A DNA stretch of 64,000 nucleotides, from the NCBI RefSeq assembly GCF_021655555.1, contig NZ_AP023086.1, positions 3,046,453-3,110,452 on the forward strand. The letters are read 5' to 3'. The position numbers were made by a program, and so were the translations under genes. Shown here in pieces: positions 1-64,000 of the stretch. Each line of letters opens with the position of its first letter. Positions within the stretch are counted from its first letter, which is position 1. Under the pieces are notes generated by a model. The model searched no databases, was not told where the DNA came from, and worked only from the letters and a program-made list of their open reading frames with translations. This DNA is from Marinagarivorans cellulosilyticus. Lineage in GTDB: Bacteria; Pseudomonadota; Gammaproteobacteria; Pseudomonadales; Cellvibrionaceae.

Positions 1-3000
1 AGGTTTAGCGACAAAATCGTTGCCTCCAGCCAAAAAGCTCTGTGTTTTTTCGCTATCCAGTTCTTTTGCCGTTAAGAAGATTATCGGTAATTTGTACATG
101 GGGTGGGTTTTTCGCAGTGTTTGGCAAACCTCGTAGCCACTGATTTTTGGCATCATGACATCTAAAATAATAAGGTCAATTTTCTCCCCACTTTGCACGC
201 GCGCAATTGCGTCATAGCCATTTTCGGCTTCTATAGTTTGATAACCATGCAATTTTAATATACCGACTAAAACCATTCGATTAACCGCGTTATCGTCTAC
301 GCATAAAATGGTTGTGCTATTAGCATATGCTGGCGCGAGTGTTGTTACCATTGTTGGTGACGATCCACTATTCTCCTTAGAATTTAAGGCCGAAGCGCTA
401 ACTGGTAGTCGCGTTGTTGTGGTTGTTTCTTTGTGCCTTGGCGCCGCGCGTACATTGATATTTTTGCTGTCTGCTATCGGTAATGTGAAGCTAAATTTAC
501 TGCCTTGATTAAAGGTTGAGCTTGCGTAAATCTTTCCACCATGTAATTCCACGAGTTGTTTGGTAATGGCAAGGCCCAATCCCGAACCTTCGTATTCACG
601 TGAGTCGGTGTGATGAACTTGAGTGAATGATTGAAAAATCGTTTTCAAGTCTTCTTCACTAATACCTAAACCCATATCGGTAATACTAATCGTTAAGGTA
701 CGTCGATGAACGTGGGCGTTGATGTCAATGTAACCTTCGTTGCTGTACTTGATAGCATTTCCAATTAAGTTCAGTAATATTTGCTGTAGCCGATTTTTAT
801 CAGCGTAGGCTTTGGGCAGCGACGGGGGAATGTGATTATTGATACTGATTGGTTTTTTGTCGAGTAGGGGCGTGAGTAAGGCAATAACGGTTTCGGTTTG
901 TTGAAAAATATCGGTGGGGCTGCGGTTCAGTTTAATTTCTTGGTTGCCCAATTTTGACATATCCAATATGTCGTTAATTAAATGTGAAAGCCGCTTGCCA
1001 CTTTGAATAATCATGTCGAAGGTGGTGCTTTGTTTGGAGCTTAAGTGCGGAAGCAGGCTAGCTTGTAAGTTTTCGCTGAGACCGATAATGCCATTTAATG
1101 GGGTGCGTAGCTCGTGCGATGTATTGGCTAGAAATGCATCTTTCATTTTGTCGAGCTTTATAAGCTGGTCGTTAAGTGTGCGCTGTTTATTCAGCTCTAA
1201 GCGTTTCACTTTGTAGCGCCAAGCTAATTGTGCAATGCCCAGTAGCACAAGAGCGTAAGCGGCATATGCCCAAGCTGTTAGCAATGGGTGCGATTTAACT
1301 ACAATATCAATACTGGTGATTTCGGTATTCGTATTGCCGTTGGTGTCTAATACACGCGTTTTAAACTGATACCGTCCAGGCGGCAAGTGGGTATAAGACA
1401 CGTTGTTGCTGGTATCAGTTAGTCGCCAGCTTTTATCATAACCCTCGAGCATGACATGGTATTGGGTATGTTGATTTGAGCTGTAATTGAAAGCGGAAAA
1501 GGCAAAGGTAATTAGCGATTGATCATAGGTGAATTCCAGTGTTTTTGCTTCACTGATATTTTTTTTCAATGGTGATTTTGGAGTGTTTGTTGTGACTGAT
1601 TTGTTAAATATCTGCAGGTCCGTCAAGGTGACTTTTGGCGTTCTATTGGGGATTTTTAAAGAACTTGGGTTAAAAATAGTTAAGCCTTCAGTTGAGCCGG
1701 CATAGAGCTTTTGCTGTTTACCATGGCCATGCTCTTTATCAAAAAAAAGTGCATTGCGCTTATAGGTGTTACTGATTAAACCCATTTCTTTTTTTAGCAC
1801 TTCAAGGTGTAAGGTTTCTGCGTGAATTTTAACAAGGCCGTTGTCTGTTGTTACCCAAATATTGCCGTCGTTATCCTCGGCTAAACTTGCAATGTTATTT
1901 GAAGGCAGCCCATGGCTAATGGTAACGGCGGTAAATTGATCGCGCTCTGGATTAATGCGGGTTAAGCCGTCTTGTGTTCCTACCCATAATTGATTGTTAC
2001 TATCAACCAGTAGTGCAGAGGTTCGGTTACTAATAATGGAGTTTGGGTCTTGCGCGTTGTGATAATAGTGTTTTATGTGCTGCCGGGTGGGGTCAAACAC
2101 ATCTAGCCCACCTGATGTTGCCACCCACATATACTGCTGGTGGTCGATGGCAAAATCTTTTATGTGCGGGCCAGAGATATGTTTTGAATCTGCAGGTACT
2201 TGCGGTAAAAAATAGTCAAATTGTTGTGTTTTAAAATTGTAGCGGTTAATACCGTGGGTTTCGGTTCCGATCCATAGCGAATCATTGTCAATATGCAGCG
2301 CCCAAATATACGCGCTGTTGATGCTGCTTCCATTGTGACCACTCGGGTTGGGGGCAAAATGTTCGAAGCGGCCTGTTGTTGGGTCTTGCCGATGTAGGCC
2401 GCCAGACCAAGTGCCCACCCAGAGTTCGCCGGTTGTTCGCTCGGCGACTGCGAGTACAGCATTAAATTGTAATTCACCGGGCGTACCGGGTTGTGCGGTG
2501 TAGTGCCAGCTTTTAAGGCTGTGAGGGTCAAGGGCGCTAAGGCCGCCTTCCGTACCTACCCAAATATGACCTTGCTGGCTGTTTGCCAGCGTAAGAATAC
2601 CCGAGTGACTTAAGCTTGCGGGTTGGTCGAGGGTGTGTTTTAGGTGGGTAAACTGGGTACTGCCGGCTGTTAAGACATTGACGCCTAAAGGGTAAGTGCC
2701 CACCCAGAGGTTGTTGTCGCGGTCTTCAAATAGGCTGCGTACATTATTGGTAAGCAAAGAGCCGTTGTCGTGCGGGTTATGGGTGATGCGCAAGAAATTA
2801 TCGGTCGCGCGATTGAAGCGGTTGAGGCCGCCGTGATCTGTCGAAAACCATAAAGTGTTTTGGCTATCTTCATAGATTTGCCAAACGGTATTCTGACCAA
2901 TGCTGTAATCATCGTGGGTGCTATGGCGATAGTTTTGAAATGTCTGTGTGTTGGGATTCATGCGCGACACGCCACCGCCGAGCGTACTTATCCATAAATC

Positions 3001-3868
3001 TCCTGTGTGGTCGCGCACAATTGAGGTAATGCTGTTATGGCCCAGGCTGGCAGTATCTTTAGGGTCGTGCATGAAGTGTGTGGCTTCAATGATATGGCCG
3101 TCGCGACTAGCTAGCCGCAATAGTCCTTTAGTGGCGCTGCCAAGCCATAGGGTATTGTCTTGATCAATATGAAGGGCGCGAACAGACAAACTATCGACCT
3201 GTTTTTTTCACTGCGGCGGGCAGGGGGCTAAGTGCTGTACGGTCCGCTTCGAGTATAGCGAAACCGGATTCGCCTCCAATCATTAAGCGGTTATCGCCAT
3301 CAACACTCAGCGCGCGTATCGGTTGGGCCAGTAAGCTGTGTTTAAAGCGCGGATCTGAGCGGTAATTAATAAAACTATCAGTATTGGGGTTATAGCGGCT
3401 TAGGCCTTCATTGGTTCCTAGCCATAAGGTGTGATCCTTGTCGATAGCTAGAGACCAGACGGCATTGCTGGGTAGTGCTTGTGGGTTGTTTGCATCGTAG
3501 AGGTAGCGGCGAAGTTCGTGACCATCGTAGCGGGCTAAACCATATTCACCGCCAAACCACATAAAACCATGATGATCTTGGCGCATTGTTAGTATGGTTT
3601 GTACCGCGTTATTGGTTTCAGGGTTGTGAAGCAGGCGCTTAAAATGCGTGCTGGCTCGGGTTTGCGTTGCGCTAATTTCAAGTGCGGAGGCTTGCTTGGG
3701 GTGGGGGGGAGTCTCTGCGGCCCAGCTTAAAGTTGTTAAGCTGAGCAATATCATAGTTAAAGCCACTGTTAGCTGGCTTTGCTTGTGATGTAGGCATGCG
3801 AAAAAACGGCGCTGCACGGATGCGCGGCCGCCTGTTTTCCGTATGCATGCATGCCGGCCCCCAGTCAT
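1..3868 (-). CDS. Hybrid sensor histidine kinase/response regulator with an N-terminal signal peptide and a two-component-regulator beta-propeller (Reg_prop) region, followed by HisKA, HATPase_c and a C-terminal receiver. There is an apparent +1 frameshift in an A7 (T7 on the + strand) tract at 3202-3208. The 3' end runs off the window start. The start may be the internal Met at about 3754.
   Basis: The N-terminal ORF 3191-3868 carries Reg_prop-like repeats (WFGGEYGLARYDG, LWLGTNEGLSRYN). The frame with codon starts congruent to 0 mod 3 is open from 3198 to position 1 and reads ...VDSLSVRALHIDQDNTLWLGSATKGL... A G2 box REYEGSGLGLAITKQLVELH lies at 541-600 and the receiver motif IDLIILDVMMPKISGYEVCQ at 121-180, both in the same frame. 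Removing one A from the A7 run joins the two frames (AVKKQVDSLSV...). Confidence 0.7.
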
Positions 3869-4487
3869 TCTGTTCTCTCGTGCGTTAACTCCTTTAAGTG
3901 TAGTGAATATCCAGTAGTTTGCGGAATATGGGGGTTTACCCGCCGTTTATTCATGTTTTGTAGCTATTCAGCCATCTGCACAATTAGCCCTCAATTTTGC
4001 AGATGTCTGAATAGTTACCCATTTTTAAGCTTTTCGCGGCTCGCTTGTGCTCAATAGTGTGTGCTGAGCATGCTTTACGCCGGCGTCTGACTTTTCGCTG
4101 AGCACAGCTGTAGTAAAAAGTAGGCCGAATGCCAAGAACAGGGTGATTAAAGCAACAACGACAAAGTGTAGCGGTTGTTCAATTGAATAATGTAGGTGCC
4201 AAAATTGGTTCATAGGGTTACCTCACAGCTAAGCTGTTACAGGGACGTAGCGCATGTGCGCAATTTTCTGGTCAGAGCCCTTTGATTGCGCGGCGGTTAC
4301 GTGCCGTTAAGGCGATATGGCCTAATACCAAGATAGTGCTTGGCGCATAAATCAACAAATACCGTTTTGTTCAGTTGCGTTGTTTTTTATGCCATTGCAT
4401 TGCAGTCGGTTTATTTTACCGGGCGTGTGACGGATACCTCTAGGGCTTCTGTATACTGCGGCTTTACTGTTGTTTGGATATTGCACC

Positions 4488-5510
4488 ATGAACGTTACTG
4501 AAGCATCGCCTAAAGAGGTTTCGCAAGCAGAAACTCCCTTTTCGAACCTTACACCTGATTTTGTCTTGGATGCTGTTGAGTCCATGGGTTTTGTCAGTGA
4601 TGCACGAATTTATACGCTAAACAGTTATGAAAACCGTGTCTACCAAGTGGGGATCGAAGACAGTCAACCGCTAATTGCTAAGTTTTACCGCCCAGAACGT
4701 TGGACCGACAAGCAGATTTTAGAGGAGCATGCGTTCAGTTTTGAACTACAGGACCTAGAGATTCCCGTTGTGCCGCCGATGCTGCACGAGGGCAATACGT
4801 TATTGAATTATAAGGGGTACCGTATAGCGCTGTTCGAGCGCCGAGGTGGCCGCGCGCCAGAGTTGGATTGCGAGGATACCTTGTATTCTTTAGGGCAATA
4901 CATGGGGCGTATTCATGCGGCAGGGCAGGCAACACCTTTTGAGCATCGACCGTCCTTAACAGTGGAAAGTTTTGGTTCGAAAAGCCGCGAGTTTTTGCTT
5001 GCGAATAACTACATTCCGGCCAGTTTGCTGGAGGCGTACACTACCATTACGGACCAGTTGTTAGAAAAGGTCACGGCGCGATTTGACCTTATTGATTACA
5101 CGCCAATTCGTTTACACGGTGATTGCCATCCCGGCAATATATTATGGCGCGATGACAAACCCAATTTTGTTGATTTGGATGATGCCCGCAATGGGCCGGC
5201 GGTTCAGGATTTGTGGATGCTGCTATCGGGCGAGCCGGAGCGGCAGCATATTCAGTTGGCGAACTTGGTTGAAGGTTATGAAATGTTTTGTGATTTTCAA
5301 CCCAAGGAGCTCGGGCTGATTGAAAGCTTGCGGTCTTTGCGGCTTATGCATTATGTCGCCTGGCTTGCGAGGCGTTGGAACGACCCGGCATTTCCTATGC
5401 ACTTTCCGTGGTTTAACACTGAGCGTTATTGGGCACAGCACATCAATGAGTTACGCGAGCAGCTGTTTGCCCTAGAGCAACCGTCGCTGAAGTTAATGCC
5501 GGATTTCTAA
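4488..5510 (+). CDS. srkA: Stress response serine/threonine kinase SrkA/RdoA (YihE family)
   Basis: Near-colinear match to E. coli YihE, including LNSYENRVYQV, KFYRPERWT, HGDCHPGNILWRD and DLDDARNGPAVQDLWML. The ORF track starts at 4470; the YihE-like Met is at 4488. Confidence 0.9.
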   Translation: MNVTEASPKEVSQAETPFSNLTPDFVLDAVESMGFVSDARIYTLNSYENRVYQVGIEDSQPLIAKFYRPERWTDKQILEEHAFSFELQDLEIPVVPPMLHEGNTLLNYKGYRIALFERRGGRAPELDCEDTLYSLGQYMGRIHAAGQATPFEHRPSLTVESFGSKSREFLLANNYIPASLLEAYTTITDQLLEKVTARFDLIDYTPIRLHGDCHPGNILWRDDKPNFVDLDDARNGPAVQDLWMLLSGEPERQHIQLANLVEGYEMFCDFQPKELGLIESLRSLRLMHYVAWLARRWNDPAFPMHFPWFNTERYWAQHINELREQLFALEQPSLKLMPDF

Positions 5511-5643
5511 GGCTCGTCTTTGGTGTAGTTCGTGCGGGACTCTCTCAAACATATGCACAACAAGTAGGCTGAGTATGCGCCATTTTTTGCCATATGTGGT
5601 AATGTTTTGTTTTTGAGATATTGTCCTGCGCTGTTTTACATGA

Positions 5644-5831
5644 GGGCACCTCTAAAAATAGTAATTTTTGTGTGAGAGCAAGGAAGCACCGCCCGGACGA
5701 CTGAATGGATTCAGGAGGTAGGGCGACGCAGGAAGCCAAAGCCGAGAGCCGCAGTTTACGTGGTGTAAATGAGGACTCGAGGACGGAGCTGACGCCGCTA
5801 TCGCGGAAAAAGTGCATTTTTAGAGATGCCC
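5644..5831. repeat. 17-bp near-perfect inverted repeat (GGGCACCTCTAAAAATA ... [T]ATTTTTAGAGATGCCC) enclosing a GC- and purine-rich segment of about 150 nt. Candidate structured ncRNA or MITE-like element.
   Basis: The arms lie at 5644-5660 and 5816-5831 with one mismatch. The interior (gcaaggaagcaccgcccggacgactgaatgg...gacgccgctatcgcgg) is compositionally distinct from the flanking AT-rich intergenic DNA. Confidence 0.3.
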
Positions 5832-6148
5832 ATAAGTGAGAAGGCGATCTCAGCTTGACCGTCTGGCAGTCATCGCTTGCGGTAAAGCGGTTAGAATACT
5901 GTTAGATTACCTATATTGACACCTTAATGTGCATATGCGGCAAAATATGGCCCCTTTAGGGTTTGTGATAGTCCGCCAAGTGAGGTGTTAGCGCAAGGTA
6001 AGGCTTTAAGCGTGAGGGTTTATGTCCGTTGTGAAAGGCGGCATGTGTTTGCTGCGGACTACCTCACGATGTATTGCACTGCCATTCATTGAGGGCTTGG
6101 TCTTAGAGTGGCTCTCGTTTAAGGTAGCGCCCTTGATAAACAGCAGTT

Positions 6149-6982
6149 GTGAGAGCTATGGCGCAGGATGATGACAAGGCACTAATAGAAGCCGCATTGG
6201 ATAACTTACTCGAGCCCATTGTTGCGATGCTTTTGCGTAACGGTGTGACATATCAAGAGTTTGCGACCTTCTCTAAAAATACCTTTGTGTCCGTCGCCCA
6301 GCGGGACTTTGGCGTGCGCGGCCGCCCGACCAACAGTTCACGCATTTCCGCCATGACAGGCATAGATCGCCGTGAAGTCGGCCGCATCAAAGATTTGCTG
6401 GCGTGCGAATCGCCAGTTGGCCAAGTCAGAGAGTCACAAGATCGGATGTCTCGTGTCGTGCGTGGTTGGTATGAAGATGCTGACTTTTTGGATAAGCACG
6501 GCCACCCAAGCCAATTACCAACTGAAGACGGCGAGATTTCGTTTAAAGAATTAGTGCGTCGCCACGGCGGCGGTTTACCTTTTAAAGCGGTGCTGAAAGA
6601 GTTGCTGGCAGCAGGCAACATCAAAGTGTTAGATAACGATATTCTGCGTGTATTAAAACCCTATTATTCACCGCCAGGGTCTAACCCTGAAGCGTTACTG
6701 CGTGCTGGCACGGTGATTAATGAGCTTTCTAATACGCTACTGCACAATTTATATGTTGCCCCAAATAAAAAGAAAGAAACGCCTCGTTTTGAGCGGCGTG
6801 CAAGCAGTAATGATATTAACGTTAAAGATAGTGAAGCATTTAAAGCGTTTTTAAATATCGAAGGGCAGGCGTTTTTGGAGCGCGTTGCCGTTTGGATTAA
6901 CGATCATCAAATCGAGACCGAGGACACGTCAAAGACGGTACGTTTGGGTGTGGGTGTTTACGGTATTGAGCGTAAAAATTAA
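6149..6982 (+). CDS. Hypothetical protein with a possible HTH-like segment (SRISAMTGIDRREVGRI)
   Basis: 277-aa ORF with coding-like composition and no recognisable catalytic motif. Confidence 0.5.
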   Translation: MRAMAQDDDKALIEAALDNLLEPIVAMLLRNGVTYQEFATFSKNTFVSVAQRDFGVRGRPTNSSRISAMTGIDRREVGRIKDLLACESPVGQVRESQDRMSRVVRGWYEDADFLDKHGHPSQLPTEDGEISFKELVRRHGGGLPFKAVLKELLAAGNIKVLDNDILRVLKPYYSPPGSNPEALLRAGTVINELSNTLLHNLYVAPNKKKETPRFERRASSNDINVKDSEAFKAFLNIEGQAFLERVAVWINDHQIETEDTSKTVRLGVGVYGIERKN

Positions 6983-6992
6983 GAGGTTGGCA

Positions 6993-8264
6993 ATGCAGTG
7001 GATTAAGTTTTCGCGCGTAATGATGTATGCCGCGTGTATTTTTTTAGCCGCTTGCGGCAGTGAGAAAGATGACGATGAAGTAGCTAGCATTATTGATGGT
7101 AGCGGGGCGCCGGTACCTGATGTGGCGGTCAGTGGAGCCATTACGGGTTTTGGCAGCGTTATTGTTAATGGCGTGCACTACGAAACAGACAGTGCAGAGG
7201 TTTACATTAATGGTGAGCTAAGCTCTGAAGAGGCATTGAGTATTGGCGATTTTATTACGCTTTTTGCCAATGAGAACGATGATGAGCTTGATGTTAGTGT
7301 TATTTATGCTGAATCGGCGGTTTTGGGTAAAGTTTCTGGCATTAATTACGCTGATGGCACTATTGATGTTGTGAATCAGCGGGTTCGCATTTCAGGCGAT
7401 ACGGTATTTGACGCAAATTTTGCCGTTAGCAATATCTCGGATATTAGTGTTGGTGATACCGTGGAGGTTCGCGGTGCCAGTGCTGGCTCGGGCAATATTT
7501 ATGCTACGCGTATTAACAAGGGCGATAGCAACACCGATTTGATTTCTGGGCGCATTGCCAGCCTAGATACTAGCGCGCAAACGTTCATGCTATCAGGCAA
7601 TGAGGTTGATTACTCTCAAGCAACTTTAAACTTCAGTTTACCCGACAGCCAGTGGGTTTCGGTGGTAGGGACGCTGAGTGCGCAAACAGGTTCCTTTATT
7701 GCCCAAAGCATTCGGGAGCGCCAAGATAGGCAACCTCTGACTGAGGGTACAGCGTCACGGTTAGAAGGTTTGATTGAGAATGTCAGCCAGACGGGTTTTG
7801 ATATTAATGGCCAGCGCGTTAAATTGCTGGTCGATACCCAATACCGTGACGGCAGCGCTTTTGATTTGCTGGAAGGCGCAGTTGTTGTTGTAGAAGGCGA
7901 TGTGGATGCACAAGGGCAGTTACAGGCTAATGTGATTCGCTTTCGCGATAGTAACTTTATTACTGTTGACGGGCTTGTAGAAGATATCGACCCAGTGGGC
8001 GTTGCGCCAGGGGAGATCGGTTATGATCCGTTCTATTGGGGGACTGTCAGCGCTGGCGGCGAAACCTTTATTGTGAATGCCTACACCATATTTGTGGGGC
8101 GCGGGCCAGAGTTTGGTTTTCGTGGTGCTTGGTATGGCGACTTACGTCTTGGTGATCAAGTCCATATTGTGGCAGCAGGGTTACCTGGTAGTGGTGACTG
8201 GGTCGCGCGGGTTGTTGAATTTGAGCGAATGGAGCCATTTGGCCCAGGCCCAGGCGCCAATTAA
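6993..8264 (+). CDS. Lipoprotein with about five tandem degenerate beta-rich repeats (DUF5666-like)
   Basis: RBS gaggttggcaATG precedes the start. The signal peptide with lipobox is MQWIKFSRVMMYAACIFLAAC|GSEKDDDE. Repeat modules resemble VSGAITGFGSVIVNGVHYETD, VSGINYADGTIDVVNQRVRISGDTVFD and VEDIDPVGVAPGEIGYD. Confidence 0.65.
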   Translation: MQWIKFSRVMMYAACIFLAACGSEKDDDEVASIIDGSGAPVPDVAVSGAITGFGSVIVNGVHYETDSAEVYINGELSSEEALSIGDFITLFANENDDELDVSVIYAESAVLGKVSGINYADGTIDVVNQRVRISGDTVFDANFAVSNISDISVGDTVEVRGASAGSGNIYATRINKGDSNTDLISGRIASLDTSAQTFMLSGNEVDYSQATLNFSLPDSQWVSVVGTLSAQTGSFIAQSIRERQDRQPLTEGTASRLEGLIENVSQTGFDINGQRVKLLVDTQYRDGSAFDLLEGAVVVVEGDVDAQGQLQANVIRFRDSNFITVDGLVEDIDPVGVAPGEIGYDPFYWGTVSAGGETFIVNAYTIFVGRGPEFGFRGAWYGDLRLGDQVHIVAAGLPGSGDWVARVVEFERMEPFGPGPGAN

Positions 8265-8302
8265 AAAGTAGAGCGCACAAAGCTTGCGGTAATTCGCAAG
8301 TG

Positions 8303-9016
8303 TCACAGCGCGTTAATTAATACCTCGCGGGCTTGGTTAACGCGCGCAGCTAAATAATCGCTGCCGCCTTTGTCGGGGTGCAGTTTGCTCATAAGGCGGC
8401 GGTGAGCATCAATAATTTCTTTTTTGGTTGGCATCGTTTTAAAGCCGAGAATTTCTAGAGCTTCATCAACAGAAACTCCATTGTTTGAAGGCATTTGGGT
8501 GTTTTCGCGTTGCCTGTCATTGTCGTTGCCTGCGGCTCCAGCAAAGCCTTTGCTGCGGATATAAGCGGCGAGTAAATAATAAGATTTTTTGTCGTTAAGG
8601 CTAAAAAAATCTTGCAGTGTTTGCAGTTGTGAGTCGCTTAAGTTACCCAGCATTTGCTCGGCGAACTCCCCTTTGATGACTTTGCCTGTCATTTGTCCGC
8701 TGCTGACATTCACCGACATAATCAAATATTGGCTGCGAAATGTCGCGTTGCCATTATTCTTAGCTAGCCACATTTTGGCCATGGGCAAGCCCCAGCGCAG
8801 GCCGAATTTTGCCAGGGTAGCGCCTGCTGCCAGCAAACCTGCCACTATGGGCACTCGGCCTGTCATGCTGCCAATAATAATGGCTATAACCACTATGGCG
8901 ATGACGATTTTAATCGCCCAGCTGCGGCGCTCGGCTGGTGCCGCCTTTTTGTATTTATGGATCAGCGTAAAAAGCGTGAAAATAATGGCTAAGCCAAACA
9001 GTAGTTTTATTATCAT
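8303..9016 (-). CDS. djlA: DnaJ (J-domain) membrane co-chaperone, DjlA-like
   Basis: N-terminal TM helices are followed by a C-terminal J-domain with the HPD motif (KKEIIDAHRRLMSKLHPDKGGSDYLAARVNQAREVL). Confidence 0.6.
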   Translation of the reverse strand: MIIKLLFGLAIIFTLFTLIHKYKKAAPAERRSWAIKIVIAIVVIAIIIGSMTGRVPIVAGLLAAGATLAKFGLRWGLPMAKMWLAKNNGNATFRSQYLIMSVNVSSGQMTGKVIKGEFAEQMLGNLSDSQLQTLQDFFSLNDKKSYYLLAAYIRSKGFAGAAGNDNDRQRENTQMPSNNGVSVDEALEILGFKTMPTKKEIIDAHRRLMSKLHPDKGGSDYLAARVNQAREVLINAL

Positions 9017-9039
9017 GGAAATTTGTATGTCTAGTCAGT

Positions 9040-10536
9040 TTATGGCGCTGTCATTGGGCCAAATTGTAGGTTAAACCCAACAGCGTTTAAATAACGGGCT
9101 TCTTGAGTCAAACCTGCTTTTGTCAGCGGTTGTTCGTCTAGCCAGCTTGGGCTAAACGTGAGTTTAATCAGATTGTTGTCCAGTTCGATATCCACTGTGC
9201 TATCTATGCCATCGCGGCCGCGATGCAGAATAATCGCGATACGTAAACAAGTCAGTAGTGGCATCATGGCATTGAAGACGCGTGGATCTTGTTTATCTAG
9301 TTTGCCAATAATTTTTTTTCGGTGGCAGCCAACAAGTTCTGCAAGTAGGTGTTGTTCGTAGCGGCCAAAGCCGGCAATGTCGCTAAATTGTAGGACGTAA
9401 TGGCCGTGGTGGTGGTAGCCGGAATGAGAAATACCTAGCCCGATTTCGTGCAGCTCGGCCGCCCAGCTCAATAGCTTGGTGCGCGAGGCGCCAGGTAATA
9501 CTGGGCCATCGATTTGACGCCACAAATGCAAGGCTAAATGGCTAACGCGTGTGGCGTGTTGTGTATCTACCCGGTATTGCTGTTGCAGCTTATCGATTGC
9601 GCGGTTGCGTATGTCGTCTTCACCGAGGCGGCCAACAGTATCAAAAATTAAGCCTTCTTTTAAAGTGGCGTCGGCGACATGCAAAGTTTCTATGTGTAGT
9701 TCGTCAAAAATGGCCTTTAAAATGATTATGCCTGCAGGAAGTACAGCGCGGCGTTGTTTAGAAAAATCCCCCTTGCTGATGCCGCCGTCGTTTTCCATGT
9801 CGGTAATCAGTTGGTTAAGGCTGCTGCTGTTAATCACTGCGCCGCCATCTTGCGGTTGAGTGAGTTCAGCTATGGCTCGCATGGTGCCAGATGTACCGTA
9901 TACCATAGACCAACCATGTTGAATGTAGGCCGCGCGGATGTATTCAATGCGCTCGCAAATAGCAATATAGGCGGTATGCAGGTTTTTGCGTGTAATGCCG
10001 TCGCTTAAAAATTCCCGCGTAATAGCAACGCAGCCAAAATCTAAACTTTCGAGCAGTTCAGGTGAGTGATCGCAGCCAATAATAAATTCCGTGCTGGCGC
10101 CACCAATATCGATGACCAAGCGCAGGTTGTTATCGTTAATAACGCTATGGCTAAGCCCCGAGTAAACAAGACGGGCTTCTTCATAGCCCGAAATAATCGC
10201 AATAGGGTGGCCCAGTGCTTCTTCGGCTTGCATTAGGAAGTCACCTGCCGCATCGGCATCGCGCAGTGTTTTGGTGCCTACTACGCGCACTTGAGCTGCG
10301 GGGATATCCCGTAAGCGTTCGCTAAAGCGACTAAGGCAGGCAAGGGCGCGTTCGCGTGCATCCTGACTTAGATTGCCATCCTCTTGTAGTCCTTGGGCCA
10401 ATTGCACCATGTCTTTTTCACGGTCGACCTTCTCGAGAAAGCCATTATCAAATCGCGCCACTAGCAAGTGAAAGCTATTCGAGCCTAAGTCAACGGCAGC
10501 AAAATACGAATTATCAATATGGGGCGCAGTATTCAT
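9040..10536 (-). CDS. ppx: Ppx/GppA family exopolyphosphatase / guanosine pentaphosphate phosphohydrolase
   Basis: N-terminus AAVDLGSNSFHLLVARF and the motifs ISGYEEARLVYSGL and VIDIGGASTEF are typical of Ppx/GppA. At 498 aa there is no adjacent ppk. Confidence 0.9.
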   Translation of the reverse strand: MNTAPHIDNSYFAAVDLGSNSFHLLVARFDNGFLEKVDREKDMVQLAQGLQEDGNLSQDARERALACLSRFSERLRDIPAAQVRVVGTKTLRDADAAGDFLMQAEEALGHPIAIISGYEEARLVYSGLSHSVINDNNLRLVIDIGGASTEFIIGCDHSPELLESLDFGCVAITREFLSDGITRKNLHTAYIAICERIEYIRAAYIQHGWSMVYGTSGTMRAIAELTQPQDGGAVINSSSLNQLITDMENDGGISKGDFSKQRRAVLPAGIIILKAIFDELHIETLHVADATLKEGLIFDTVGRLGEDDIRNRAIDKLQQQYRVDTQHATRVSHLALHLWRQIDGPVLPGASRTKLLSWAAELHEIGLGISHSGYHHHGHYVLQFSDIAGFGRYEQHLLAELVGCHRKKIIGKLDKQDPRVFNAMMPLLTCLRIAIILHRGRDGIDSTVDIELDNNLIKLTFSPSWLDEQPLTKAGLTQEARYLNAVGFNLQFGPMTAP

Positions 10537-10967
10537 GGGTGGTTTCTTTTTATTCCTGAGTCAGTAAACGAAAGCTTGGTTAGTCGCATCCTTTGCATTA
10601 TGCCAAGCTAAAGCGCGATTGCCAGCCTCGTTGTAAGGATGCTAGGCGTTTAAGCGGGACTAGCGGTTGTTAGAGGTGATAATTGAGCTGCTAGCACGAT
10701 AAGCGGTAGGCTGGCTATTTGTAGCGTTCATTTGCATAGGTAATCCATGTTTTTTAGATCGTAGCGGACTTAAGTCTGCTTTGCGGGACTAAGCCTGCAA
10801 TATTTAGAATAAGTCATTATATCGAGCTGGCACCCTTACGCCATTTATCGCGGTTGCTACCCTCCTATAGCTTGATGCTAGTGCTATACCGTTTCGTAAC
10901 ATACCTTTAATAGAGCCAAGGTTCGGTTCGTTGCAGCATGATGGGTAAACTGTAGAGGTATTAGGTT

Positions 10968-11555
10968 ATGAATGCTCAGTCGGTATCACGGTTTTTAAAG
11001 GTGGCGTTATTTACGGGCTGTTTTGCCGCAGCAGGTATTTTAGGCCCGCAACATTTAAGCCGGCACTTGGATCAGTTTTGGGTTGAGGAGGCTCATCAAG
11101 CCTTGTTGACAGGTTTGGTCGATTCGCGAAATTACGCATGGGAACATCAAGTGCGCGTAGAGCTATGCCAGGCCAATAATGCGTACCGTTGTCTTTCTGA
11201 AAAAGCGATAGGTGACGAAGATGGTGTGGCGGGTTGGCTTAGTGTAAAAGTGCTGGCCAATGGCGATCGTTTACCGCTGAAGTTTTACAGTTTTCATTCG
11301 GAATACGTAGCGTTAGACCAAGGTGGGCGCATCGACAGTAGTGAGCCGTTGGGGTTTGATTCGCAAGGTTATAGCTTGCAACCGGAGGTGGTTGCCTTAC
11401 AGCTTTATTCGTGGGGTGGCATTAGCCAAAAAAATTATACGGTTGTGCTTGAGCCCAGCGGGGCATTGCAAACGCTAGTTAATGCAGAGCTAGAAGCTCC
11501 TCGTAAAGTGGCTTTATTACATTGGGAAAATTTAATTAAGAAAGTGAGCGGTTAA
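10968..11555 (+). CDS. Hypothetical secreted protein
   Basis: 195-aa ORF with an N-terminal hydrophobic signal-like segment (MNAQSVSRFLKVALFTGCFAAAGILG). Confidence 0.5.
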   Translation: MNAQSVSRFLKVALFTGCFAAAGILGPQHLSRHLDQFWVEEAHQALLTGLVDSRNYAWEHQVRVELCQANNAYRCLSEKAIGDEDGVAGWLSVKVLANGDRLPLKFYSFHSEYVALDQGGRIDSSEPLGFDSQGYSLQPEVVALQLYSWGGISQKNYTVVLEPSGALQTLVNAELEAPRKVALLHWENLIKKVSG

Positions 11556-11556
11556 A

Positions 11557-11583
11557 AAAGGGGGAGCCTAGGCTCCCCAAGTC
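11557..11583. terminator. Bidirectional rho-independent terminator (GGGGAGCC-TAGG-GCTCCCC hairpin flanked by an A-run and a T-run)
   Basis: aaaaaaGGGGGAGCCTAGGCTCCCC sits between convergent genes. On the minus strand the stem is followed by TTTTTT. Confidence 0.7.
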
Positions 11584-11609
11584 CTCAAAATGTATTGCTG
11601 GCGGCTAAC

Positions 11610-12824
11610 TTAAAAGCTCGCTGCCGCGGTTAACCAAAGTTTTTGGGTATCTTTGTAGTTTTCTGCTTTTTCATCCGCTGAGAAATCAGCATATTTTAGT
11701 GATAAACCTACACCTTTTACTTTGCCAGAAACGACAAACCCGATTTCACTACCAAAGCTATCAAAGCCCGTTTGATCTGAATCGTTAACATCAAATTGAT
11801 GGTAAATTGCCGCGAGTTTTACGGGACCTGCTTTGCCGGCAACTTTAAAATATATATCGTTGATGCCGCCTTCGACGTTACCTGAACCGCCGCCAAGGAA
11901 AACATCGGTCCAACCTTGGAATTTATGTAATGTGGCTAAGGGGGTAATAAATCGACCTTTGTCTTCATCTGTACCTAAGCTTTCATAGCCGCCGCTTATT
12001 GTGACTGGCTTAAAGGCATAAGATAGATTGGCCGAGAAGTAGCCCGCTGAGTATTCAGCTGGGTTATCGCCTGATTCGGATTGAGTTGCAACCTCTGCTT
12101 CATAGCCAAAGCCTCCAGCTTTACCTGTTGCGCGAATACCCATGGTTGATGTTGAAAAATCAGCTTTAGAGTAATTATCAATATCGTAATAATAACCCGT
12201 CAAGTTAATTGCATCGTTAAACGCATATTTAGCATTTAATAACACAGTTTGGGTGTCGTGAACGCCTGCTGCACTTTGTTCTCCAAAAATGCGCTTAACC
12301 GCTGTGATATAAGATCCAAATAGCGTTAGGTTTTCTACATCTTTGCTTTGGATGGTAAACGAATCATAGGTTTGTTCGTTTTGACGAAAGCCTACGCCGC
12401 CCACAAAACGCTGGTTGTCTAACAATATTCTATTGCGACCCATTTTAGCGGTTGTTTTAGCGGCTTTAAAGGAAAGGTAGTATTGGTTAACTTCTGTGCC
12501 TTCTGGATCACCGATACCTGCACCTTCGGGTTCATAGTCTTGTAGGTGAGTGACATCATCCATTTCTAGCCCTAAACCAAAGCCTTTGAAATCTTGCGAT
12601 ACGTAAGTTAGGCGGGTTTTTAAAGAGAGTAAATCGGCTGTACCGTCTTTTTCGCCAGCAACGGGGTTTGCAACTGTCACATCTTCATAGCGCATGCGCA
12701 GGCTTAGAGTAACATCGCCGCCTTTTAAGGCCTCGGTTATCGAGCTTGCTTCTTCGGCAATAGTGGGGCTAGCGTATGCTGCGCTGATGGCTGAAGCTAA
12801 TGTTAACGCGTGAATTTTTTTCAT
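11610..12824 (-). CDS. Outer-membrane beta-barrel porin, alginate-export (AlgE-like) family. It is the last gene of the transporter operon.
   Basis: Signal peptide MKKIHALTLASAISAAYA. The protein has alternating beta-strand character, aromatic girdles and a C-terminal ...LWLTAAASF (terminal Phe). Confidence 0.6.
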   Translation of the reverse strand: MKKIHALTLASAISAAYASPTIAEEASSITEALKGGDVTLSLRMRYEDVTVANPVAGEKDGTADLLSLKTRLTYVSQDFKGFGLGLEMDDVTHLQDYEPEGAGIGDPEGTEVNQYYLSFKAAKTTAKMGRNRILLDNQRFVGGVGFRQNEQTYDSFTIQSKDVENLTLFGSYITAVKRIFGEQSAAGVHDTQTVLLNAKYAFNDAINLTGYYYDIDNYSKADFSTSTMGIRATGKAGGFGYEAEVATQSESGDNPAEYSAGYFSANLSYAFKPVTISGGYESLGTDEDKGRFITPLATLHKFQGWTDVFLGGGSGNVEGGINDIYFKVAGKAGPVKLAAIYHQFDVNDSDQTGFDSFGSEIGFVVSGKVKGVGLSLKYADFSADEKAENYKDTQKLWLTAAASF

Positions 12825-12868
12825 GGTACGACTCCAAATGGTCAAAAGAGTAATCTTTAAGTTTTTAA

Positions 12869-14656
12869 TTAAGCAATAGCAGCTGTTTTTTGTTTATCAG
12901 CTTGCGGTGTTTGTATTTGTTGAGTATTTTTCTGTGTTGACGGTTGAGCATTGTTGGGCTCAGTAGGAGCGGTGTGATGCTCTTTTTCACAGTCCTCCAA
13001 AAAGCTTAATAGCTCTTCACGGTAAGCGTAGTAATCAGGGTGCTCCAACAATTGTTTACGCGTACGCGGCCTAGGTAAATTTACTTCCATAATTTTTCCG
13101 ACTTTGGCGTTCGGTCCATTTGTCATCATGATGACGCGGTCGGCTAATAAAATAGCTTCGTCTACATCGTGGGTGACGCACACGGCGGTAACTTGTGTTC
13201 GTGTCCAGACTTCCATTAATACTTCTTGTAATTCCCAGCGGGTTAAAGAATCTAGCATGCCGAAGGGTTCGTCCAGCAATAGCAACTTAGGCGAAAGGGC
13301 AAAAGCACGAGCTATGCCAACACGCTGTTTCATGCCGTTAGATAGCTCAGAAGCCTTTTTATGCATTGAATCAGCAAGGCCTACGCGCGATAAATAGTAT
13401 TCGATAATTTCGTTGCGCTCTTTTTTGGTGCCATGCGGGTAAACTTTTTCTACTCCTAGTGCAACATTTTGCTTGGCGCTTAACCAAGGGAACAAACTTG
13501 GGGCTTGGAATACAACGCCTCTGTCGGGCCCTGCATCGGTGACTTCTTTGCCATCTAAAATAATGCCGCCGCCACTAATACTATTTAAACCTGCAACCAT
13601 GGATAAAACGGTAGATTTCCCACAGCCCGAGTGTCCAATAATGGAAATAAATTCGCCTTTTTTCATCTTTAAATCAAATTCATCAACAACCGTTAAAGGG
13701 CCTTTAGGAGTAGGGTAAATTTTAGTAACTTGCGAGAATTCGACATACTTATCTAGCGCTGGGTTATGCGCTTTGGCTGCCTTCTCTGCCAAGGCATTGG
13801 GTAGTTCTGGATTGGCAGTATTCGGACGAATTGCTGGCAATTCCTTCTTGTCGTCAGCGGCAGATTTTTCCATGCCGACTTTCATTAAATATTGGGTGAT
13901 ATCTTTACGTAGAGTTTTGAATTCCTCGTCGTGATTCATTGCTGTTCTATCGCGAGGTCTAGGAATATTTACATTGAACTCGGGGCCGAAGGTGGCGCAA
14001 GGGCCTGGAGTCAATGGAATAATGCGATCAGCTAACAAAATGGCTTCGTCCACGTCGTTAGTAATTAAAATAATTGTTTTCTTTTCTTTTTGAGAGATAT
14101 CTTCAATCTCGTCTTGTAACTTGGCGCGTGTTAATGCGTCTAATGCCGATAGCGGCTCGTCAAGTAAAATAAGCTCTGGCTTCATGGCGAGTGCACGAGC
14201 AACCGACACGCGTTGGCGCATGCCGCCGGAAAGCTCCGCAGGCCTTCGGTCAACAGCGTGAGATAAGCCTACCATGTCAATGTAATACATAATATGTTCA
14301 TGGCGCTTTGCTTTGGACCAACTGCCAAATACTTGATCTACCGCAAGTTGAATGTTGGAGTAGACAGTAAGCCAGGGCATTAATGAATAGCTTTGAAAAA
14401 CTAAACCTCTTTCTGGGCCTGGCCCGTCGATGGATTCCCCTTTAAATAATAAAGTACCGCTGTCTGGTTTTATTAAGCCTGCAATGGCAGAGATTAATGT
14501 GGTTTTTCCGCTACCGGAGAAACCCACTATGGCAACAAACTCACCGTCACGCATTGTGAGATTAATATCGTCAAGTACTTGCGTGATATTATTACCGGAG
14601 CCGTAGGATTTACTGACATTTTTAATGTCGAGTATAGGAGTTGAGGAAGTCGGCAT
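12869..14656 (-). CDS. ABC transporter ATP-binding protein with two tandem ABC ATPase domains fused (NrtC/NrtD-like, NitT/TauT family)
   Basis: Two Walker A motifs (GFSGSGKTT and GHSGCGKST), two ABC signatures ([15 protein letters not shown] and [15 protein letters not shown]) and two Walker B motifs (LLLDEP) in a 595-aa protein. Confidence 0.85.
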
Positions 14657-14695
14657 AAGACAATTCTCGCTTGATACTGAATGGTTTAAAAAGAA

Positions 14696-15712
14696 TTAAC
14701 GGTTCACGTCAAAGGTAAATAGCGTTTGCAACGTAGACATCACGCGATCCAATAAGAAACCGATAATGCCAATTGTTAAAACTGCAACCATAATTCTGCC
14801 AAGTGAGTGCGAACTACCATTTTGAAATTCGTCCCATACAAACTTACCAAGCCCTGGGTTTTGTGCAAGCATTTCGGCGGCGATTAATACCATCCAACCA
14901 ACACCGAGTGATAAACGTAAGCCGGTAAAAATAAGAGGTAAAGAAGAGGGGAGAACAAGCTTAGTTATTTTTGTCCACCAGCCAAGCTTAAGAACTTTAC
15001 CAACGTTCATTAAGTCCTTATCGATCGAAGAAACGCCTACAGCGGTATTGATCAGTGTTGGCCAGAGTGAGCAAAGCGTTACGGTAATAGCCGATGTTAA
15101 AAATGACTTTTCAAACCAAGCTTCGTCGCTGGTGACGTAGGTTGCACTAACAACCATGGTAACAATAGGGAGCCAAGCTAAGGGAGATACCGGCTTGAAT
15201 ATTTGGATTATAGGGTTAAAAGCAGAGCTAACAATGGGGCTAAGGCCGCAAAAAATGCCCAGTGGAACTGCAATAATTGTCGCAATTAAAAAACCCATAA
15301 AAACGGTTTTCAAGCTGGTGTAAATTTGATCGATATAAGTAGATTTTCCTGTGTATGTGCGCCATTTTACTTCGGCATCTGGATTTTTTTCCAATTTTTT
15401 GGCGTTGCGCGTTTCTTGGCGCTGGTAGAACGCTGCTTCTTTTTCTCGTGTTTCTTTGTGTTCAGCCCAAAGCCCTTTGGCTTCTTCATACACGGCTGTC
15501 GGGCCTGGTATTTTACCTAGGCTTGTTTCTACGCTATTAGCTAGTTGGCCCCAAAGCATCAAGAATAATGCAAAAGCAACTATAGGTATGCCCATAACCA
15601 GCCAGAGTTGTTTGAGTTGTTCTTTTGGGTTTTCGCCAGCAGCCATACGGGTAATCGGCACAAACCAAGTAAGCCCTGCTAAGTTAAAAAAGTTTGTGAT
15701 TTTGTTAATCAT
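14696..15712 (-). CDS. ABC transporter permease (NrtB-like) with an inserted charged cytoplasmic loop
   Basis: Multi-TM protein with the permease EAA-like region LIAAEMLAQNPGLGKF. It sits between the substrate-binding protein and ATPase genes. Confidence 0.8.
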   Translation of the reverse strand: MINKITNFFNLAGLTWFVPITRMAAGENPKEQLKQLWLVMGIPIVAFALFLMLWGQLANSVETSLGKIPGPTAVYEEAKGLWAEHKETREKEAAFYQRQETRNAKKLEKNPDAEVKWRTYTGKSTYIDQIYTSLKTVFMGFLIATIIAVPLGIFCGLSPIVSSAFNPIIQIFKPVSPLAWLPIVTMVVSATYVTSDEAWFEKSFLTSAITVTLCSLWPTLINTAVGVSSIDKDLMNVGKVLKLGWWTKITKLVLPSSLPLIFTGLRLSLGVGWMVLIAAEMLAQNPGLGKFVWDEFQNGSSHSLGRIMVAVLTIGIIGFLLDRVMSTLQTLFTFDVNR

Positions 15713-15825
15713 AACAAACGACCTGCTATCTATATTGAGGATGGTGGGCCTAGGCCCTTATTTTAAGGTGAAGCGATGGAGTAATGTTGGGCGGCACGTC
15801 CTTGTGCTCGTGGGTATCGAAGAAT

Positions 15826-17232
15826 CTATTTTTTGGAGGATACTACCGCGCTGCCTTTTATTGTTTCATTTTCTTTTAAGCCAATAGGGAAGTTAGATAA
15901 GTAAGCATTTGGTTGCTTGCCATTGTATGTGATGCCATCAATAAACTCGTTTTGTGGCGCTTTAAAACCATCACTTTCCCAAGGCACATCGCTTTTAGCA
16001 ATTTTCCCTTCTTTTAATAAAAGCTCAGCAGCTTGCTTGTAAATTTCGGGCTTATAGACTTTTTTAGCAATATCAAAGTACCAAGAGTCAGGTTTTGTTT
16101 CGCTAATTTGTCCCCAGCGACGCATTTGTGTTAAGTACCAAATCGCATCAGAGTAGAAGGGGTAGTTGGCGTGATAGCGAAAGAATACGTTAAAGTCTGG
16201 CACTTCGCGTTTATCACCTTTTTCGTATTCAAAGGTGCCCGTCATAGAGTTTGCAATCACTTCGTAATCTGCACCGACATACTCAGATTTAGATAATATT
16301 TTTACCGCTTCTTCTCGGTTTGCATTATTGTTTTCGTCTAGCCATTTCGCGGCGCGAATAAGTGCTTTAACAACGGCTAGGTGGGTGTTTGGATATTTCT
16401 CGGCCCACTCGTTCGATACACCAAAAACTTTCTCTGGGTTGTTTTTCCAGATTTCGTAATCGGTAATAACCGGGACGCCAATGCCTTTAAATACGGCTTG
16501 TTGATTCCAAGGTTCGCCTACGCAATAGCCAAAGATAGTACCGGCCTCTAAGGTGGCGGGCATTTGAGGTGGTGGGGTTACAGATAATAAGGCATCGGCA
16601 GCGACAGTGCCTGAGCTATCACCTTGGTGCGGAGCATAATAACCTGGGTTAATGCCGCCAGCCGCTAGCCAGTAGCGCAGCTCATAATTATGAGTTGAAA
16701 CAGGAAATACCATGCCCATTTTAAATTGCTTGCCATTTTTTTTATAATCATCGATAACCGGCTTTAATGCATCAGCTTTAATCGGATGAACAGGCTTGCC
16801 ATTTTTGTGTGGGATGTTTTTTTTCATTTCTTTCCACACACTATTGGAAACGGTGATGCCATTCCCGTTGAGATCCATGCTAAAAGCTGTCACAACATGT
16901 GCTTGGGTACCAAAACCAATGGTTGCACCTAACGGTTGACCTGCGAGCATGTGTGCACCGTCGAGCTCGCCATCAATGGTACGGTCGAGCAAAACTTTCC
17001 AGTTGGCTTGTGCTTCTAAGGTGACAAACAGCCCCTCGTCTTCAAAAAAACCTTTTTCGTAGGCAATTGCTAGTGGCGCCATATCGGTTAATTTAATAAA
17101 ACCGAATTTTAATTCATCCTTTTCTAGCTCTAGCTCGGCAAACGCGCTGGTCACTGTCATGCTCGCTATTACACTAAGTGCACCAGTGGCAAAGACTTTA
17201 AGTACACGGTTAAAAGGTGTTTTTTTGTGCAT
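15826..17232 (-). CDS. nrtA: NrtA/CmpA-type (nitrate/nitrite/bicarbonate/cyanate) ABC transporter substrate-binding protein
   Basis: Strong NrtA-like motifs [31 protein letters not shown] and CVGEPWN. The signal peptide is [41 protein letters not shown] lies 5 nt upstream of the ATG at 17232; the ORF track starts at 17265. Confidence 0.85.
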
Positions 17233-17821
17233 GGGTATCTCCTGTGGGTATATGTGCGAAATCAAAAAAACTTAATTACGCTATCGCAAGGAGCTTGCCA
17301 GATAGGTTTTTTTAAATAAAAAATATTTTTTTGTCATATGAATCAATGGGCTAGTGTTTTTTATTCGTTGTTTTTTTCTGTCGGTACTGTTTTTTTCGAT
17401 GCACTGATTCGGGGTGACTTATTGAGTTACGGCACGACGAGGTGATTGCATGAGAAGTATTGTGTGATCCAATGCGGTGCCAGTCTTGGTGCTGACGTTC
17501 TTTTATGGTGAGTTGCAATTGATTTTTTGTGCTGTCACGGTTTCTTTTCGCTTCAGTATTGGTGCGCGGCCTATATCTTCGCGCTGATTTGAGGCGTTTA
17601 GAGGGGGTGCAACTTTGTGGCGCATGATAATGGCATTCTGTACCATAAGTGTGTGGTTTGTGTCGCGGTGACAGCGGCATTGCTAGGCTATTATGTGCGT
17701 ATTAATGTGTTGTGGCTTAAGCTGGCGCATGTCAGAGGGGCGGCTTTGACTTTGTTGGGGGCTCTAAATTGGGTAGGCTGAATGGGTAAAGGAGTGTTGT
17801 AGTTCGTGAGTATTACGTTAA

Positions 17822-18757
17822 TTGTTGCTAGGACGGCAGATAATGAATAAACAGCGCGCATATCGTGCTGGGTTCTGGCCTTCGTTGGCTGGGCTCTTTG
17901 CGCTAACAGCTTTGGTGCTTGTAATTATGTGGTTTCGCGAACATCACAAAGGTGCTGCGTTGGCTAGGCAATTACACAATATAGAAGGGCGTTTAGATGC
18001 TTGGGTTGCCGAGCAAGGGGCACAAGCATCGTCAGCACAAAGCTGCCCGCAAGCATCGTTACCTTTAGCGGATCAAACCTTGCAGCAAATTTGCAGTGCG
18101 TATATGGCCTATGCGCAAAGCAACGATAAAGGCATAGAGTCCTTAATCTCTGTGCGCCTAGAGCAAGACATACAGCAGAAGTATGCATTTCTGTTTCAGG
18201 CGATCACGCTGGGGAAGCAAGATGCCGCTCAGTTAAGCCGTTTAATGATAGAGCGCGAAAGCGTTCTTAATGCGCCGGTGCAAGGCTATTTTACGCAGCC
18301 AGAGGAGCTGCAAGCAGTGATTGATGAGCAGCAAGGTTTGTTGGCCAACATTGACGCTGAGGTGCGCGAGCTTTTAGGTGAGCAGGTTTACCACAAATAT
18401 GAGTTGTTAAATGATTCTGGCTTCGAGCAGTATCAGCTGGAACAATTTAGCCAAAGCCTAACGGCAGAAAACCAAGTTACCGGCGAGCAAAAAGGACAGC
18501 TGTTATTATCAAAGCTGCAATACCAGCAGAAGTTTGAACAACAACTGGCGCAGCTGGGCGAAGCCGCTGATGCTGAAAAGGTTAAAGACGCGCTAAGTGC
18601 TTTTAAAGCCGCTTATTACAGTGACGGTGCGGCCGTACTAAGCCCAGTTCAGCTTGTGCAGCTTAAAGCCTTTGAAGATGCCCAGTTCGATGCGCTGTTC
18701 CAGAGTTTAAGTCTTCAGTTAATGGAGGCGAGTAGCTCGCAGCCGGTGGCAGAGTAA
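17822..18757 (+). CDS. Hypothetical membrane-anchored, Q/A-rich coiled-coil protein
   Basis: 311-aa ORF with an N-terminal TM (FWPSLAGLFALTALVLVIMWF). It is followed by a strong terminator. Confidence 0.5.
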   Translation: MLLGRQIMNKQRAYRAGFWPSLAGLFALTALVLVIMWFREHHKGAALARQLHNIEGRLDAWVAEQGAQASSAQSCPQASLPLADQTLQQICSAYMAYAQSNDKGIESLISVRLEQDIQQKYAFLFQAITLGKQDAAQLSRLMIERESVLNAPVQGYFTQPEELQAVIDEQQGLLANIDAEVRELLGEQVYHKYELLNDSGFEQYQLEQFSQSLTAENQVTGEQKGQLLLSKLQYQQKFEQQLAQLGEAADAEKVKDALSAFKAAYYSDGAAVLSPVQLVQLKAFEDAQFDALFQSLSLQLMEASSSQPVAE

Positions 18758-18784
18758 TTGTGAAATTTTGATAGCGCAAAACGT

Positions 18785-18812
18785 AAAAGCCCGCAGAGTG
18801 CGGGCTTTTTTG
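18785..18812. terminator. Bidirectional rho-independent terminator (GCCCGCA-GAG-TGCGGGC + T6)
   Basis: aaaaGCCCGCAGAGTGCGGGCtttttt sits between convergent genes. Confidence 0.8.
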
Positions 18813-18837
18813 CTGCTCACTTACTAAAAGCTAGCTG

Positions 18838-21462
18838 TTAAGAGCGAACCTCAACAATTTCCGTGGCGGCTATGCGCTTGCCTTCTTCGGCGCCATCTTG
18901 GAAGCTTTTGATCTGGTCGAAGTTCATGTACTTGAAGATCTCGTCGCTCATGCTATTGATTTTACTCGCATATTTCATGTATTCCGCGGGGGTTGGTAGC
19001 CGACCCAATATGCCACCTACGGAGGCAAGCTCTGCCGAGGTGAGATAAACGTTGGCGCCATTACCTAAGCGGTTAGGGAAGTTACGCGTTGATGTTGATA
19101 GAACGGTTGCGCCATCGGCAACGCGAGCTTGGTTACCCATGCATAACGAGCAGCCCGGCATTTCCATGCGGGCGCCTTTTGCGCCAAAAATGTTGTAGTA
19201 GCCTTCTTCCATTAAGGTGTGGGCATCCATTTTTGTGGGCGGCGAAATCCAAAAGCGTGAGTTGAGTGTGCCTTTGGTGGATTCAAATAATTTGCCTGCT
19301 GCGCGGAAGTGACCAATGTTAGTCATGCACGAACCAATAAATACTTCGTCAACTTTATCGCCAGCGACTTCAGATAATAAACGAGCATCGTCTGGATCGT
19401 TGGGGCAGCAAACGACAGGTTCGGTTACTTCAGCTAAGTCGATTTCAATGACGGCGGCATATTCGGCATCAGCATCGCCTTCGAGTAGTTCTGGGTTGGC
19501 TAGCCATTCTTCCATTTTGCTGGCGCGACGCTCAAGGGTGCGAGCATCGCCATAACCTTCGCTTACCATCCAGCGCAATAGTGTGATATTCGAGCGCAAG
19601 TATTCAGAAATTTTCTCGATGGATTGCTTAATCGTACAGCCTGCTGCAGATCGCTCGGCCGAGGCATCTGAAAGCTCGAAAGCTTGTTCTACGGTTAAGT
19701 CTTTTAGGCCTTCGATTTCAAGAATTCGGCCGGAGAAAATATTCTTTTTGCCTTTTTTCTCTACGGTGAGCAAGCCTTGTTTAATGGCATATAACGGGAT
19801 TGCATGCACTAAATCGCGCAAGGTAATGCCTGGCTGCATATCTCCTTTAAAGCGAACCAATACCGATTCGGGCATATCGAGTGGCATAACGCCAGTTGCC
19901 GCGGCAAAAGCCACTAAGCCAGAACCCGCCGGGAAGGAAATGCCCATTGGGAAGCGAGTATGTGAATCGCCGCCAGTACCGACAGTATCGGGCAGTAACA
20001 TGCGGTTAAGCCAGCTGTGAATGATGCCGTCGCCAGGGCGCAAAGAAACGCCGCCGCGCGTCATAATGAAATCGGGCAGGGTGTGTTGCGTAGTGATATC
20101 AACAGGTTTTGGATATGCCGCAGTGTGGCAGAACGACTGCATCGTCAGGTCGGCAGAGAAGCCTAAACAGGCGAGGTCTTTAAGCTCGTCGCGGGTCATT
20201 GGGCCGGTGGTATCTTGCGAGCCCACAGTCGTCATTTTGGGCTCGCAGTATGTGCCAGGGCGAATGCCTTGGCCTTCGGGTAAACCACAAGCGCGGCCAA
20301 CCATTTTTTGCGCTAAGGTAAAGCCTTTGCCGGTATCTACTGGCGCGGCCGGGACACGGAAAAGCGTTGATGTCGGTAGGCCAAGCGATTCACGTGCTTT
20401 GGCCGTTAAGCCGCGACCAATAATAAGGTTGATACGGCCGCCTGCACGCACTTCGTCTAATAGTACGTCAGACTTCAATTCAAACTCGCTCAGTACGTCG
20501 CCGCTTTCGCTCAGAATTTTGCCGTCGTAAGGGCGGATTTCAATGACATCGCCCATGCCGATTTTCTCGACAGGCGCTTCGAAAACTAAGGCGCCAGCAT
20601 CTTCCATCGTGTTGTAAAAGATAGGTGCGACCTTACCACCAATACAAATGCCGCCACCGCGCTTGTTGGGCACGCCGGGCATGTCGTCACCGAAGAACCA
20701 TAAAACGGAGTTGGTCGCCGATTTGCGCGAAGAGCCAGTACCTACAACGTCGCCAACAAAGGCAACAGGCAAGCCTTGATCTTGCACGGCTTTAACTTGC
20801 GCCATAGGGCCGGTTATGCCAGCTTCGTCGGGGGTTAAGCCGTCGCGCTGCATTTTATACATGGCTAGCGCATGCAATGGGATGTCTGGGCGGCTCCATG
20901 CATCTGGGGCTGGCGACAAATCATCGGTATTGGTTTCACCGGTGACTTTAAACACGGCCACTTTAATGCTTTGTGCCACTTCGGCGCGGCTCGTGAACCA
21001 CTCGGCATCAGCCCAGCTTTGAATAACTTCTTTGGCCAAAGCATTGCCGGCTTTGGCTTTTTCTTCTACATCGTGGAAGGCATCGAACATCAATAAGGTG
21101 TGCTTGAGCTCTTTTGCCGCTAGTGATGCAAGGTCTGGGCAATCGAGTAGGCTAACCAATGTTTCGATATTGTAACCGCCATGCATATTGCCGAGCAGCT
21201 CTACGGCTTGCGCTTTTGTGATGAGCGGCGACGAGGTTTCGCCCTTTATTAGCGCAGACAAAAAGCCCGCTTTAACATAAGCCGCTTCATCAACCCCAGG
21301 TGGAACGCGGGTGCTGAGTAGTTCTACCAGTGTTCCTTCTTCACCGGCGGGGGGACTTTTAAGCAGTTCAACAAGGTCTGCAACTTGCTCGGGAGTTAAT
21401 GGCTTGGGGGGAATGCCTTGAGCAGCGCGCTCGGCAACGTGTGCACGGTAAGCTTCTAACAC
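18838..21462 (-). CDS. acnB: Aconitate hydratase B (bifunctional aconitase 2 / 2-methylisocitrate dehydratase)
   Basis: N-terminus [43 protein letters not shown] matches E. coli AcnB. At 874 aa it is the expected length. Confidence 0.95.
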
Positions 21463-21804
21463 GGAGTAATCCTCTCTTGTAATGGGTTGCTCGTGCTAAC
21501 GCTTTGTCGTTGTTTGCAACAAATACGTTTGCCGAGGCATTAATAACGAATCCAGTAACGCTATCAATCGTGGTACGAATATCGGGAAGATGCAATGAAT
21601 AAGCCATGCAGTGTAGTTGAACACCGATATTCCGCACGAAGTGTATTCAATAATGCTGATCTACTCAGCATGTTTTCCTAGAAGTGTCCAATTGAGGGCG
21701 CGGATTTTACCTTAAAAGGGTGGGGGTGTCTAAACAGGCTGTAAGACATTGTCATGTATAGAGCGCGCACTGTGGCAAACTAGCGATTTTAAGAGGGTAA
21801 TGCG

Positions 21805-22725
21805 GTGTTGCCACTTGTAACACATCCTTGCTATAGCTTCGAATTCCCTGCAAGCCATCGCTTTCCGATGGATAAGTTTGCCTTGTTACACGCTTATTTA
21901 CAGGAAAAGGGCATTGCTACTACAAAAAACACATACCGCCCAGGGCGCGCTAGGTTAGAGTTGCTGACATTAGGGCATGATAGTGACTATATCGAACGCT
22001 TTATCGCCGGCACCCAAACCCCAGCCCAGTTGCGCACAATGGGCTTGCCGTGGAGTAAGCCGTTGGTCGCGCGCACCTTAATTTCACCCAATGGCACGCT
22101 CTTGTCTGCATTATTGGCCTTGGACCGAGGTATTGCTTGTCATTTGGCGGGTGGCACGCATCACGCACATTACGATTATGCATCGGGCTTTTGTATTTTT
22201 AATGATCTAGCGGTAGCGGCGCAGGCATTGATTGCGCAAGGCAAAGTTCAGCGTGTGCTTATTGTGGATTGCGATGTTCACCAAGGCGATGGTACCGCGG
22301 CGATCTTGGCCAATACCCCCTCCGTGTTTACCTTTTCACTGCATTGCGAAAAAAACTTCCCTGCACGTAAAGCTGTTAGCGATTTAGACGTTGGTTTGGC
22401 GCCCAAAACGACAGATCGGGTTTATTTAGAGGTACTCGATAACGCCTTAAGCAAGGTGCTGGAGCAATTTCAGCCCAATTTTGTTTTTTATGATGCCGGT
22501 GTAGATGTTTATGAGCACGACCCGTTGGGTTTGCTGAATATTTCGTTAGAAGGCATTCGCGCGCGGGACAAATTGGTTCTAGAGGAATGTGTTAGGCGGA
22601 ATATCCCTATAGCCACTGTGATCGGCGGTGGCTATTATGACGGCCTTTCGAGCCGTGCCGATGCAAGCTTAGCTTTGGCTAAGCGCCATGCCATCGTTGT
22701 TGAGGAGGCGAATCGTTGGTTTTAG
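21805..22725 (+). CDS. Histone deacetylase (HDAC/AcuC) superfamily amidohydrolase
   Basis: HDAC motifs GFCIFNDLAVA and DCDVHQGDGT. GTG start with an AAGAGGG RBS. Confidence 0.85.
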   Translation: MLPLVTHPCYSFEFPASHRFPMDKFALLHAYLQEKGIATTKNTYRPGRARLELLTLGHDSDYIERFIAGTQTPAQLRTMGLPWSKPLVARTLISPNGTLLSALLALDRGIACHLAGGTHHAHYDYASGFCIFNDLAVAAQALIAQGKVQRVLIVDCDVHQGDGTAAILANTPSVFTFSLHCEKNFPARKAVSDLDVGLAPKTTDRVYLEVLDNALSKVLEQFQPNFVFYDAGVDVYEHDPLGLLNISLEGIRARDKLVLEECVRRNIPIATVIGGGYYDGLSSRADASLALAKRHAIVVEEANRWF

Positions 22726-22772
22726 CTGTTCGGATTCACAGAATTTATTGCAAAGAGAGTAAAGGCAGAATT

Positions 22773-23594
22773 ATGCAAAAAACAGAATTGGTAACTCCTT
22801 TTGGCGCCAAAGCAACAATCTACCATCAAGGTGCGCACGTGACATCTTGGGTCCCGAGTGAAGCCTTAGGGGAGCAAATGTTTGTAGCCAAGCAAAGCGA
22901 GTTTTCGACAGGTAAAGCCATTCGTGGTGGCGTGCCTGTTTGCTTTCCTCAATTCGCGGCATTTGGTTCTGGTGTAAAGCATGGTTTTGCGCGCAATATC
23001 GATTGGCAAGTGAAAAGTATTAGCGATGATCAAACCGAAGCCGTTTTTAGCTTGGCCAATAATGAAAAAACACATGAGCTTTGGCCGCATAAATTTGAGC
23101 TCCTACTAACGGTTACGCTTGAGCCAACAAAGTTGGTGATGGCCTTAACCGTCAATAATACTGATGATAAAGCCTTTGAGTTTAGCGGGGCGCTACATAC
23201 TTATTTTGCCGTTTCGCGGTATACCGATGTGCAGGTTAGTGATTTATCCGGTATTACCTACTGGGATAATGGCACCGAGTTAAGCGATAAAAAACGAGCA
23301 GAACAGAGTGTGCTTTCGCTTGATGGTGCGCTAGATCGTGTCTATTTTGATGCGCCTGATGCGCTCGTTTTAGATGACGGAGCATTAAGCAAAAAAATTA
23401 CTAAACGAGGCTTTACCGATGTAGTGGTGTGGAACCCTGGCCCAGAGGGCGCCAAAGGGTTAAAAGATATGGGTGATAATGAATACCACGGTATGCTGTG
23501 TGTGGAAGCGGCTATTGTCGACAAGCCTGTTCAACTTGCTAAAGGTGCAACATGGTCGGGCATACAGGCTATTGAAGTGCTAGTTAAAAACTAA
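22773..23594 (+). CDS. yeaD: D-hexose-6-phosphate mutarotase (YeaD-like aldose 1-epimerase family)
   Basis: YeaD-like architecture (ATIYHQGAHVTSW, GGVPVCFPQF, HGFAR, ALHTYF). The Met at 22773 follows an RBS; the ORF track starts at 22716. Confidence 0.8.
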   Translation: MQKTELVTPFGAKATIYHQGAHVTSWVPSEALGEQMFVAKQSEFSTGKAIRGGVPVCFPQFAAFGSGVKHGFARNIDWQVKSISDDQTEAVFSLANNEKTHELWPHKFELLLTVTLEPTKLVMALTVNNTDDKAFEFSGALHTYFAVSRYTDVQVSDLSGITYWDNGTELSDKKRAEQSVLSLDGALDRVYFDAPDALVLDDGALSKKITKRGFTDVVVWNPGPEGAKGLKDMGDNEYHGMLCVEAAIVDKPVQLAKGATWSGIQAIEVLVKN

Positions 23595-23610
23595 AACATA
23601 TTTTTTGTGA

Positions 23611-23652
23611 ACACCAACAAATGCTCAGTGGTGTTGTTTGTTGGTATTTCGT
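23611..23652 (+). terminator. Probable stem-loop terminator after the yeaD-like gene
   Basis: accaacaaa...tttgttggt inverted repeat followed by T-rich sequence. Confidence 0.35.
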
Positions 23653-24021
23653 TTGGCTTGCGCGCCTAGATTGTTTCAAATCCCACCCTTTTTTGTTGTT
23701 AATTGGCTTATCTTAAACACCGCTTTGCAATTTTTGATCTCGGTGTCATTTTCTCATTAATTGATAAAGCCCCTTTGTTATTGCTTTTTAATGGAGGGAA
23801 TTTTCTTGCTTGCCGAGAACTATTGCACTGGCTCTGTGTCTGACGGCGCTGGTTTGGCGAGTATTAAAGGTTTGTTAGGTTCTTAATGTGGAATAACCGT
23901 ATTGGTTGCTTGGTGTCGTCACTAGCTGGCAATATTCGTTAGATAATACTACCCAATATTCTATAAGCCGTTATGTGAGTGTATTGCGCGGCTTATCCTT
24001 CAAAATAGAGCAAGGATTTTT

Positions 24022-24534
24022 ATGTTAAAGCTTAGGCTTAATGGCCAATCGGTTGCGTTAGATGCTGACCCTAACATGCCTCTTTTATATGCAATTCGCG
24101 ATATACAACAGCTTACCGGTACTAAGTTTGGTTGTGGTGCTGGTCAGTGTGGAGCGTGTACGGTTCACATTGATGGCGAGCCAGTGCGTTCGTGCATTAC
24201 GCCCTTATCGGTCGCGGCAGGAAAAAGCATTACAACAATTGAAGGGCTTGCCCACGGGGCAGAGCTTCACCCTGTGCAGCAGGCGTGGTTAGATCATAAC
24301 GTCCCGCAGTGTGGTTATTGCCAAGCTGGCCAAATGATGAGTGCCGCGGCTTTATTGGCCCAAAACCCCAGCCCAAGTGACGATGAAATTAATAATCATA
24401 TGCAGGGCAATATTTGCCGCTGCGGCACTTATCCGCGCATTAAAAAGGCAATAAAGCAAGCTGGCGTTAGAATTCAAGAAGTGAAGCGTTCGGCTGTGAA
24501 TGTGCAAGCTACAGAGCAAGGAGCGCAATCATGA
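24022..24534 (+). CDS. (2Fe-2S)-binding small subunit of a molybdenum hydroxylase (IorA / aldehyde oxidoreductase alpha-like)
   Basis: Two Cys clusters [11 protein letters not shown] and [10 protein letters not shown]...CRCGTY typical of XDH-family 2Fe-2S subunits. Confidence 0.9.
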
Positions 24535-26780
24535 TTGCTAAAATTACGCGGCGCAGTATTTTAAAAACAGTCGGCCTGCAAGGGCCGGGTTTAATATTGA
24601 TGGCCCCAATGCTGGGTCAGGCAGACACAGGCGATAAAGCATCAGCAGATTTTGCTTTAGGTGTATTTATTAGCATTGCAAAAACAGGTGATGTCACGAT
24701 TGTTAATCATCGCGCGGAAATGGGGCAGGGCATTTTAACCAGTGTGCCGCAAATTATTGCCGATGAATTGGGCGCCGACTGGCTGCGTGTATCTGTAGTG
24801 CAAGCCCAGGGGGATGCAAAATACGGTAATCAATCGACAGGTGGTTCGGCCTCTATTCGAAACCATTTTCCATATCTTCGCCAAATGGGAGCTGTTGCGC
24901 GCGACATGCTTGAGCAAACGGCAGCGGATATTTGGCAGGTTCAAAAGAAAGATGTAAAAGCACAGAGCCATCAAGTTATTAACCTTAAATCCAAAAAAGC
25001 TCTGGCTTTTGGCGATTTGGCCGAGCAAGCGGCTAAATTACCGGTGCCAGATATTGAATCGGTTAAGTTAAAAGATACGGCTGAATTTTCTTTAATCGGG
25101 CGCGATGTTCGGTTGGCTGGTCAAGAAGACATTGTCCGTGGCAAAACGGTATACGCACAAGATGTTCGGCTACCTAATATGCTGATTGCCAGTATCGAAC
25201 GCCCCCCTGTTGTGGGTGGCCGAGTTAAAAGCGTGAACACTGCAGCGGCCAAAAAGGTGGCCGGTGTGGTTGATGTTATTCAATTAAAAGACCGTAGCTT
25301 GCCGACCAATGTTAAGCCTGTTTCTGGCGTTGCGGTGTTGGCCACCAATACTTGGGCGGCTCATGAAGGGCGAAAAAAATTAGATATCCAATGGGATACC
25401 AGTGATAAGCGCGTTGCTCTCAATGCAAAGCATAATTCAGCTGAATACTTGGCCGAGCTGGTTTCTGCGGTGAATACCCAAGGTGATAAAGTTCGCAAAG
25501 AAGGCGATGTTTATCAGCATTCTTATAACCCCAGTAAAACAGTCGAGGCCACTTACACCGTGCCTTACCATCACCATATGTCGATGGAGCCCCCAGCGGC
25601 CACGGCAGTTGTTAGTGCTGATGAGTGCACAGTATGGACGGGCACACAAGCGCCGCAGTGGGCCAAAGGGTTAATCGCTGAAGAGTTGGGGATTGATGCC
25701 GCTAAAGTGACGGTGAATATGGCTTCGATGGGCGGGGCTTTTGGGCGTAAAGGTAAAAATGATTTTACCTTGGAAGCTGTTGAGTTAGCGAAGGCGGCAG
25801 GCCGGCCGGTAAAAGTGGTATGGACGCGAGAAGATGATGTTAAACATGGCTTTTACCATTCAATATCGGCTAATTATTGTAAGGCAGAAGTCAACGCTAA
25901 AGGAAGTGCCGATTACTGGCTGCAACGCGTTGCTTACCCACCAATTGGCGCGACCTTTAATCTAGAGGCGAAGCGCCCCAGTTTTGGCCAGTTATCGCTA
26001 GGGTTTGCTGATATTCCTTTTGAGCTTGAGCATTTATCCTGTGAAGTTCACGATGTGGAAACGCATGTGCGCATTGGTTGGTTTCGCTCGGTGGCGAATA
26101 TCAATAATGCTTTTGCATTGGGGTGTTTTGTAGACGAGTTGGCGGCTAAGGCGGGTATTTCAACCCATAAAATGTGGCTGAACTTGTTGGGTAAAGATCG
26201 CATCGTAGACCCTGCAAAAGAAGGTTTTGATGAATGGGATAATTACGGCCAAAAAACGCAGCTTCACGCGTTAGATACACGGCGCATGAAAGCAATTTTA
26301 AATCGCGTGGTTCAGGAATCTGGCGCAGATAAAAAAGTGAAAAAAAATGAAGGTTGGGGCATTAGTTATGCGCACAGTTTTAATTCCTATGTGGCCGCGG
26401 CCACTAAGGTGCGCGTAGACGGCGATAAACTAACGGTGCTAGAAATGCATACCGCTATTGATTGCGGGATAGCTGTGACCCCTGATCGTATTGTTTCGCA
26501 AATGGAAGGCGCGATGATTATGGGCTTGAGTACAGCACTGCTCAGTGAAATTACGGTAAACGATGGCGTTATCGAGCAAAATAATTTTTATGATTATATG
26601 TCGACGCGTATTAACCAGTGCCCGCCGTTGTTTGTTTATATTGCAAAATCCCAAGAGGCGCCTGGAGGCGTTGGCGAGCCAGGGTTGCCTCCGGTTATAC
26701 CAAGCATTGTCAATGCCATTTATCATGCCTCGGGTCGCCGTATCCGAGACTTGCCGGTGAATAAAGTGTTAACGGTGTAG
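24531..26780 (+). CDS. Molybdopterin-binding large subunit of an aldehyde/isoquinoline oxidoreductase-type molybdenum hydroxylase, with a Tat signal
   Basis: Twin-arginine motif [15 protein letters not shown]. At 749 aa it belongs to the xanthine dehydrogenase family 'b' subunit and overlaps the small-subunit stop (ATGA). Confidence 0.9.
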
Positions 26781-26784
26781 TTGG

Positions 26785-27789
26785 GTGGCGAGCTCGTCAG
26801 CGCAGCAGTTAATCGCTGCCATTTTATCTGCACTAAAAGATACAAGTGCGCCTAAAGCGTGGTTAGTAACGGTTATCGAAACATGGGGTAGCTCGCCTAG
26901 GCCTGCAGGTTCGATGATGTTTTGGTCCGGTTTGACGGGGGTGGTGGGCTCTATTTCTGGCGGCTGCATTGAAGAGGATGTCCTGCAAAAAATTCGCGCT
27001 GATGAATTGCCAAGCGATAGACCCAGCCAGCTCAGTTACGGTGGCAAAGGCGACCAGCGTTTTAAGTTGCCTTGTGGTGGAAAATTAACGGTTTTAGTTG
27101 AGCCATTAAGTGGCGGGGAAGAAGCTATTACCGCTTGGGAGGCGTGTTTGCGAGCGCTAAACAGTCGCCAAGGTATAGCGCGCTTTGTGGATGTCACGCA
27201 TGGTCATTGGCGCTGGCAAGGCTCAGCCTCTTTCGATTTGCATTACGAAAATAATGTCGTGAGTTACTTTGCTGGTCCTGCGCGCAAATTACTCATTGTA
27301 GGGGCAAACCCTACGGCATATCACTTGGCTGAATTTGCGAGCGCGTTAGATTTTGCCGTGACAGTATGCGACCCATCTAGTGATGTTGGTCAGTATTGGT
27401 TTGAGGCCAATTTTTGCGCGTTTAAGCCGGCTTACCCAGATGGTTTCGTTGCTCAAGATTTTGGCGATGCGCAGTCAGCGGTTGTGACGGTGTCCCATGA
27501 TCCGCGCATTGATGATATGGCATTGTTAGAGGCGCTGCCGAGCAAGGCGTTTTATGTCGGGGCCATGGGCTCGCTCGCAACATCGCACAAACGTTTGCAA
27601 AGGTTACAAAGTTTAGGCCTTAGTGTGCAAAGTTTACAGCGTTTACATGCCCCCATTGGCATTGATATTGGCAGCAAAACGCCTAGCGAAATAGCGATGA
27701 GCATCGCCGCGCACTTGGTGCAATGTTATTCGGCGCAGCGTGTATCCGCTATGGCGGCTTCCAAGGTCGCACCGGGTGTTGCTCTATGA
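26785..27789 (+). CDS. XdhC/CoxI family molybdenum-cofactor insertion chaperone
   Basis: 334-aa ORF with a GTG start directly after the large subunit. Two-domain XdhC-like layout with a Rossmann-like C-half (LLIVGANPTAYHLAEFA). Confidence 0.75.
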   Translation: MASSSAQQLIAAILSALKDTSAPKAWLVTVIETWGSSPRPAGSMMFWSGLTGVVGSISGGCIEEDVLQKIRADELPSDRPSQLSYGGKGDQRFKLPCGGKLTVLVEPLSGGEEAITAWEACLRALNSRQGIARFVDVTHGHWRWQGSASFDLHYENNVVSYFAGPARKLLIVGANPTAYHLAEFASALDFAVTVCDPSSDVGQYWFEANFCAFKPAYPDGFVAQDFGDAQSAVVTVSHDPRIDDMALLEALPSKAFYVGAMGSLATSHKRLQRLQSLGLSVQSLQRLHAPIGIDIGSKTPSEIAMSIAAHLVQCYSAQRVSAMAASKVAPGVAL

Positions 27790-28373
27790 GCGCAATAGCG
27801 CCCATAGGCTTCTTGGTGCTAGCTGCAGGTCATGCACGCCGATTTGGCCGCTGTAAGCTTACGGCAAGGCTTACGCCGGTGCAGACGGTGCTCGGTCAGG
27901 TATTAGATCATATCGCACCGGTAGGGGCGCCGGTTTGTGTCGTAACATCTGAAGCCAAGCTTGGAGTGTTAGCGCTTGCCGAGCGCAAGCGGGTTGGCGT
28001 TATCAAAATGCCGATCGACTCCTCAGGGCTTGGTGAGTCCATCGCTTATGGCGTTGCAGCAACACAGCATTGGGCGGGGTGGATTGTCTGTTTGGGGGAT
28101 ATGCCTTGGATTGATACAAGCCTTTACCAGCGAGTGTGGCAACTATCGTGTATTGGCACTGCAAAGCAAGTTGCGCCCATTATTGGTGAGAGGCGCGGAC
28201 ACCCTGTTTTTTTTGATAAGACATACGTGCATGCATTACGCGGGCTAACGGGTGATAGCGGAGCGGCCAGTCTTATTGATGATCGAGCACTGATGACGTT
28301 TAAAGCCGGTGATCAAGCGGCTTTGAGAGATGTCGATACACCTGCTGATCTCAGGTGTATCGATAAGCCTTAG
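27786..28373 (+). CDS. MobA-like NTP transferase (MocA-type molybdenum cofactor cytidylyltransferase)
   Basis: N-terminus MSAIAPIGFLVLAAGHARRFG (LAAGxxxRxG). Its ATG overlaps the XdhC stop (ATGA). Confidence 0.75.
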   Translation: MSAIAPIGFLVLAAGHARRFGRCKLTARLTPVQTVLGQVLDHIAPVGAPVCVVTSEAKLGVLALAERKRVGVIKMPIDSSGLGESIAYGVAATQHWAGWIVCLGDMPWIDTSLYQRVWQLSCIGTAKQVAPIIGERRGHPVFFDKTYVHALRGLTGDSGAASLIDDRALMTFKAGDQAALRDVDTPADLRCIDKP

Positions 28374-28376
28374 GCA

Positions 28377-29114
28377 CTAGCTGACTTTGTGTTGCGCTTG
28401 TTGCTCTAGTGCGAATATGGCTGAACGATTCGGTTGGAGCGGATCGTAAGGTGGGCTGTTTTTTATTTCCTCTTTTGTCATGCCGAGCATAATCTCTTGA
28501 TCTGCCCATTCCACGCTGGTGAAGTGGTCGGGGGCCAGTAAAACGTGTTCGCCACCGGGTAGCCAATTTCGGGTATTGGCGGCAATAAAGGCGATGGCCC
28601 AGTGCTCGGTACTCAATAAAAAGTCTTCGATGTGGCCAAAACTGCGGTCTTTGGCGTGCAGCTTGTAGCCTAACACTTCGTTAATTGAGCGTAGATGGTA
28701 ATCAACGTTTTCACCGTCTGAAATGCCGGTATTCATGGGCTCTCGCAGTGTCATGGGGTTTGCTGTTGCTCCCCACATGCCTCCATACATCCAGTAAAAA
28801 CCATAACCATAGTATTGAAAGAATGTTTTCTCGTAATGCTTGGAGATTGGCGCGTGCTCATCAAGTGACGGCGCATTCAAAAGCTGGTCCTTGCTAATGT
28901 TGAGTTGTAAAACTTGGTTGTCAGCATCGACAGTATCGATGGAGATAGGGCTGATTAGTAATTTTTTGCCGCCAGGAAGCCAGTTATGCGTGTCGATCAC
29001 TAGGTACCTAGCTGTCCAGTGCAGGTCATCAAACAGTATGTCGTTTACCTTAAAGCGACTTCCGTCGCTGGTGATGGCGGACAGTGCTTTGAGGTCTTTA
29101 TATGGGTAAAACAT
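28377..29114 (-). CDS. Protein with two PRC-barrel-like repeats
   Basis: Internal duplication: ARYLVIDTHNWLPGGKKLLISPISI vs AIAFIAANTRNWLPGGEHVLLAPDHF. Confidence 0.5.
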   Translation of the reverse strand: MFYPYKDLKALSAITSDGSRFKVNDILFDDLHWTARYLVIDTHNWLPGGKKLLISPISIDTVDADNQVLQLNISKDQLLNAPSLDEHAPISKHYEKTFFQYYGYGFYWMYGGMWGATANPMTLREPMNTGISDGENVDYHLRSINEVLGYKLHAKDRSFGHIEDFLLSTEHWAIAFIAANTRNWLPGGEHVLLAPDHFTSVEWADQEIMLGMTKEEIKNSPPYDPLQPNRSAIFALEQQAQHKVS

Positions 29115-29424
29115 ATGAGTCTCCTTTGATTAGCGTGCTCTGTTGGCCTTGATGGATGGTCGGTTAACTATTGATCAAGGCCGCTAGTTGCTTGCGTAAA
29201 AGCAAGTCTTACCCGTAGGTAGCAGGGATTGTGCCGGTTTCGGATATTAGCTAAGCGGTAAGACAAATAATCTTACATGAAAGATGTTGACTCATTACAT
29301 GTAATAATAGTAATCTAGCTTTGCGGTTGTGGTGAGGCTTGTTATTCACAAAGGATTGCGAGAGGATGCAAAGCGCTTATCGGCAGGGTGCCGGCAGTGG
29401 GTACAAATGGATGTATTGCTAAGG

Positions 29425-29464
29425 ATTGGTGTTTGGATTTAGCGTGATATAAATAGCCTATAAT
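29425..29464 (+). promoter_or_regulatory. Candidate sigma70 promoter for the PspA-flotillin operon: an extended -10 TGaTATAAA at 29445-29453 and an alternative TATAAT at 29459-29464
   Basis: Sequence only, about 60-70 nt upstream of the ATG at 29520. Confidence 0.3.
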
Positions 29465-29519
29465 TGGCTACCTTACCCAATCGCAAACTTATTAACTCTT
29501 TATCTTTAGGTGACAACAA

Positions 29520-30209
29520 ATGAATATTTGGTCAAAATTGGTAACAGCGTTACGCGGTGGCGTTAATGAAGCTGGCGAGGCGATTGTGGATAGCCAGGCG
29601 CTGCGTATATTGGAACAGGAAATTCGTGACGCTTCGGTTGAGTTACAACAATCGAAAGACAGTTTGGCTTCTATTATGGCGCGCCAAAAGGTAAGTGAAG
29701 AAAAATGTAATCAATTACGTGAAAAAGTTGCAGAGCATGAAAGCTATGCACTTAAAGCGCTAGAGCAAGACAATGAAAGCCTAGCGGCTGAAGTTGCGCA
29801 AAAAATCGCTGAGATTGAAAACCGGCTGGCTAACGAAAGTGCATCATGTGAAAGCTATGCCAGCAGTGCTTCGGATTTACGCCAAGCCATTCAAAAAGCC
29901 GACGATGATTTGGCGCAACTTAAGCACGAAGTAGATACGGTTAAAGCGACCGAAAGCGTTCAAAAAGCACAGGCTGCTGTATCGGCTAAGCATAGTGGGA
30001 CTAACGCCAAGCTATTAACGGCAGCGGAGTCGCTAGAGCGAATTAAAGAAAAGCAAGCTTTGAAGTCAGCTCAAATGAAAGTCGCTGCCGAGTTAGCGCG
30101 AGATACATCGGGTGATGGGCTTGAAGCGAAGCTTAAGGATGCAGGTATAACGCCGGCAGGCAATAGCGCACAGAGCGTGCTTGCTAGGCTGAAAAACAAA
30201 CAACAATAA
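29520..30209 (+). CDS. pspA: PspA/IM30 (Vipp1/ESCRT-III-like) family protein
   Basis: N-terminus MNIWSKLVTALRGGVNEAGEAIVDSQALRILEQEIRD and an all-helical coiled-coil pattern typical of PspA. There is no pspBC/pspF nearby. Confidence 0.85.
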   Translation: MNIWSKLVTALRGGVNEAGEAIVDSQALRILEQEIRDASVELQQSKDSLASIMARQKVSEEKCNQLREKVAEHESYALKALEQDNESLAAEVAQKIAEIENRLANESASCESYASSASDLRQAIQKADDDLAQLKHEVDTVKATESVQKAQAAVSAKHSGTNAKLLTAAESLERIKEKQALKSAQMKVAAELARDTSGDGLEAKLKDAGITPAGNSAQSVLARLKNKQQ

Positions 30210-30250
30210 AGCCCTTGTAATAAAGGGCGTGTACAAGGAGTCTCGTTATT

Positions 30251-30931
30251 ATGTTTGCCATCTTATTTAGCGAAGGCATGACGCCCTTTTATCAAAATGT
30301 CAGTAGCTTTCCGACTGTCTTTTTTAGTTTTTTTCTTATCGTATCTTGTCTTTTTTGGGCGATATCAATCATGGGAATGATTGATATCGAAATCCTCGAT
30401 CTGCCCGAAGCAGAAACCGGCGGCGAAGAGGGTATGGTAAACGGTGTTTCCACCGTGCTGCTTAAGCTGGGTTTAAATGGCGTCCCTATCACTATTATTA
30501 TTACGCTAATAGCCTTGTTCGGCTGGTTTGTTAGTTTTTATAGCGTCTATTTTTTTCAGATATCTGATTTGATGGCGCCTATCCGTTGGGTCGCTAACGT
30601 CGCTATTTTTGCTGCATCGCTTTACGTTGCCATTCTCATAACGTCTCAGGTGATTAAGCCGTTGCGCTCGTTATTTAAAAGTATGTCTAATGATATACAA
30701 AAGAAAATCCTAGGGCAGGCCGCCGTTGTGCGTACTTCGCGGGTGGACGAAAAGTTTGGCGAAGCAGAATTTAATGATGGTGGTGCAGGCCTAATTCTTA
30801 AAGTCCGATCTTTTGATGGTGCGGTGTTTAAGCGTAACGATCGTGTTATTTTGCTTGAATACGTTGCCGAGCAAAATTTTTATAAAGTTATTGCAGAATC
30901 CGAATTCTCGCTTGGCGGAGCTGCTCAGTAA
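30251..30931 (+). CDS. yqiJ: YqiJ/DUF1449-like inner-membrane protein with a C-terminal NfeD-type OB fold (flotillin partner)
   Basis: Three to four N-terminal TM helices, then a C-terminal OB-like segment GQAAVVRTSRVDEKFGEAEFNDGGAGLILKVRSFDGAVFKRNDRVILLEY. It lies immediately upstream of the flotillin gene, as in E. coli yqiJK. Confidence 0.75.
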   Translation: MFAILFSEGMTPFYQNVSSFPTVFFSFFLIVSCLFWAISIMGMIDIEILDLPEAETGGEEGMVNGVSTVLLKLGLNGVPITIIITLIALFGWFVSFYSVYFFQISDLMAPIRWVANVAIFAASLYVAILITSQVIKPLRSLFKSMSNDIQKKILGQAAVVRTSRVDEKFGEAEFNDGGAGLILKVRSFDGAVFKRNDRVILLEYVAEQNFYKVIAESEFSLGGAAQ

Positions 30932-30989
30932 TTTATTTCCAATAAATATTTAATGTGTTTTAAAGCCAATTCTACAATGGAGAACTAAT

Positions 30990-33011
30990 ATGGCTGATTT
31001 TTCTGGTATGGGAGGGCTCCTCGTTGGGGCTGTTGTTGTCTTTTTCATTATCATGGGGCTTATCTCGCTTATTAAGCTTTATGTGAAGGTCGAGCAGGGG
31101 ACGGCGTTAATAGTCAACGGCCTTGGGGCGGTGCCTCGAGTGCATTTTACCGGAGCCATTGTTTATCCGTTGATCTACAAAAAGGAATTGATGCGTATAT
31201 CGCTGATTACCTTAGAAGTCGATCGCCGAGGCAAAGAAGGGTTGATTTGTCGCGATAATATGCGCGCCGATATCACAGTTGCTTTTTACCTGCGCGTTAA
31301 CGAAACCGAGCAAGATGTTCTTAAGGTTGCAAAATCTCTTGGCTCTGCGCGCGCTAGTGATAAGGCGGCGGTGAATGAACTTTTTAATGCAAAATTTTCG
31401 GAGGCGCTAAAAACGGTTGGTAAGCAGCTTGATTTCGTTAAGTTGTTTGAAGACAGGCAGGAGTTTCGAGACAAAATTGTTGAGGTAATCGGCAATGACC
31501 TCAATGGTTATGTACTAGAAGATGTTGCAATTGACTACCTTGAACAAACGCCCAAAGTATCGCTAGACCCGAATAATATTCTGGATGCCGAAGGTATTCG
31601 TAAAATTACCGAACTTACCGCAAGCCAAAATGTATTTACCAACAATCTTGAGCGCGATGAAGAGTTGGCGATCAAGAAAAAGAACGTTGAGACCACAGAG
31701 GCAATGTTGGAGCTCCAACGTCAACAAGCCGATGCCGAGGCGCGTCAAGAACGCGAAATAGCGACCTTAAAAGCTCGAGAGGAAGCAGAAACTAAAAAGG
31801 TACAAGAAGAAGAGCGCCGCCGTGCCGACTCGACCACTATTCAAGTGGAGCAAGATCTTCAAGTGCAAACTGAAAACCAGCGCCGAGAAATAGAAGTGGC
31901 GGAGCAAAATCGCTTGCGTGCAGTGGCTATTGAAGAAGAAAAAGTGACGCGCGCACGTGCTTTGGAAGTTGTTTCCCGTGAGCGCGAAGTTGAAATACAA
32001 AAAATTGAAGCTGAGAAGGCCATTGAAGTTGAGCGTAAAGAAATTGCTAATGTGATTCGTGAGCGTGTTGCTGTCGATAAAACGGTAGCTATTGAAGAAG
32101 AGCGCATTAATGAGGTGCGTGAAGTTTCGGAGGCGGATCGCCTTAAGCAAGTTAAAGTGTTGGCTGCTGAAGCTGATGCGGAAGAAGATAAAGTCAAGCA
32201 AGTAAAAGCGGCTGAAGCTGAAGAAATATCAGCTAAGCACAAGGCTATAGAAGTGACGACAATGGCAGAGGCCGAGTTGGAAGCCGCTTCTAAACAGGCA
32301 GAGGCGAAAAAGAAAATGGCTGAAGCTTTACGTGTCGAACGCGCGGCGCCAGGGCTTGCTGAGGCAAGTGTGCAGGCAGCTAAAGCGGAATCTTTGGAAA
32401 AAGAAGGTCTTGCGCAAGCATCTGTTATTAGAGCAAAAGGTGATTCAGAGGCGATAGTTATTCAGTCTAAAGGTGACGCCCAAGCCAGTGCTCTATTGCA
32501 ATCTGGTAAAGCAGAAGCTGAAGTTATTTCTGCGAAAGGTGAGTCAACAGCAACATCTGATCGTGAAATTGGTTTAGCGGGCGCTAATGTTACCCGTGAA
32601 CAATTCCGTGCAGAGGCTGATGGTTTAGTCGAGAAATTCGATGCCATGAGTAAGATGAGTGCCGATGCGCGTTCGCACGAAGAGTTCCGCATGACGTTAG
32701 AAACGGCCTTGAAAGAGGCCTTAGCGTCAATTGATGCAGGCAAAGAAATCGCGAAAGAAAATGCCGAAGTATTGGCCACAGCCCTGCAAAATGCCAAGAT
32801 TGATATTGTTGGTGGCGAAGATCACCTGTTTAACAACTTCGGTAAAGCATTATCTATGGGGAAAGCCATCGATGGCTTGGCCGGTAAAAGTGACACCATT
32901 GCGGGTTTGTTAGAACGATTTGCGGGCATTAAGCTGCCAATACCGACCCATGGTCAAGGCAGTGCGCCAAATGCTCCAGTCGCTAAAGCGGATGACGCTG
33001 AAACTGTTTAA
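30990..33011 (+). CDS. yqiK: Flotillin family SPFH/band-7 protein (YqiK-like) with a long EA-rich coiled-coil and an 11-residue repeat tail
   Basis: N-terminal TM plus SPFH core (VEQGTALIVNGLGAVPRV...ITLEVDRRGKEGLICRDNMRADITVAFYLRV), then E/A/K/R-rich helices. Confidence 0.9.
   Translation: MADFSGMGGLLVGAVVVFFIIMGLISLIKLYVKVEQGTALIVNGLGAVPRVHFTGAIVYPLIYKKELMRISLITLEVDRRGKEGLICRDNMRADITVAFYLRVNETEQDVLKVAKSLGSARASDKAAVNELFNAKFSEALKTVGKQLDFVKLFEDRQEFRDKIVEVIGNDLNGYVLEDVAIDYLEQTPKVSLDPNNILDAEGIRKITELTASQNVFTNNLERDEELAIKKKNVETTEAMLELQRQQADAEARQEREIATLKAREEAETKKVQEEERRRADSTTIQVEQDLQVQTENQRREIEVAEQNRLRAVAIEEEKVTRARALEVVSREREVEIQKIEAEKAIEVERKEIANVIRERVAVDKTVAIEEERINEVREVSEADRLKQVKVLAAEADAEEDKVKQVKAAEAEEISAKHKAIEVTTMAEAELEAASKQAEAKKKMAEALRVERAAPGLAEASVQAAKAESLEKEGLAQASVIRAKGDSEAIVIQSKGDAQASALLQSGKAEAEVISAKGESTATSDREIGLAGANVTREQFRAEADGLVEKFDAMSKMSADARSHEEFRMTLETALKEALASIDAGKEIAKENAEVLATALQNAKIDIVGGEDHLFNNFGKALSMGKAIDGLAGKSDTIAGLLERFAGIKLPIPTHGQGSAPNAPVAKADDAETV
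32418..32549 (+). repeat. Four tandem imperfect 33-bp repeats encoding an 11-residue periodic motif (ASVIRAKGDSE / AIVIQSKGDAQ / ASALLQSGKAE / AEVISAKGEST) inside the flotillin gene
   Basis: Direct reading of consecutive 33-nt units: 32418-32450, 32451-32483, 32484-32516, 32517-32549. Confidence 0.55.
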
Positions 33012-33024
33012 TACTTGTCATATC

Positions 33025-33054
33025 AAGGGCGGGCGCTATTTTTGCGCTTGCCCT
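33025..33054 (+). promoter_or_regulatory. Intra-operon GC-rich stem-loop (AGGGCGGGCGC-tattttt-GCGCTTGCCCT) between the flotillin and giant ATPase genes. Possible attenuator or partial terminator.
   Basis: Imperfect hairpin of about 11 bp in the 117-bp spacer. It is followed by a ctgaaaatttt region rather than a clean U-run. Confidence 0.3.
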
Positions 33055-33128
33055 CCTGTCTGAAAATTTTAGTTCGTTATATATAGCCTGAATTAGGTTT
33101 TTTTGTCTGTTAGAAAAAGGAATGCGCC

Positions 33129-36100
33129 ATGTCTACGCTTGAGTCTGTTGACGAAAAAAATGCTCTTGTTGATTCTGCTGTTGCAGAAGGAGGGGCTTAT
33201 GAAATTATCCGTCAGCGTCTGCTTGAGCAGGGCAAGGCTCTAAAGAAGTCGACAGATGCGATTAATGCCGAGCGTTTAGAAGAGTTTGGCAGTACAGATA
33301 TGGATGTTGTTGCCCGTGTTCGTGTGCGTACCGAAAATAATTCAGTGGCGAGGGATATTGTCCAGGTTGGTGAGTATTTATTATTCGGCTATAACGTTTT
33401 TATTGGTTTAAAAAAAGAAACTAAAGTTGAAGACGTATTATCTTTATTTTGTTTTAGTGAGGCCGATGGTGAATATAACCTAGAGCCTGTTGCACAAAGT
33501 GATAACTTTCTGTTTGAAAGTAGCTTCAAAAATGATTTTGAAGAGCTGTACCGTTATTACAAAAATACCAAGTTAACCCAGCTGACAGTTAAAAATGAAC
33601 GTCTGCTAGCAGCTTTTCAAATTGGCGAGCGGCTAGAGGACGTGCGAGTTTTTCGCTGGGCTATATCGGCCGATGGTAAGACACTCACCTATATAGATAA
33701 TCGTGGCGAACGCGATATTCAACTGCCAAATGCCTATGACTTTGAATGGATTGAAACACGCCGTGAAGATGTTGTACATGGCCGCCATGCGCACATCAAT
33801 ATTGCCGATACGGTGTTTGTCGATACCATTGGCGGCGATCTCACGATTAAAATAGAAAATAATACCGAAGATGGATTGGGGATATACCGGGAAAGTGTTG
33901 AAGATAAGACCCAATCTTTAGATGATGCCTCTGTTCACTACGCCAAAGTGGGTGCTTTAATTTTAATTAAAATATTGCCTTATCGTGAGCAGCAATGGCG
34001 TTATTTTATTTATAACACACTAACAGAAAGTGCATTGCGCATCGATGCGATTGGTGAAAGTTGTTTGCAGTTGCCAGAAGATCACGGTGTTATTTTCCCT
34101 GGTGGTTTCTATTTACAAACTGGGGAACATAAGTCATTTGATGATCCTGTTGAGGGTTTGCGCTTCAAACGTATGATTCGTTCACCTAATGGTGAAGATG
34201 CGCTATATGTTTTTTATGAGCCCGTTGAGGGTGTTGTGGCGCTGCTAAGTTATAACCTTATCGATAAAAGCTTGAAAAACCCTATATTGGGGCATGGCTA
34301 TGCGCTATTCGAGGATGGCCGAATTGTTATATTTACGGCCGAAGAAGAGCCTGCGCGGGTACACCCCATGCAAATTTGGCAAAGTCCATTTGCCTCGCCA
34401 GAGTACGCAAGTAAGCAGCCGGTGAGCCAGAGCTTTTATGGTCGTATCGGTAATGCCGAATTGGTTCGTGGTGTGTCCGATCTTTATAGTATTCACCGCA
34501 TTATTCAGAATCAATCTGTGTCCCTTAAGCTATACGAAGAGCTTAGCCGTACGGCACATAAGATGTTCGATAACCACTATTGGTTAGCTGAAGAAAAGTT
34601 ATCTGAAATAGGGGACACGCTAAAGCAGATTGAGAAAACATCTGAATTGGTTATTGATGAATTCGAGAAGGTTGAAAGTATTCGTCAGCAGTCCTCTAAA
34701 GCTATGCAGGATGCACAAGCCCAGCAAGAAAGTTTATTGTCGGTGGCTAAGTATAACGAATGGGATACCGTAGAGGGCTACATTGAAACCATTGGTAAGC
34801 TGCGTAAACATCGTGGTTTATTGGTAACATTAAAAGATTATCGCTATATCGATCTCGTTAAGCTGGAAGAACTTGACCGTGAAATCGTTGAAGTTAGCGA
34901 GGAATTAAGCGATAAGACAGTCTCGTTTTTATCTGGTGCTGATGCACTAAAACCTTATGCGCAAAAAATATCTCAACTCGATGAGCAAGCTGAAAAAGTA
35001 GCTACTAGCCTAGAGCTAGAGCCACTTTTAGAGCGGGTTTCTGCATTGGCCGAGAACTTAGATTTGTTATCTGAGTTGATGGCGACATTAAATATTGCCG
35101 ATGCTAATGTTCGAACACAAATTATTGATGCGATATCCACGGTTTACTCAAGTTTAAATCAAACTAAAGCGCGAATAAAAAACAAGCAAAAGAATGTTGG
35201 CTCTAAAGAAACGCGGGCTCAATTCTCGGCTCAGTTTAAATTGTTTTCGCAGACAATTAACAACGCTTTGGGCCAGTCTACAACGCCAGAAAAATGCGAA
35301 GAGCAACATGCTCGGCTGTTGGTTCAGTTAGAGGAATTTGAAAGCCAGTTTAGCGAGGTGGACGAATTTTTAGCCGATATTATGGCTAAGCGAGAAGAGG
35401 TGCAAGAAGCTTTTGAGGCGCAAAAGCAAAAGTTATTGGATGAACAGCAACGCAAAGCGGGCTCAGTGGTTGATGCAGCCTCTCGTATATTGAGCAGTAT
35501 TGAAAAGCGATCGCTCAAATTCACGGAGGCTAATGATCTTAATACGTACTTTGCATCTGACGTGCTGGTTTCTAAAGTGCGAGACATGGTAGAGCGTTTG
35601 CGCGAGCTGAATGCTGCGGTTCAAGCAGACGATATTGATGCAAAGTTTAAAGCGATTAAAGAACAAGCGGTGCGTTCACTTCGGGATAAAACGGATATTT
35701 TTGAAGATGGCGGAAAAGTTATTAAATTGGGCCCTCGCCATAAATTCAGTGTTAATCAGCAGGATTTAGATTTAACCCTTTTACCCCGCAACGATGTGCT
35801 CAATATACATTTAAGCGGTACCGATTTTTATGAGCAAATCGAGCACGATGGCCTTACAGCGCTTAAGCCTTATTGGTCTGTATCGTTGGAGTCAGAAAGC
35901 GAAGCGGTTTATCGCTCGGAATATTTAGCTTATTTAATTATCCAAGCGGCGAGAAATAATGAAGGATCCCTGTCGAATAAAGTGCTGTATGGCGCTATAA
36001 CAGATGTCGACGCGTTGACTCAACTGGTGCGGGAATTTGCTGGCCCACGCTACAAAGAAGCCTACGAAAAAGGTGTTCACGACCATGATGCTGTACGTAT

Positions 36101-38624
36101 ATTGCAAAAAATTGTGCCCTCTATGCAAAAGGCGGATACGCTAACGTACGAGCCCAATGTAAGAGCGCTGGCTCAATTGTTTTGGTGTTACTCGCAGCCT
36201 ATGGTGAATGGTGCTGAGGTAGCAAAGAAAGAAAAGTTTCAATGGAAGGTTTGGGCCTCGCGTGCGCAATCGGCTGCAAAGTTGAGTGCGTTATTCGGCA
36301 GCCTTGAAGCGACGACGCTTTTAGAGCGTGAAGTGACTGCCGCAATCAAAGAATTTGTTGGGGATTATTCGCTGTCCTTTGCTGATGGCGATTGTAAAGT
36401 GGCGGCGCAATACTGTGTTGCAGAGCTTGCTAAAGACGATCTTGCATTTGCGACAACATCCTATGCACAAAAACTTATTGAGCATTTGCGTTCTGCAGTT
36501 GATATCGGTGTTTGGGATAATTACCAAAGTAATTTAAAGCATTTAGCGGCCGAGCCCGCTGCGGCCTATGCGCTAAGCCAAGCTTGGCTAAAGGCCTTAA
36601 CCGAAAGTAAAGCCTTGCCCGATATTGCAGCCTATATCGATGAAGCCGCTGTTATTCTCGCTACCGATAAAATGAATGCTGGTGTGGATGTGCCGCGCAG
36701 GAATGTTGTGGTAGATCTCGATGTTAAAATTGACGGCTTATTGGGTGATCATCAAAAGTTAGATCAACAAACACTAAAGCTATCCCTTAATCGCTTTCTT
36801 AAAACTTTGCGTCATCATGTAGAAGTTTATGTTCCAAGTTATCATCGCTATTTAGTATTGCGCGCAGAAGTTATGCAGCAAGAAAGGGATAAGCTTCGCT
36901 TGGAGGAGTTCAAGCCTCGCCCATTAAGCTCATTTGTTCGCAACCTCTTAATCAATGAATCGTATTTGCCGATTATTGGCGATAACCTAGCCAAACAAAT
37001 GGGTACCGTGGGGGATAGTAAGCGTACTGACCTGATGGGCTTATTGATGATGATATCGCCACCGGGTTACGGTAAAACAACTTTAATGGAATATGTTGCA
37101 AGCCGTTTGGGGCTGATCTTTATGAAGATCAACTGCCCGTCGCTTGGGCACGATGTGATGTCGTTAGACCCAGAGCATGCGCCCAATGCCACAGCGAGAC
37201 AAGAGTTAATTAAGCTGAATCTAGGCCTGGAAATGGGCAATAACGTTATGTTATACCTCGATGATATTCAGCATACCCATCCCGAATTTTTGCAGAAGTT
37301 TATTTCTTTATGCGATGGAACTCGTCGCGTCGATGGTGTGTGGAAGGGTAAAACAAAGACATACGATATGCGTGGTCGAAAGTTTTGTGTGGTTATGGCG
37401 GGTAACCCGTACACAGAGTCGGGTGAAGTCTTTAAAGTGCCAGATATGCTGGCAAACCGCGCCGATATTTATAACTTGGGTGATATCTTAGGTGGTATGG
37501 ATCAGCAGTTTGCCATGAGTTACATCGAAAATAGTTTGACATCCAATTCGGTGTTGGCCCCTCTGGCTTTGCGTTCTTTGGATGATGTTTACAAACTGAT
37601 CGCCAAAGCGGAAGGCGAAAATATAGCGGCAACAGATTTAAGCCATGCGTACAGTGGTGCTGAAATTGCTGAAATTTGTGATGTGTTAAAAAAGATGTTT
37701 GTCGTACGCGATGTGATTCTTAAAATAAATCAACAGTACATTGCCTCAGCTGCGCAAAATGATAAATACCGAGTCGAGCCACCCTTTAAGTTGCAAGGTA
37801 GTTATCGGAACATGAATAAAATGGCTGAGAAAATCTCTGCTGTGATGACTCGCGATGAGTTAATGGCGATGATCGATGATCATTACCAGGGGGAATCGCA
37901 GCTTTTAACCAGTGGCTCAGAAGATAACCTGCTTAAGTTAGCCGAGCTTCGCGGCAACATGACACCCGAGCAACAGCAGCGGTGGACAGCAATTAAAGCC
38001 GACTTCCTTAAAAACAAAGATGCCGATAGCGATGCAGACGGCGCTCAGCGCATTGCGCTAAAAATTGCTGAGGTAACAGAAGCCCTGCAAGGTGTTGGTG
38101 CTGTATTTTCGCAGGAGTCTGCCGTGGTGGCGCCTTTGGCAGCTATCGGTCAGCAGTTGCACAGTTTACAAGGGCAATTATCATCGGACCCTTTGCGTAT
38201 AGAATTGCAAGAGCCGCCCCAGCAAGCGCTCAATGCCATTGCGTCGGCTATTGAGCAATCTGGCGCGGCTATTAGCCAGTCTTCACAAAAGGCGGTGGGA
38301 GAGGCACCTGCATGGCTTGAACCTCTTGAGCTTATAGCGAATAAATTTGGTGCCTTAGAATCCGTTGTTGGCGATCAAGGCATTAAGATTGATACTGGCC
38401 ACTTAGCGAATGGCCAAGGTGATCAATTGGGCCGCGTTGCTGATGTGTTGGAAAGCGCGGCTGACAAGTTAACCTCAGCCGTTGAAAAGTCCATTGATTT
38501 TGATATCACGATCGTTAAACGTATAACAAAGTTATCGGCAGAGTTGCGGGCTTTTTCTACAGAACGATTAGGTAAAAAGAAAGACAGCGATGAATTTGAA
38601 GAGCTTGGGGGTGATGAAGCTTAG
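33129..38624 (+). CDS. Giant (1831 aa) coiled-coil protein carrying a single MoxR/AAA_5-like AAA+ ATPase module; function unknown. It is the fourth gene of the PspA-NfeD-flotillin operon.
   Basis: Walker A MMISPPGYGKTTLMEY (about nt 37050-37090), Walker B NVMLYLDDIQH, and a sensor-1/Arg region FCVVMAGNPYTESGEVFKVPDMLANRADIY (NP...R spacing typical of MoxR/dynein/midasin AAA_5). An N-terminal domain of about 450 aa, probably beta-rich, is followed by about 800 aa of E/K/Q/L-rich coiled coil and an acidic C-terminus. Confidence 0.8.
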   Translation: MSTLESVDEKNALVDSAVAEGGAYEIIRQRLLEQGKALKKSTDAINAERLEEFGSTDMDVVARVRVRTENNSVARDIVQVGEYLLFGYNVFIGLKKETKVEDVLSLFCFSEADGEYNLEPVAQSDNFLFESSFKNDFEELYRYYKNTKLTQLTVKNERLLAAFQIGERLEDVRVFRWAISADGKTLTYIDNRGERDIQLPNAYDFEWIETRREDVVHGRHAHINIADTVFVDTIGGDLTIKIENNTEDGLGIYRESVEDKTQSLDDASVHYAKVGALILIKILPYREQQWRYFIYNTLTESALRIDAIGESCLQLPEDHGVIFPGGFYLQTGEHKSFDDPVEGLRFKRMIRSPNGEDALYVFYEPVEGVVALLSYNLIDKSLKNPILGHGYALFEDGRIVIFTAEEEPARVHPMQIWQSPFASPEYASKQPVSQSFYGRIGNAELVRGVSDLYSIHRIIQNQSVSLKLYEELSRTAHKMFDNHYWLAEEKLSEIGDTLKQIEKTSELVIDEFEKVESIRQQSSKAMQDAQAQQESLLSVAKYNEWDTVEGYIETIGKLRKHRGLLVTLKDYRYIDLVKLEELDREIVEVSEELSDKTVSFLSGADALKPYAQKISQLDEQAEKVATSLELEPLLERVSALAENLDLLSELMATLNIADANVRTQIIDAISTVYSSLNQTKARIKNKQKNVGSKETRAQFSAQFKLFSQTINNALGQSTTPEKCEEQHARLLVQLEEFESQFSEVDEFLADIMAKREEVQEAFEAQKQKLLDEQQRKAGSVVDAASRILSSIEKRSLKFTEANDLNTYFASDVLVSKVRDMVERLRELNAAVQADDIDAKFKAIKEQAVRSLRDKTDIFEDGGKVIKLGPRHKFSVNQQDLDLTLLPRNDVLNIHLSGTDFYEQIEHDGLTALKPYWSVSLESESEAVYRSEYLAYLIIQAARNNEGSLSNKVLYGAITDVDALTQLVREFAGPRYKEAYEKGVHDHDAVRILQKIVPSMQKADTLTYEPNVRALAQLFWCYSQPMVNGAEVAKKEKFQWKVWASRAQSAAKLSALFGSLEATTLLEREVTAAIKEFVGDYSLSFADGDCKVAAQYCVAELAKDDLAFATTSYAQKLIEHLRSAVDIGVWDNYQSNLKHLAAEPAAAYALSQAWLKALTESKALPDIAAYIDEAAVILATDKMNAGVDVPRRNVVVDLDVKIDGLLGDHQKLDQQTLKLSLNRFLKTLRHHVEVYVPSYHRYLVLRAEVMQQERDKLRLEEFKPRPLSSFVRNLLINESYLPIIGDNLAKQMGTVGDSKRTDLMGLLMMISPPGYGKTTLMEYVASRLGLIFMKINCPSLGHDVMSLDPEHAPNATARQELIKLNLGLEMGNNVMLYLDDIQHTHPEFLQKFISLCDGTRRVDGVWKGKTKTYDMRGRKFCVVMAGNPYTESGEVFKVPDMLANRADIYNLGDILGGMDQQFAMSYIENSLTSNSVLAPLALRSLDDVYKLIAKAEGENIAATDLSHAYSGAEIAEICDVLKKMFVVRDVILKINQQYIASAAQNDKYRVEPPFKLQGSYRNMNKMAEKISAVMTRDELMAMIDDHYQGESQLLTSGSEDNLLKLAELRGNMTPEQQQRWTAIKADFLKNKDADSDADGAQRIALKIAEVTEALQGVGAVFSQESAVVAPLAAIGQQLHSLQGQLSSDPLRIELQEPPQQALNAIASAIEQSGAAISQSSQKAVGEAPAWLEPLELIANKFGALESVVGDQGIKIDTGHLANGQGDQLGRVADVLESAADKLTSAVEKSIDFDITIVKRITKLSAELRAFSTERLGKKKDSDEFEELGGDEA

Positions 38625-38631
38625 GTAACGT

Positions 38632-39177
38632 TTATTTACGTCGCCACTGCCTTGGCAGTTTGGCGGCGATTAAAACGCCGGCTAGCGCTCCGAACAAGTG
38701 CGCTTCAAAGGATATCTGTGGTTGCGAAGGTAATACGCCTAGAATCATACCGCCCCACAATAGGATAACTACAATGGCGATAAGGAAGGTCTTTAGGCTG
38801 CGATTATACCAAGCGTTAGCAATGCCTAACGCCCATAATCCAAAAATCCAGCCGCTTGCGCCAATGTGAATATTGTTGCGGCCAAACAGCCAAACTCCAA
38901 ATCCACCAAGCACAATAATTAAAAAACTCACACGCCAAAAGTAGCGTATACCGTGCGCCATGGTAATCAGCGCAAAAATGCTTAAGCCAACAATATTATT
39001 TAATAAATGGCTAACACTCCCGTGTAAAAAAGGGCTGAAGACAATACCGGCTAAGCCGTTTAGTTCGCGTGGCATAATGCCAAAGCGATTAAGTTGACCT
39101 TGAAATAACCCAGTGTTTATTGCAAAAACAGCGCACAACACGAAGACCAAAAAGATAATCGTTTTTATTTTTTTCAT
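38632..39177 (-). CDS. Rhomboid family intramembrane serine protease
   Basis: Six TM helices with the catalytic GxSG (HIGASGWIFGLWA) and a downstream His (AHLFGALAGVL). Confidence 0.8.
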   Translation of the reverse strand: MKKIKTIIFLVFVLCAVFAINTGLFQGQLNRFGIMPRELNGLAGIVFSPFLHGSVSHLLNNIVGLSIFALITMAHGIRYFWRVSFLIIVLGGFGVWLFGRNNIHIGASGWIFGLWALGIANAWYNRSLKTFLIAIVVILLWGGMILGVLPSQPQISFEAHLFGALAGVLIAAKLPRQWRRK

Positions 39178-39197
39178 TAAGGGTACGCAGTGGCGTG

Positions 39198-40514
39198 CTA
39201 TGCGCTATGTTTTAACGGTTTGGCAGCGGAGCGCGCAGGTGGGAAATAACAAATAAATTCGCTACCGCGGCCAGGCGTACTTTTAATAGTAAGCTCTGCG
39301 TTATGGCGAAGTAGTACGTGTTTTACGATGGCAAGCCCAAGCCCTGTGCCACCAGAGTTTACCGAGCGACCCGGGTCCACACGATAAAAACGCTCGGTTA
39401 AGCGGGGGATGTGTTTAGGGTCTATGCCATCGCCGTTATCGCTGACGCTCACGGTGGTGCCATCGGGGCCTTGTGCAATATCTATAAGAATAATGCCCTC
39501 GCTAGGTGTGTAGTTTATGGCATTAAACACAAGGTTGGATATTGCGCTGCGTAGCTCTTGCTCTCGGCCATAAATAAAGGCTTCTTTTGGCCCGTTAACG
39601 CTAATCAAGTGTTTACTTTCTGTGCTTATCTGTCTTGCGTCTTCAGCGACCATATCCGCAAGTGTGACTAGTGATACAACCTCTTGGCCGTGCTCTTTTT
39701 CATCGGTTTCAAGCCGGCTTAAGGTGATGAGGTCGTTAATAAGCGAGGTCATTCGCCCCGCTTGGCTTTGCATATGGGAAAGGGCTTTGTTCCACACCGG
39801 CGGAATGTTGTCGGCATCTTCTAGTGTTTCTAGGTAGCCGCGAAGCACGGTTAAAGGGGTGCGCAATTCGTGGGAAACGTTAGCAACAAAATCTTTACGC
39901 ATTTGCTCCAGTTTACTTAAGCGCGAAATATCGCGCACTACAATTAAGCGCTCGTTCTGGCCAAATTTATGTACCAGAAACTCCACTTCCATAGAATTTT
40001 TTTGCGTTAAAGTATGATCAAGAGGCTCGCTAAAGTCGCCAGTTTCGTAGTAGCGGGTAAATTTGGGGAACCGAATAAGGTTGGTTATTTTTTGCCCTAA
40101 ATCGATTGCTTGAAAGTTAAATAACTCGCCGGCAGCGCGATTCCACCATTCAATATTACCGCGCCCGTCAACAAGAATAACGCCATCATTGAGGGCGGTT
40201 GTCATTTCTTGTACGCGGTGTACCACTGCCTCTAAACGCAGTTTTTCTTTTTCGTGGCGGTTGTACATCAGCTGCACATCGTCAGCGATATCTGCCCATG
40301 CACCTTGGAGTTCTTCATTGGGCGGTTCGTTGCGCCGCGCTTGATTAACCCAAGCTTCTAGTTGATACAAGCGGGTAAACTGCCAGGCAATGTAGCCAAA
40401 GCTAAACGCTAGCAGGGCCATTACAGTGTGACCTGTCAAAAAACCCATAAGCGAAAAAACACAAAGCCAAATACAAAACCACCGAAATTCGGCTTTTAAC
40501 CCTCTACGTAACAT
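39198..40514 (-). CDS. phoR: Phosphate regulon sensor histidine kinase PhoR
   Basis: Two N-terminal TMs, a PAS-like region, an H-box VANVSHELRTPLTVL, an N box and a G box (GTGLGLAIVKH). It lies directly downstream of phoB. Confidence 0.9.
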   Translation of the reverse strand: MLRRGLKAEFRWFCIWLCVFSLMGFLTGHTVMALLAFSFGYIAWQFTRLYQLEAWVNQARRNEPPNEELQGAWADIADDVQLMYNRHEKEKLRLEAVVHRVQEMTTALNDGVILVDGRGNIEWWNRAAGELFNFQAIDLGQKITNLIRFPKFTRYYETGDFSEPLDHTLTQKNSMEVEFLVHKFGQNERLIVVRDISRLSKLEQMRKDFVANVSHELRTPLTVLRGYLETLEDADNIPPVWNKALSHMQSQAGRMTSLINDLITLSRLETDEKEHGQEVVSLVTLADMVAEDARQISTESKHLISVNGPKEAFIYGREQELRSAISNLVFNAINYTPSEGIILIDIAQGPDGTTVSVSDNGDGIDPKHIPRLTERFYRVDPGRSVNSGGTGLGLAIVKHVLLRHNAELTIKSTPGRGSEFICYFPPARSAAKPLKHSA

Positions 40515-40538
40515 AGGTACCTATCATTTTTTTGTTGC

Positions 40539-41237
40539 TTAGGCTGATATCTTGGGCGAAAAGCGGTAGCCAGCGCCGCGCACAGTTTGAATAAAACGGT
40601 CGTGCCCTTCAAGTGTTAAAGCCTTGCGAAGGCGTCGAATGTGGACATCAACTGTGCGCTCTTCAACATACACATTCCCCCCCCATACATGGTCTAGCAG
40701 TTGGTTGCGGGTGTAAACGCGCTCTTGGTGAGTTAAAAAGAATTCCAGTAAGCGGTATTCGGTTGGCCCCATTTGCACGGGGGTCTCGCCAATGGTGACG
40801 CGGTGGCTAGAAGGGTCTAGGCGCAACGCGTCTACCACTATGGGGTCGCCAGTCGATAATGAGTCGGTGCGGCGCAAAACGGCCTTCAGGCGTGCCACAA
40901 GCTCTCTCGGAGAGAAGGGCTTGGTGATGTAATCATCGGCGCCGGCTTCCAAGCCCTGAATTTTGTTGTCTTCTTCGCCTTTGGCGGTAAGCATGATAAT
41001 GGGTGTTTCAGAGGTCAGCTGGTCGCGTTTTAGGCGGCGAGCTAGCTCCATGCCGCTAGTGCCGGGCATCATCCAATCTAGAATAATAAGGTCGGGTTTT
41101 TGATCCACAATGATCGCGTGTGCACTTTGCGCGTCGCCCGCCTCTAGGCAACTGTACTCTGCCATTTCTAAAGCCACTCGCAACATGTCGCGGATTGGAG
41201 CTTCGTCGTCAACGATCAAAATCGTTTTTGATACCAT
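40539..41237 (-). CDS. phoB: Phosphate regulon response regulator PhoB (OmpR family)
   Basis: Receiver LIVDDEAPIRDM...LDWMMPGTSG plus a winged-helix C-terminus VDVHIRRLRKAL...VRGAGYRF. Confidence 0.95.
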   Translation of the reverse strand: MVSKTILIVDDEAPIRDMLRVALEMAEYSCLEAGDAQSAHAIIVDQKPDLIILDWMMPGTSGMELARRLKRDQLTSETPIIMLTAKGEEDNKIQGLEAGADDYITKPFSPRELVARLKAVLRRTDSLSTGDPIVVDALRLDPSSHRVTIGETPVQMGPTEYRLLEFFLTHQERVYTRNQLLDHVWGGNVYVEERTVDVHIRRLRKALTLEGHDRFIQTVRGAGYRFSPKISA

Positions 41238-41289
41238 TTTTAACCACCTGTAACTGCTGTTAGGTTTTCAATTAAGGTGAAGATTAAAT

Positions 41290-41307
41290 AAATCTTTTGT
41301 TGCTGTT
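41290..41307 (-). promoter_or_regulatory. Pho-box-like element upstream of phoB (CTGTCATAAAACAGCAAC on the coding strand)
   Basis: The first half-site CTGTCAT is perfect and is followed by A4 and a degenerate second half-site. It is positioned about 55-70 nt upstream of the phoB ATG. Confidence 0.4.
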
Positions 41308-41384
41308 TTATGACAGCGCCCAGATTACTGTTGCCACTGAGCACCGTAAACGACCATTTTGCGTGCATATTGGCCACGAGCACT

Positions 41385-42287
41385 TTAGTTGGGAGCGACG
41401 CTATAACTCAAAACAATGCCGATAAAAATCAGCATTCCAACCCAGTTGTTGTTGAGAAAAGCTTCGAAACAGCGGGCAGGTTTACGCCCGCGAATTAAAA
41501 ATTGCTGATAACCAAATAGCCCCGCAGTGCCCATCAAGCTTAGGTAGTAGGGCCAGTGCAAGCTAAAGCTGCTGCCCACAGTGAGCAGAATAATCAAGGT
41601 AAAAGCTTGAAGTGCAGCGGTGATGAGGCGGTCGTTTTCAGCAAAGAGAATGGCGGTGGACTTAACCCCAATTTTGAGATCATCCTCTCGATCGACCATG
41701 GCGTAAAAAGTATCGTAAATAATTGTCCAAAGTAGCACAGCGATGTAGAGCGTCCACATAGGTTTGGGCAAGTTTTCTGTCACGGCAGCGAAAGCCATGG
41801 GGATGGCCCAAGCAAAAGCAGCGCCCAAAACCACTTGTGGTAAATAGGTGTGGCGCTTCATGTAGGGGTAAATAGTCGTCAGTGCAACCGCGCCGAGCCC
41901 GGTGATTACCGTTGTGGTATTTGTCATCAGCACTAGACATAGTGCAATAAACAGCAAGCCTACAAAAAGGTAAAGTGCGAAGCGAGGGTCTAGCTCCCCT
42001 GTGGCGAGCGGGCGGTTCTTGGTGCGCTGCACGTGACCGTCTATCGCTTTATCGGCATAGTCGTTAATCACACAGCCGGCCGAGCGCATAACGACTGCGC
42101 CCAAAACGAAAATAAACAGCTCTGGCCAACGGGGTACGCCTTCAGAGGCAATCCACAGTGCCCACAGTGTTGGCCACAGGACTAAATAGATACCAATAGG
42201 GCGGTCTAAGCGCATCAATTGAATGCTGGCCTTAAGGGCAGGGTGCGCCAGTAAGGGCGGAACTTTGACGCGCGCAGCTGCCATGGC
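41385..42287 (-). CDS. ubiA: 4-hydroxybenzoate octaprenyltransferase UbiA
   Basis: Colinear with E. coli UbiA (LMRLDRPIG, LWPTLWALW, GCVINDYADKAIDGHVQRTKNRPLATG, YPYMKRHTYLPQVVLGAAFAWAIPMAFAAV, YDTFYAMVDREDDLKIG). The ORF track starts at 42395; the likely start is an internal Met at about 42287-42305. Confidence 0.9.
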   Translation of the reverse strand, partial: AMAAARVKVPPLLAHPALKASIQLMRLDRPIGIYLVLWPTLWALWIASEGVPRWPELFIFVLGAVVMRSAGCVINDYADKAIDGHVQRTKNRPLATGELDPRFALYLFVGLLFIALCLVLMTNTTTVITGLGAVALTTIYPYMKRHTYLPQVVLGAAFAWAIPMAFAAVTENLPKPMWTLYIAVLLWTIIYDTFYAMVDREDDLKIGVKSTAILFAENDRLITAALQAFTLIILLTVGSSFSLHWPYYLSLMGTAGLFGYQQFLIRGRKPARCFEAFLNNNWVGMLIFIGIVLSYSVAPN

Positions 42288-42538
42288 GATATGTGTTTTT
42301 ATCATGTGTAAGCGCGTCTTTATCATTGTGAATGGTATAGCGAAAAGAGCGATTATAGCCCGCAACAGCTCGCGAATGCTAAAGCCATTGCACATCTTGG
42401 TGTATTGAGTGGTGCGAGGGTATTAATCTGGCGCGTTCACGCACGGTGCATATGCCTTTACCTTGCTAATAGTCGAGTTGGCAATTAGCCTGTTGTTGAT
42501 AATTCCCGCTTAATTTCCCGAAAAGAGGATATTTCCCC

Positions 42539-42829
42539 ATGCTAAAAACAGAGTTGGTGGCCTTAGTTGCTGAAAATGCAGGCCTAACATCACGCCAAGC
42601 CAGCGAATGCGTTGCGAGCTTTATTGAGCAAATAACCAACGCTTTGGCCAGAGGAGAAAAGGTTAGCTTGATAGGCTTTGGCAGTTTCGCCATTAAACAT
42701 GTTGCTGCGCGGGCTGGGCGCAATCCTCAAAGCGGTGAGGCGATCACTATCGCGGCGCATAACTCGCCCGGTTTTAAAGCCGGTAGTGCACTTAAGGTCG
42801 CTATTAATGGGGGGCAGGGCAATGTTTAA
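42539..42829 (+). CDS. HU/IHF family nucleoid-associated DNA-binding protein
   Basis: HU signature GFGSFAIKHVAARAGRNPQSGEAITIAAHNSPGFKAGSALK. 96 aa. Confidence 0.8.
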   Translation: MLKTELVALVAENAGLTSRQASECVASFIEQITNALARGEKVSLIGFGSFAIKHVAARAGRNPQSGEAITIAAHNSPGFKAGSALKVAINGGQGNV

Positions 42830-44126
42830 GTTGCAATTACACTGGCAAATATTGATAGCCATAGCGGCTGCATTGTTGATTAGCCTACCGCTGTCTGTTA
42901 GTGCAGAGGTGTTTGGGATATCACTGTATGCGGTATTTGATTTTGTTGGCACGCTATTTCTACGTGGCTTGAAAATGGTGGTTGTTCCCTTGGTGTTAGC
43001 CTCGATTATTTGCGGTGTGTATGGCTTGGGTTCTGGCGAACATGTTGGGCGCTTGGGGGGCAAGACGCTTGGCTTTTATATGCTATCTAGCTTGTTGGCT
43101 ATTTGCATAGGCTTGGCTGCCGTTAATATTTCTCAGCCGGGTATTGTTGATGGTGAGCCAGCTCGCGAGCAGCTGAATTTAAGTGCTCCTGAAGAGTTAG
43201 ATGGCGCATTGGATAAAGTCAGCGGCAAGAGCACTGAAGACATCGCTGGTGTCTTTTTACGCATGTTACCTACAAACATAGTCGATGCTGCTGGTGATAG
43301 TAATCAGTTGTTGGCAGTCATTATTTTTGGCGTTTTATTTGGCCTGTTTATGAATAAGGCTGGCGCCAAAGGTCGGGAAACCTTGGCCAATTTTTGGCAA
43401 GGTGTTTTCGATACCATGATGCACATAACAATGTTTATTATGAAGTTTGCGCCAATAGGTGTTTTTGGCTTGGTGGCAAAAACAGCGATGGCAACAGGAG
43501 TGCAAAGTTTTATACCTTTGGCGGTATTCTTTTTAACCGTTGTGTTTGCTTTAGCTTTTCATATGTTCATTACGCTCGCGTTATTATTAAAAACCTTGGG
43601 TGGGGTAAATCCAATATTGCATTATCGAGCAATGTTTCCTGCTATGTTAACGGCTTTTTCAACGGCAAGTTCGTCGGCAACATTACCGGTAACGATGGAT
43701 TGCTTGCAAAAAAAGGCAGGTGTTTCCAATAAGACGTCATCCTTCGTTATCCCTTTAGGGGCAACGGTAAACATGGACGGTACGGCCCTGTACGAATGTG
43801 TTGCGGCAATGTTTATCGCGCAAGCCTACGGTTTGGATTTATCCATTGCGCAGCAGTTTATGGTGGTATTAATTGCATTATTAACCTCTGTAGGGGTGGC
43901 GGGGATTCCATCGGCGAGTTTAGTGGCAATTGCTATTATTTTGGGGGCTATAGGTTTGCCCTTAGAAGGCATTGGTTTGTTATTGGTTACCGATAGAGTG
44001 TTGGATATGATGCGGACTGCTGTGAATGTCTTTAGTGATAGTTGCTGCGCTGTGATTATGGCAAAAGCGGAAGGTGAAACGGGTGTGCTTGCGCCAAATG
44101 ATGAGATAAAACCCGAGCATGCTTAA
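42822..44126 (+). CDS. Dicarboxylate/amino acid:cation symporter (DAACS/GltP family)
   Basis: Multi-TM protein with the SSSATLP signature (FSTASSSATLPVTM) and NMDGTALYE. The ATG at 42822 overlaps the HU-like stop (aATGtTTAAg). Confidence 0.85.
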   Translation: MFKLQLHWQILIAIAAALLISLPLSVSAEVFGISLYAVFDFVGTLFLRGLKMVVVPLVLASIICGVYGLGSGEHVGRLGGKTLGFYMLSSLLAICIGLAAVNISQPGIVDGEPAREQLNLSAPEELDGALDKVSGKSTEDIAGVFLRMLPTNIVDAAGDSNQLLAVIIFGVLFGLFMNKAGAKGRETLANFWQGVFDTMMHITMFIMKFAPIGVFGLVAKTAMATGVQSFIPLAVFFLTVVFALAFHMFITLALLLKTLGGVNPILHYRAMFPAMLTAFSTASSSATLPVTMDCLQKKAGVSNKTSSFVIPLGATVNMDGTALYECVAAMFIAQAYGLDLSIAQQFMVVLIALLTSVGVAGIPSASLVAIAIILGAIGLPLEGIGLLLVTDRVLDMMRTAVNVFSDSCCAVIMAKAEGETGVLAPNDEIKPEHA

Positions 44127-44171
44127 TGCTAATGTTGAACGCTTATAGCACTTAATAACCGAGCTGCCCGC

Positions 44172-46487
44172 TTAGCTTGAGTGCTGTGAGTGAGAGGCAA
44201 TAGGGTCTTCCGCGAAGGCTGGCGGTTCCATAGGTGATACGGTATCGATCAACAGTTTTTCGATAACTTCTGCCGGTTGTGGCCGCGCAAGGAAATAGCC
44301 TTGGCCGTGGGAGCATTTTAGGTCGACTAAGGCGTCTAGCTGGTTTTGCGTTTCGATGCCTTCAGCAATAATGTCGAGCCCTAAATTATTACCCAGCTCA
44401 ATAATGAAATTAACAATTGAGCGGTAATAGTTATTTTTATCAAAGTTATCAATAAACGAGCGATCTATTTTGAGGCTATCTACTGGCAGGTTATTCAAAT
44501 AACCCAAATTTGAATAACCCGTACCAAAGTCGTCTACGGCTACACGAATACCTTGGCTGCGCAATAGATCCAGCTGATCGGTTGCGTGTGATTGCTCCTC
44601 CAAAAAAAGCCCTTCGGTAATTTCTAGTTCTAAACTGGCGGGGTTAATACTGGTTGTTTTAATCACATCGTTAATCATTGTTGTTAATGTATCGCCACGA
44701 AAATGCACCGTCGATAAATTGCTGGCTAAGACGATGTGACCAAAGCCCATGTGATGCCATTTATGTATTTGGGTTGCCGCGGTAGTTAAGACCCATTTAT
44801 CCAATAAGTAAATTAAACCGCTTTGTTCTGCAATGGGAATAAAGTCGGCAGGGGATACCCATTGATCGGTGCGTTGGTTTTTCCAGCGTACAAGGGCTTC
44901 TACCCCGGTTAATTCCGATGTTTGAATATTAAATTGTGGTTGATAATTAACGGATAGCTCTTGCTGGTTATGTAACGCACGGCGCAGATCTTGTTCGATT
45001 TCTTTGCGGGCTTGTATGTCGTTGGCTAGCGCAGTTTCAAAAAGGGTAAAAGATCCTCGGCCTAAATTCTTTTGGTGGTACAGCGCAATATCGGCGTGTT
45101 GAATAAGCTCTTGCTCACTATTGCCGTGTTCAGGATAAAGCGCAATGCCTGCACTGGCGCTAATGGGGATGATGTTGTTCTCGATAATAACGGGCTCTTT
45201 AAAGCCCGAATATATGCGCTTAATAATGGCGTGGGCACTGGCTAAATCAGTGACATTGGGTAGCACAATTGCAAATTCGTCACCGCCTAACCGGCTGGCA
45301 AAGTCGTTAGTGCGTAATGTTTTTTTTATGCGCTCGGCAGACTCTTTAATAAGGCGGTCGCCTATTTGGTGACCTAAGCTATCATTCACGTCTTTAAAGT
45401 GGTCTAAATCGAGTAGTACTATGGCGAAGTCTTTCTTTTCTTGCAGTAAATAGTGCAGCTTTAAATTGAGCATGTTGCGGTTAGATAGCCCAGTTAAAGG
45501 GTCGTGTTCCGCTAAATACCGAATATCCCGTTCGGCCTGTTTGCGCTGGCTAACATCGAGTATCACCATCATGTACGATTGCTCACCATCGACACTTTCG
45601 ATGTTTTTGCTGCGTGCAATATAAAGCGTTTTTTCGGGGTGTTTATCTACAGTGGCTTCAACGTACAGAGGGTGTTTGCCGCGCAATAGGCGCGCTTGCG
45701 ACTCCTTATGACTAAGAAGCTTATCGTTTTGGTAAATTTGTAGGGTTTTTAGCGCGCTGTTATCGAGTAGTTGGGTTTCATCACTGCAGTCCAAAATACC
45801 AATAAGGGCATTATTGTGGAATAGGGTGCTGCCTGAATTAGCTATTTGCCAAATGCCCACAGGGGCTACTTGGGTTAGTGCCGTATAGCGTTTTTCACTA
45901 TCGCTAAGCTGCAATTCGCGGTGTTTTAGGTCGCTTATATCAATGCCGTAGCTCACGGTGGCGCCACTATTTGTGCGGTGCTTAGAAACTCTTAGCCAGC
46001 GGCCGTCGGGGCAGTATTCGTCTTTGTGCTCTCCTGAGCCTGCTCTATGAAGAGTTAAACGGCGATTAACCCATTGCTCGATGTTATCTGTTGCGGTGAA
46101 TTGCTTAGCAGTGGCGCGCATCAGTTGTTCGTAGGTTAGGTCGTCCGCGTATTGCTCGAAGGCGGCTTGGTGTATCTTTCGGTAGGCCTCATTGCAGTCA
46201 ATAAATTGATCGTTGTGATCAAAAATAGATAGCGCATAAGGTGTCGCCGCAACCGCTTCGCGGTACAGGTTAAGTTGTTGCTCTGTGCGTCGATGTTTTA
46301 AATGCAACGTATAGAACATGCCGCTTATGGCAAGTGATGCCAGTGCCCCAAGCGCTAACAGTATTAGCCACACCGGCGCCGTTGCACTGTCGAATAACAC
46401 CATTAACAACGCGCTTAATGGTGCTGCCGTTGCAAGCAGGCACAAAGCGGTTGTGAATAAGCGGGATTTAACGGCTGAAAACTTCAA
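44172..46487 (-). CDS. Membrane-anchored PAS-GGDEF-EAL c-di-GMP signalling protein
   Basis: Two N-terminal TM segments, PAS-like regions, GGDEF (RLGGDEFAIVL) and EAL (LKIDRSFI, EGIETQ). Confidence 0.9.
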   Translation of the reverse strand: MKFSAVKSRLFTTALCLLATAAPLSALLMVLFDSATAPVWLILLALGALASLAISGMFYTLHLKHRRTEQQLNLYREAVAATPYALSIFDHNDQFIDCNEAYRKIHQAAFEQYADDLTYEQLMRATAKQFTATDNIEQWVNRRLTLHRAGSGEHKDEYCPDGRWLRVSKHRTNSGATVSYGIDISDLKHRELQLSDSEKRYTALTQVAPVGIWQIANSGSTLFHNNALIGILDCSDETQLLDNSALKTLQIYQNDKLLSHKESQARLLRGKHPLYVEATVDKHPEKTLYIARSKNIESVDGEQSYMMVILDVSQRKQAERDIRYLAEHDPLTGLSNRNMLNLKLHYLLQEKKDFAIVLLDLDHFKDVNDSLGHQIGDRLIKESAERIKKTLRTNDFASRLGGDEFAIVLPNVTDLASAHAIIKRIYSGFKEPVIIENNIIPISASAGIALYPEHGNSEQELIQHADIALYHQKNLGRGSFTLFETALANDIQARKEIEQDLRRALHNQQELSVNYQPQFNIQTSELTGVEALVRWKNQRTDQWVSPADFIPIAEQSGLIYLLDKWVLTTAATQIHKWHHMGFGHIVLASNLSTVHFRGDTLTTMINDVIKTTSINPASLELEITEGLFLEEQSHATDQLDLLRSQGIRVAVDDFGTGYSNLGYLNNLPVDSLKIDRSFIDNFDKNNYYRSIVNFIIELGNNLGLDIIAEGIETQNQLDALVDLKCSHGQGYFLARPQPAEVIEKLLIDTVSPMEPPAFAEDPIASHSQHSS

Positions 46488-46707
46488 TAAAAATCTCCGC
46501 CAAGGCTGCTTAATTGCAATGGCTGCAGTGCCAAGCCGGAGAATGAGAGCTTTTGATTATCAAAGCTGCCACCTGTACGTACCGCCTTCCTCACACTGCC
46601 TCCAGTTTGCTTCCAGATTTCTGGTCTTATTTGAGTATAGGCACGGTATTGTAAGAAACAGGCACGAAATGGCAGCCTTCTAGCAAAAAAGTATAAGAAG
46701 CAGACTA

Positions 46708-46824
46708 TTAATGCTCTCGTTGTTTATCAGCGTATCGGTCAATAAATGCAAGGCCTGTGGTCGCGGCGGCTAAAACTAATAAAACGCCGAATACAGCAAG
46801 GGTGGCAATGGTAGCTTGGATCAT
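46708..46824 (-). CDS. Unannotated 38-aa single-TM small membrane protein (MIQATIATLAVFGVLLVLAAATTGLAFIDRYADKQREH)
   Basis: A GGAGA RBS lies 5 nt upstream of the ATG. The protein has a hydrophobic helix plus a charged tail. It falls below the 60-aa cutoff of the ORF track. Confidence 0.4.
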   Translation of the reverse strand: MIQATIATLAVFGVLLVLAAATTGLAFIDRYADKQREH

Positions 46825-46967
46825 GGCAATTCTCCGTCTGTTACAAAATAATATTGCGGTCAATATTTCTGTTTACAGGATTACACGGAGGAGGAGAGAA
46901 GGGTTTGATTTACCGCAATAGCAGGCAAGGGGTTTTTTGCGGTAAATCAAATAGAGGGTTGTGTTCG

Positions 46968-47543
46968 TTAAAGCGGGATGCCGTAGCTATGAGCGACGCC
47001 CATCACAAGCATGCGCAAAATATAAATGCCCATAGCCACTGCCATAAAGGAGAAATCAAAACCTCCCATCGGGGGGATTAGCTTGCGTACAGGAACACAA
47101 ATAGGCTCGATTATTTGCCGCATCAACAGTAAGGCAAAGTTACTACTGTAAGGCGCTATAAAGCTGGCGATTGCAACAATAAACATACTAATCATATAAA
47201 TGCCAAGTATTAGCATCAGTAGCGCGAGCAAAGCCCAGATAAAGATCAAACCGCCGTATAAGCCTACAGCGCCACCTGCGACTAGCTGTATTAACCAAAT
47301 AAAAATGATTTGCGCGATAAAGGCAAGTACAAGCGCGGCAATATCAAACCCGCCCATCCCGGGAATTACTTTTCGCAGTGGCTTTAACAAAGGGTTGGTA
47401 ACTTTTACGATAAGCTGAGATAACGGATTGTAGAAATCTGCCCGCACAATTTGCAGTAAAAACCGCAACAGTACGGCGCCGACGTAGAGTGTGGCTAAGG
47501 TGTTTATGATAAATATAGCGATTTGTACGAACGTGCCTTGCAT
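46968..47543 (-). CDS. yggT: YggT family membrane protein
   Basis: Duplicated YggT repeats (PLRKVIPGMGGFDIA and PVRKLIPPMGGFDFS). Conserved position next to proC. Confidence 0.85.
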   Translation of the reverse strand: MQGTFVQIAIFIINTLATLYVGAVLLRFLLQIVRADFYNPLSQLIVKVTNPLLKPLRKVIPGMGGFDIAALVLAFIAQIIFIWLIQLVAGGAVGLYGGLIFIWALLALLMLILGIYMISMFIVAIASFIAPYSSNFALLLMRQIIEPICVPVRKLIPPMGGFDFSFMAVAMGIYILRMLVMGVAHSYGIPL

Positions 47544-47582
47544 AAGAAACCCTTAAATTCGGTACGTGTTAAAAGTGAAGTG

Positions 47583-48392
47583 TTAAGAAAGTTCTTCTGC
47601 CATAACTTTTGAGCGCTCAGCGCATGCTGCCATGGCTTTATTAATAGTGCCGCGCAGGCCGCTGTGTTCGAAGCTTAAGATGGCTTGCTCGGTTGTGCCA
47701 CCAGGGGAGGTCACTTTTTTGCGCAGTGTTTCGAGGTTGTCATCGCTTTGTTCTGCCAATAGCGCGGCGCCTTTAGCCGTTTGGATAGCCAGTGATTGCG
47801 CTGTGTGTTGGTCTAGCCCTTGTTCTACTGCAGCTTGTGTCATGGCTTCTAAAAAGAGGAAGAAGTAGGCAGGGCCACTGCCCGATACGGCGGTTACTGT
47901 GTGCATCAGCGCTTCATCGTCGACCCATACCGCTTTGCCTGTTGCTTCTAAAATGGCTTGGGCAGCTTGTTTTTGTAAGGTATTTGTATTTGCATTTGCG
48001 TATAAACCGCAGGCACCTTGGCCTATCAGTGAAGGGGTATTTGGCATGCACCTTACGATGGCTGCGTTCTTACCCAGCCATTTTTCTAGTGATTCGCAGC
48101 TGATGCCAGCGGCGACAGAAATCACTAATTTGCCTTGGATGTAGGGGGCTATTTCTTCGCATACGCCAAACATCATCTGTGGCTTTACTGCGAGAATGAT
48201 AATACGGCAGGCCTCTACGGCGGCGACGTTATTGTCTGTGGTGTTTACGCCAAAGTTATCTGCAAGGTTAGTGCGCTTGTCTTCGCTGCGTGCCGTTGCC
48301 CAAATGGACTCTTTGCGTGAGCCTGATTTGAGCAGGCCGCCAATAATGCTTTGTGCCATGTTGCCGGCACCAATAAAACAGATATTACTCAT
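47583..48392 (-). CDS. proC: Pyrroline-5-carboxylate reductase
   Basis: N-terminal Rossmann fold ICFIGAGNMAQSIIGGL and the ProC C-terminal dimerisation region VTSPGGTTEQAI. Confidence 0.95.
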   Translation of the reverse strand: MSNICFIGAGNMAQSIIGGLLKSGSRKESIWATARSEDKRTNLADNFGVNTTDNNVAAVEACRIIILAVKPQMMFGVCEEIAPYIQGKLVISVAAGISCESLEKWLGKNAAIVRCMPNTPSLIGQGACGLYANANTNTLQKQAAQAILEATGKAVWVDDEALMHTVTAVSGSGPAYFFLFLEAMTQAAVEQGLDQHTAQSLAIQTAKGAALLAEQSDDNLETLRKKVTSPGGTTEQAILSFEHSGLRGTINKAMAACAERSKVMAEELS

Positions 48393-48458
48393 AATCGCTA
48401 TTATCTCGTTAGGTCAAGGGTACGGCGCGTAAGCCCTTAGGTTAGTCTAGTGTTTGGG

Positions 48459-49136
48459 TTATTGAGACGACTGTGCCGCGGCCTGCCTAGGGCCAAACAA
48501 TGCTGTGCCAATGCGCACGATTGTGCTGCCGGCGGCAATGGCGTCCTCCATATCGGCAGACATTCCCATGGATAGTGTCTGCAGTTGGTATTGTTGTGCT
48601 AAAGCTTGCATGGCTTGGAATGCCGCCTTAGGGGCGGCTTTGCTCGGGATCGCCATGAAGCCTCTAAGCTTTAAATTCGGTAGTTGCTCTATAGCCGAAA
48701 CCAAGGCCGGTAATTCGCATGTGCTAACGCCAGATTTTGTTTCTTCATTATCAATATTCACTTGAATACACACTTGCAGCGGTGGCAGGTGGGCTGGGCG
48801 TTGATCGCTCAGCCTTTTAGCCACTTTTTCGCGATCTAGGGAGTGTACCCAGTGGCAGTGCTCGGCCACTATGCGTGTTTTGTTGGACTGAATAGGGCCG
48901 ATGAAGTGCCAAATAATACCGAGGTTGCCGAGCGCTGTCGCTTTTTGTTCTAACTCTTGTACATAATTCTCGCCAAAGTGGCGCTGGCCGGCGTTGTAAG
49001 CCTCTTCTAGCGCACTAATTGGTTGCACCTTAGACACCGCAAGCAAAAGAATATCACTTGATGCTCGGTGATGCTTATGTGCGGCTTGCTCAATAAGCTG
49101 GTGGATTTGCGCTAGGTTGTGTGAAATGTTCGTCAT
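48459..49136 (-). CDS. yggS: YggS family pyridoxal-phosphate homeostasis protein
   Basis: Matches E. coli YggS (NISHNLAQI, LLAVSKVQP, GQRHFGENYVQE). The start is the Met at 49136 rather than the track start at 49172. Confidence 0.9.
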   Translation of the reverse strand: MTNISHNLAQIHQLIEQAAHKHHRASSDILLLAVSKVQPISALEEAYNAGQRHFGENYVQELEQKATALGNLGIIWHFIGPIQSNKTRIVAEHCHWVHSLDREKVAKRLSDQRPAHLPPLQVCIQVNIDNEETKSGVSTCELPALVSAIEQLPNLKLRGFMAIPSKAAPKAAFQAMQALAQQYQLQTLSMGMSADMEDAIAAGSTIVRIGTALFGPRQAAAQSSQ

Positions 49137-49433
49137 ATACTGGCTGTTTAGTCTCTCTCGAGTGGGGTACACTCGGTATTTTAGTGGCGCGCGTCGCCTT
49201 AGAGTACAGGCTGCACGCTTTAGGCCTCACAATACAAAGGCTTGATAAATAGTGGTGGTACAAGCTAGTTTATCAAGTTGCTTGGCTAAACCCCACGCCC
49301 CATGTGTTGCGTGGTTAAGATATAACAATAACGTAAAGACAGATCAGTTTGTTTGTTCAAGCCGTTCAGCTAGGCTTACAACGGTGTATAAACAATTGAT
49401 TTGAACGAGATAAGAACAGCAAAGGTTTTCACT

Positions 49434-50468
49434 ATGGATATTACTGAACTGTTGGCGTTTTCTGCCAAGCAGGGTGCTTCCGACTTACACCTCTCGGCAG
49501 GCTTACCGCCAATGATTCGTGTCGATGGCGATGTGCGTCGCATTAACTTGCCGCCGATGGATCACAAATCGGTGCATGCGTTGATCTACGAGATCATGAA
49601 CGACAAGCAGCGCAAAGATTTCGAAGAGTTCCTAGAAACCGATTTCTCTTTCGAAGTGCCCGGCGTGGCGCGTTTTCGTGTCAACGCTTTTAACCACAAC
49701 CGCGGTGCCGGTGCGGTTTTCCGTACCATTCCATCGAAAGTACTGACGATGGAAGAGCTCGGTATGGGGCAGGTGTTTCGTGATATTTGCTCTGTGCCAC
49801 GGGGTCTAGTATTGGTAACAGGGCCTACTGGTTCGGGTAAGTCTACAACGCTGGCAGCGATGGTCGACTTTATCAACGAAAGTAAGTACGAACACATCCT
49901 TACCATCGAAGACCCTATCGAATTCGTTCACGAGTCGAAAAAATGCTTGGTTAACCAGCGCGAAGTACACCGCGATACTCACGGCTTTGCTGAAGCGCTT
50001 CGCTCGGCGCTGCGGGAAGATCCCGATATCATTCTTGTTGGTGAGATGCGAGACCTAGAAACCATTCGCTTGGCGCTAACAGCTGCTGAAACGGGCCACT
50101 TAGTTTTCGGCACCTTGCACACTACCTCAGCTGCTAAAACCATCGACCGTATTGTAGATGTATTCCCCGCTAACGAGAAAGCCATGGTGCGTTCGATGCT
50201 GTCGGAATCGTTACAGGCTGTAATTTCGCAAACCCTTATGAAGCGTGTTGGCGGCGGCCGTATTGCAGCACATGAAATTATGCGCGGTACGCCCGCGATC
50301 CGTAACTTGATTCGTGAAGATAAAGTTGCACAAATGTATTCATCGATTCAAACGGGCTCGGCTGTGGGCATGCAGACGATGGATCAATGCTTGGCAGACC
50401 TCGTCGAGCGTCGCATTATTAGTCGCGATATAGCGCGCGAAAAAGCGAAAATGCCAGAAAATTTCTAA
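49434..50468 (+). CDS. pilT: Type IV pilus twitching-motility ATPase PilT
   Basis: Nearly identical over its length to Pseudomonas PilT (MDITELLAFSAKQGASDLHLSAGLPPMIRVDGDVRRINLPP..., Walker A GPTGSGKST). Confidence 0.95.
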   Translation: MDITELLAFSAKQGASDLHLSAGLPPMIRVDGDVRRINLPPMDHKSVHALIYEIMNDKQRKDFEEFLETDFSFEVPGVARFRVNAFNHNRGAGAVFRTIPSKVLTMEELGMGQVFRDICSVPRGLVLVTGPTGSGKSTTLAAMVDFINESKYEHILTIEDPIEFVHESKKCLVNQREVHRDTHGFAEALRSALREDPDIILVGEMRDLETIRLALTAAETGHLVFGTLHTTSAAKTIDRIVDVFPANEKAMVRSMLSESLQAVISQTLMKRVGGGRIAAHEIMRGTPAIRNLIREDKVAQMYSSIQTGSAVGMQTMDQCLADLVERRIISRDIAREKAKMPENF

Positions 50469-50557
50469 GATTGGCCGGTGCCGGCGCTGTGCGCCGGTTT
50501 ATTGCTTAGCGCAGCCGCGCAAGCCTTGAGACGAACAACGATAGTAAGAGAGCTACG

Positions 50558-51700
50558 ATGGAAATTGATCGACTCCTCCGCTTAATGGTGGAAAAACAAG
50601 CGTCCGACTTATTTATTACTGCCGGTGTACCGCCATCAATGAAGGTAAACGGTAAAATTACCCCAGTCACAACAACGCCTTTATCGCCCGAAAAGTCGCG
50701 TGAAACGGTGCTTAGCACCATGAACGAAAAACAGCGCGAAGAGTTCGTTGATAAAAAAGAGCTAAACTTTGCCATCAGCGCCCGTGGTGTTGGCCGTTTC
50801 CGTGTGAGTGCTTTTTATCAGCGCAACCTTGCTGGTATGGTTTTGCGTCGCATTGAAACCAAAATTCCAAAGGTTGATGAATTGGGCTTGCCTGAAATCA
50901 TTAAAGACCTAGCTATGACAAAGCGCGGCCTAATTATTTTTGTGGGCGCTACCGGTACGGGTAAATCCACATCGCTCGCGGCGATGATTGGGCACCGCAA
51001 CCGCAACTCGAAAGGCCATATTATTTCCATTGAAGATCCTATTGAATTTGTTCACCAGCACCAAGGTTGCGTTATTACGCAGCGTGAGGTGGGCATTGAT
51101 ACTGAATCTTTTGATGTAGCTTTGAAAAACACATTGCGTCAAGCACCCGATGTGATTTTGATTGGTGAGGTTCGTTCGCGCGAAACAATGGAAAACGCCA
51201 TTGCCTTTGCTGAAACCGGCCACTTATGTTTGTGTACACTGCACGCTAACAACGCTAACCAAGCATTGGATCGCATTATTCACTTTTTCCCCGCCGATCG
51301 TCATACGCAACTGTGGATGGATTTGTCGCTAAACTTAAAAGCCATTGTGGCGCAGCAGTTAATTCCCACGCCCGACGGCAATGGTCGCCGCGCGTGTTTA
51401 GAAATTATGCTTAATACGCCATTAGCAGCAGATACTATCCGTAAGGGCGAAGTACACGAGCTGAAAGAGTTAATGAAAAAATCAACCGAGCTGGGCATGC
51501 AGACTTTTGACCAAGCGTTATACGATTTATATGACGCCGGTGAAATCACCTACGAGGATGCATTGGCGCACGCTGACTCTGCCAACGATTTACGCCTGCT
51601 TATTAAATTGGGCTCTGAATCGGATGCGGAGTACTTGTCGAATGCCGCCGATGAGTTGTCTATTCAGGAAGATGATACCAATCGGATGCGTAGGTTTTAA
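50558..51700 (+). CDS. pilU: Type IV pilus ATPase PilU
   Basis: PilT paralog (GATGTGKSTSLAAMIGHRN) immediately downstream of pilT with an extended C-terminus, as in PilU. Confidence 0.9.
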   Translation: MEIDRLLRLMVEKQASDLFITAGVPPSMKVNGKITPVTTTPLSPEKSRETVLSTMNEKQREEFVDKKELNFAISARGVGRFRVSAFYQRNLAGMVLRRIETKIPKVDELGLPEIIKDLAMTKRGLIIFVGATGTGKSTSLAAMIGHRNRNSKGHIISIEDPIEFVHQHQGCVITQREVGIDTESFDVALKNTLRQAPDVILIGEVRSRETMENAIAFAETGHLCLCTLHANNANQALDRIIHFFPADRHTQLWMDLSLNLKAIVAQQLIPTPDGNGRRACLEIMLNTPLAADTIRKGEVHELKELMKKSTELGMQTFDQALYDLYDAGEITYEDALAHADSANDLRLLIKLGSESDAEYLSNAADELSIQEDDTNRMRRF

Positions 51701-51720
51701 AGTTAAAATAAGGCATTACG

Positions 51721-51750
51721 AAAAAACCGGCGGCTGCCGGTTTTTTTTCG
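51721..51750. terminator. Bidirectional rho-independent terminator (aaaaaaCCGGCGGCTGCCGGtttttttt)
   Basis: Perfect GC hairpin flanked by an A-run and a T-run between convergent pilU and the GT2-PGT gene. Confidence 0.85.
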
Positions 51751-51766
51751 CCTAAATATCGGGCTG

Positions 51767-53611
51767 TTATTGTCCGCGCCCCATAATCATAACTTCAATC
51801 GTTTTAAACATAATCCATAAATCCATTCGCAGCCAAGTACTCACGTTGTGCAGTGAAAGTGCGTAGCCGTGATCGTATCCCACTTTGCTGCGCACATCTT
51901 CTATGCATGTATCGTAGCCTTGGTGAACCTGCGCTAAGCCGGTAATGCCAGGCATAACACCGTAAGTGCGTTCAGCAAAAAATGGAATTGCTTTTTCGAG
52001 CTTGCCGTAAAAATCGGGGCGTTCTGGGCGAGGGCCTACAATTGACATATCACCGCGTAGAACATTAATTAATTGTGGAATTTCATCAAGCCGAGTTTTT
52101 CGTAGGAAAAGCCCAACTCGGGTGATTCTGGCATCATTCTTTTGCGCCAAAGTAGCACCAGTGGCTTTTTCGGCATCTTGTACCATGCTGCGAAATTTAT
52201 ACATTGTAAAATATTGCGTTTGGGTGGGGGTGCACAAGCCAATGCGCACTTGGCTAAAAATAGCGGGTCCGCGCGATTCCAGTTTAATCGCTAGCACCAG
52301 TAATGGCAGTAATGGTGAGAGGATGACTAGCGCGCTGCCAGCAATGACAATATCAAAGATACGTTTGGCTTTTGCCGTCGTGCGATCAATCCCAAAGAAT
52401 GTATCGTTATCATTATTACGGGCCTTGTGGCGCAATACCGCGCGGTGTTTGCCGTGTAGTGCATCCCAAAGGTAGCGGCTGCTACCTAATAAGCTGCAGT
52501 AATGCCCGCGCACTAAATACCCCAGTGGGGACAATTTTCGGGTGTAGGGGAAATTGCATAAACTTAAAATCCCCATAATATAACCACTAACTTGGCCGGC
52601 AAAGGCTAATAAAAATAATGCGCTTAAGGGCGCAAGTAGGGCAGAGCCTAGCAGCGCAATAAGCATTAAATACGGCATAAGGACGCGAAGCGTTTTACCG
52701 GATGCAAACATAAATGCGATGTTGCGGTAGCGAGGGTGCAATAAATGATGCAAGCGAAACAGCTGTTGGGTATTGCCCGCTGCAATTCTAATACGGCGGT
52801 GGCTCTCAAGCTCACTTGTGGTTTGTTCTAACTCAAGGGCATTAATGTTGGGTTCCATAATCGCCTGAAACCCCGCAGCGACAATTTGCATTGGAATAAT
52901 GAAATCGTCATTGATGGTATCAGCTGGAAGAGGTGTGTATAGCTCCGAGCGTATGGCATAAAATGCACCGTGCGCGCCTTGTACTGCGCCCATAGCCGAT
53001 TCGGCAAGTTGCTGCTGGCACTGAAAATCCCAATAGGCTTTTTCACCTTGGGTGGCAGGTGAGAGTAATCGGTAATAGCCAGTGACTACGCCAACTTTTT
53101 TATCTGCAAAGTGCTTGGCGCAAAGGCTAAATGCATCGCAAGAAATCAAAGCAGATACATCGCTAAAAGCAATGAGGTCCGCTTTACTTTTGGTGGCGTA
53201 AGTGTTCAAACGGGCAACTTTTCCTGCGTTATCTTTATGTGCATGGATATGAAATTGCCAGCTTTCAAACAGTGGGTCGTTTAATGTTTTTTGTGCAATG
53301 GTTTCGGTGTTGTCGGTGCAACCATCTAAAACAATGTGAAACGCTATTTTGTTTTCAGGGTAATCGATGCAAGCTAAGTTATAGAGTTTTTCTTTGATGG
53401 TTTTTTCTTCGTTAAATGCAGGAATAATAACATCAATAAAAGGATAGCTTTCTAACTTAGCTTGAGACTGTACATTGTTAGGATGTATGTCTCGGCTTTT
53501 TCTTTGTGCCAAACGCTTAAGTAGCAGCGGGTAGAAGGCATGGTGATAAATTACTAAGAGAATACTCAACAGCGTTAGGAATCCGGCAAGTTGTAATAAA
53601 TAGTGAGTCAT
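51767..53611 (-). CDS. Bifunctional fusion: N-terminal family-2 glycosyltransferase plus C-terminal small monotopic phosphoglycosyltransferase (bacterial sugar transferase, WbaP/PssY C-domain type)
   Basis: GT2 N-half (VIIPAFNEEKTI, ...AFSDVSA, multiple TMs). C-half Bac_transf motifs KRIFDIVIAGSALVILSPL, YKFRSM, DEIPQLINVLRGDMSIVGPRPERP and PGITGLAQV. Confidence 0.8.
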   Translation of the reverse strand: MTHYLLQLAGFLTLLSILLVIYHHAFYPLLLKRLAQRKSRDIHPNNVQSQAKLESYPFIDVIIPAFNEEKTIKEKLYNLACIDYPENKIAFHIVLDGCTDNTETIAQKTLNDPLFESWQFHIHAHKDNAGKVARLNTYATKSKADLIAFSDVSALISCDAFSLCAKHFADKKVGVVTGYYRLLSPATQGEKAYWDFQCQQQLAESAMGAVQGAHGAFYAIRSELYTPLPADTINDDFIIPMQIVAAGFQAIMEPNINALELEQTTSELESHRRIRIAAGNTQQLFRLHHLLHPRYRNIAFMFASGKTLRVLMPYLMLIALLGSALLAPLSALFLLAFAGQVSGYIMGILSLCNFPYTRKLSPLGYLVRGHYCSLLGSSRYLWDALHGKHRAVLRHKARNNDNDTFFGIDRTTAKAKRIFDIVIAGSALVILSPLLPLLVLAIKLESRGPAIFSQVRIGLCTPTQTQYFTMYKFRSMVQDAEKATGATLAQKNDARITRVGLFLRKTRLDEIPQLINVLRGDMSIVGPRPERPDFYGKLEKAIPFFAERTYGVMPGITGLAQVHQGYDTCIEDVRSKVGYDHGYALSLHNVSTWLRMDLWIMFKTIEVMIMGRGQ

Positions 53612-53620
53612 GGTTTTTTC

Positions 53621-54688
53621 CTAAGCGCTAAGCAGTTGTTGGTAAGCATTTGTCATCGCATCGATCGAAAAATTCTGGCAGATAAAAGGGCGGGGTGATG
53701 CGTGTTTTGGGGCTCTACTTTGTTTAAGAATTGCATCGGCCAGTGCACGAGGGTTGGCAGGCTCCACGGCGATGCCCGAGGATGGGCATAGCGTTTCCGC
53801 GGCGCCACCTACATTGCTAACAATGCTCGGAATGTTACAAGCCTGCGCCTCTAAGGGCGCCAGAGGGAAGCCTTCGTTTAACGATGGAAGGCAAAAGCCA
53901 TCAAGCATGCGGTAGAAATTTTCGGTATGGTCGATGTGCCCTAAAAAGTGAATGCGGTGTTGCAAATTGAGCGATGTTGCTAGCTTTTTTAAGGCCTGTT
54001 CGCAGCTACCAGTGCCTGCCAGTGCCAGCGATATAGTATCGGGCAGATGCTGCACGGCGCGAATAAGGTGTTCGTGGCCTTTAACGGTTTCTAATCGTCC
54101 TGCGGAGCCTAAAAGGTACTGTGTGCTTTCTAGCCCCCAGTTTAGACGCAAGGTGTATTTATTGATTTCACTTTCACAGGGGTGAAATTTTTCTGTATCT
54201 ATACCGTTATAGATAATTTGACTTTTAGCGCCAGTGGATGCTTTGATGGCTTGGGCAACTTGCTTGGCGTCGGCTACCAGTGTTGGTTGCAGCAATACAT
54301 TTAGGCAGCGTTGAATGCCAGAGTGCTTTGCATTTTGCAAGTGCCAGCCATCATGTTCCGTATGTACATGCTTTCTAATGCCATTTAAGGCGGCTGCAAT
54401 ACCACCGTATATAAATGGGCCAATGTGGTGAGTGTGTATGGCGTTAACTTTATGGCTGAGCAAAATCTCTTTTAATTTTTTTATGGTGCCTATGGAAAAA
54501 CCGCTGGGCTTACCTAAGAAAAAAATACGATCCCGGAAGGGCGCTAAACGAGGCCACTGTGTTATTGCTTGTTGTGGCGCGCCCTCTAGGCTAATAATAA
54601 TACTGCCTTGTTGCTGCTCCATTAGTGTAAGCGCTAGGGCTTCAATGCCGCCGGGCTGTAGGTGCTGTACAATTTGTGCGCTGGTCAT
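53621..54688 (-). CDS. Glycosyltransferase family 4 (GT-B, 'group 1')
   Basis: E-x7-E motif region NEGFPLAPLEAQACNIPSIVSNVGG. Confidence 0.85.
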   Translation of the reverse strand: MTSAQIVQHLQPGGIEALALTLMEQQQGSIIISLEGAPQQAITQWPRLAPFRDRIFFLGKPSGFSIGTIKKLKEILLSHKVNAIHTHHIGPFIYGGIAAALNGIRKHVHTEHDGWHLQNAKHSGIQRCLNVLLQPTLVADAKQVAQAIKASTGAKSQIIYNGIDTEKFHPCESEINKYTLRLNWGLESTQYLLGSAGRLETVKGHEHLIRAVQHLPDTISLALAGTGSCEQALKKLATSLNLQHRIHFLGHIDHTENFYRMLDGFCLPSLNEGFPLAPLEAQACNIPSIVSNVGGAAETLCPSSGIAVEPANPRALADAILKQSRAPKHASPRPFICQNFSIDAMTNAYQQLLSA

Positions 54689-54864
54689 GATGGCCTCGTT
54701 TATTAAATTGCGAATCTATTTGCAAAATGCAAAAAATTGAAAATATCAATACTGCATTTGCGTAATTACTCGTGTTATTGCAATCTGTGGCCCAGCTTTG
54801 TTGCTTTTTTTCGTTATCTTAGAATTTATTTTTTGGTGATAATCAAAAATTCTATTATTTGGTT

Positions 54865-56325
54865 TTATGGCGCACTACGCATACTGGAGTGATTGAGTGG
54901 CGGTATGTTAGCTGCAATGCTTAATTGCGTAAGGGCTAGCACTTGGTCGCCACGGCGAATGGTGCTGTCGGTTGCTTCGCCAATAATGGCTAAACCAATA
55001 CCTAAGGTTAGGCCGCCAAAAATGCCGGCAATCACAAATAAAAATGCCGGAGGGTTGGTGGGTTGTGTAGGGGTATATGGCTTATCAATAATCTTGACGC
55101 GATCTTGGCTTTCAAAAGCGCTAAGTGATCCGGTGATTTTGGCCATCTCATGCCGCTTTTGTAAATCGTTATGCAGTGCGCGTTTAATATCAATATCGCG
55201 AATAAGAGTGGTTAGCTCTTGTTCTCGGCTACCCATATCTTGAAGTTTCGCTTCGAGTTGCGCTAGGCTTTTCTTTAAATGCTGGGTTTGCTCCTCTAGG
55301 TGCGCAACGTCGCCCTGGTTTTTTTGCAAAGCCTGTAGTTGTGTCATTAATAGTGTCAGCTCACCGCTGTCTGCGGCAACATAGTTGCTGGCCATGACCC
55401 AAAGATTTTTTAAATTATCGATATTATCAGTGGTTTCGAGTATTTTTTGGCGCTCGGTTTCTAGGCGCTCTAGTTGAAAAACCAGCTGCTTCACTGCGCT
55501 ATGTTCTTCTGTGTAGCGTGCGCGTTTAGCCGATAAATCACCTTTTGTTTGAATGATTTTGTCTTCAATACCGCTAATGATAGGGTTGGTTGAAGAAAGC
55601 TGTTCGGCCAAACTGCCGAGCCGTTTCTTTTCGCCGGCAAGTAGGGCACTTTTTTCGGCATAGTCGTGCTTTAGCTGTTCTAAGCGTGCAATGTGCGCTG
55701 TGCGATGCTCGGGTAATTCATTAGGGTAGCGGTTTTTAAAATGGGCCAGTTTTTGTTCTGCGATATTTAATTCGGTGAGGTTTTTTTCGATTTCAGTCGA
55801 TAAAAAGCTAGCCGAACCCGAAATAGAAGAGCGTTCGGGTGTTAGCAATTCATCAATAAAGTAACGGCTCACAATATTTAGTACTTGCTCCATATTGTGT
55901 GGCGAGCTGTCTTTATATTCTAGGCGATAGACATCTTTACTCACAATGCGCATTTTAAGTTTGCTTGACAATTGGCCGATCGCCCTGTCTTTTTCGGGGG
56001 CGGGGGTTTGCTCACTAATAAGTTGTAGCTCTAATGCAACGGCGGTTAAAATGTGTCGGCTATGGAGTAGAGTATTTAACGCGCCAATGCGCTCCTCTAG
56101 TAGCGGGGATACCGAAAAATCTTCCAAAAAGGGATTCATCTTCGCTGTTTCTTGAATGAGCATAGAAGTATGCGTGGCGTAATTTTTTGGCATTTTAAGG
56201 CCAATAATTAAACCCAAGACAGGCAAAATGAGCATAGGCAATACAATGCTGTAGCGGTAGCGCCACATAACACCTAAAAGCCATACGGTGCGCTGCCAAA
56301 TGTCCATTATAGTGCTCCCATCCAC
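54865..56325 (-). CDS. Polysaccharide chain-length determinant / GumC-Wzz family (PCP) protein
   Basis: N-terminal TM, periplasmic Wzz-like region, a long coiled coil and a C-terminal TM (FVIAGIFGGLTLGIGLAIIG). Confidence 0.75.
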   Translation of the reverse strand: MDGSTIMDIWQRTVWLLGVMWRYRYSIVLPMLILPVLGLIIGLKMPKNYATHTSMLIQETAKMNPFLEDFSVSPLLEERIGALNTLLHSRHILTAVALELQLISEQTPAPEKDRAIGQLSSKLKMRIVSKDVYRLEYKDSSPHNMEQVLNIVSRYFIDELLTPERSSISGSASFLSTEIEKNLTELNIAEQKLAHFKNRYPNELPEHRTAHIARLEQLKHDYAEKSALLAGEKKRLGSLAEQLSSTNPIISGIEDKIIQTKGDLSAKRARYTEEHSAVKQLVFQLERLETERQKILETTDNIDNLKNLWVMASNYVAADSGELTLLMTQLQALQKNQGDVAHLEEQTQHLKKSLAQLEAKLQDMGSREQELTTLIRDIDIKRALHNDLQKRHEMAKITGSLSAFESQDRVKIIDKPYTPTQPTNPPAFLFVIAGIFGGLTLGIGLAIIGEATDSTIRRGDQVLALTQLSIAANIPPLNHSSMRSAP

Positions 56326-57494
56326 AGGTCTAATTCCTGTGCTTTTACTTGCCAGCTCTGGTGTTGCACGGCGTATTGCTGGGCGTTGTTGGCTGCTTGA
56401 TGGGTATCGATGCTCGATAGGATCTGACTAAAGTGCGCGCTGTTGCTGGCAATATTAACGAAGCTTCGGTATTCCTCAACAGCAGGGAACTGCGTGCTAA
56501 TAATGGGTTTTCCTATGGCCATATATTCACGTAGCTTTAAAGGGTTGCAGTGTTGTATTTGTGCGCAATTAACAAACGGCAGTAAGGATGCTTGCCAGTG
56601 TTGGCTATAGGATGGTAGCTGCTGGTGTGCTTTAGGACCTAAAAAATAGGTGTTTTTAAGTTTTTTTAGGGCTTCTACGTTAATTTTTTCTTGGCCAATA
56701 AATACGAAATCCCAACTAGGGTTTTCTTGTGCAGTTTTTATTAATAGTGGAATATCTAACCAAGATTCTATACTGCCATAAAAGCCTGCTATAGGTTTAT
56801 TATTGCGGGGTAAGTCGGCCGCAGGTTTCGTTGTTTGCTTAAATAGCGTGATATCAACCCCGTGTGGCAGTAGCTTTATTTTACGTGCGGGCCACTTTTT
56901 TTGTAGTTCTTTTTGGCTAACAACCACTAAATTGGCCGTGTCGATCAGTTTGTTCTCGTGCTCGGTAACGGTGTTATGGTCAACCCCTGCCAGCCCAGAA
57001 AAGTCATCGCAGCAGTAATAGATGCTGGCATAATGGGGGATATACGCAAAGCTATCGACGGCGGTTGGAAGCGATGTCCATATTAATGGCTTATCAAATT
57101 TCAGTTTTTGGCACAGTGCATTAACTTGTTTTGCAATGGTCTTAGCGCACAGTGTTCGCACTACAGCGTTGCGTGGGGCTGGCCAAGTTTTAATATTGGC
57201 AACCGTTATATTGCCAGAGGTATTTTCACAATGCTTAGAATTATTCGGTTCGTCGTAGGTTTTTGCGCGCATTGCACTTGGAAATAGTTTGTTCCACGCG
57301 CGCTGCACATCGTTGCTATTTAGCTTGGGTTGGCGCAAGCCAATCGAGTTAATCCACAGTACTCGCCGGTTGTGAGCCATTGCCTTAATTAAATGCTGGG
57401 TGCTACTGGGAAGCCCATGCCAGTCTTCACCAAAAACGATTAAATCACGCAACATGACTAAGCTCCTTACTAATGTGGTTAGCGCATTTAGCAT
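56307..57494 (-). CDS. Glycosyltransferase (GT-B/GT1-like). The start may be the internal Met at about 57455.
   Basis: 395-aa ORF in the EPS locus with GT-B-like features in its C-half (GFYGSIESWLDIPLL...GPKAHQQLP...EYMAIGKPIIST). Weak assignment. Confidence 0.55.
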   Translation of the reverse strand: MLNALTTLVRSLVMLRDLIVFGEDWHGLPSSTQHLIKAMAHNRRVLWINSIGLRQPKLNSNDVQRAWNKLFPSAMRAKTYDEPNNSKHCENTSGNITVANIKTWPAPRNAVVRTLCAKTIAKQVNALCQKLKFDKPLIWTSLPTAVDSFAYIPHYASIYYCCDDFSGLAGVDHNTVTEHENKLIDTANLVVVSQKELQKKWPARKIKLLPHGVDITLFKQTTKPAADLPRNNKPIAGFYGSIESWLDIPLLIKTAQENPSWDFVFIGQEKINVEALKKLKNTYFLGPKAHQQLPSYSQHWQASLLPFVNCAQIQHCNPLKLREYMAIGKPIISTQFPAVEEYRSFVNIASNSAHFSQILSSIDTHQAANNAQQYAVQHQSWQVKAQELDLWMGAL

Positions 57495-58227
57495 TGTCGC
57501 GTGTTAAGCCAAGCTCTTGTTCGCTAAGAGGGCGTATAACTTTGGCTGGGTTGCCAGCGGCAATAACGTTGGCGGGTATATCTTTTGTAACAACACTGCC
57601 TGTACCTATTATGCTGTTTTCGCCAATGCGTACTTTGGGTAGCACGGTGCAGCCGGTGCCAAGCCAAACGTTGTCTTCAAGTACGATATCGCCTACTTGG
57701 TTTTCTAATTCAGCATCGCCATTGGCGCGAGCTACGGGGTTTATGGGGTGGCCTGGGTAGCCGGCTAAAAAGCAGCGCCCCGCGATTCTTACGTTATTAC
57801 CAATAATCACTTTTTTACCCACGGCAATAGTGGTTTGCCAGCTAATACCAACGTTGTGGCCAATTAACAGTTGTGCGCAGTCACTATTTTGGCTGCGTCC
57901 GCTAAATGTAGTTTGGCCAGAAATTCTGCAGTTTTCTCCTAATGTTATGGCTAAGCGGCCCGCTAAAAATGGCATGCCGGTGTATAAGTAAAGATGGCGC
58001 GGTGCTTTATCGACGAGTGCTTTAAAAAGAGGCGTCCACCAAAAAATGCGGATGACTTCTTTAATGCCATTACTTAACAGAAAAAAAACAGGTGCCATCA
58101 CGCGATAAGGCATAAGTGGCAGCGGTACATTGAGCGTTCGCATACCTTTAATGTAAGGGCGCAAAGTACTAGCCAGTGGATGATCGCTATTTTTCAGCCA
58201 AGCTTTTGTCGATTCTATATATAACAT
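57445..58227 (-). CDS. Hexapeptide-repeat (LbH) acetyltransferase, WcaF/colanic-acid acetyltransferase-like
   Basis: Left-handed beta-helix repeats (IGHNVGISWQTTIAVGKKVIIGNNVRIAG..., VLEDNVWLGTGCTVLPKVRIGENSIIGTGSVV). Confidence 0.8.
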   Translation of the reverse strand: MLYIESTKAWLKNSDHPLASTLRPYIKGMRTLNVPLPLMPYRVMAPVFFLLSNGIKEVIRIFWWTPLFKALVDKAPRHLYLYTGMPFLAGRLAITLGENCRISGQTTFSGRSQNSDCAQLLIGHNVGISWQTTIAVGKKVIIGNNVRIAGRCFLAGYPGHPINPVARANGDAELENQVGDIVLEDNVWLGTGCTVLPKVRIGENSIIGTGSVVTKDIPANVIAAGNPAKVIRPLSEQELGLTRDNAKCANHISKELSHVA

Positions 58228-58669
58228 AGGAGTGAACTTGTTTTATTGATGATATGTGCGTCCTAGCTAGAATCGCGCCAAAAGTATTTCAATATTTCTA
58301 TCAGGTTTAAGGATTTTGTGCGCTGATTTAACGGTTATATACCGTAAATTCACCCTGCTGGCTTCTATGATTTTATCTTTTTCGCATTTTGCAATTAATG
58401 TTTTTACATTTGTTTTGCAGAATGAGAATTATATTTTCATTCTAGGAAGCGCCAAGGCTGAAACTCCCTAATTGATGGATTTGGAACTGTAAAATTAAAT
58501 TTAAGGAGTGGTTCGCTTTTTGCTGTTGTCAAAATGTTAGCTAGCTATGACATGCCGTTACGAGTCGGCGCCATGCCATTAGGCATAAGAGGCGCAATTA
58601 TTGAATCTTGTATGCATAAATACAGCTGGAAAAGTCAATATGTACTATTACTTATAAAGGTAATTAATA

Positions 58670-60022
58670 ATGGTGGCAGCACGCTTGAAAAACGACGAGG
58701 ACGACAATAACCATAGCATGGCCACGCCGGCTTCAGAGCCGACAGTCTTGTTTGTGGATGACGAAGCCCCCGTATTAAAGGCCATGACGCGGTTTTCGCG
58801 TGGCCGAGGCTGGAATGTCTTAACTGCACTCAGTGGGCAAGAGGGGCTAGCATTACTGGCAGATCAACAAGTGGATGTGGTGGTATCCGACATGCGGATG
58901 CCCGGCATGACCGGTGACATCTTCCTTGCCAAAATTAAACAGCAATACCCCGATGTTATTCGGATTTTATTAACCGGCCACGCGGATGTTAAAGCGTTGG
59001 AAAACGCCATTAACCATGCGGGTATTTATAACTATATTAATAAACCCTGGGACGATCACTTGCTAGGCGAGGTCATTCAAGGTGCTTTACGTTTTCAAGA
59101 GTCAGAGCGCGAGCGTAAACGTTTAGAAGATTTAACGAGAAAGCAAAACCGTCAGTTAGGGCGTTTAGCTTTAAGTTTAGATAAAACTGTCAAAGAACGG
59201 ACAATTGAAATTGAGCAAGCTTTAACATTATTGCAAATGACGCACGAGCGTTCTAAAAAAAGCTTTCACGATGCGTTGAGTGTGGTAACCCAGTTATTAG
59301 ATTGGAACGAAGGCCGGGCGAATAATCATTGTCGTTTTGTCGCCGAGTTAGCGCAAAAAACAGCTACAGCCATGAAACTGAGCGAAGACGATGTCGAGCT
59401 AACGCAAACGGCAGGCTTATTACACGATATAGGTTTGATGGCGTTGCCCGAAAACTTACGTAAAAAACCCGTTTACGATATGACTGACGAAGAAGTCGCA
59501 GATTATCAGCAGCATCCAATTCTTGCAGAAATGGCGCTATCGGCGGCCAGTGGCTTAGAGGCCGTAGCTAAGGTGGTTAAGCAACACCACGAGCATGTAG
59601 ATGGCAAGGGCTTTCCCGATGGTTTACGTGGCACAGCGGTATCAATGCCTGCACGTATAATTGCGGTTGTTGCCGATTACCACGATCTCTACCACGGCTT
59701 GTTGGCGCGGCAATGTCTTGGGCACGAAGACGCCAAGGCTCACCTGCAGAAAAAGGCCGGCACAACTTACGATATTGCTGTAGTTAATGCCTTTTTGTCG
59801 TTATTGGGTGATCAAAACAGAGAGCACATTCACCGTTTTAAAGCGACCGTTGCCCAACTAAAAGAAGGCATGCTGCTGGATCAAGATTTACATGCCTCCA
59901 ATAAGCTTTTATTGCTAACAGAGGGTACCGTAATTACGCGTAATATTATTGATCGCTTAGTCAGTTATCAGCGCAAGTTTGATTGCAAATTTGAACTGAT
60001 GGTAAAAGGTGATATCGGTTAG
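58670..60022 (+). CDS. Response regulator with REC plus an HD-GYP phosphodiesterase domain (GYP replaced by GFP)
   Basis: REC motifs VLFVDDE...VVVSDMRMPGMTG...LLTGH. HD-GYP motifs LLHDIGLMALPE and HHEHVDGKGFPDGL. Confidence 0.85.
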   Translation: MVAARLKNDEDDNNHSMATPASEPTVLFVDDEAPVLKAMTRFSRGRGWNVLTALSGQEGLALLADQQVDVVVSDMRMPGMTGDIFLAKIKQQYPDVIRILLTGHADVKALENAINHAGIYNYINKPWDDHLLGEVIQGALRFQESERERKRLEDLTRKQNRQLGRLALSLDKTVKERTIEIEQALTLLQMTHERSKKSFHDALSVVTQLLDWNEGRANNHCRFVAELAQKTATAMKLSEDDVELTQTAGLLHDIGLMALPENLRKKPVYDMTDEEVADYQQHPILAEMALSAASGLEAVAKVVKQHHEHVDGKGFPDGLRGTAVSMPARIIAVVADYHDLYHGLLARQCLGHEDAKAHLQKKAGTTYDIAVVNAFLSLLGDQNREHIHRFKATVAQLKEGMLLDQDLHASNKLLLLTEGTVITRNIIDRLVSYQRKFDCKFELMVKGDIG

Positions 60023-60056
60023 TTTACGCCCTTGATTACAGTATGGAGGTTAAAAA

Positions 60057-60599
60057 ATGAAAGGTGCTGTATTTATTGCTTTAAATGATTTTGTAGAAAC
60101 GCTCTACGGTATTGATCGTTGGGAGGCAATATTAGCTGAGGTGAACCCTGAGTCTGGCGGTGTTTATACCTCTGTGCAAAATTATGATGATGCCGAAATG
60201 GTAGCTCTAGTGCATGCCATTTGTAAGCAATTGGGTGTCACCCGCGCCCAAGCTTTAGGTATTTTTGGCGAGTACCTTTTTGGTGTTCTAAACACTAAAT
60301 ACCCAATATTTACCAGTTTGCAACCCGACTTTTTTAAGTTTTTGGCGTGTGTCGAAAGTATAGTGCATACCGAGGTACGTAAGCTATTTAGTGATGTGAA
60401 GCTGCCTTTGATTGTGCCCGTTGAAACAGGCGAGCACAAAATAGTATTACGCTATGAATCAGATCGCCAAATGTGCGAACTTGCCGAGGGCCTAATCCAC
60501 GGTGCGGCTAAATTCTATGATGTGACTATTAAAATGCGTCAAGGGTGTTGTTACCATCAAGGGGATGACCATTGCCTTATTGAGGTTATGCTAGTGTGA
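60057..60599 (+). CDS. hnoX: H-NOX (heme nitric oxide/oxygen-binding) sensor protein
   Basis: H-NOX fold markers: N-terminus MKGAVFIALNDFVETLYGIDRWEAIL, the proximal His in SIVHTEVRKLF and the Y-x-S-x-R heme-propionate motif LRYESDRQMC. At 180 aa it sits directly upstream of a soluble histidine kinase with 4-nt overlap. Confidence 0.85.
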   Translation: MKGAVFIALNDFVETLYGIDRWEAILAEVNPESGGVYTSVQNYDDAEMVALVHAICKQLGVTRAQALGIFGEYLFGVLNTKYPIFTSLQPDFFKFLACVESIVHTEVRKLFSDVKLPLIVPVETGEHKIVLRYESDRQMCELAEGLIHGAAKFYDVTIKMRQGCCYHQGDDHCLIEVMLV

Positions 60600-61561
60600 G
60601 TGACGTAAATTATAAGGCTGCTTACGAACGCCAAAAGAAGGCCAGGGCATTAGCGGAAGAGCTGTTAGAAAACCGTTCGCGTGAACTTTACGAGGCCAAT
60701 CAATCGCTGCAATATGCGTATAACAAGCTAAAAAACCAAAAAGCACAGATCCTTCATCAAGAAAAGTTGGCGTCTATCGGTCAATTGTCTGCTGGTGTTG
60801 CGCACGAAATTAATAACCCTGCAGGCTATGTAAAAAGTAATCTTAATACGCTTAAAGGGTATAGTCAGGATCTTGTTAATTTTTACAGTGCCGTAAACGA
60901 ACTCTTTTCTAGTTACTGTGCTAGCTTGCCTGGTGGTATATGCTCGGCAGAGAGTCAGAAACTTATTGCGCAGTTTGAAGAATTAAAAGGCGTGCATGAT
61001 ATTAAGTTCTTACTAGCCGATATCGCTGATATTGTTGATGAAAGCCATGATGGTATCAAACGTATAGAGGGTATTGTTAGGGGGTTAAAAGATTTTTCTC
61101 GCCCAGACGAACCCGAACCGCAAACTGTGAATTTGGTATCTTGCCTAGAAAACACCATTAAGCTGGTTTCTAATCAGGTAAAACACAAACTTAATATTAC
61201 ATTTGAGCACGAAGGGCAGTTGTTTATTAAAGGGCAGCAGGGCAGCTTGTCGCAGGTTTTTTTAAATTTAATTGTGAATGCGTCGCACGCAGTTGCGGAC
61301 GATGGCCATCTAAAAATTAAAGCAAATTCTGCAGAGGGCTTTGCAATGTTGCATTTTATCGATGACGGATGTGGCATGGATACGCAAACTCAACTTAAAG
61401 TGTTCGAACCGTTTTTTACCACGAAAGCGCAAGGCGTAGGGACAGGTTTGGGGTTGTCGATATCCCACGGTATTATCAAAAAGCATGGCGGTCTAATTAG
61501 TGTGAGTAGCGAGTTAGGGCAGGGTACGGAATTTATTATTCAGCTACCTCTTGATGTATAA
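60596..61561 (+). CDS. hnoK: H-NOX-associated cytoplasmic histidine kinase (HnoK-like)
   Basis: No TM segments. H-box GVAHEINNPAGYV and HATPase_c motifs (NLIVNASHA, DDGCGM, GTGLGLSISHGII). Confidence 0.85.
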   Translation: MSDVNYKAAYERQKKARALAEELLENRSRELYEANQSLQYAYNKLKNQKAQILHQEKLASIGQLSAGVAHEINNPAGYVKSNLNTLKGYSQDLVNFYSAVNELFSSYCASLPGGICSAESQKLIAQFEELKGVHDIKFLLADIADIVDESHDGIKRIEGIVRGLKDFSRPDEPEPQTVNLVSCLENTIKLVSNQVKHKLNITFEHEGQLFIKGQQGSLSQVFLNLIVNASHAVADDGHLKIKANSAEGFAMLHFIDDGCGMDTQTQLKVFEPFFTTKAQGVGTGLGLSISHGIIKKHGGLISVSSELGQGTEFIIQLPLDV

Positions 61562-61577
61562 CCCTCTTATTACCCCA

Positions 61578-62951
61578 TTATTTTAAGTTTTCGCGCTGCC
61601 AGAACTTCATGGCAATAATTAAGCTTGCTACAACGTAAATGGGCCAAGTGAAGCCTTGCGTTAGGAATGTGCCAGAAACCACTATGCCTAATATCGCCGC
61701 CAAGTTGGCTTCGGAGGCCGCTTGAATTGCCGCAGGAGCCTTGCACTGAATGCCATCGTCTGTTGTTTTAATGGCATCCCTTATCAGTTGAACAACCATA
61801 ATCACAAAAACAATAATGCCAAGAATACCGGTTTCGGCCAGTACGCCAAACCATGTGCTGTGTACCGCATGGTTTAAGCCGTCCCAGTGGGGGCTGTAAA
61901 AGTAATAATTAGAGAAAAAGTTCTTGAGCCCCACACCGCTAAAAGGGTTGGCCAGTGCCATGCCCCAAGCAGCCTGCCAAGCCCAAATGCGCCCCATCGC
62001 CGAGGCATCTACACCGCTTTCGGCGGCGCCGCCAGAAGCGCGGCCCGATATACCGGCCATGACAAATAATGCCATTGCTACAACGGCGCCGGCACCAAAA
62101 AAGATGAACTTATTGGTTATACGGCGGTAGGCAAACAAGCCAAACACAGCCATTACACCCAGTAGGCCGCCACGGCTTTGGGTTGCAATAACGGCGCTGA
62201 ACAAGGCTATGGTTGAAATGGCGCCAACAAGGCGCGCAATAAGCCCTAAGCCTTTGTTTAGCATAAGGCTTATGGCAAAACTAATGGGGAACATGAGTAC
62301 TAAGGCAAGATCGTTAGGGTCGCCCAGAATAGAGCCTAACTCGCGCCCCACAGTAACCCGCGTTCCTTCTACTAGGCCAATGCCATTAACCTTATTCCAC
62401 AAGGCAACGCCGGCAACAGCCGCGCCAGAAAGCGTTAACAAATACAAGCTTAATAAAAAGTCCTTGGGGGTTCGGGTGAGCCAAGCAATGGCAAAAGTCA
62501 TAATAATGATTTTTATATAGGAATCTTTAAAGGCGGTAATGGCAATATCGCGGCTGGTCGCGAAAAAAAGCCCCGTAAAAACAAGAAAAAAGAAGAGCCC
62601 AACCCAATTGAAGGTGTCGTCCCAAAAGGGCCTTATCTTACCGGTTACAACAATATGCCAGCCCAAAGCAAATAAAGCAGAAAGCGCCAATAGTTGCGGG
62701 ATTCTTAACGGGTTTAAAAAAGGGAAGGCTTCGTGAATGCGGCAAAACGAAAAAATCACAAAACTAAGAATAATAATAAACGGGAGCTTAAGTACGCCGT
62801 ATATGGCCAGTGGTGCTAAGCAGGCAGCAATAATGACTATTGGGTGGGGCAGTAGCCACCAAGCAGCCGCAAACAACCCGCATAAAGCGATAGCAATAAG
62901 CGGGGTAACGATTGCGCGGCGGTTGGGCGCTAAGCCGTGTGTTTTTAGCAT
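61578..62951 (-). CDS. O-antigen ligase / Wzy-like polysaccharide polymerase family membrane protein
   Basis: At least ten TM segments with the Wzy_C signature region ATQSRGGLLGVMAVFG and a periplasmic loop. Confidence 0.8.
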   Translation of the reverse strand: MLKTHGLAPNRRAIVTPLIAIALCGLFAAAWWLLPHPIVIIAACLAPLAIYGVLKLPFIIILSFVIFSFCRIHEAFPFLNPLRIPQLLALSALFALGWHIVVTGKIRPFWDDTFNWVGLFFFLVFTGLFFATSRDIAITAFKDSYIKIIIMTFAIAWLTRTPKDFLLSLYLLTLSGAAVAGVALWNKVNGIGLVEGTRVTVGRELGSILGDPNDLALVLMFPISFAISLMLNKGLGLIARLVGAISTIALFSAVIATQSRGGLLGVMAVFGLFAYRRITNKFIFFGAGAVVAMALFVMAGISGRASGGAAESGVDASAMGRIWAWQAAWGMALANPFSGVGLKNFFSNYYFYSPHWDGLNHAVHSTWFGVLAETGILGIIVFVIMVVQLIRDAIKTTDDGIQCKAPAAIQAASEANLAAILGIVVSGTFLTQGFTWPIYVVASLIIAMKFWQRENLK

Positions 62952-62989
62952 GCGCGAAAGCGGTGCCCCGTATTGTGGCGGCTACAACG

Positions 62990-64000
62990 TTAACAAGGTG
63001 CTGTAGTCGCCTGACGAAAACCCAAGTAATTAGTTAAACGATAGCTGATTACCATAGCACCTGCACAAATCGCACAGCCTAAAGCTAAAGCAACTGAGTA
63101 GATGGTGAGCTGCCAAATGCCTACTTGGGAGCTTAATGCGGTATAACTGATACCTGTAGCAACAACGGGCATGCAAACGCAAAAGAGCAGTAGTAATGGC
63201 TGTACGTGGTGAACTAAGGCGTTTTTACCTTGTAGGTGAATTGCCGCAAGGCGAAAACCTTGGGCGATAATAAGGCCTGTAATACAGCCGCTTACCCCCC
63301 AATAAAAGGTGCCCAATAAACAACAACTTGCACCAATAATGGCACTGGTAACATTAATTTTTAATAAAGGTAGCGTGCTTTGTTGGCTAAGCAGGCCAAT
63401 ATTGTGAATCTCGCTGGCTTCGCGCAGGCCAAACATAATGGCTATAGCACCGGCTAATAGTGTTGCCGAGTGATAAGCTTCTGGCATCAGTACAATAATA
63501 AGTACGGGTGCCATACAAATAACGCCGCAAGTCATTAAGCTTAACAGTACGCTGGCTAGCCCCAATACTTGCGTGCATTGCGCTGCGCGGTGTTGTAGCC
63601 ATTCAAAGCGGCGTGGGCGCCACCACATGCCAAAAGGTTGCATTAGCAGCACCGTCGCTAGCGCAAATTTAGCGGCTACACTATACAGCCCTAATTGCGT
63701 TAAAGAATCCCATTGGGCTATAGCAATGCGATCGACACCATTGAGCGCAAACATACATAAACCACTGCCAAGTAGTGGCATACCGTAGCGCCATATGGCG
63801 GTTAGCTCTTGGCGTTTTGCCGCAATGCCTGTGCTTCGGTATTGGCATAGCCCAAGCACAAAGGCTTGGCTAAATGTTGCAATCACACTGGCAATAATCA
63901 CGCTATCTAAGTGGGGGTTGTGGTGCAGCAATACAACGGTTAACAACGCTTGTAAAAATGTACGGCCAATTACTACGGCAAAAAACTGGCCGGCATTATC
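62990..64000 (-). CDS. Wzx-type polysaccharide flippase (MOP superfamily). It is 5'-partial; the gene continues beyond the window end.
   Basis: The multi-TM C-terminal half is typical of 'polysaccharide biosynthesis protein' flippases. The frame is still open at 63947-64000. Confidence 0.7.
   Translation of the reverse strand, partial: DNAGQFFAVVIGRTFLQALLTVVLLHHNPHLDSVIIASVIATFSQAFVLGLCQYRSTGIAAKRQELTAIWRYGMPLLGSGLCMFALNGVDRIAIAQWDSLTQLGLYSVAAKFALATVLLMQPFGMWWRPRRFEWLQHRAAQCTQVLGLASVLLSLMTCGVICMAPVLIIVLMPEAYHSATLLAGAIAIMFGLREASEIHNIGLLSQQSTLPLLKINVTSAIIGASCCLLGTFYWGVSGCITGLIIAQGFRLAAIHLQGKNALVHHVQPLLLLFCVCMPVVATGISYTALSSQVGIWQLTIYSVALALGCAICAGAMVISYRLTNYLGFRQATTAPC

Follow-up and report, generated by a model that had tools for sequence, protein, structure and literature searches.

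A giant AAA+ ATPase encoded with flotillin and PspA genes, and its possible role in membrane scaffold remodeling

Introduction

A 64,000-nucleotide stretch of Marinagarivorans cellulosilyticus DNA (hereafter, the window) carries a giant gene that follows a gene for a flotillin, and whose relatives are named in databases as DNA repair proteins. This raises the question of what kind of ATPase the gene encodes, and what such a protein might do beside genes for membrane scaffolds. An original prediction proposed an N-terminal globular domain, a very long coiled coil, one AAA_5-like ATPase and an acidic tail. The architecture and the operon are already known from comparative genomics (Ravi et al., mSystems 2024; PMC11237479), where this operon appears in section 19 and Table S3 with a protein termed 'Betapropeller+Coiled-coil+AAA-ATPase'. 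That work gives no motif-level or clade-level account of the ATPase.

Family membership and annotation

By sequence comparison, the giant gene is an intact member of the DUF3686/DUF7902 'DNA repair ATPase' family (Table 1). A database protein of the same length (P0001) is 98% identical to its product, which is also colinear with 120 full-length homologues. Because of these matches and the single open frame, a hidden frameshift that splits the gene into smaller ones, raised earlier as a way in which the prediction might fail, is absent. Pfam reports DUF3686 (PF12458; E 2.9e-203), DUF7902 (PF25472) and AAA/AAA_5, and all 27 diverse members show the same order DUF3686, DUF7902, AAA. The family has at least 4919 homologues (clusters at 90% identity), with about 350-630 representatives of 50%-identity clusters matching at E 1e-30 to 1e-10, and it ranges over Pseudomonadota, Actinomycetota and Acidobacteriota. 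Full-length members have about 1500-2040 residues, and their AAA module begins at about residue 1065-1435, mostly 1150-1280.

A generic misannotation had been anticipated, and 'DNA repair ATPase' is indeed the name given to these proteins in databases. The 'DNA repair' part of the label is misleading and spreads through annotation from the description line of Pfam DUF3686. Searches of the literature (DUF3686, PF12458, 'DNA repair ATPase' with flotillin, YqiK/YqiJ with ATPase) returned no experimental work on any member. Nothing in NCBIfam exceeded any cut-off for the protein. PDB sequence searches with the protein and two family profiles yielded no solved relative; what they matched was of P-loop length (RuvB, NVL, p97) or coiled-coil noise.

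Table 1. Coordinates in the window of the four-gene cluster, the adjoining gene and the predicted parts of the giant ATPase
Feature	Coordinates	Strand	Basis
PspA/IM30-family gene, YjfJ type, first of four-gene cluster	29520..30209	+	Pfam PspA_IM30, E 2.9e-48
YqiJ/YuaF-like (NfeD-like) membrane protein, 226 aa	30251..30931	+	hhalign, conserved position in related loci
YqiK-type flotillin (TM, SPFH/Band_7, coiled coil, C-terminal region), 673 aa	30990..33011	+	Band_7, YqiK identity
Giant ORF, DUF3686-DUF7902-AAA+ ATPase, 1831 aa + stop	33129..38624	+	Uninterrupted frame, Pfam, homologues
Conserved N-terminal helix, aa 22-53	33192..33287	+	AF2 helix 22-53
Predicted beta-propeller, aa ~57-420, ~28-29 strands, ~7 blades	33297..34388	+	AF2 strand list, Pfam PF12458, Foldseek
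Predicted segmented helical rod, coiled-coil-like, aa 436-855	34434..35693	+	AF2, heptad score
DUF7902 (PF25472), aa 605-688, within rod	34941..35192	+	Pfam E 8e-28; in 27/27 diverse members
Predicted small beta element (aa 882-904) and compact helical domain (aa 929-1184)	35766..36683	+	AF2, baseline heptad score
AAA+ alpha/beta core, aa ~1265-1450	36921..37478	+	
Walker A / P-loop ISPPGYGKTT, aa 1309-1318	37053..37082	+	Motif search, homologue conservation
Walker B VMLYLDDIQ, aa 1373-1381, then H1382; DD instead of DE	37245..37271	+	Motif search, conservation
Predicted pre-sensor-1 beta-hairpin, aa 1400-1413, RVDGVWKGKTKTYD	37326..37367	+	AF2 model B strands 251-256, 259-264
Sensor-1 / arginine region AGNPYTESGEVFKVPDMLANRADIY, aa 1424-1448	37398..37472	+	G1425, N1426, P1427, R1444 invariant
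Enlarged helical lid, aa 1451-1600	37479..37928	+	AF2 helices
QGSYR motif, candidate sensor 2, aa 1556-1560	37794..37808	+	Invariant columns
Variable low-confidence helical tail, aa 1601-1831, lineage-specific acidic tip	37929..38621	+	Conservation, AF2
Rhomboid protease gene, convergent, 7 nt past ATPase stop	38632..39177	-	Pfam Rhomboid, E 1.2e-20

Domain anatomy outside the ATPase

In the AF2 models, the chain is predicted to begin with an N-terminal helix and a beta-propeller with about seven blades, followed by a rod that spans about 420 residues, a helical domain, a single AAA+ module and a variable tail. Invariant residues in the region of the first helix include G21, G22, A23, Y24, R30, L31, N46, R49, E52, F53 and G54. 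The expected N-terminal globular domain is the propeller, which forms the core of DUF3686 (aa 38-484). Foldseek matches of the N-terminal part are propeller proteins (IFT-A, Elp1, KLHDC3, paraoxonase, prolyl oligopeptidase and the clathrin terminal domain).

A long helical region does follow, but the proposed coiled coil of about 800 residues (aa 450-1250) is too long, since coiled-coil-like character is confined to about aa 436-855. Enrichment in E/K/Q/L and a crude heptad score above the 95th percentile of shuffles are seen only at about aa 451-850, with a return to baseline after 851, and the modeled helices of aa 436-854 are 10-54 residues long with short loops between them. The comparison with a dynein- or SMC-like stalk also finds no support in this rod, which is segmented, invariant in length and part of a linear chain of propeller, rod and ATPase. 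Across 120 homologues it has no indels and shows 47-77% identity, while the AAA core is 91-95% identical vs 33-80% for the rest of the protein. A near-invariant core and an indel-free rod speak for an active enzyme and for a rod that acts as a structural ruler, not as a spacer.

On the model, residues 880-1250 are a separate folded, mostly helical domain, comprising a three-stranded beta element and a compact helical part predicted with pLDDT ~90 (~86-93 for aa 1040-1180). A search for degenerate AAA modules was among the checks proposed with the original prediction, and none was found in aa 860-1260, where hhalign against an AAA profile or RuvB/ClpX/Lon/RavA gives probabilities below 1%. At the other end of the protein, the acidic C terminus is true of this ATPase but is not part of the family architecture: in 120 homologues, the final 20 residues carry an average net charge of about zero, and only 45% of these tails are negative. 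In the same homologues, aa 1651-1831 show 11-20% identity and 19-55% gaps, and many segments of the tail have pLDDT <50.

A propeller joined to a long rod might also suggest a self-assembling membrane coat or cytoskeletal scaffold resembling proto-coatomer, in which the AAA+ module would regulate the polymerization of the protein itself on flotillin patches. Among Foldseek matches of the first 1200 residues, proteins that join a propeller to a solenoid rank highest (IFT-A subunits, Elp1, clathrin heavy chain), and the constant length and partly high conservation of the rod would suit such a role. However, with very low TM-scores (0.07-0.14, normalized on the query), these matches reflect only the propeller and generic helices. 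The helical part also looks rod- or bundle-like more than solenoid-like, and no sign of polymerization is seen. We consider a coat quite improbable.

Motifs and fold of the AAA+ module

The P-loop region belongs to one AAA+ module with an alpha/beta core and a helical lid, as had been supposed. The AF2 model of this half has a mean pLDDT of 65, with the P-loop and sensor-1 segments below 50. As predicted, there is only one true P-loop; a second regex match, AISADGKT (aa 178), lies inside the propeller. The Walker A motif (SPPGYGKT, aa 1310-1317) has Ser in place of the first Gly of GxxGxGK[ST]. The predicted Walker B with DD was likewise found and is invariant in the family: MLYLDD (aa 1374-1379) keeps the Mg-binding Asp, the position of the catalytic Glu is an invariant Asp, and Q1381 and H1382 are invariant. 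All 120 close homologues have the motifs SPPGxGKT, hhYhDDhQ (Walker B), AGNP and ANRAD. Among 70 diverse representatives (31-53% identity), S1310-T1317, D1378, D1379, Q1381, H1382, G1425-P1427 and R1444 do not vary, nor do the lid columns F1553, Q1556, G1557, S1558, Y1559 and R1560, from which we infer that QGSYR may act as sensor 2.

By their positions relative to RuvB, RavA and YifB, N1426 (after strand 4) is assigned as sensor 1 and R1444 as the arginine finger. The predicted pre-sensor-1 hairpin lies between helix 3 and strand 4 of the AF2 model (pLDDT 63-71), and its position was compared with the same three proteins. It is basic and aromatic, being rich in Lys/Arg with Trp and Tyr. Between strand 2 and helix 2, no pore loop with the aromatic-hydrophobic character known from Clp or Vps4 can be seen, and a threading mechanism is therefore unsupported.

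Position among AAA+ clades

Two placements were rejected. The claim that the module is not a classical AAA of the Vps4/FtsH/p97 type agrees with the partial PF00004 match, which is restricted to a 40-residue stretch at the P-loop (aa 1307-1346; positions 2-41 of the 131 in the profile), with the predicted pre-sensor-1 hairpin and with a sensor-1 region of GNP...NRAD vs TNRPDVLDPALLRPGRFD in FtsH. An SMC/RecN/Rad50-type protein, with a split ABC head, an antiparallel coiled coil and a hinge, was likewise discarded, given the single internal P-loop at aa 1310, the linear chain and no SMC/RecN/Rad50 match in NCBIfam or Pfam.

The proposed AAA_5 (MoxR/dynein-related) assignment is plausible rather than settled, because the structural matches are of the MoxR type but the profile is closest to RuvB/Clp/Lon. 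Pfam AAA_5 scores 24.0 bits vs a cut-off of 22 (profile positions 2-125 of 139), a small margin, and the margins over MCM, ClpA, RuvB and Lon are also small. Of 27 diverse members, 24 match AAA_5 (best E 4.4e-8) and 17 match RuvB_N. The best alpha/beta structural matches of the core are NorQ and CbbQ, both MoxR-type. The family profile, aligned with E. coli proteins by hhalign in local mode, ranked RuvB first (95.8%), followed by ClpX (90.7%), Lon (88.7%) and RavA (19%), although single-sequence templates limit the sensitivity of this comparison. The RuvB alignment (E 8e-9) spans about 75 columns from P-loop to Walker B, and the NCBIfam RuvB model gives 13.6 bits vs a cut-off of 299.

With the MoxR types (NorQ, CbbQ, RavA), the module shares the AAA+ fold, the pre-sensor-1 hairpin, GNP at sensor 1 and an arginine 18 residues on, and 62 residues separate the Walker A lysine from the Walker B aspartate here and in RavA. 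It differs from them in its DD rather than DE, its 1260-residue N-terminal extension, its unconvincing RavA profile alignment, the lack of a VWA/MIDAS partner in the ATPase or neighboring genes, and the lack of a predicted helix-2 beta-hairpin; in the helix-2 insert region the signs are mixed, since the Walker spacing is that of RavA whereas AF2 predicts a conserved loop of 14 residues leading into a helix (pLDDT ~80-89). With RuvB and the HslU/ClpX/Lon/RuvB group, it shares the P-loop/strand-2 sequence LLLxxPPGxGKTTL...G...GP.L, the D-[DE]-I-[QH]-[HR] Walker B context, the hairpin and the best profile-to-sequence match. It differs from this group in having 17 more residues between Walker A and Walker B (45 in RuvB), no RuvA or DNA context and no aromatic Clp-type pore loop. 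The pre-sensor-1 hairpin is common to both groups.

Genomic context

The first gene of the cluster encodes a PspA-family protein closer to E. coli YjfJ (38% identity, E 9e-43) than to PspA (23%, E 0.006). The membrane protein encoded next has no Pfam match, and a profile of 23 syntenic homologues aligns with E. coli YqiJ over 140 columns (hhalign 91%, E 1e-6). The flotillin at full length likewise has no Pfam match, but its N-terminal 220 residues match Band_7 at 3.8e-9. It is 32% identical to E. coli YqiK over 465 residues (E 6e-48), and its family profile matches YqiK at 99.9%. A docking module at the C terminus, peculiar to flotillins linked to the ATPase and missing from YqiK, was considered: aa 551-650 are conserved and give 2% against single-sequence YqiK, too weak a test to carry such a claim. 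Scans for sigma-70 promoters and terminators were no richer than shuffles. The sigma-54 promoter expected ahead of the PspA gene from E. coli pspA had no plus-strand match in 29115-29519, and the window-wide count of such matches is that of chance.

The attachment to a flotillin operon had been called unusual. Instead, it is the rule for the family, as was published in 2024: the order YqiJ-like gene, YqiK-type flotillin gene, ATPase gene holds in 24 of the 27 loci in a sample of informative loci, including that of the actinobacterium Streptacidiphilus. The ATPase has no adjacent flotillin in three loci (L015, L032 and L036), and the linkage is thus not obligatory. In one of these, L032, a helicase gene follows the ATPase gene. 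A YjfJ-type PspA gene is directly upstream in 13 related loci and is not beside the cluster in Colwellia, the actinobacterium and others; the tightest genomic link of the ATPase is to flotillin, not PspA. Rhomboid genes adjoin the cluster in seven loci (among them L002, L003, L005, L014, L019 and L022), a link of position only, and whether the rhomboid gene is part of the system is uncertain.

The operon described in PMC11237479 has the same domain order, YqiJ/YuaF-type TM protein, Band-7 plus coiled coil plus flotillin, YjfJ-type PspA and Pfam families. Its co-directional genes for a TM protein, a flotillin and a propeller-coiled-coil-AAA+ protein, together with a YjfJ-type PspA gene, are all found at 29520-38624. 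The window locus differs in lacking a CesT/Tir (YjfI) gene and an HKD phospholipase gene and in having the adjoining rhomboid gene instead.

The surroundings in the window are housekeeping genes (a MoCo enzyme cluster, phoBR, ubiA and dctA), with no repair genes nearby. This bears on whether the family name might be correct after all, and the protein a RuvB-like or SMC-like motor acting on nucleic acids with its basic hairpin binding DNA. The RuvB profile alignment, the RuvB_N matches, the composition of the hairpin and the helicase gene at L032 can be cited for such a motor. However, the likeness to RuvB is limited to the region around P-loop and Walker B, the NCBIfam score falls far below its cut-off, the architecture is not that of an SMC protein, the neighbors encode membrane proteins in 24 of 27 loci, and the name comes from a Pfam description line rather than from any experiment found. 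A role in DNA repair is very hard to credit on this evidence.

Defense systems include large multidomain ATPases that bear propellers. The cluster might accordingly be an anti-phage or abortive-infection module in which PspA/flotillin and the large ATPase serve as sensor and effector, and the title of one paper does tie PspA to phage stress and CBASS regulation. PADLOC, however, matches none of the ATPase, the flotillin and the TM protein, and its matches to PspA are coiled-coil noise. The family is also strongly conserved and syntenic across orders, unlike typical defense islands, and the locus lies among housekeeping genes, so that defense appears a most improbable function.

Proposed function

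Our favored reading, to which we give slightly better than an even chance, is that the protein serves as ATPase subunit in a conserved inner-membrane scaffold module of four genes and drives remodeling of the flotillin/PspA scaffold. The module would comprise the YjfJ-type PspA (ESCRT-III superfamily), the YqiJ/NfeD-like membrane protein, the YqiK-type flotillin (SPFH) and the DUF3686-DUF7902-AAA+ protein. The AAA+ modules would form a ring, as is general in this AAA+ superclade, and the propellers, which the rods would keep at a set distance, might dock on the cytoplasmic face of the flotillin/YqiJ cage, on PspA polymers or on both. ATP turnover could then assemble, remodel or dismantle the scaffold in envelope stress, and the invariant DD-QH Walker B suggests that hydrolysis is altered, perhaps slowed or gated. 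In this scheme it is conjecture that a ring forms, what the propellers dock on, and whether the scaffold is built up or taken apart. In its favor are the shared domains of all 27 members, the invariant motifs, the fixed rod, the flotillin pair upstream in 24 of 27 loci and PspA in 13. The three flotillin-free loci, the loci with no adjacent PspA, the missing pore loop and the moderate AF2 confidence weigh against it.

Several precedents are compatible with an ATP-driven partner for such scaffolds. Ravi et al. (2024) propose ATP-dependent membrane remodeling or chaperone roles for the operon ATPase (PMC11237479). According to work cited in PMC11188069, B. subtilis PspA reaches the membrane through recruitment by an SPFH protein, and according to work cited in PMC13086221, SPFH-NfeD pairs form cages and S. 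aureus FloA-NfeD stabilizes unfolded proteins.

The last of these reports can also be enlisted for a MoxR-like maturation chaperone, which would fold, extract or insert client membrane proteins in the flotillin microdomain, with the propeller as client adaptor, much like FtsH in HflK/C cages minus the protease domain. The structural matches to NorQ and CbbQ, the AAA_5 matches over the cut-off, the RavA-like Walker spacing and the recurrent rhomboid neighbors, which hint at the handling of membrane-protein clients, are all consistent with it. Against this stand the missing VWA/MIDAS partner, the poor RavA alignment and the fact that no client is identifiable, and the linkage to scaffold genes is equally compatible with remodeling of the scaffold itself. 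A chaperone of this kind seems unlikely.

For scaffold remodeling, the closest parallels are ones of function rather than homology: Vps4 acting on ESCRT-III, or FtsH within the HflK/C cage. Vps4 shares an AAA+ gene beside an ESCRT-III-superfamily gene (here PspA) and a substrate-binding N-terminal module, but it belongs to another AAA+ clade (classical, with no pre-sensor-1 hairpin) and has an MIT domain instead of a propeller and rod. Both FtsH-HflK/C and mitochondrial SLP2-PARL-YME1L combine an SPFH scaffold with an AAA+ enzyme, the latter together with a rhomboid, and a rhomboid protease gene recurs by the cluster studied here. The giant ATPase, in contrast, has no protease domain and no transmembrane segment, and its homology to these enzymes is limited to the AAA+ fold.

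Implications

Bacterial flotillins and PspA are studied as passive, ATP-independent membrane organizers. The value of the window lies in offering a clean and complete example of the operon rather than a discovery, and the additions to the published description are small: the invariant DD-QH Walker B, a predicted pre-sensor-1 hairpin, a rod of fixed length, an ATPase core that hardly varies and a tail that is not conserved. It can be proposed, tentatively and with the balance of probability somewhat against it, that the family supplies the dedicated ATP-powered machinery long missing for the SPFH/flotillin cages and PspA (ESCRT-III-like) polymers of bacteria. Such a machine would be a pre-sensor-1-hairpin AAA+ ring bearing six propellers on rigid rods of fixed length and carrying an unusual DD-QH catalytic site; it would grip the membrane scaffold and remodel it as a functional counterpart of Vps4, and might work with the neighboring rhomboid, as in SLP2-PARL-YME1L. 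More generally, the conservation of a giant AAA+ partner implies that this scaffold may be actively assembled or dismantled in many bacteria.

Integrity of the ORF and conservation of its motifs

The closest database protein to the giant ORF product is equal in length and 98% identical, and a database search returned at least 4919 homologs at E <= 1e-5, the best 120 of which are full-length (about 1595-1882 aa, 57-98% identity). Because colinearity is unbroken across the homolog alignment, the ORF contains no hidden frameshift and is not split into smaller genes. The P-loop, Walker B, and sensor-1/arginine motifs quoted in the original prediction were all found where it placed them. Its proposal of a single AAA+ module also holds, since a second, degenerate module was sought in aa 860-1260 and not found; apart from the P-loop itself, only AISADGKT at aa 178, within the N-terminal beta-propeller, resembles a P-loop.

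The four core ATPase motifs are kept in 120/120 close homologs. When 70 representatives of 50%-identity clusters (31-53% identity to the query) are aligned, S1310-T1317, D1378, D1379, Q1381, H1382, R1399, G1425-N1426-P1427, R1444, and Q1556-G-S-Y-R1560 are invariant. In Walker B an aspartate stands in for the catalytic glutamate, with Ile-Gln-His after it (DDIQH, aa 1378-1382, window 37260-37274), and I1380 is almost invariant even among relatives at 31% overall identity. Walker B always reads DD plus QH rather than DE, an unusual catalytic constellation.

Features of the cluster and of the ATPase
Feature	Position	Strand	Basis or remark
PspA/IM30 gene	29520-30209	+	Pfam, E 2.9e-48
YqiJ-like membrane protein, 226 aa	30251-30931	+	Family profile vs E. 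coli YqiJ, 91% probability
Flotillin, 673 aa	30990-33011	+	First 220 residues match Band_7 at 3.8e-9
ATPase ORF	33129-38624	+	Uninterrupted, 1831 codons plus stop
Rhomboid protease gene	38632-39177	-	Convergent, end 7 nt past ATPase stop
N-terminal helix	aa 22-53		AlphaFold2
DUF3686	aa 38-484		Pfam, E 2.9e-203
About 28-29 beta-strands	aa 59-418		AlphaFold2
Helices of 10-54 residues, 1-8-residue breaks between	aa 436-854		AlphaFold2
DUF7902	aa 605-688		Pfam, E 8e-28
Three-strand element	aa 882-904		AlphaFold2
Compact helical domain	aa 929-1184		AlphaFold2, pLDDT about 90
Alpha/beta core	about aa 1299-1494		AlphaFold2
P-loop ISPPGYGKTT	aa 1309-1318, nt 37053-37082	+	
Walker B VMLYLDDIQ	aa 1373-1381	+	
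Predicted pre-sensor-1 beta-hairpin	aa 1400-1413		AlphaFold2
Sensor-1/arginine region AGNPYTESGEVFKVPDMLANRADIY	aa 1424-1448	+	

Architecture of the N-terminal half

An AlphaFold2 model of aa 1-1200 (50-sequence alignment, mean pLDDT 76) was compared with the PDB using Foldseek, which returned beta-propeller proteins with or without helical repeats behind, among them IFT-A subunits, Elp1, KLHDC3, paraoxonase, prolyl oligopeptidase, the clathrin terminal domain, and Ctf4 (E 2e-7 to 1e-3, with low TM-scores). The globular N-terminal domain originally described is therefore a beta-propeller, and the predicted strand count suggests about seven blades.

An 800-residue coiled coil had been proposed to follow, in the manner of SMC proteins or dynein. 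Only at about aa 451-850 do a simple heptad score and the enrichment in E/K/Q/L rise above the 95th percentile of shuffles; from aa 851 onward both return to baseline, so the coiled-coil-like part spans about 400-420 residues, in segments rather than as one long two-stranded coil. The analogy also fails, in that the coiled coils of SMC proteins and the dynein stalk go out and back, whereas this chain runs linearly from propeller through rod to ATPase. Across 120 homologs the rod has no insertions or deletions and its identity peaks at 68-77% over aa 700-900; this fixed length and conservation argue that it is a structured element with specific contacts, not a spacer. A self-assembling coat is an improbable reading.

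The AAA+ module and its clade

Weak AAA-type Pfam matches comprise AAA_5 (aa 1306-1429, 24.0 bits against a cut-off of 22), AAA_22, and PF00004, the last restricted to aa 1307-1346. In an AlphaFold2 model of aa 1150-1831 (mean pLDDT 65; P-loop and sensor-1 segments < 50), the alpha/beta core is followed by a sizeable helical lid and then by a helical tail modeled at low confidence. A predicted hairpin between the post-Walker B helix and the sensor-1 strand has the position of a pre-sensor-1 hairpin. The core is far more conserved than the whole, at 91-95% identity in proteins about 60% identical overall. Conservation changes abruptly along the chain: aa 1251-1450 (36879-37478) are 83-95% identical, and beside them the helical domain at aa 1001-1250 (36129-36878), although modeled at pLDDT about 90, shows 33-45% identity in the same 120 homologs. 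A phmmer search with aa 1231-1620 against 1.84 billion cluster representatives gave 831 matches at E <= 1e-3 (349 at E <= 1e-30), and the best 150 of the 831 are essentially family members and fragments. The module is therefore distant from mainstream AAA+ sequences.

The original assignment to AAA_5 receives divided support. In favor of a MoxR/AAA_5 affiliation are the Pfam AAA_5 match, which spans the full domain, the ranks of the MoxR-type ATPases NorQ and CbbQ among structural matches, and a Walker A lysine-Walker B aspartate spacing of 62 residues, identical in E. coli RavA (45 in RuvB). Against it, hhalign comparison of the family profile with E. coli sequences favors RuvB (95.8%) over RavA (19%), with ClpX at 90.7%, FtsH at 90.2%, Lon at 88.7%, YifB at 85.8%, McrB at 67%, and PspF at 24%. 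Furthermore, HMM searches of PDB sequences matched the P-loop segment only (of RuvB, NVL, p97, and Rpt3), the model has no beta-hairpin in helix 2, and neither the protein nor neighboring genes supply a VWA partner. On this evidence, the module is placed from its predicted structure in the pre-sensor-1-hairpin superclade, as either MoxR-like or RuvB/HCLR-like. Its non-classical character is thus upheld, and this placement excludes the classical Vps4/FtsH clade. The main rival functional reading, a MoxR-style chaperone working on client proteins inside the microdomain, is unlikely.

An aromatic pore loop of the Clp/Vps4 type could not be discerned in the module, and substrate threading is therefore not proposed; the basic, aromatic pre-sensor-1 hairpin of the model is the most obvious candidate for a working element in the pore. 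The acidic tail does not survive as an architectural feature: aa 1651-1831 are gap-rich at 11-20% identity, the acidic tip is restricted to the closest relatives, and the last 20 residues average a net charge of about 0 over 120 homologs.

The gene cluster and its conservation

Three genes, all co-directional with the ATPase gene, lie upstream of it. The PspA/IM30 protein is a YjfJ-type paralog, sharing 38% identity with YjfJ of E. coli (E 9e-43) but 23% with PspA; in the window, no YjfI/CesT-Tir, pspBC, or pspF genes adjoin its gene, and no sigma-54 promoter match was found upstream. The YqiJ-like protein has no Pfam match. The flotillin shares 32% identity with YqiK of E. coli (E 6e-48), and at full length it matches nothing in Pfam or among PDB sequences, presumably because a long Ala/Glu-rich coiled coil hides it. 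Several syntenic flotillin homologs lack a Pfam entry in gene tables, and automatic annotation could overlook this protein. Directly after the flotillin stop lies a 10-bp G+C-rich stem-loop (33027-33053) with no clear T-run, and the 117-nt gap to the ATPase gene folds at -30.4 kcal/mol (z = -1.8). The stem-loop might keep expression of the ATPase below that of the scaffold genes, or it might be where the mRNA is processed.

Synteny was assessed in 22 loci drawn from a collection with one genome per species and in six contigs of distant members. YqiJ-like and flotillin genes directly precede the ATPase gene in 24 of the 27 informative loci, among them those of Cellvibrionaceae, Oleispira, Woeseiaceae, Kangiellaceae, Colwellia, Thiodiazotropha, a deltaproteobacterial MAG, and the actinobacterium Streptacidiphilus. 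In 13 loci a PspA gene lies immediately upstream. The ATPase occurs without flotillin in three comparison loci (L015, 4055-8836; L032, 1375-9184; L036, 7001-12847). In L032, a Thermoanaerobaculia MAG, a ResIII/DEAD/Helicase_C gene follows the stand-alone ATPase gene, the sole observed context that could fit a nucleic-acid role. A genuine DNA motor is very unlikely.

A rhomboid homolog accompanies the cluster in the window and in six related loci (L002, L003, L005, L014, L019, and L022), four times downstream on the same strand and twice just before the YqiJ-like gene. This grouping of a rhomboid with an AAA+ enzyme and an SPFH scaffold is reminiscent of the mitochondrial SLP2-PARL-YME1L complex. 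The flanks hold unrelated ordinary chromosomal and housekeeping genes: a molybdopterin-enzyme cluster (xanthine dehydrogenase-like subunit, XdhC, MobA-like) at 24531-28373, and phoR-phoB, a UbiA prenyltransferase, and a DctA-type symporter at 39198-44126. Nothing in either flank points to a mobile element or to a defence island. A defence module is a highly doubtful reading.

Proposed function and prior knowledge

The analysis shows a conserved domain order, invariant catalytic residues, an AAA+ fold, and a gene tightly linked to an SPFH/NfeD-like pair. SPFH-NfeD pairs build large membrane cages, according to work cited in PMC13086221; an SPFH protein recruits PspA in B. subtilis, according to work cited in PMC11188069; and PspA is cited in the SPFH/PspA literature as an ESCRT-III superfamily member. 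We modestly favor an ATPase ring with rod-borne propellers that remodels the flotillin/PspA scaffold. The AAA+ modules would assemble as the ring, the rods would hold the propellers at a fixed distance, the propellers would dock on the flotillin cage from its cytoplasmic side and/or on PspA polymers, and ATP turnover would build, remodel, or take apart the scaffold.

Ravi et al. (mSystems 2024; PMC11237479) describe the same operon and suggest that it acts in a chaperone-like way or in ATP-dependent membrane remodelling. Neither the architecture nor its association with a flotillin operon is therefore new. Given that description and the recurrent gene order, the linkage is not unusual, as had been supposed. 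The generic misannotation foreseen is real: databases call the protein 'DNA repair ATPase', and the Pfam description of DUF3686 is 'ATPase involved in DNA repair'. The literature on DUF3686/PF12458, YqiK/YqiJ with ATPase, 'DNA repair ATPase' with flotillin, and recent SPFH work yielded no experiments on this ATPase. Overall, the original prediction was largely correct in observation and partly correct in interpretation. The window locus is a further instance of a known operon rather than a novel one, and it offers a good, complete example of an uncharacterized, probably important membrane-remodelling system.

Follow-up and report, generated by a model that had tools for sequence, protein, structure and literature searches.

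Why should genes for a predicted nitric oxide (NO) sensing pathway lie inside a polysaccharide biosynthesis locus, on the strand opposite to it, and does the pathway act on that locus? The window analyzed here, a 64,000-nucleotide stretch of DNA from Marinagarivorans cellulosilyticus, contains such a trio, encoding a response regulator (RR), an H-NOX protein and a histidine kinase. The parts are of known kinds; their placement, hard-wired inside a locus of the type they may target, is new. With modest confidence, we favor the explanation that the trio, embedded in the locus, forms a two-component pathway that responds to NO through a phosphodiesterase (PDE) acting on c-di-GMP (or pGpG), and that this pathway tunes the synthesis of a Syp-like polysaccharide.

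An operon for a response regulator, an H-NOX sensor and a kinase

The trio is a three-gene operon (58670-61561, plus strand) whose order, RR, hnoX, kinase, parallels the nosR-nosP-nosK operon with H-NOX replacing NosP:

58670-60022, plus strand: RR of 450 aa with REC and HD-GYP (GFP variant) domains and a C-terminal extension of about 70 aa (Pfam Response_reg and HD_5/HD)
60057-60599, plus strand: hnoX, H-NOX haem NO sensor of 180 aa (Pfam HNOB, 137 bits against a cut-off of 25.5)
60596-61561, plus strand: H-NOX-associated soluble histidine kinase of the HnoK/HahK/NosK type, 321 aa (HATPase_c, 79 bits, and a HisKA H-box)

The H-NOX protein aligns with Shewanella oneidensis H-NOX 4u99 (E = 4e-27). 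An earlier note on this DNA had described a proximal His and a YxSxR motif and proposed a haem-pocket alignment with a Shewanella H-NOX; in that alignment His104 falls on the proximal His103, and Y133-E-S135-D-R137 falls on YSSPR with Y133, S135 and R137 conserved. The position of Tyr140 in Tt H-NOX is occupied by Leu, judged against an approximate Tt query sequence. A ribosome-binding site, GGAGG, precedes hnoX by 8 nt, and the TGA stop of hnoX (60597-60599) overlaps the GTG start of the kinase gene (60596-60598) in a GTGA tetramer, the 4-nt overlap that the earlier note had reported for H-NOX and its cognate soluble kinase. The two genes also overlap in the related loci L002, L004 and L010. 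The kinase carries the H-box AHEINNP within GVAHEINNP, and neither a sensor domain nor a transmembrane segment was found in its 321 aa.

The HHEHVDGKGFPDGL motif of the RR, at residues 306-319, and the Pfam domains agree with its previous description as a REC-HD-GYP protein with a GFP variant. Its sequence matches a M. cellulosilyticus protein with 100% identity. The REC residues D30, D31, D74, T102 and K125 are present, as are all the HD-type metal ligands (H220, H252, D253, H282, H306, H307 and D336); these residues are invariant across the 14 closest homologues except for D336 (D in 10, E in 4). Gene-level matches to the trio and its neighbors have E-values of 1e-22 to 1e-135, beyond chance. 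In the relatives L007 and L009, the trio has HnoC-like HTH_17-REC genes next to it.

The surrounding locus is of the syp/scv type

The trio is flanked on both sides by minus-strand polysaccharide genes, as first described, with Wzy_C and Wzx genes on one side and genes from the acetyltransferase to the GT2-Bac_transf fusion (51767-58227) on the other:

62990-64000, continuing beyond the window end, minus strand: SypK/ScvI-like Wzx flippase (Polysacc_synt match; full gene 484 aa in L001)
61578-62951, minus strand: SypL/ScvJ-like Wzy_C membrane protein (Wzy_C, 69.7 bits)
57445-58227, minus strand: SypM-like hexapeptide acetyltransferase, whose gene opens the left sub-operon (Hexapep match)
56307-57455, minus strand: SypN/ScvK-like glycosyltransferase (GT1, TuaH-like; profile matches)
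54865-56307, minus strand: SypO/ScvL-like polysaccharide co-polymerase without a kinase domain (GNVR match; TIGR03007, 215 bits, under the cut-off of 279)
53621-54688, minus strand: SypP/ScvM-like GT4 glycosyltransferase (Glycos_transf_1 and Glyco_transf_4)
51767-53611, minus strand: SypQ-SypR (ScvN-ScvO) fusion of a PgaC-like GT2 and a Bac_transf priming phosphoglycosyl transferase (Bac_transf, 195 bits, and Glycos_transf_2; TIGR03937 PgaC_IcaA, 66 bits)

In L001, a longer copy of the window locus, three further GT4 genes (sypH, sypI and sypJ-like) follow Wzx beyond the window, so that five polysaccharide genes lie on either side of the trio; the outer flanks there are pilT/pilU and MAPEG. 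The gene order, sypH to sypR, identifies this as a syp/scv-type cluster. The 176-bp gap before the sypP-like gene is the counterpart of the sypO/sypP boundary, and SypE-like and SypG-like genes upstream in L014 support the identification. The same ScvN-ScvO fusion has been described for M. algicola and Alteromonas sediminis (PMC8941931). The trio occupies the sypL/sypM junction, which in Vibrio fischeri separates two operons (PMC4263508), and is reversed relative to the polysaccharide genes.

The embedding is derived and conserved

In A. sediminis (L016), the orthologous core of Wzx, Wzy, two GTs, PCP, GT4 and GT2-PGT runs uninterrupted and in one direction, with a SypN-like glycosyltransferase 44.8% identical to that of the window. 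Because this outgroup has an uninterrupted core, the embedding is derived, and the trio can properly be called inserted, as the earlier note had it. The same embedded arrangement is found in L002/L012 and in L010, which represent two further species-level lineages (DNA identity is about 69-72% in each pairwise comparison, the window included). Judged from these loci, the embedding is stable. Among them the polysaccharide proteins are 42-82% and the trio proteins 59-74% identical, and different genes lie on the outer flanks (pilT/pilU and MAPEG in L001 vs GDPD and DJ-1 in L002). The sypM-like acetyltransferase shares about 60% identity with its counterparts in L002, L010 and L012; the sypL-like protein shares 80-82% with those in L002, L010, L012 and L013, and 55-59% with proteins from several gammaproteobacterial orders. 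The embedding is unconfirmed in M. algicola, since the contig stops 64 bp past sypL.

A proposed mechanism

In our favored explanation, the trio would have lodged in reverse at the sypL/sypM boundary of a biofilm-polysaccharide locus of syp/scv type in an ancestor of the Marinagarivorans clade and been retained since. NO would bind the ferrous haem of H-NOX, held by proximal His104 with Y133, S135 and R137 on the propionates and an apolar distal pocket. H-NOX, made in a coupled 1:1 ratio with a kinase that has no sensor of its own, would then shift the kinase/phosphatase balance of its partner, whose H-box HEINN fits a phosphatase motif. The kinase would determine phosphorylation of Asp74 in the RR, and the phosphorylated REC domain would unmask the bimetallic HD-GYP site for hydrolysis of c-di-GMP or pGpG, as in PA4781. 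If NO-bound H-NOX inhibits the kinase in the Shewanella and Vibrio cholerae fashion, NO would turn the PDE off, c-di-GMP would rise and the Syp-like polysaccharide would be favored.

HnoX and HahK control syp in V. fischeri (PMC12369376; PMC8738867), whose SYP biofilm requires c-di-GMP and is abolished by PDE overproduction (PMC8546588). Given a cluster of syp/scv type, the control of syp by HnoX/HahK and the need of the SYP biofilm for c-di-GMP, a functional link between NO and this polysaccharide seems more plausible than the earlier note knew. Several observations count against our explanation. NO inhibits the syp biofilm in V. fischeri, which is opposite to the polarity proposed here. Domain profiles and Rfam found no PilZ, MshEN or GGDEF I-site protein and no c-di-GMP riboswitch in the locus. 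The RR is also without the GYP tyrosine, which hydrogen-bonds the substrate, and without an equivalent of Glu185; its catalysis could be slow or could favor pGpG, as with PA4781.

Alternative explanations

It is conceivable, on a tentative view, that the V. fischeri route is the main one here, with the kinase feeding a SypF/SypG-type sigma-54 phosphorelay encoded elsewhere, NO lowering syp-like transcription and the HD-GYP RR acting in parallel or secondarily. HahK works via SypF and SypG in V. fischeri, L014 and L015 carry SypE-like and SypG-like genes next to their sypH-L blocks, and sigma-54-like matches occur at the locus:

54779-54794, minus strand: sigma-54-like -24/-12 match TGGGCCACAGATTGCA, 90 nt upstream of the sypP-like gene
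58509-58524, plus strand: weak sigma-54-like -24/-12 match TGGTTCGCTTTTTGCT, score 8/11, 145 nt upstream of the RR start
58265-58280, minus strand: weak sigma-54-like match TGGCGCGATTCTAGCT, score 8/11, 37 nt upstream of the sypM-like start

Such matches precede the sypH homologue (score 9 each) and the sypP homologue (9, 8 and 8) in three of three loci, and only 5 matches in all of L001, both strands counted, score at least 9. Score-8 matches have a background of 24 in 42.7 kb of L001, both strands; L002 and L010 have matches of similar score upstream of the RR at positions that do not align with TGGTTCGCTTTTTGCT, which is a lead only. Against this route, homologues of sypE, sypF and sypG are absent within 10 kb of the locus and elsewhere in the window, and the co-operonic partner of the kinase is the RR; in the homologous nosRPK system the co-operonic RR is rapidly phosphorylated by the kinase.

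We consider it unlikely that the placement is a historical accident, in which a global c-di-GMP regulator sits at a permissive boundary, neutrally retained and with no special tie to the polysaccharide. c-di-GMP is diffusible, and the locus yielded no receptor for it. In L014 and L015, gene order breaks after sypL, and the next gene encodes an MscS channel or an MCP. Trios homologous to this one, with RRs 63-67% identical, operate from unrelated neighborhoods (alaS/moeA, AsmA and TetR), so linkage to polysaccharide genes is not required for function. However, the arrangement has outlasted divergence to 42-60% identity in neighboring genes and the change of outer flanks, and V. fischeri documents a link from NO and H-NOX to syp. 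The Saccharophagus degradans trio provides a second, independent polysaccharide association beside a different cluster, whereas none of 80 distant RR-family metagenome loci has polysaccharide genes nearby.

The earlier note had suggested that the Tyr-to-Phe change marks an HnoD-like protein. We find it rather unlikely that the RR, in the manner of HnoD or NosR, is non-catalytic and regulates by binding other c-di-GMP enzymes. The RR does belong to the NCBIfam NosR family (NF053512, 450.9 bits against a cut-off of 400), whose Burkholderia type member is degenerate (HG-GTP), and distant relatives such as that of S. degradans are degenerate too (HN and HKE..NG.GFP); the missing Tyr and Glu point the same way. 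Yet the metal ligands, HD and HH among them, persist in the 14 closest homologues, with D336 alone varying. Phe is the family majority (72/120 members, with Tyr in 42/120) and occurs in the active PDE PA4781, which likewise lacks the Glu and still yields GMP. GFP thus lends no support to HnoD-like degeneracy.

The intergenic regions bear on a final alternative:

58228-58669: AT-rich divergent intergenic region of 442 bp between the sypM-like gene (minus) and the RR gene (plus)
58419-58443: 11-3-11 palindrome AGAATGAGAAT-TAT-ATTTTCATTCT (inverted repeat I2, 91% complementary)
61562-61577: gap of 16 bp separating the kinase and sypL-like genes, whose stop codons converge

The divergent region is presumed to be a shared control region of the sypM-like and RR genes (GC is 0.376 at 58000-58499). 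Its six sigma-70-like sites are not above the shuffle mean of 7.4, Rfam matched no family in it, c-di-GMP riboswitches included, and its poor conservation with L002 and L010 (55% column identity) also counts against our favored explanation. The palindrome overlaps the predicted minus-strand -10 box of a promoter-like site (58455-58428, minus strand) and is a possible operator. A crude consensus scan recognized no terminator in the convergent gap, where folding z-scores were 0.01 and 0.24; the corresponding gaps are 57 bp in L002 and 26 bp in L010. It is improbable that convergent transcription across the short, apparently unterminated gap of the window couples the trio to the sypH-L sub-operon in cis by antisense or collision, with the divergent promoter region and its palindrome co-regulating the trio and the sypM-R sub-operon, as this reading is purely one of geometry, the intergenic sequence is unconserved and the terminator scan is crude.

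Comparison with known systems

V. fischeri shares with the window an H-NOX co-operonic with a histidine kinase and a syp locus of the same sypH to sypR order and domain content. There, hnoX-hahK lies apart from syp and signals via SypF to the sigma-54 regulator SypG, whereas in the window sensor and kinase sit inside the locus with a REC-HD-GYP RR, and sypA-G genes are not adjacent.

S. degradans (Sde_3804/3803), of the same family, carries a matching trio with identical gene order (RR 38%, H-NOX 44% and kinase 47.5% identical). Unlike the Marinagarivorans RR, which keeps the catalytic residues, its RR is degenerate, and the cluster that its trio abuts is non-orthologous to that of the window. 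The RR of Pseudoalteromonas atlantica we take to be an HD-GYP protein named HarR. Both the S. degradans and the P. atlantica (Patl_1532-1534) systems are listed as H-NOX/kinase pairs affecting c-di-GMP through a response regulator (PMC8738867).

The Burkholderia nosR-nosP-nosK system resembles the window in its order of RR, sensor and kinase, its RR family (the window RR exceeds the NF053512 cut-off) and the H-box HEINN, and its kinase phosphorylates the RR in vitro; it differs in its sensor, the FIST protein NosP instead of H-NOX, and in its degenerate NosR.

Pseudomonas aeruginosa PA4781 is an active, phosphorylation-gated REC-HD-GYP PDE that requires REC phosphorylation (PMC3774798). PA4781 (PDB 4r8z) shares with the window RR its domains, GFP in place of GYP and the missing third-metal Glu. 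Unlike the window RR, it has no linked H-NOX, its kinase is not known, and it has a non-consensus Glu314 favoring pGpG, the counterpart of which, by residue mapping from the alignment, is Leu340 in the window RR.

The H-NOX most similar to that of the window is from S. oneidensis. In S. oneidensis and V. cholerae, NO-bound H-NOX inhibits HnoK, which lowers PDE activity and raises c-di-GMP. The catalytic output there is HnoB, an EAL protein, and HnoD, a degenerate HD-GYP protein, acts as an inhibitor. In contrast to this HnoB/C/D network, the window has a single linked RR, of the HD-GYP type, and its metal ligands are intact.

Gene layout of the trio

Three co-directional plus-strand ORFs encode a REC-HD-GYP response regulator, an H-NOX protein (hnoX) and a histidine kinase, and the only neighbours of this trio are polysaccharide genes, all on the minus strand. 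The ORFs, their Pfam domains and their strands bear out the response regulator, H-NOX and soluble kinase that an earlier note had read from this DNA. The four-nucleotide overlap it reported between hnoX and the kinase gene is seen as GTGA, in which the hnoX stop overlaps the GTG start of the kinase. A GGAGG ribosome-binding site precedes hnoX.

Features of the trio and of the surrounding locus (window coordinates, strand, description)
51767-53611, minus: 614-aa GT2-Bac_transf fusion protein
54779-54794, minus: sigma-54-type match upstream of the sypP-like gene
58670-60022, plus: response regulator, REC and HD_5/HD (Pfam), NF053512
60057-60599, plus: H-NOX (hnoX), Pfam HNOB (PF07700)
60596-61561, plus: histidine kinase, 321 aa, HisKA H-box and HATPase_c
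61578-62951, minus: SypL-like Wzy_C protein

Within the divergent control region, an 11-3-11 palindrome, AGAATGAGAAT-TAT-ATTTTCATTCT (58419-58443), lies over a -10 box predicted on the minus strand. When the divergent intergenic regions of the lineages were aligned, no convincing conserved operator emerged.

Elsewhere in the window, a PAS-GGDEF-EAL protein of 771 aa (44172-46487, minus strand) is another c-di-GMP enzyme, about 5 kb from the polysaccharide locus, and its gene adjoins pilT/pilU (49401-51700). Four co-directional plus-strand genes at 29520-38624 encode a PspA/IM30 protein, two ORFs with no Pfam match (226 and 673 aa) and an 1831-aa protein that matches DUF3686 (‘ATPase involved in DNA repair’), DUF7902 and AAA in Pfam. 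This run is possibly a stress or defence module.

The polysaccharide locus is of the syp/scv type

In L001, a longer copy of the window locus, the polysaccharide cluster spans about 16 kb, with five genes on each side of the trio, and is bounded by pilT/pilU on one side and by a MAPEG gene and RNase R on the other. The minus-strand order is three GT4 genes, Wzx and Wzy_C, then the reversed trio, then a hexapeptide acetyltransferase, a GT, a PCP (GNVR), a GT4 and the GT2-Bac_transf fusion. By gene order and domain content, which match sypH-I-J-K-L-M-N-O-P-Q-R, this is a locus of the syp/scv type; the symbiosis-polysaccharide locus (syp) of V. fischeri and the corresponding scv locus of V. parahaemolyticus share this order and these domains. 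The scv-to-syp gene mapping combines PMC8941931 with the Syp annotations. That survey counts 148 scv-positive species, M. algicola and A. sediminis among them, both with ScvN and ScvO (SypQ and SypR) fused, and the 614-aa protein of the window fits the reported fusion. The M. algicola locus (L013) is collinear with the window at 41.8-80.7% identity (81% for the Wzy-like protein), and the A. sediminis locus (L016) at 34-56% (47.7% for the fusion protein). An XrtA/PEP-CTERM assignment was rejected because the four NCBIfam models of that system that match do so below their cut-offs.

The 614-aa protein joins a PgaC/NodC-like GT2 domain with TM segments to a Bac_transf priming phosphoglycosyl transferase, and the same fusion occurs in two other lineages with an embedded trio (L002 and L010) and in A. 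sediminis. E. coli PgaCD is activated by c-di-GMP; by analogy, the fusion is a candidate c-di-GMP receptor.

For a ‘polymerase/ligase’, the SypL-like Wzy_C protein shows unusual conservation: no other gene product of the locus is as well conserved among Marinagarivorans lineages (80-82%), and identity is 55-59% in Alteromonas, Saccharobesus, Catenovulum, Psychromonas, Photobacterium and Oceanobacter.

Origin and stability of the embedded arrangement

The description of the trio as inserted, made in the earlier note, gains support from A. sediminis, in which the core genes (Wzx, Wzy, GT, GT, PCP, GT4, GT2-PGT) run uninterrupted and co-directional. The V. fischeri sypL and sypM genes are in neighbouring operons (PMC4263508), which places the trio at an operon boundary. 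The sypL|sypM junction is a recurrent break-point, because in the sypH-L loci of two relatives (L014 and L015) an MscS channel gene or an MCP gene follows the sypH-L block in place of the sypM-R half. The M. algicola contig stops 64 bp after sypL; the search of genome contigs with the Wzy-like protein returned two loci only, one of them M. algicola.

L010 carries an embedded trio too, as do L002 and L012, which are 97.9% identical and represent one species. At the DNA level these lineages and the window are about 69-72% identical to one another, and the window proteins are 73-74% (response regulator), 68-70% (H-NOX), 59-61% (kinase) and 42-82% (polysaccharide proteins) identical to their counterparts, values that fit co-inheritance of the trio and the polysaccharide genes. 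Recent horizontal insertion was rejected because divergence between lineages is as great for the trio as for the polysaccharide genes; the GC content of the trio is also not distinguishable from that of the flanks. The embedded arrangement is stable, while the outer flanks vary between the lineages that carry it.

L001 itself derives from ENA ERZ922552 (contig k127_80270, 53 kb), an assembly labelled ‘viral metagenome’. By tblastn it encodes a response regulator, an H-NOX and most polysaccharide proteins identical to those of the window. It is probably cellular DNA carried into the virome, since the contig resembles an ordinary bacterial chromosome.

The H-NOX sensor and its kinase

The H-NOX protein scores 137.2 bits against Pfam HNOB (curated threshold 25.5), and its closest solved structure is S. 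oneidensis H-NOX (4u99, E = 4e-27). The proximal His and YxSxR motif claimed for it in the earlier note are both kept in alignment with the Shewanella protein: His104, the proximal haem ligand, aligns with His103 of S. oneidensis and His102 of Thermoanaerobacter (Tt) H-NOX, and the propionate-binding Y133-E-S135-D-R137 lies opposite YSSPR and YVSKR, respectively. The distal pocket is apolar, with Leu at the position of Tt Tyr140 and Leu9 at that of Tt Trp9; the aligned range of the Tt sequence is consistent with the PDB match. This pocket would fit NO selectivity, since Leu replaces the O2-stabilising Tyr140.

The C-terminus of the protein (residues about 134-177) matches V4R in Pfam and contains C140, CC163-164, H166, H171 and C172, which align with the Cys/His-rich region of S. 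oneidensis H-NOX. A zinc or redox site has been described for Shewanella and Vibrio H-NOX proteins, and this cluster may be such a site.

The kinase matches the HisKA H-box and HATPase_c only. No sensor domain or membrane segment was found in it, and its N-terminal 60 aa contain neither a Pfam domain nor a hydrophobic segment; it is co-operonic with hnoX, as in sensor-associated kinases of the HnoK/HahK/NosK type. The phospho-accepting His lies within an HEINN(P) H-box (‘GVAHEINNPAGYV’, core AHEINNP), which is shared with the S. degradans kinase and is also cited for NosK. The HEINN sequence fits the H-E/D-x-x-T/N phosphatase motif discussed for NosK.

The response regulator and its GFP motif

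The response regulator matches the full length of NCBIfam NF053512 (450.9 bits, cut-off 400, model positions 1-422 of 422), the NosR family of response regulator c-di-GMP phosphodiesterases, whose operon partner NosP (FIST) is here replaced by H-NOX. A protein of Marinagarivorans cellulosilyticus (family Cellvibrionaceae) matches it at 100% identity. Its REC domain keeps D30, D31, D74, T102 and K125. The HD-GYP metal ligands (H220, H252, D253, H282, H306, H307 and D336) are present, align with those of 4r8z, 4mcw and 5z7c, and are invariant among the 14 closest homologues except for D336 (D in 10, E in 4). Arg216 occupies the position of the third-metal Glu/Asp ligand (PmGH Glu185), an equivalent of which is also absent from PA4781 and VCA0681, and these proteins still produce GMP.

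Residues 306-319 read HHEHVDGKGFPDGL, with Phe315 at the position of the GYP Tyr. The suggestion in the earlier note that this change signals an HnoD-like regulator does not hold. Phe is the majority state (72 of 120 homologues, against 42 with Tyr, and all 14 of the closest relatives), the metal ligands are kept, and the crystallised P. aeruginosa PA4781 (4r8z) carries the same substitution (motif HHERWDGRGFPEGL) and is an active phosphodiesterase on c-di-GMP and pGpG that requires REC phosphorylation (PMC3774798). The Tyr hydroxyl hydrogen-bonds a substrate phosphate, and its loss may lower affinity or tilt preference to pGpG.

A Pfam search with a threshold as loose as E = 10 gives nothing for the C-terminal 71 residues, so that a resemblance to DUF3391, suspected by eye, is unsupported.

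Proposed mechanism and alternatives

We propose, as the model with the best support, that NO would bind H-NOX, which would shift the kinase/phosphatase balance of the kinase. Phosphorylation of Asp74 would then unmask the HD-GYP site, as in PA4781, and the regulator would hydrolyse c-di-GMP or pGpG. Should NO inhibit the kinase, as it does in Shewanella and V. cholerae, c-di-GMP would rise and the Syp-like polysaccharide would be favoured. This polarity, from NO to higher c-di-GMP, is the weakest step of the model because the outcome in V. fischeri is the opposite. Searches of the locus with Pfam, NCBIfam and Rfam found no c-di-GMP receptor domain or riboswitch, and the Rfam scan of 51000-64000 at E <= 1 found no other RNA family.

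An alternative is that the main output is a phosphorelay of the SypF/SypG type. Matches to a sigma-54-type -24/-12 consensus precede the sypH and sypP homologues in three loci (upstream of the sypP-like gene in the window, of L001 19302, and of the L002 and L010 equivalents), and weaker ones precede sypM. Both strands of L001, 21 kb in all, contain only five matches of the sypH/sypP quality. By this consensus scan the sites appear consistent with SypG-type control, though sypG is not nearby in M. cellulosilyticus: sypA-G, including the SypG sigma-54 activator, are absent within 10 kb of the locus and from the whole window. In L014, whose Wzy-like protein is 76% identical, a protein of SypE architecture (HATPase_c_2-REC-SpoIIE) and a SypG-like sigma-54 regulator are encoded upstream of sypH-L, and the A. 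sediminis locus includes a Poly_export gene. We consider it improbable that the NO/H-NOX-Syp link is ancient and hard-wired in Marinagarivorans, that the trio replaced the missing SypE/SypF/SypG arm, and that the regulator's effect on the Syp machinery is local, for instance through control of c-di-GMP or pGpG at the PgaC-like GT2 domain of SypQ-SypR, rather than via the global pool.

Alternatively, the trio may be a global regulator that hitch-hikes neutrally. Two observations count against a meaningful linkage: trios whose response regulators are 63-67% identical sit in unrelated neighbourhoods, and a relative with a regulator 52% identical lacks H-NOX altogether. On the other side, Saccharophagus degradans 2-40 has this trio, in unchanged order and with a regulator 38% identical, next to a different polysaccharide cluster; this is presumably the Sde_3803/3804 system that has been studied. 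There the flanks of the trio (L017:1-21320) hold a convergent GT2 gene and genes for Wzx, a sigma-54 response regulator, WecG, a PGT and Poly_export, and no clear orthologue was found between these cluster genes and the window. Among 80 distant metagenome loci of the response regulator family, of which about 31 exceed 10 kb, none has polysaccharide-type genes within reach; a related kinase is nearby in 54 and H-NOX in only 2. That scan, made with an alignment of the regulator, recovered relatives of at most 45% identity and hence serves as a background set only. Two associations with non-orthologous polysaccharide clusters, against none in this background, argue for function rather than accident. 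In V. fischeri, biofilm that depends on SYP needs c-di-GMP, and overproducing a phosphodiesterase abolishes it (PMC8546588); this independent biology agrees with a meaningful linkage.

Some further neighbours of these genes were observed. An HnoC-like response regulator (HTH_17/MerR and REC) adjoins trio genes in two relatives (L007:4379-4951 and L009:9598-10218), and in L009 the response regulator and kinase remain while the H-NOX gene is missing. In each of three lineages (L014:15699-17622, L015:11527-13510 and L017:7652-9974) a DUF4842 protein and, after it, a small ORF of 150-200 aa adjoin either the sypH-L block or the trio. The S. degradans HD-GYP domain is degenerate (AALHNIGY; THKERLNGTGFP).

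Coupling could also be purely cis, by convergent unterminated transcription. The convergent stops of the trio and the neighbouring gene are 16 bp apart (61561/61578), and neither an intrinsic terminator nor an unusually stable fold is predicted at this junction. A further alternative is that the regulator is non-catalytic. A degenerate, HnoD-like regulator is not supported, the HD and metal-ligand residues all being retained, whereas the S. degradans regulator (HN and HK) and Burkholderia NosR (HG-GTP) are truly degenerate.

Comparison with known systems

The components all belong to known families, and the combination of an H-NOX, a kinase and an HD-GYP regulator has been described before. 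Our literature searches found no report of the embedded arrangement, and the scv survey (PMC8941931) does not mention H-NOX. Most bacterial H-NOX/kinase pathways have no known downstream target. The review PMC8738867 enters the knockout phenotype of the S. degradans H-NOX/kinase pairs as unknown and gives nothing for P. atlantica beyond an unknown effect on c-di-GMP pools. The genome analyzed here nominates a biofilm polysaccharide of the syp/scv type, a family that extends over 28 aquatic genera and is important in host colonisation by vibrios. If the nomination is true, NO control of Syp polysaccharide would not be peculiar to the squid symbiont. The trio would then offer a compact, tractable unit for following an H-NOX signal to c-di-GMP turnover, for testing whether a GFP-type HD-GYP domain is active, and for studying c-di-GMP action on a Wzx/Wzy-type pathway with no known receptor. 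The trio is thus a useful, testable lead on the targets of H-NOX pathways, and no surprise in kind. What is new is the wiring: a sensor and kinase inside a syp-type locus, in another bacterial order, with a regulator of the c-di-GMP-hydrolase type. In V. fischeri the H-NOX sensor and kinase govern syp from a distance, whereas in Marinagarivorans both are built into the locus.
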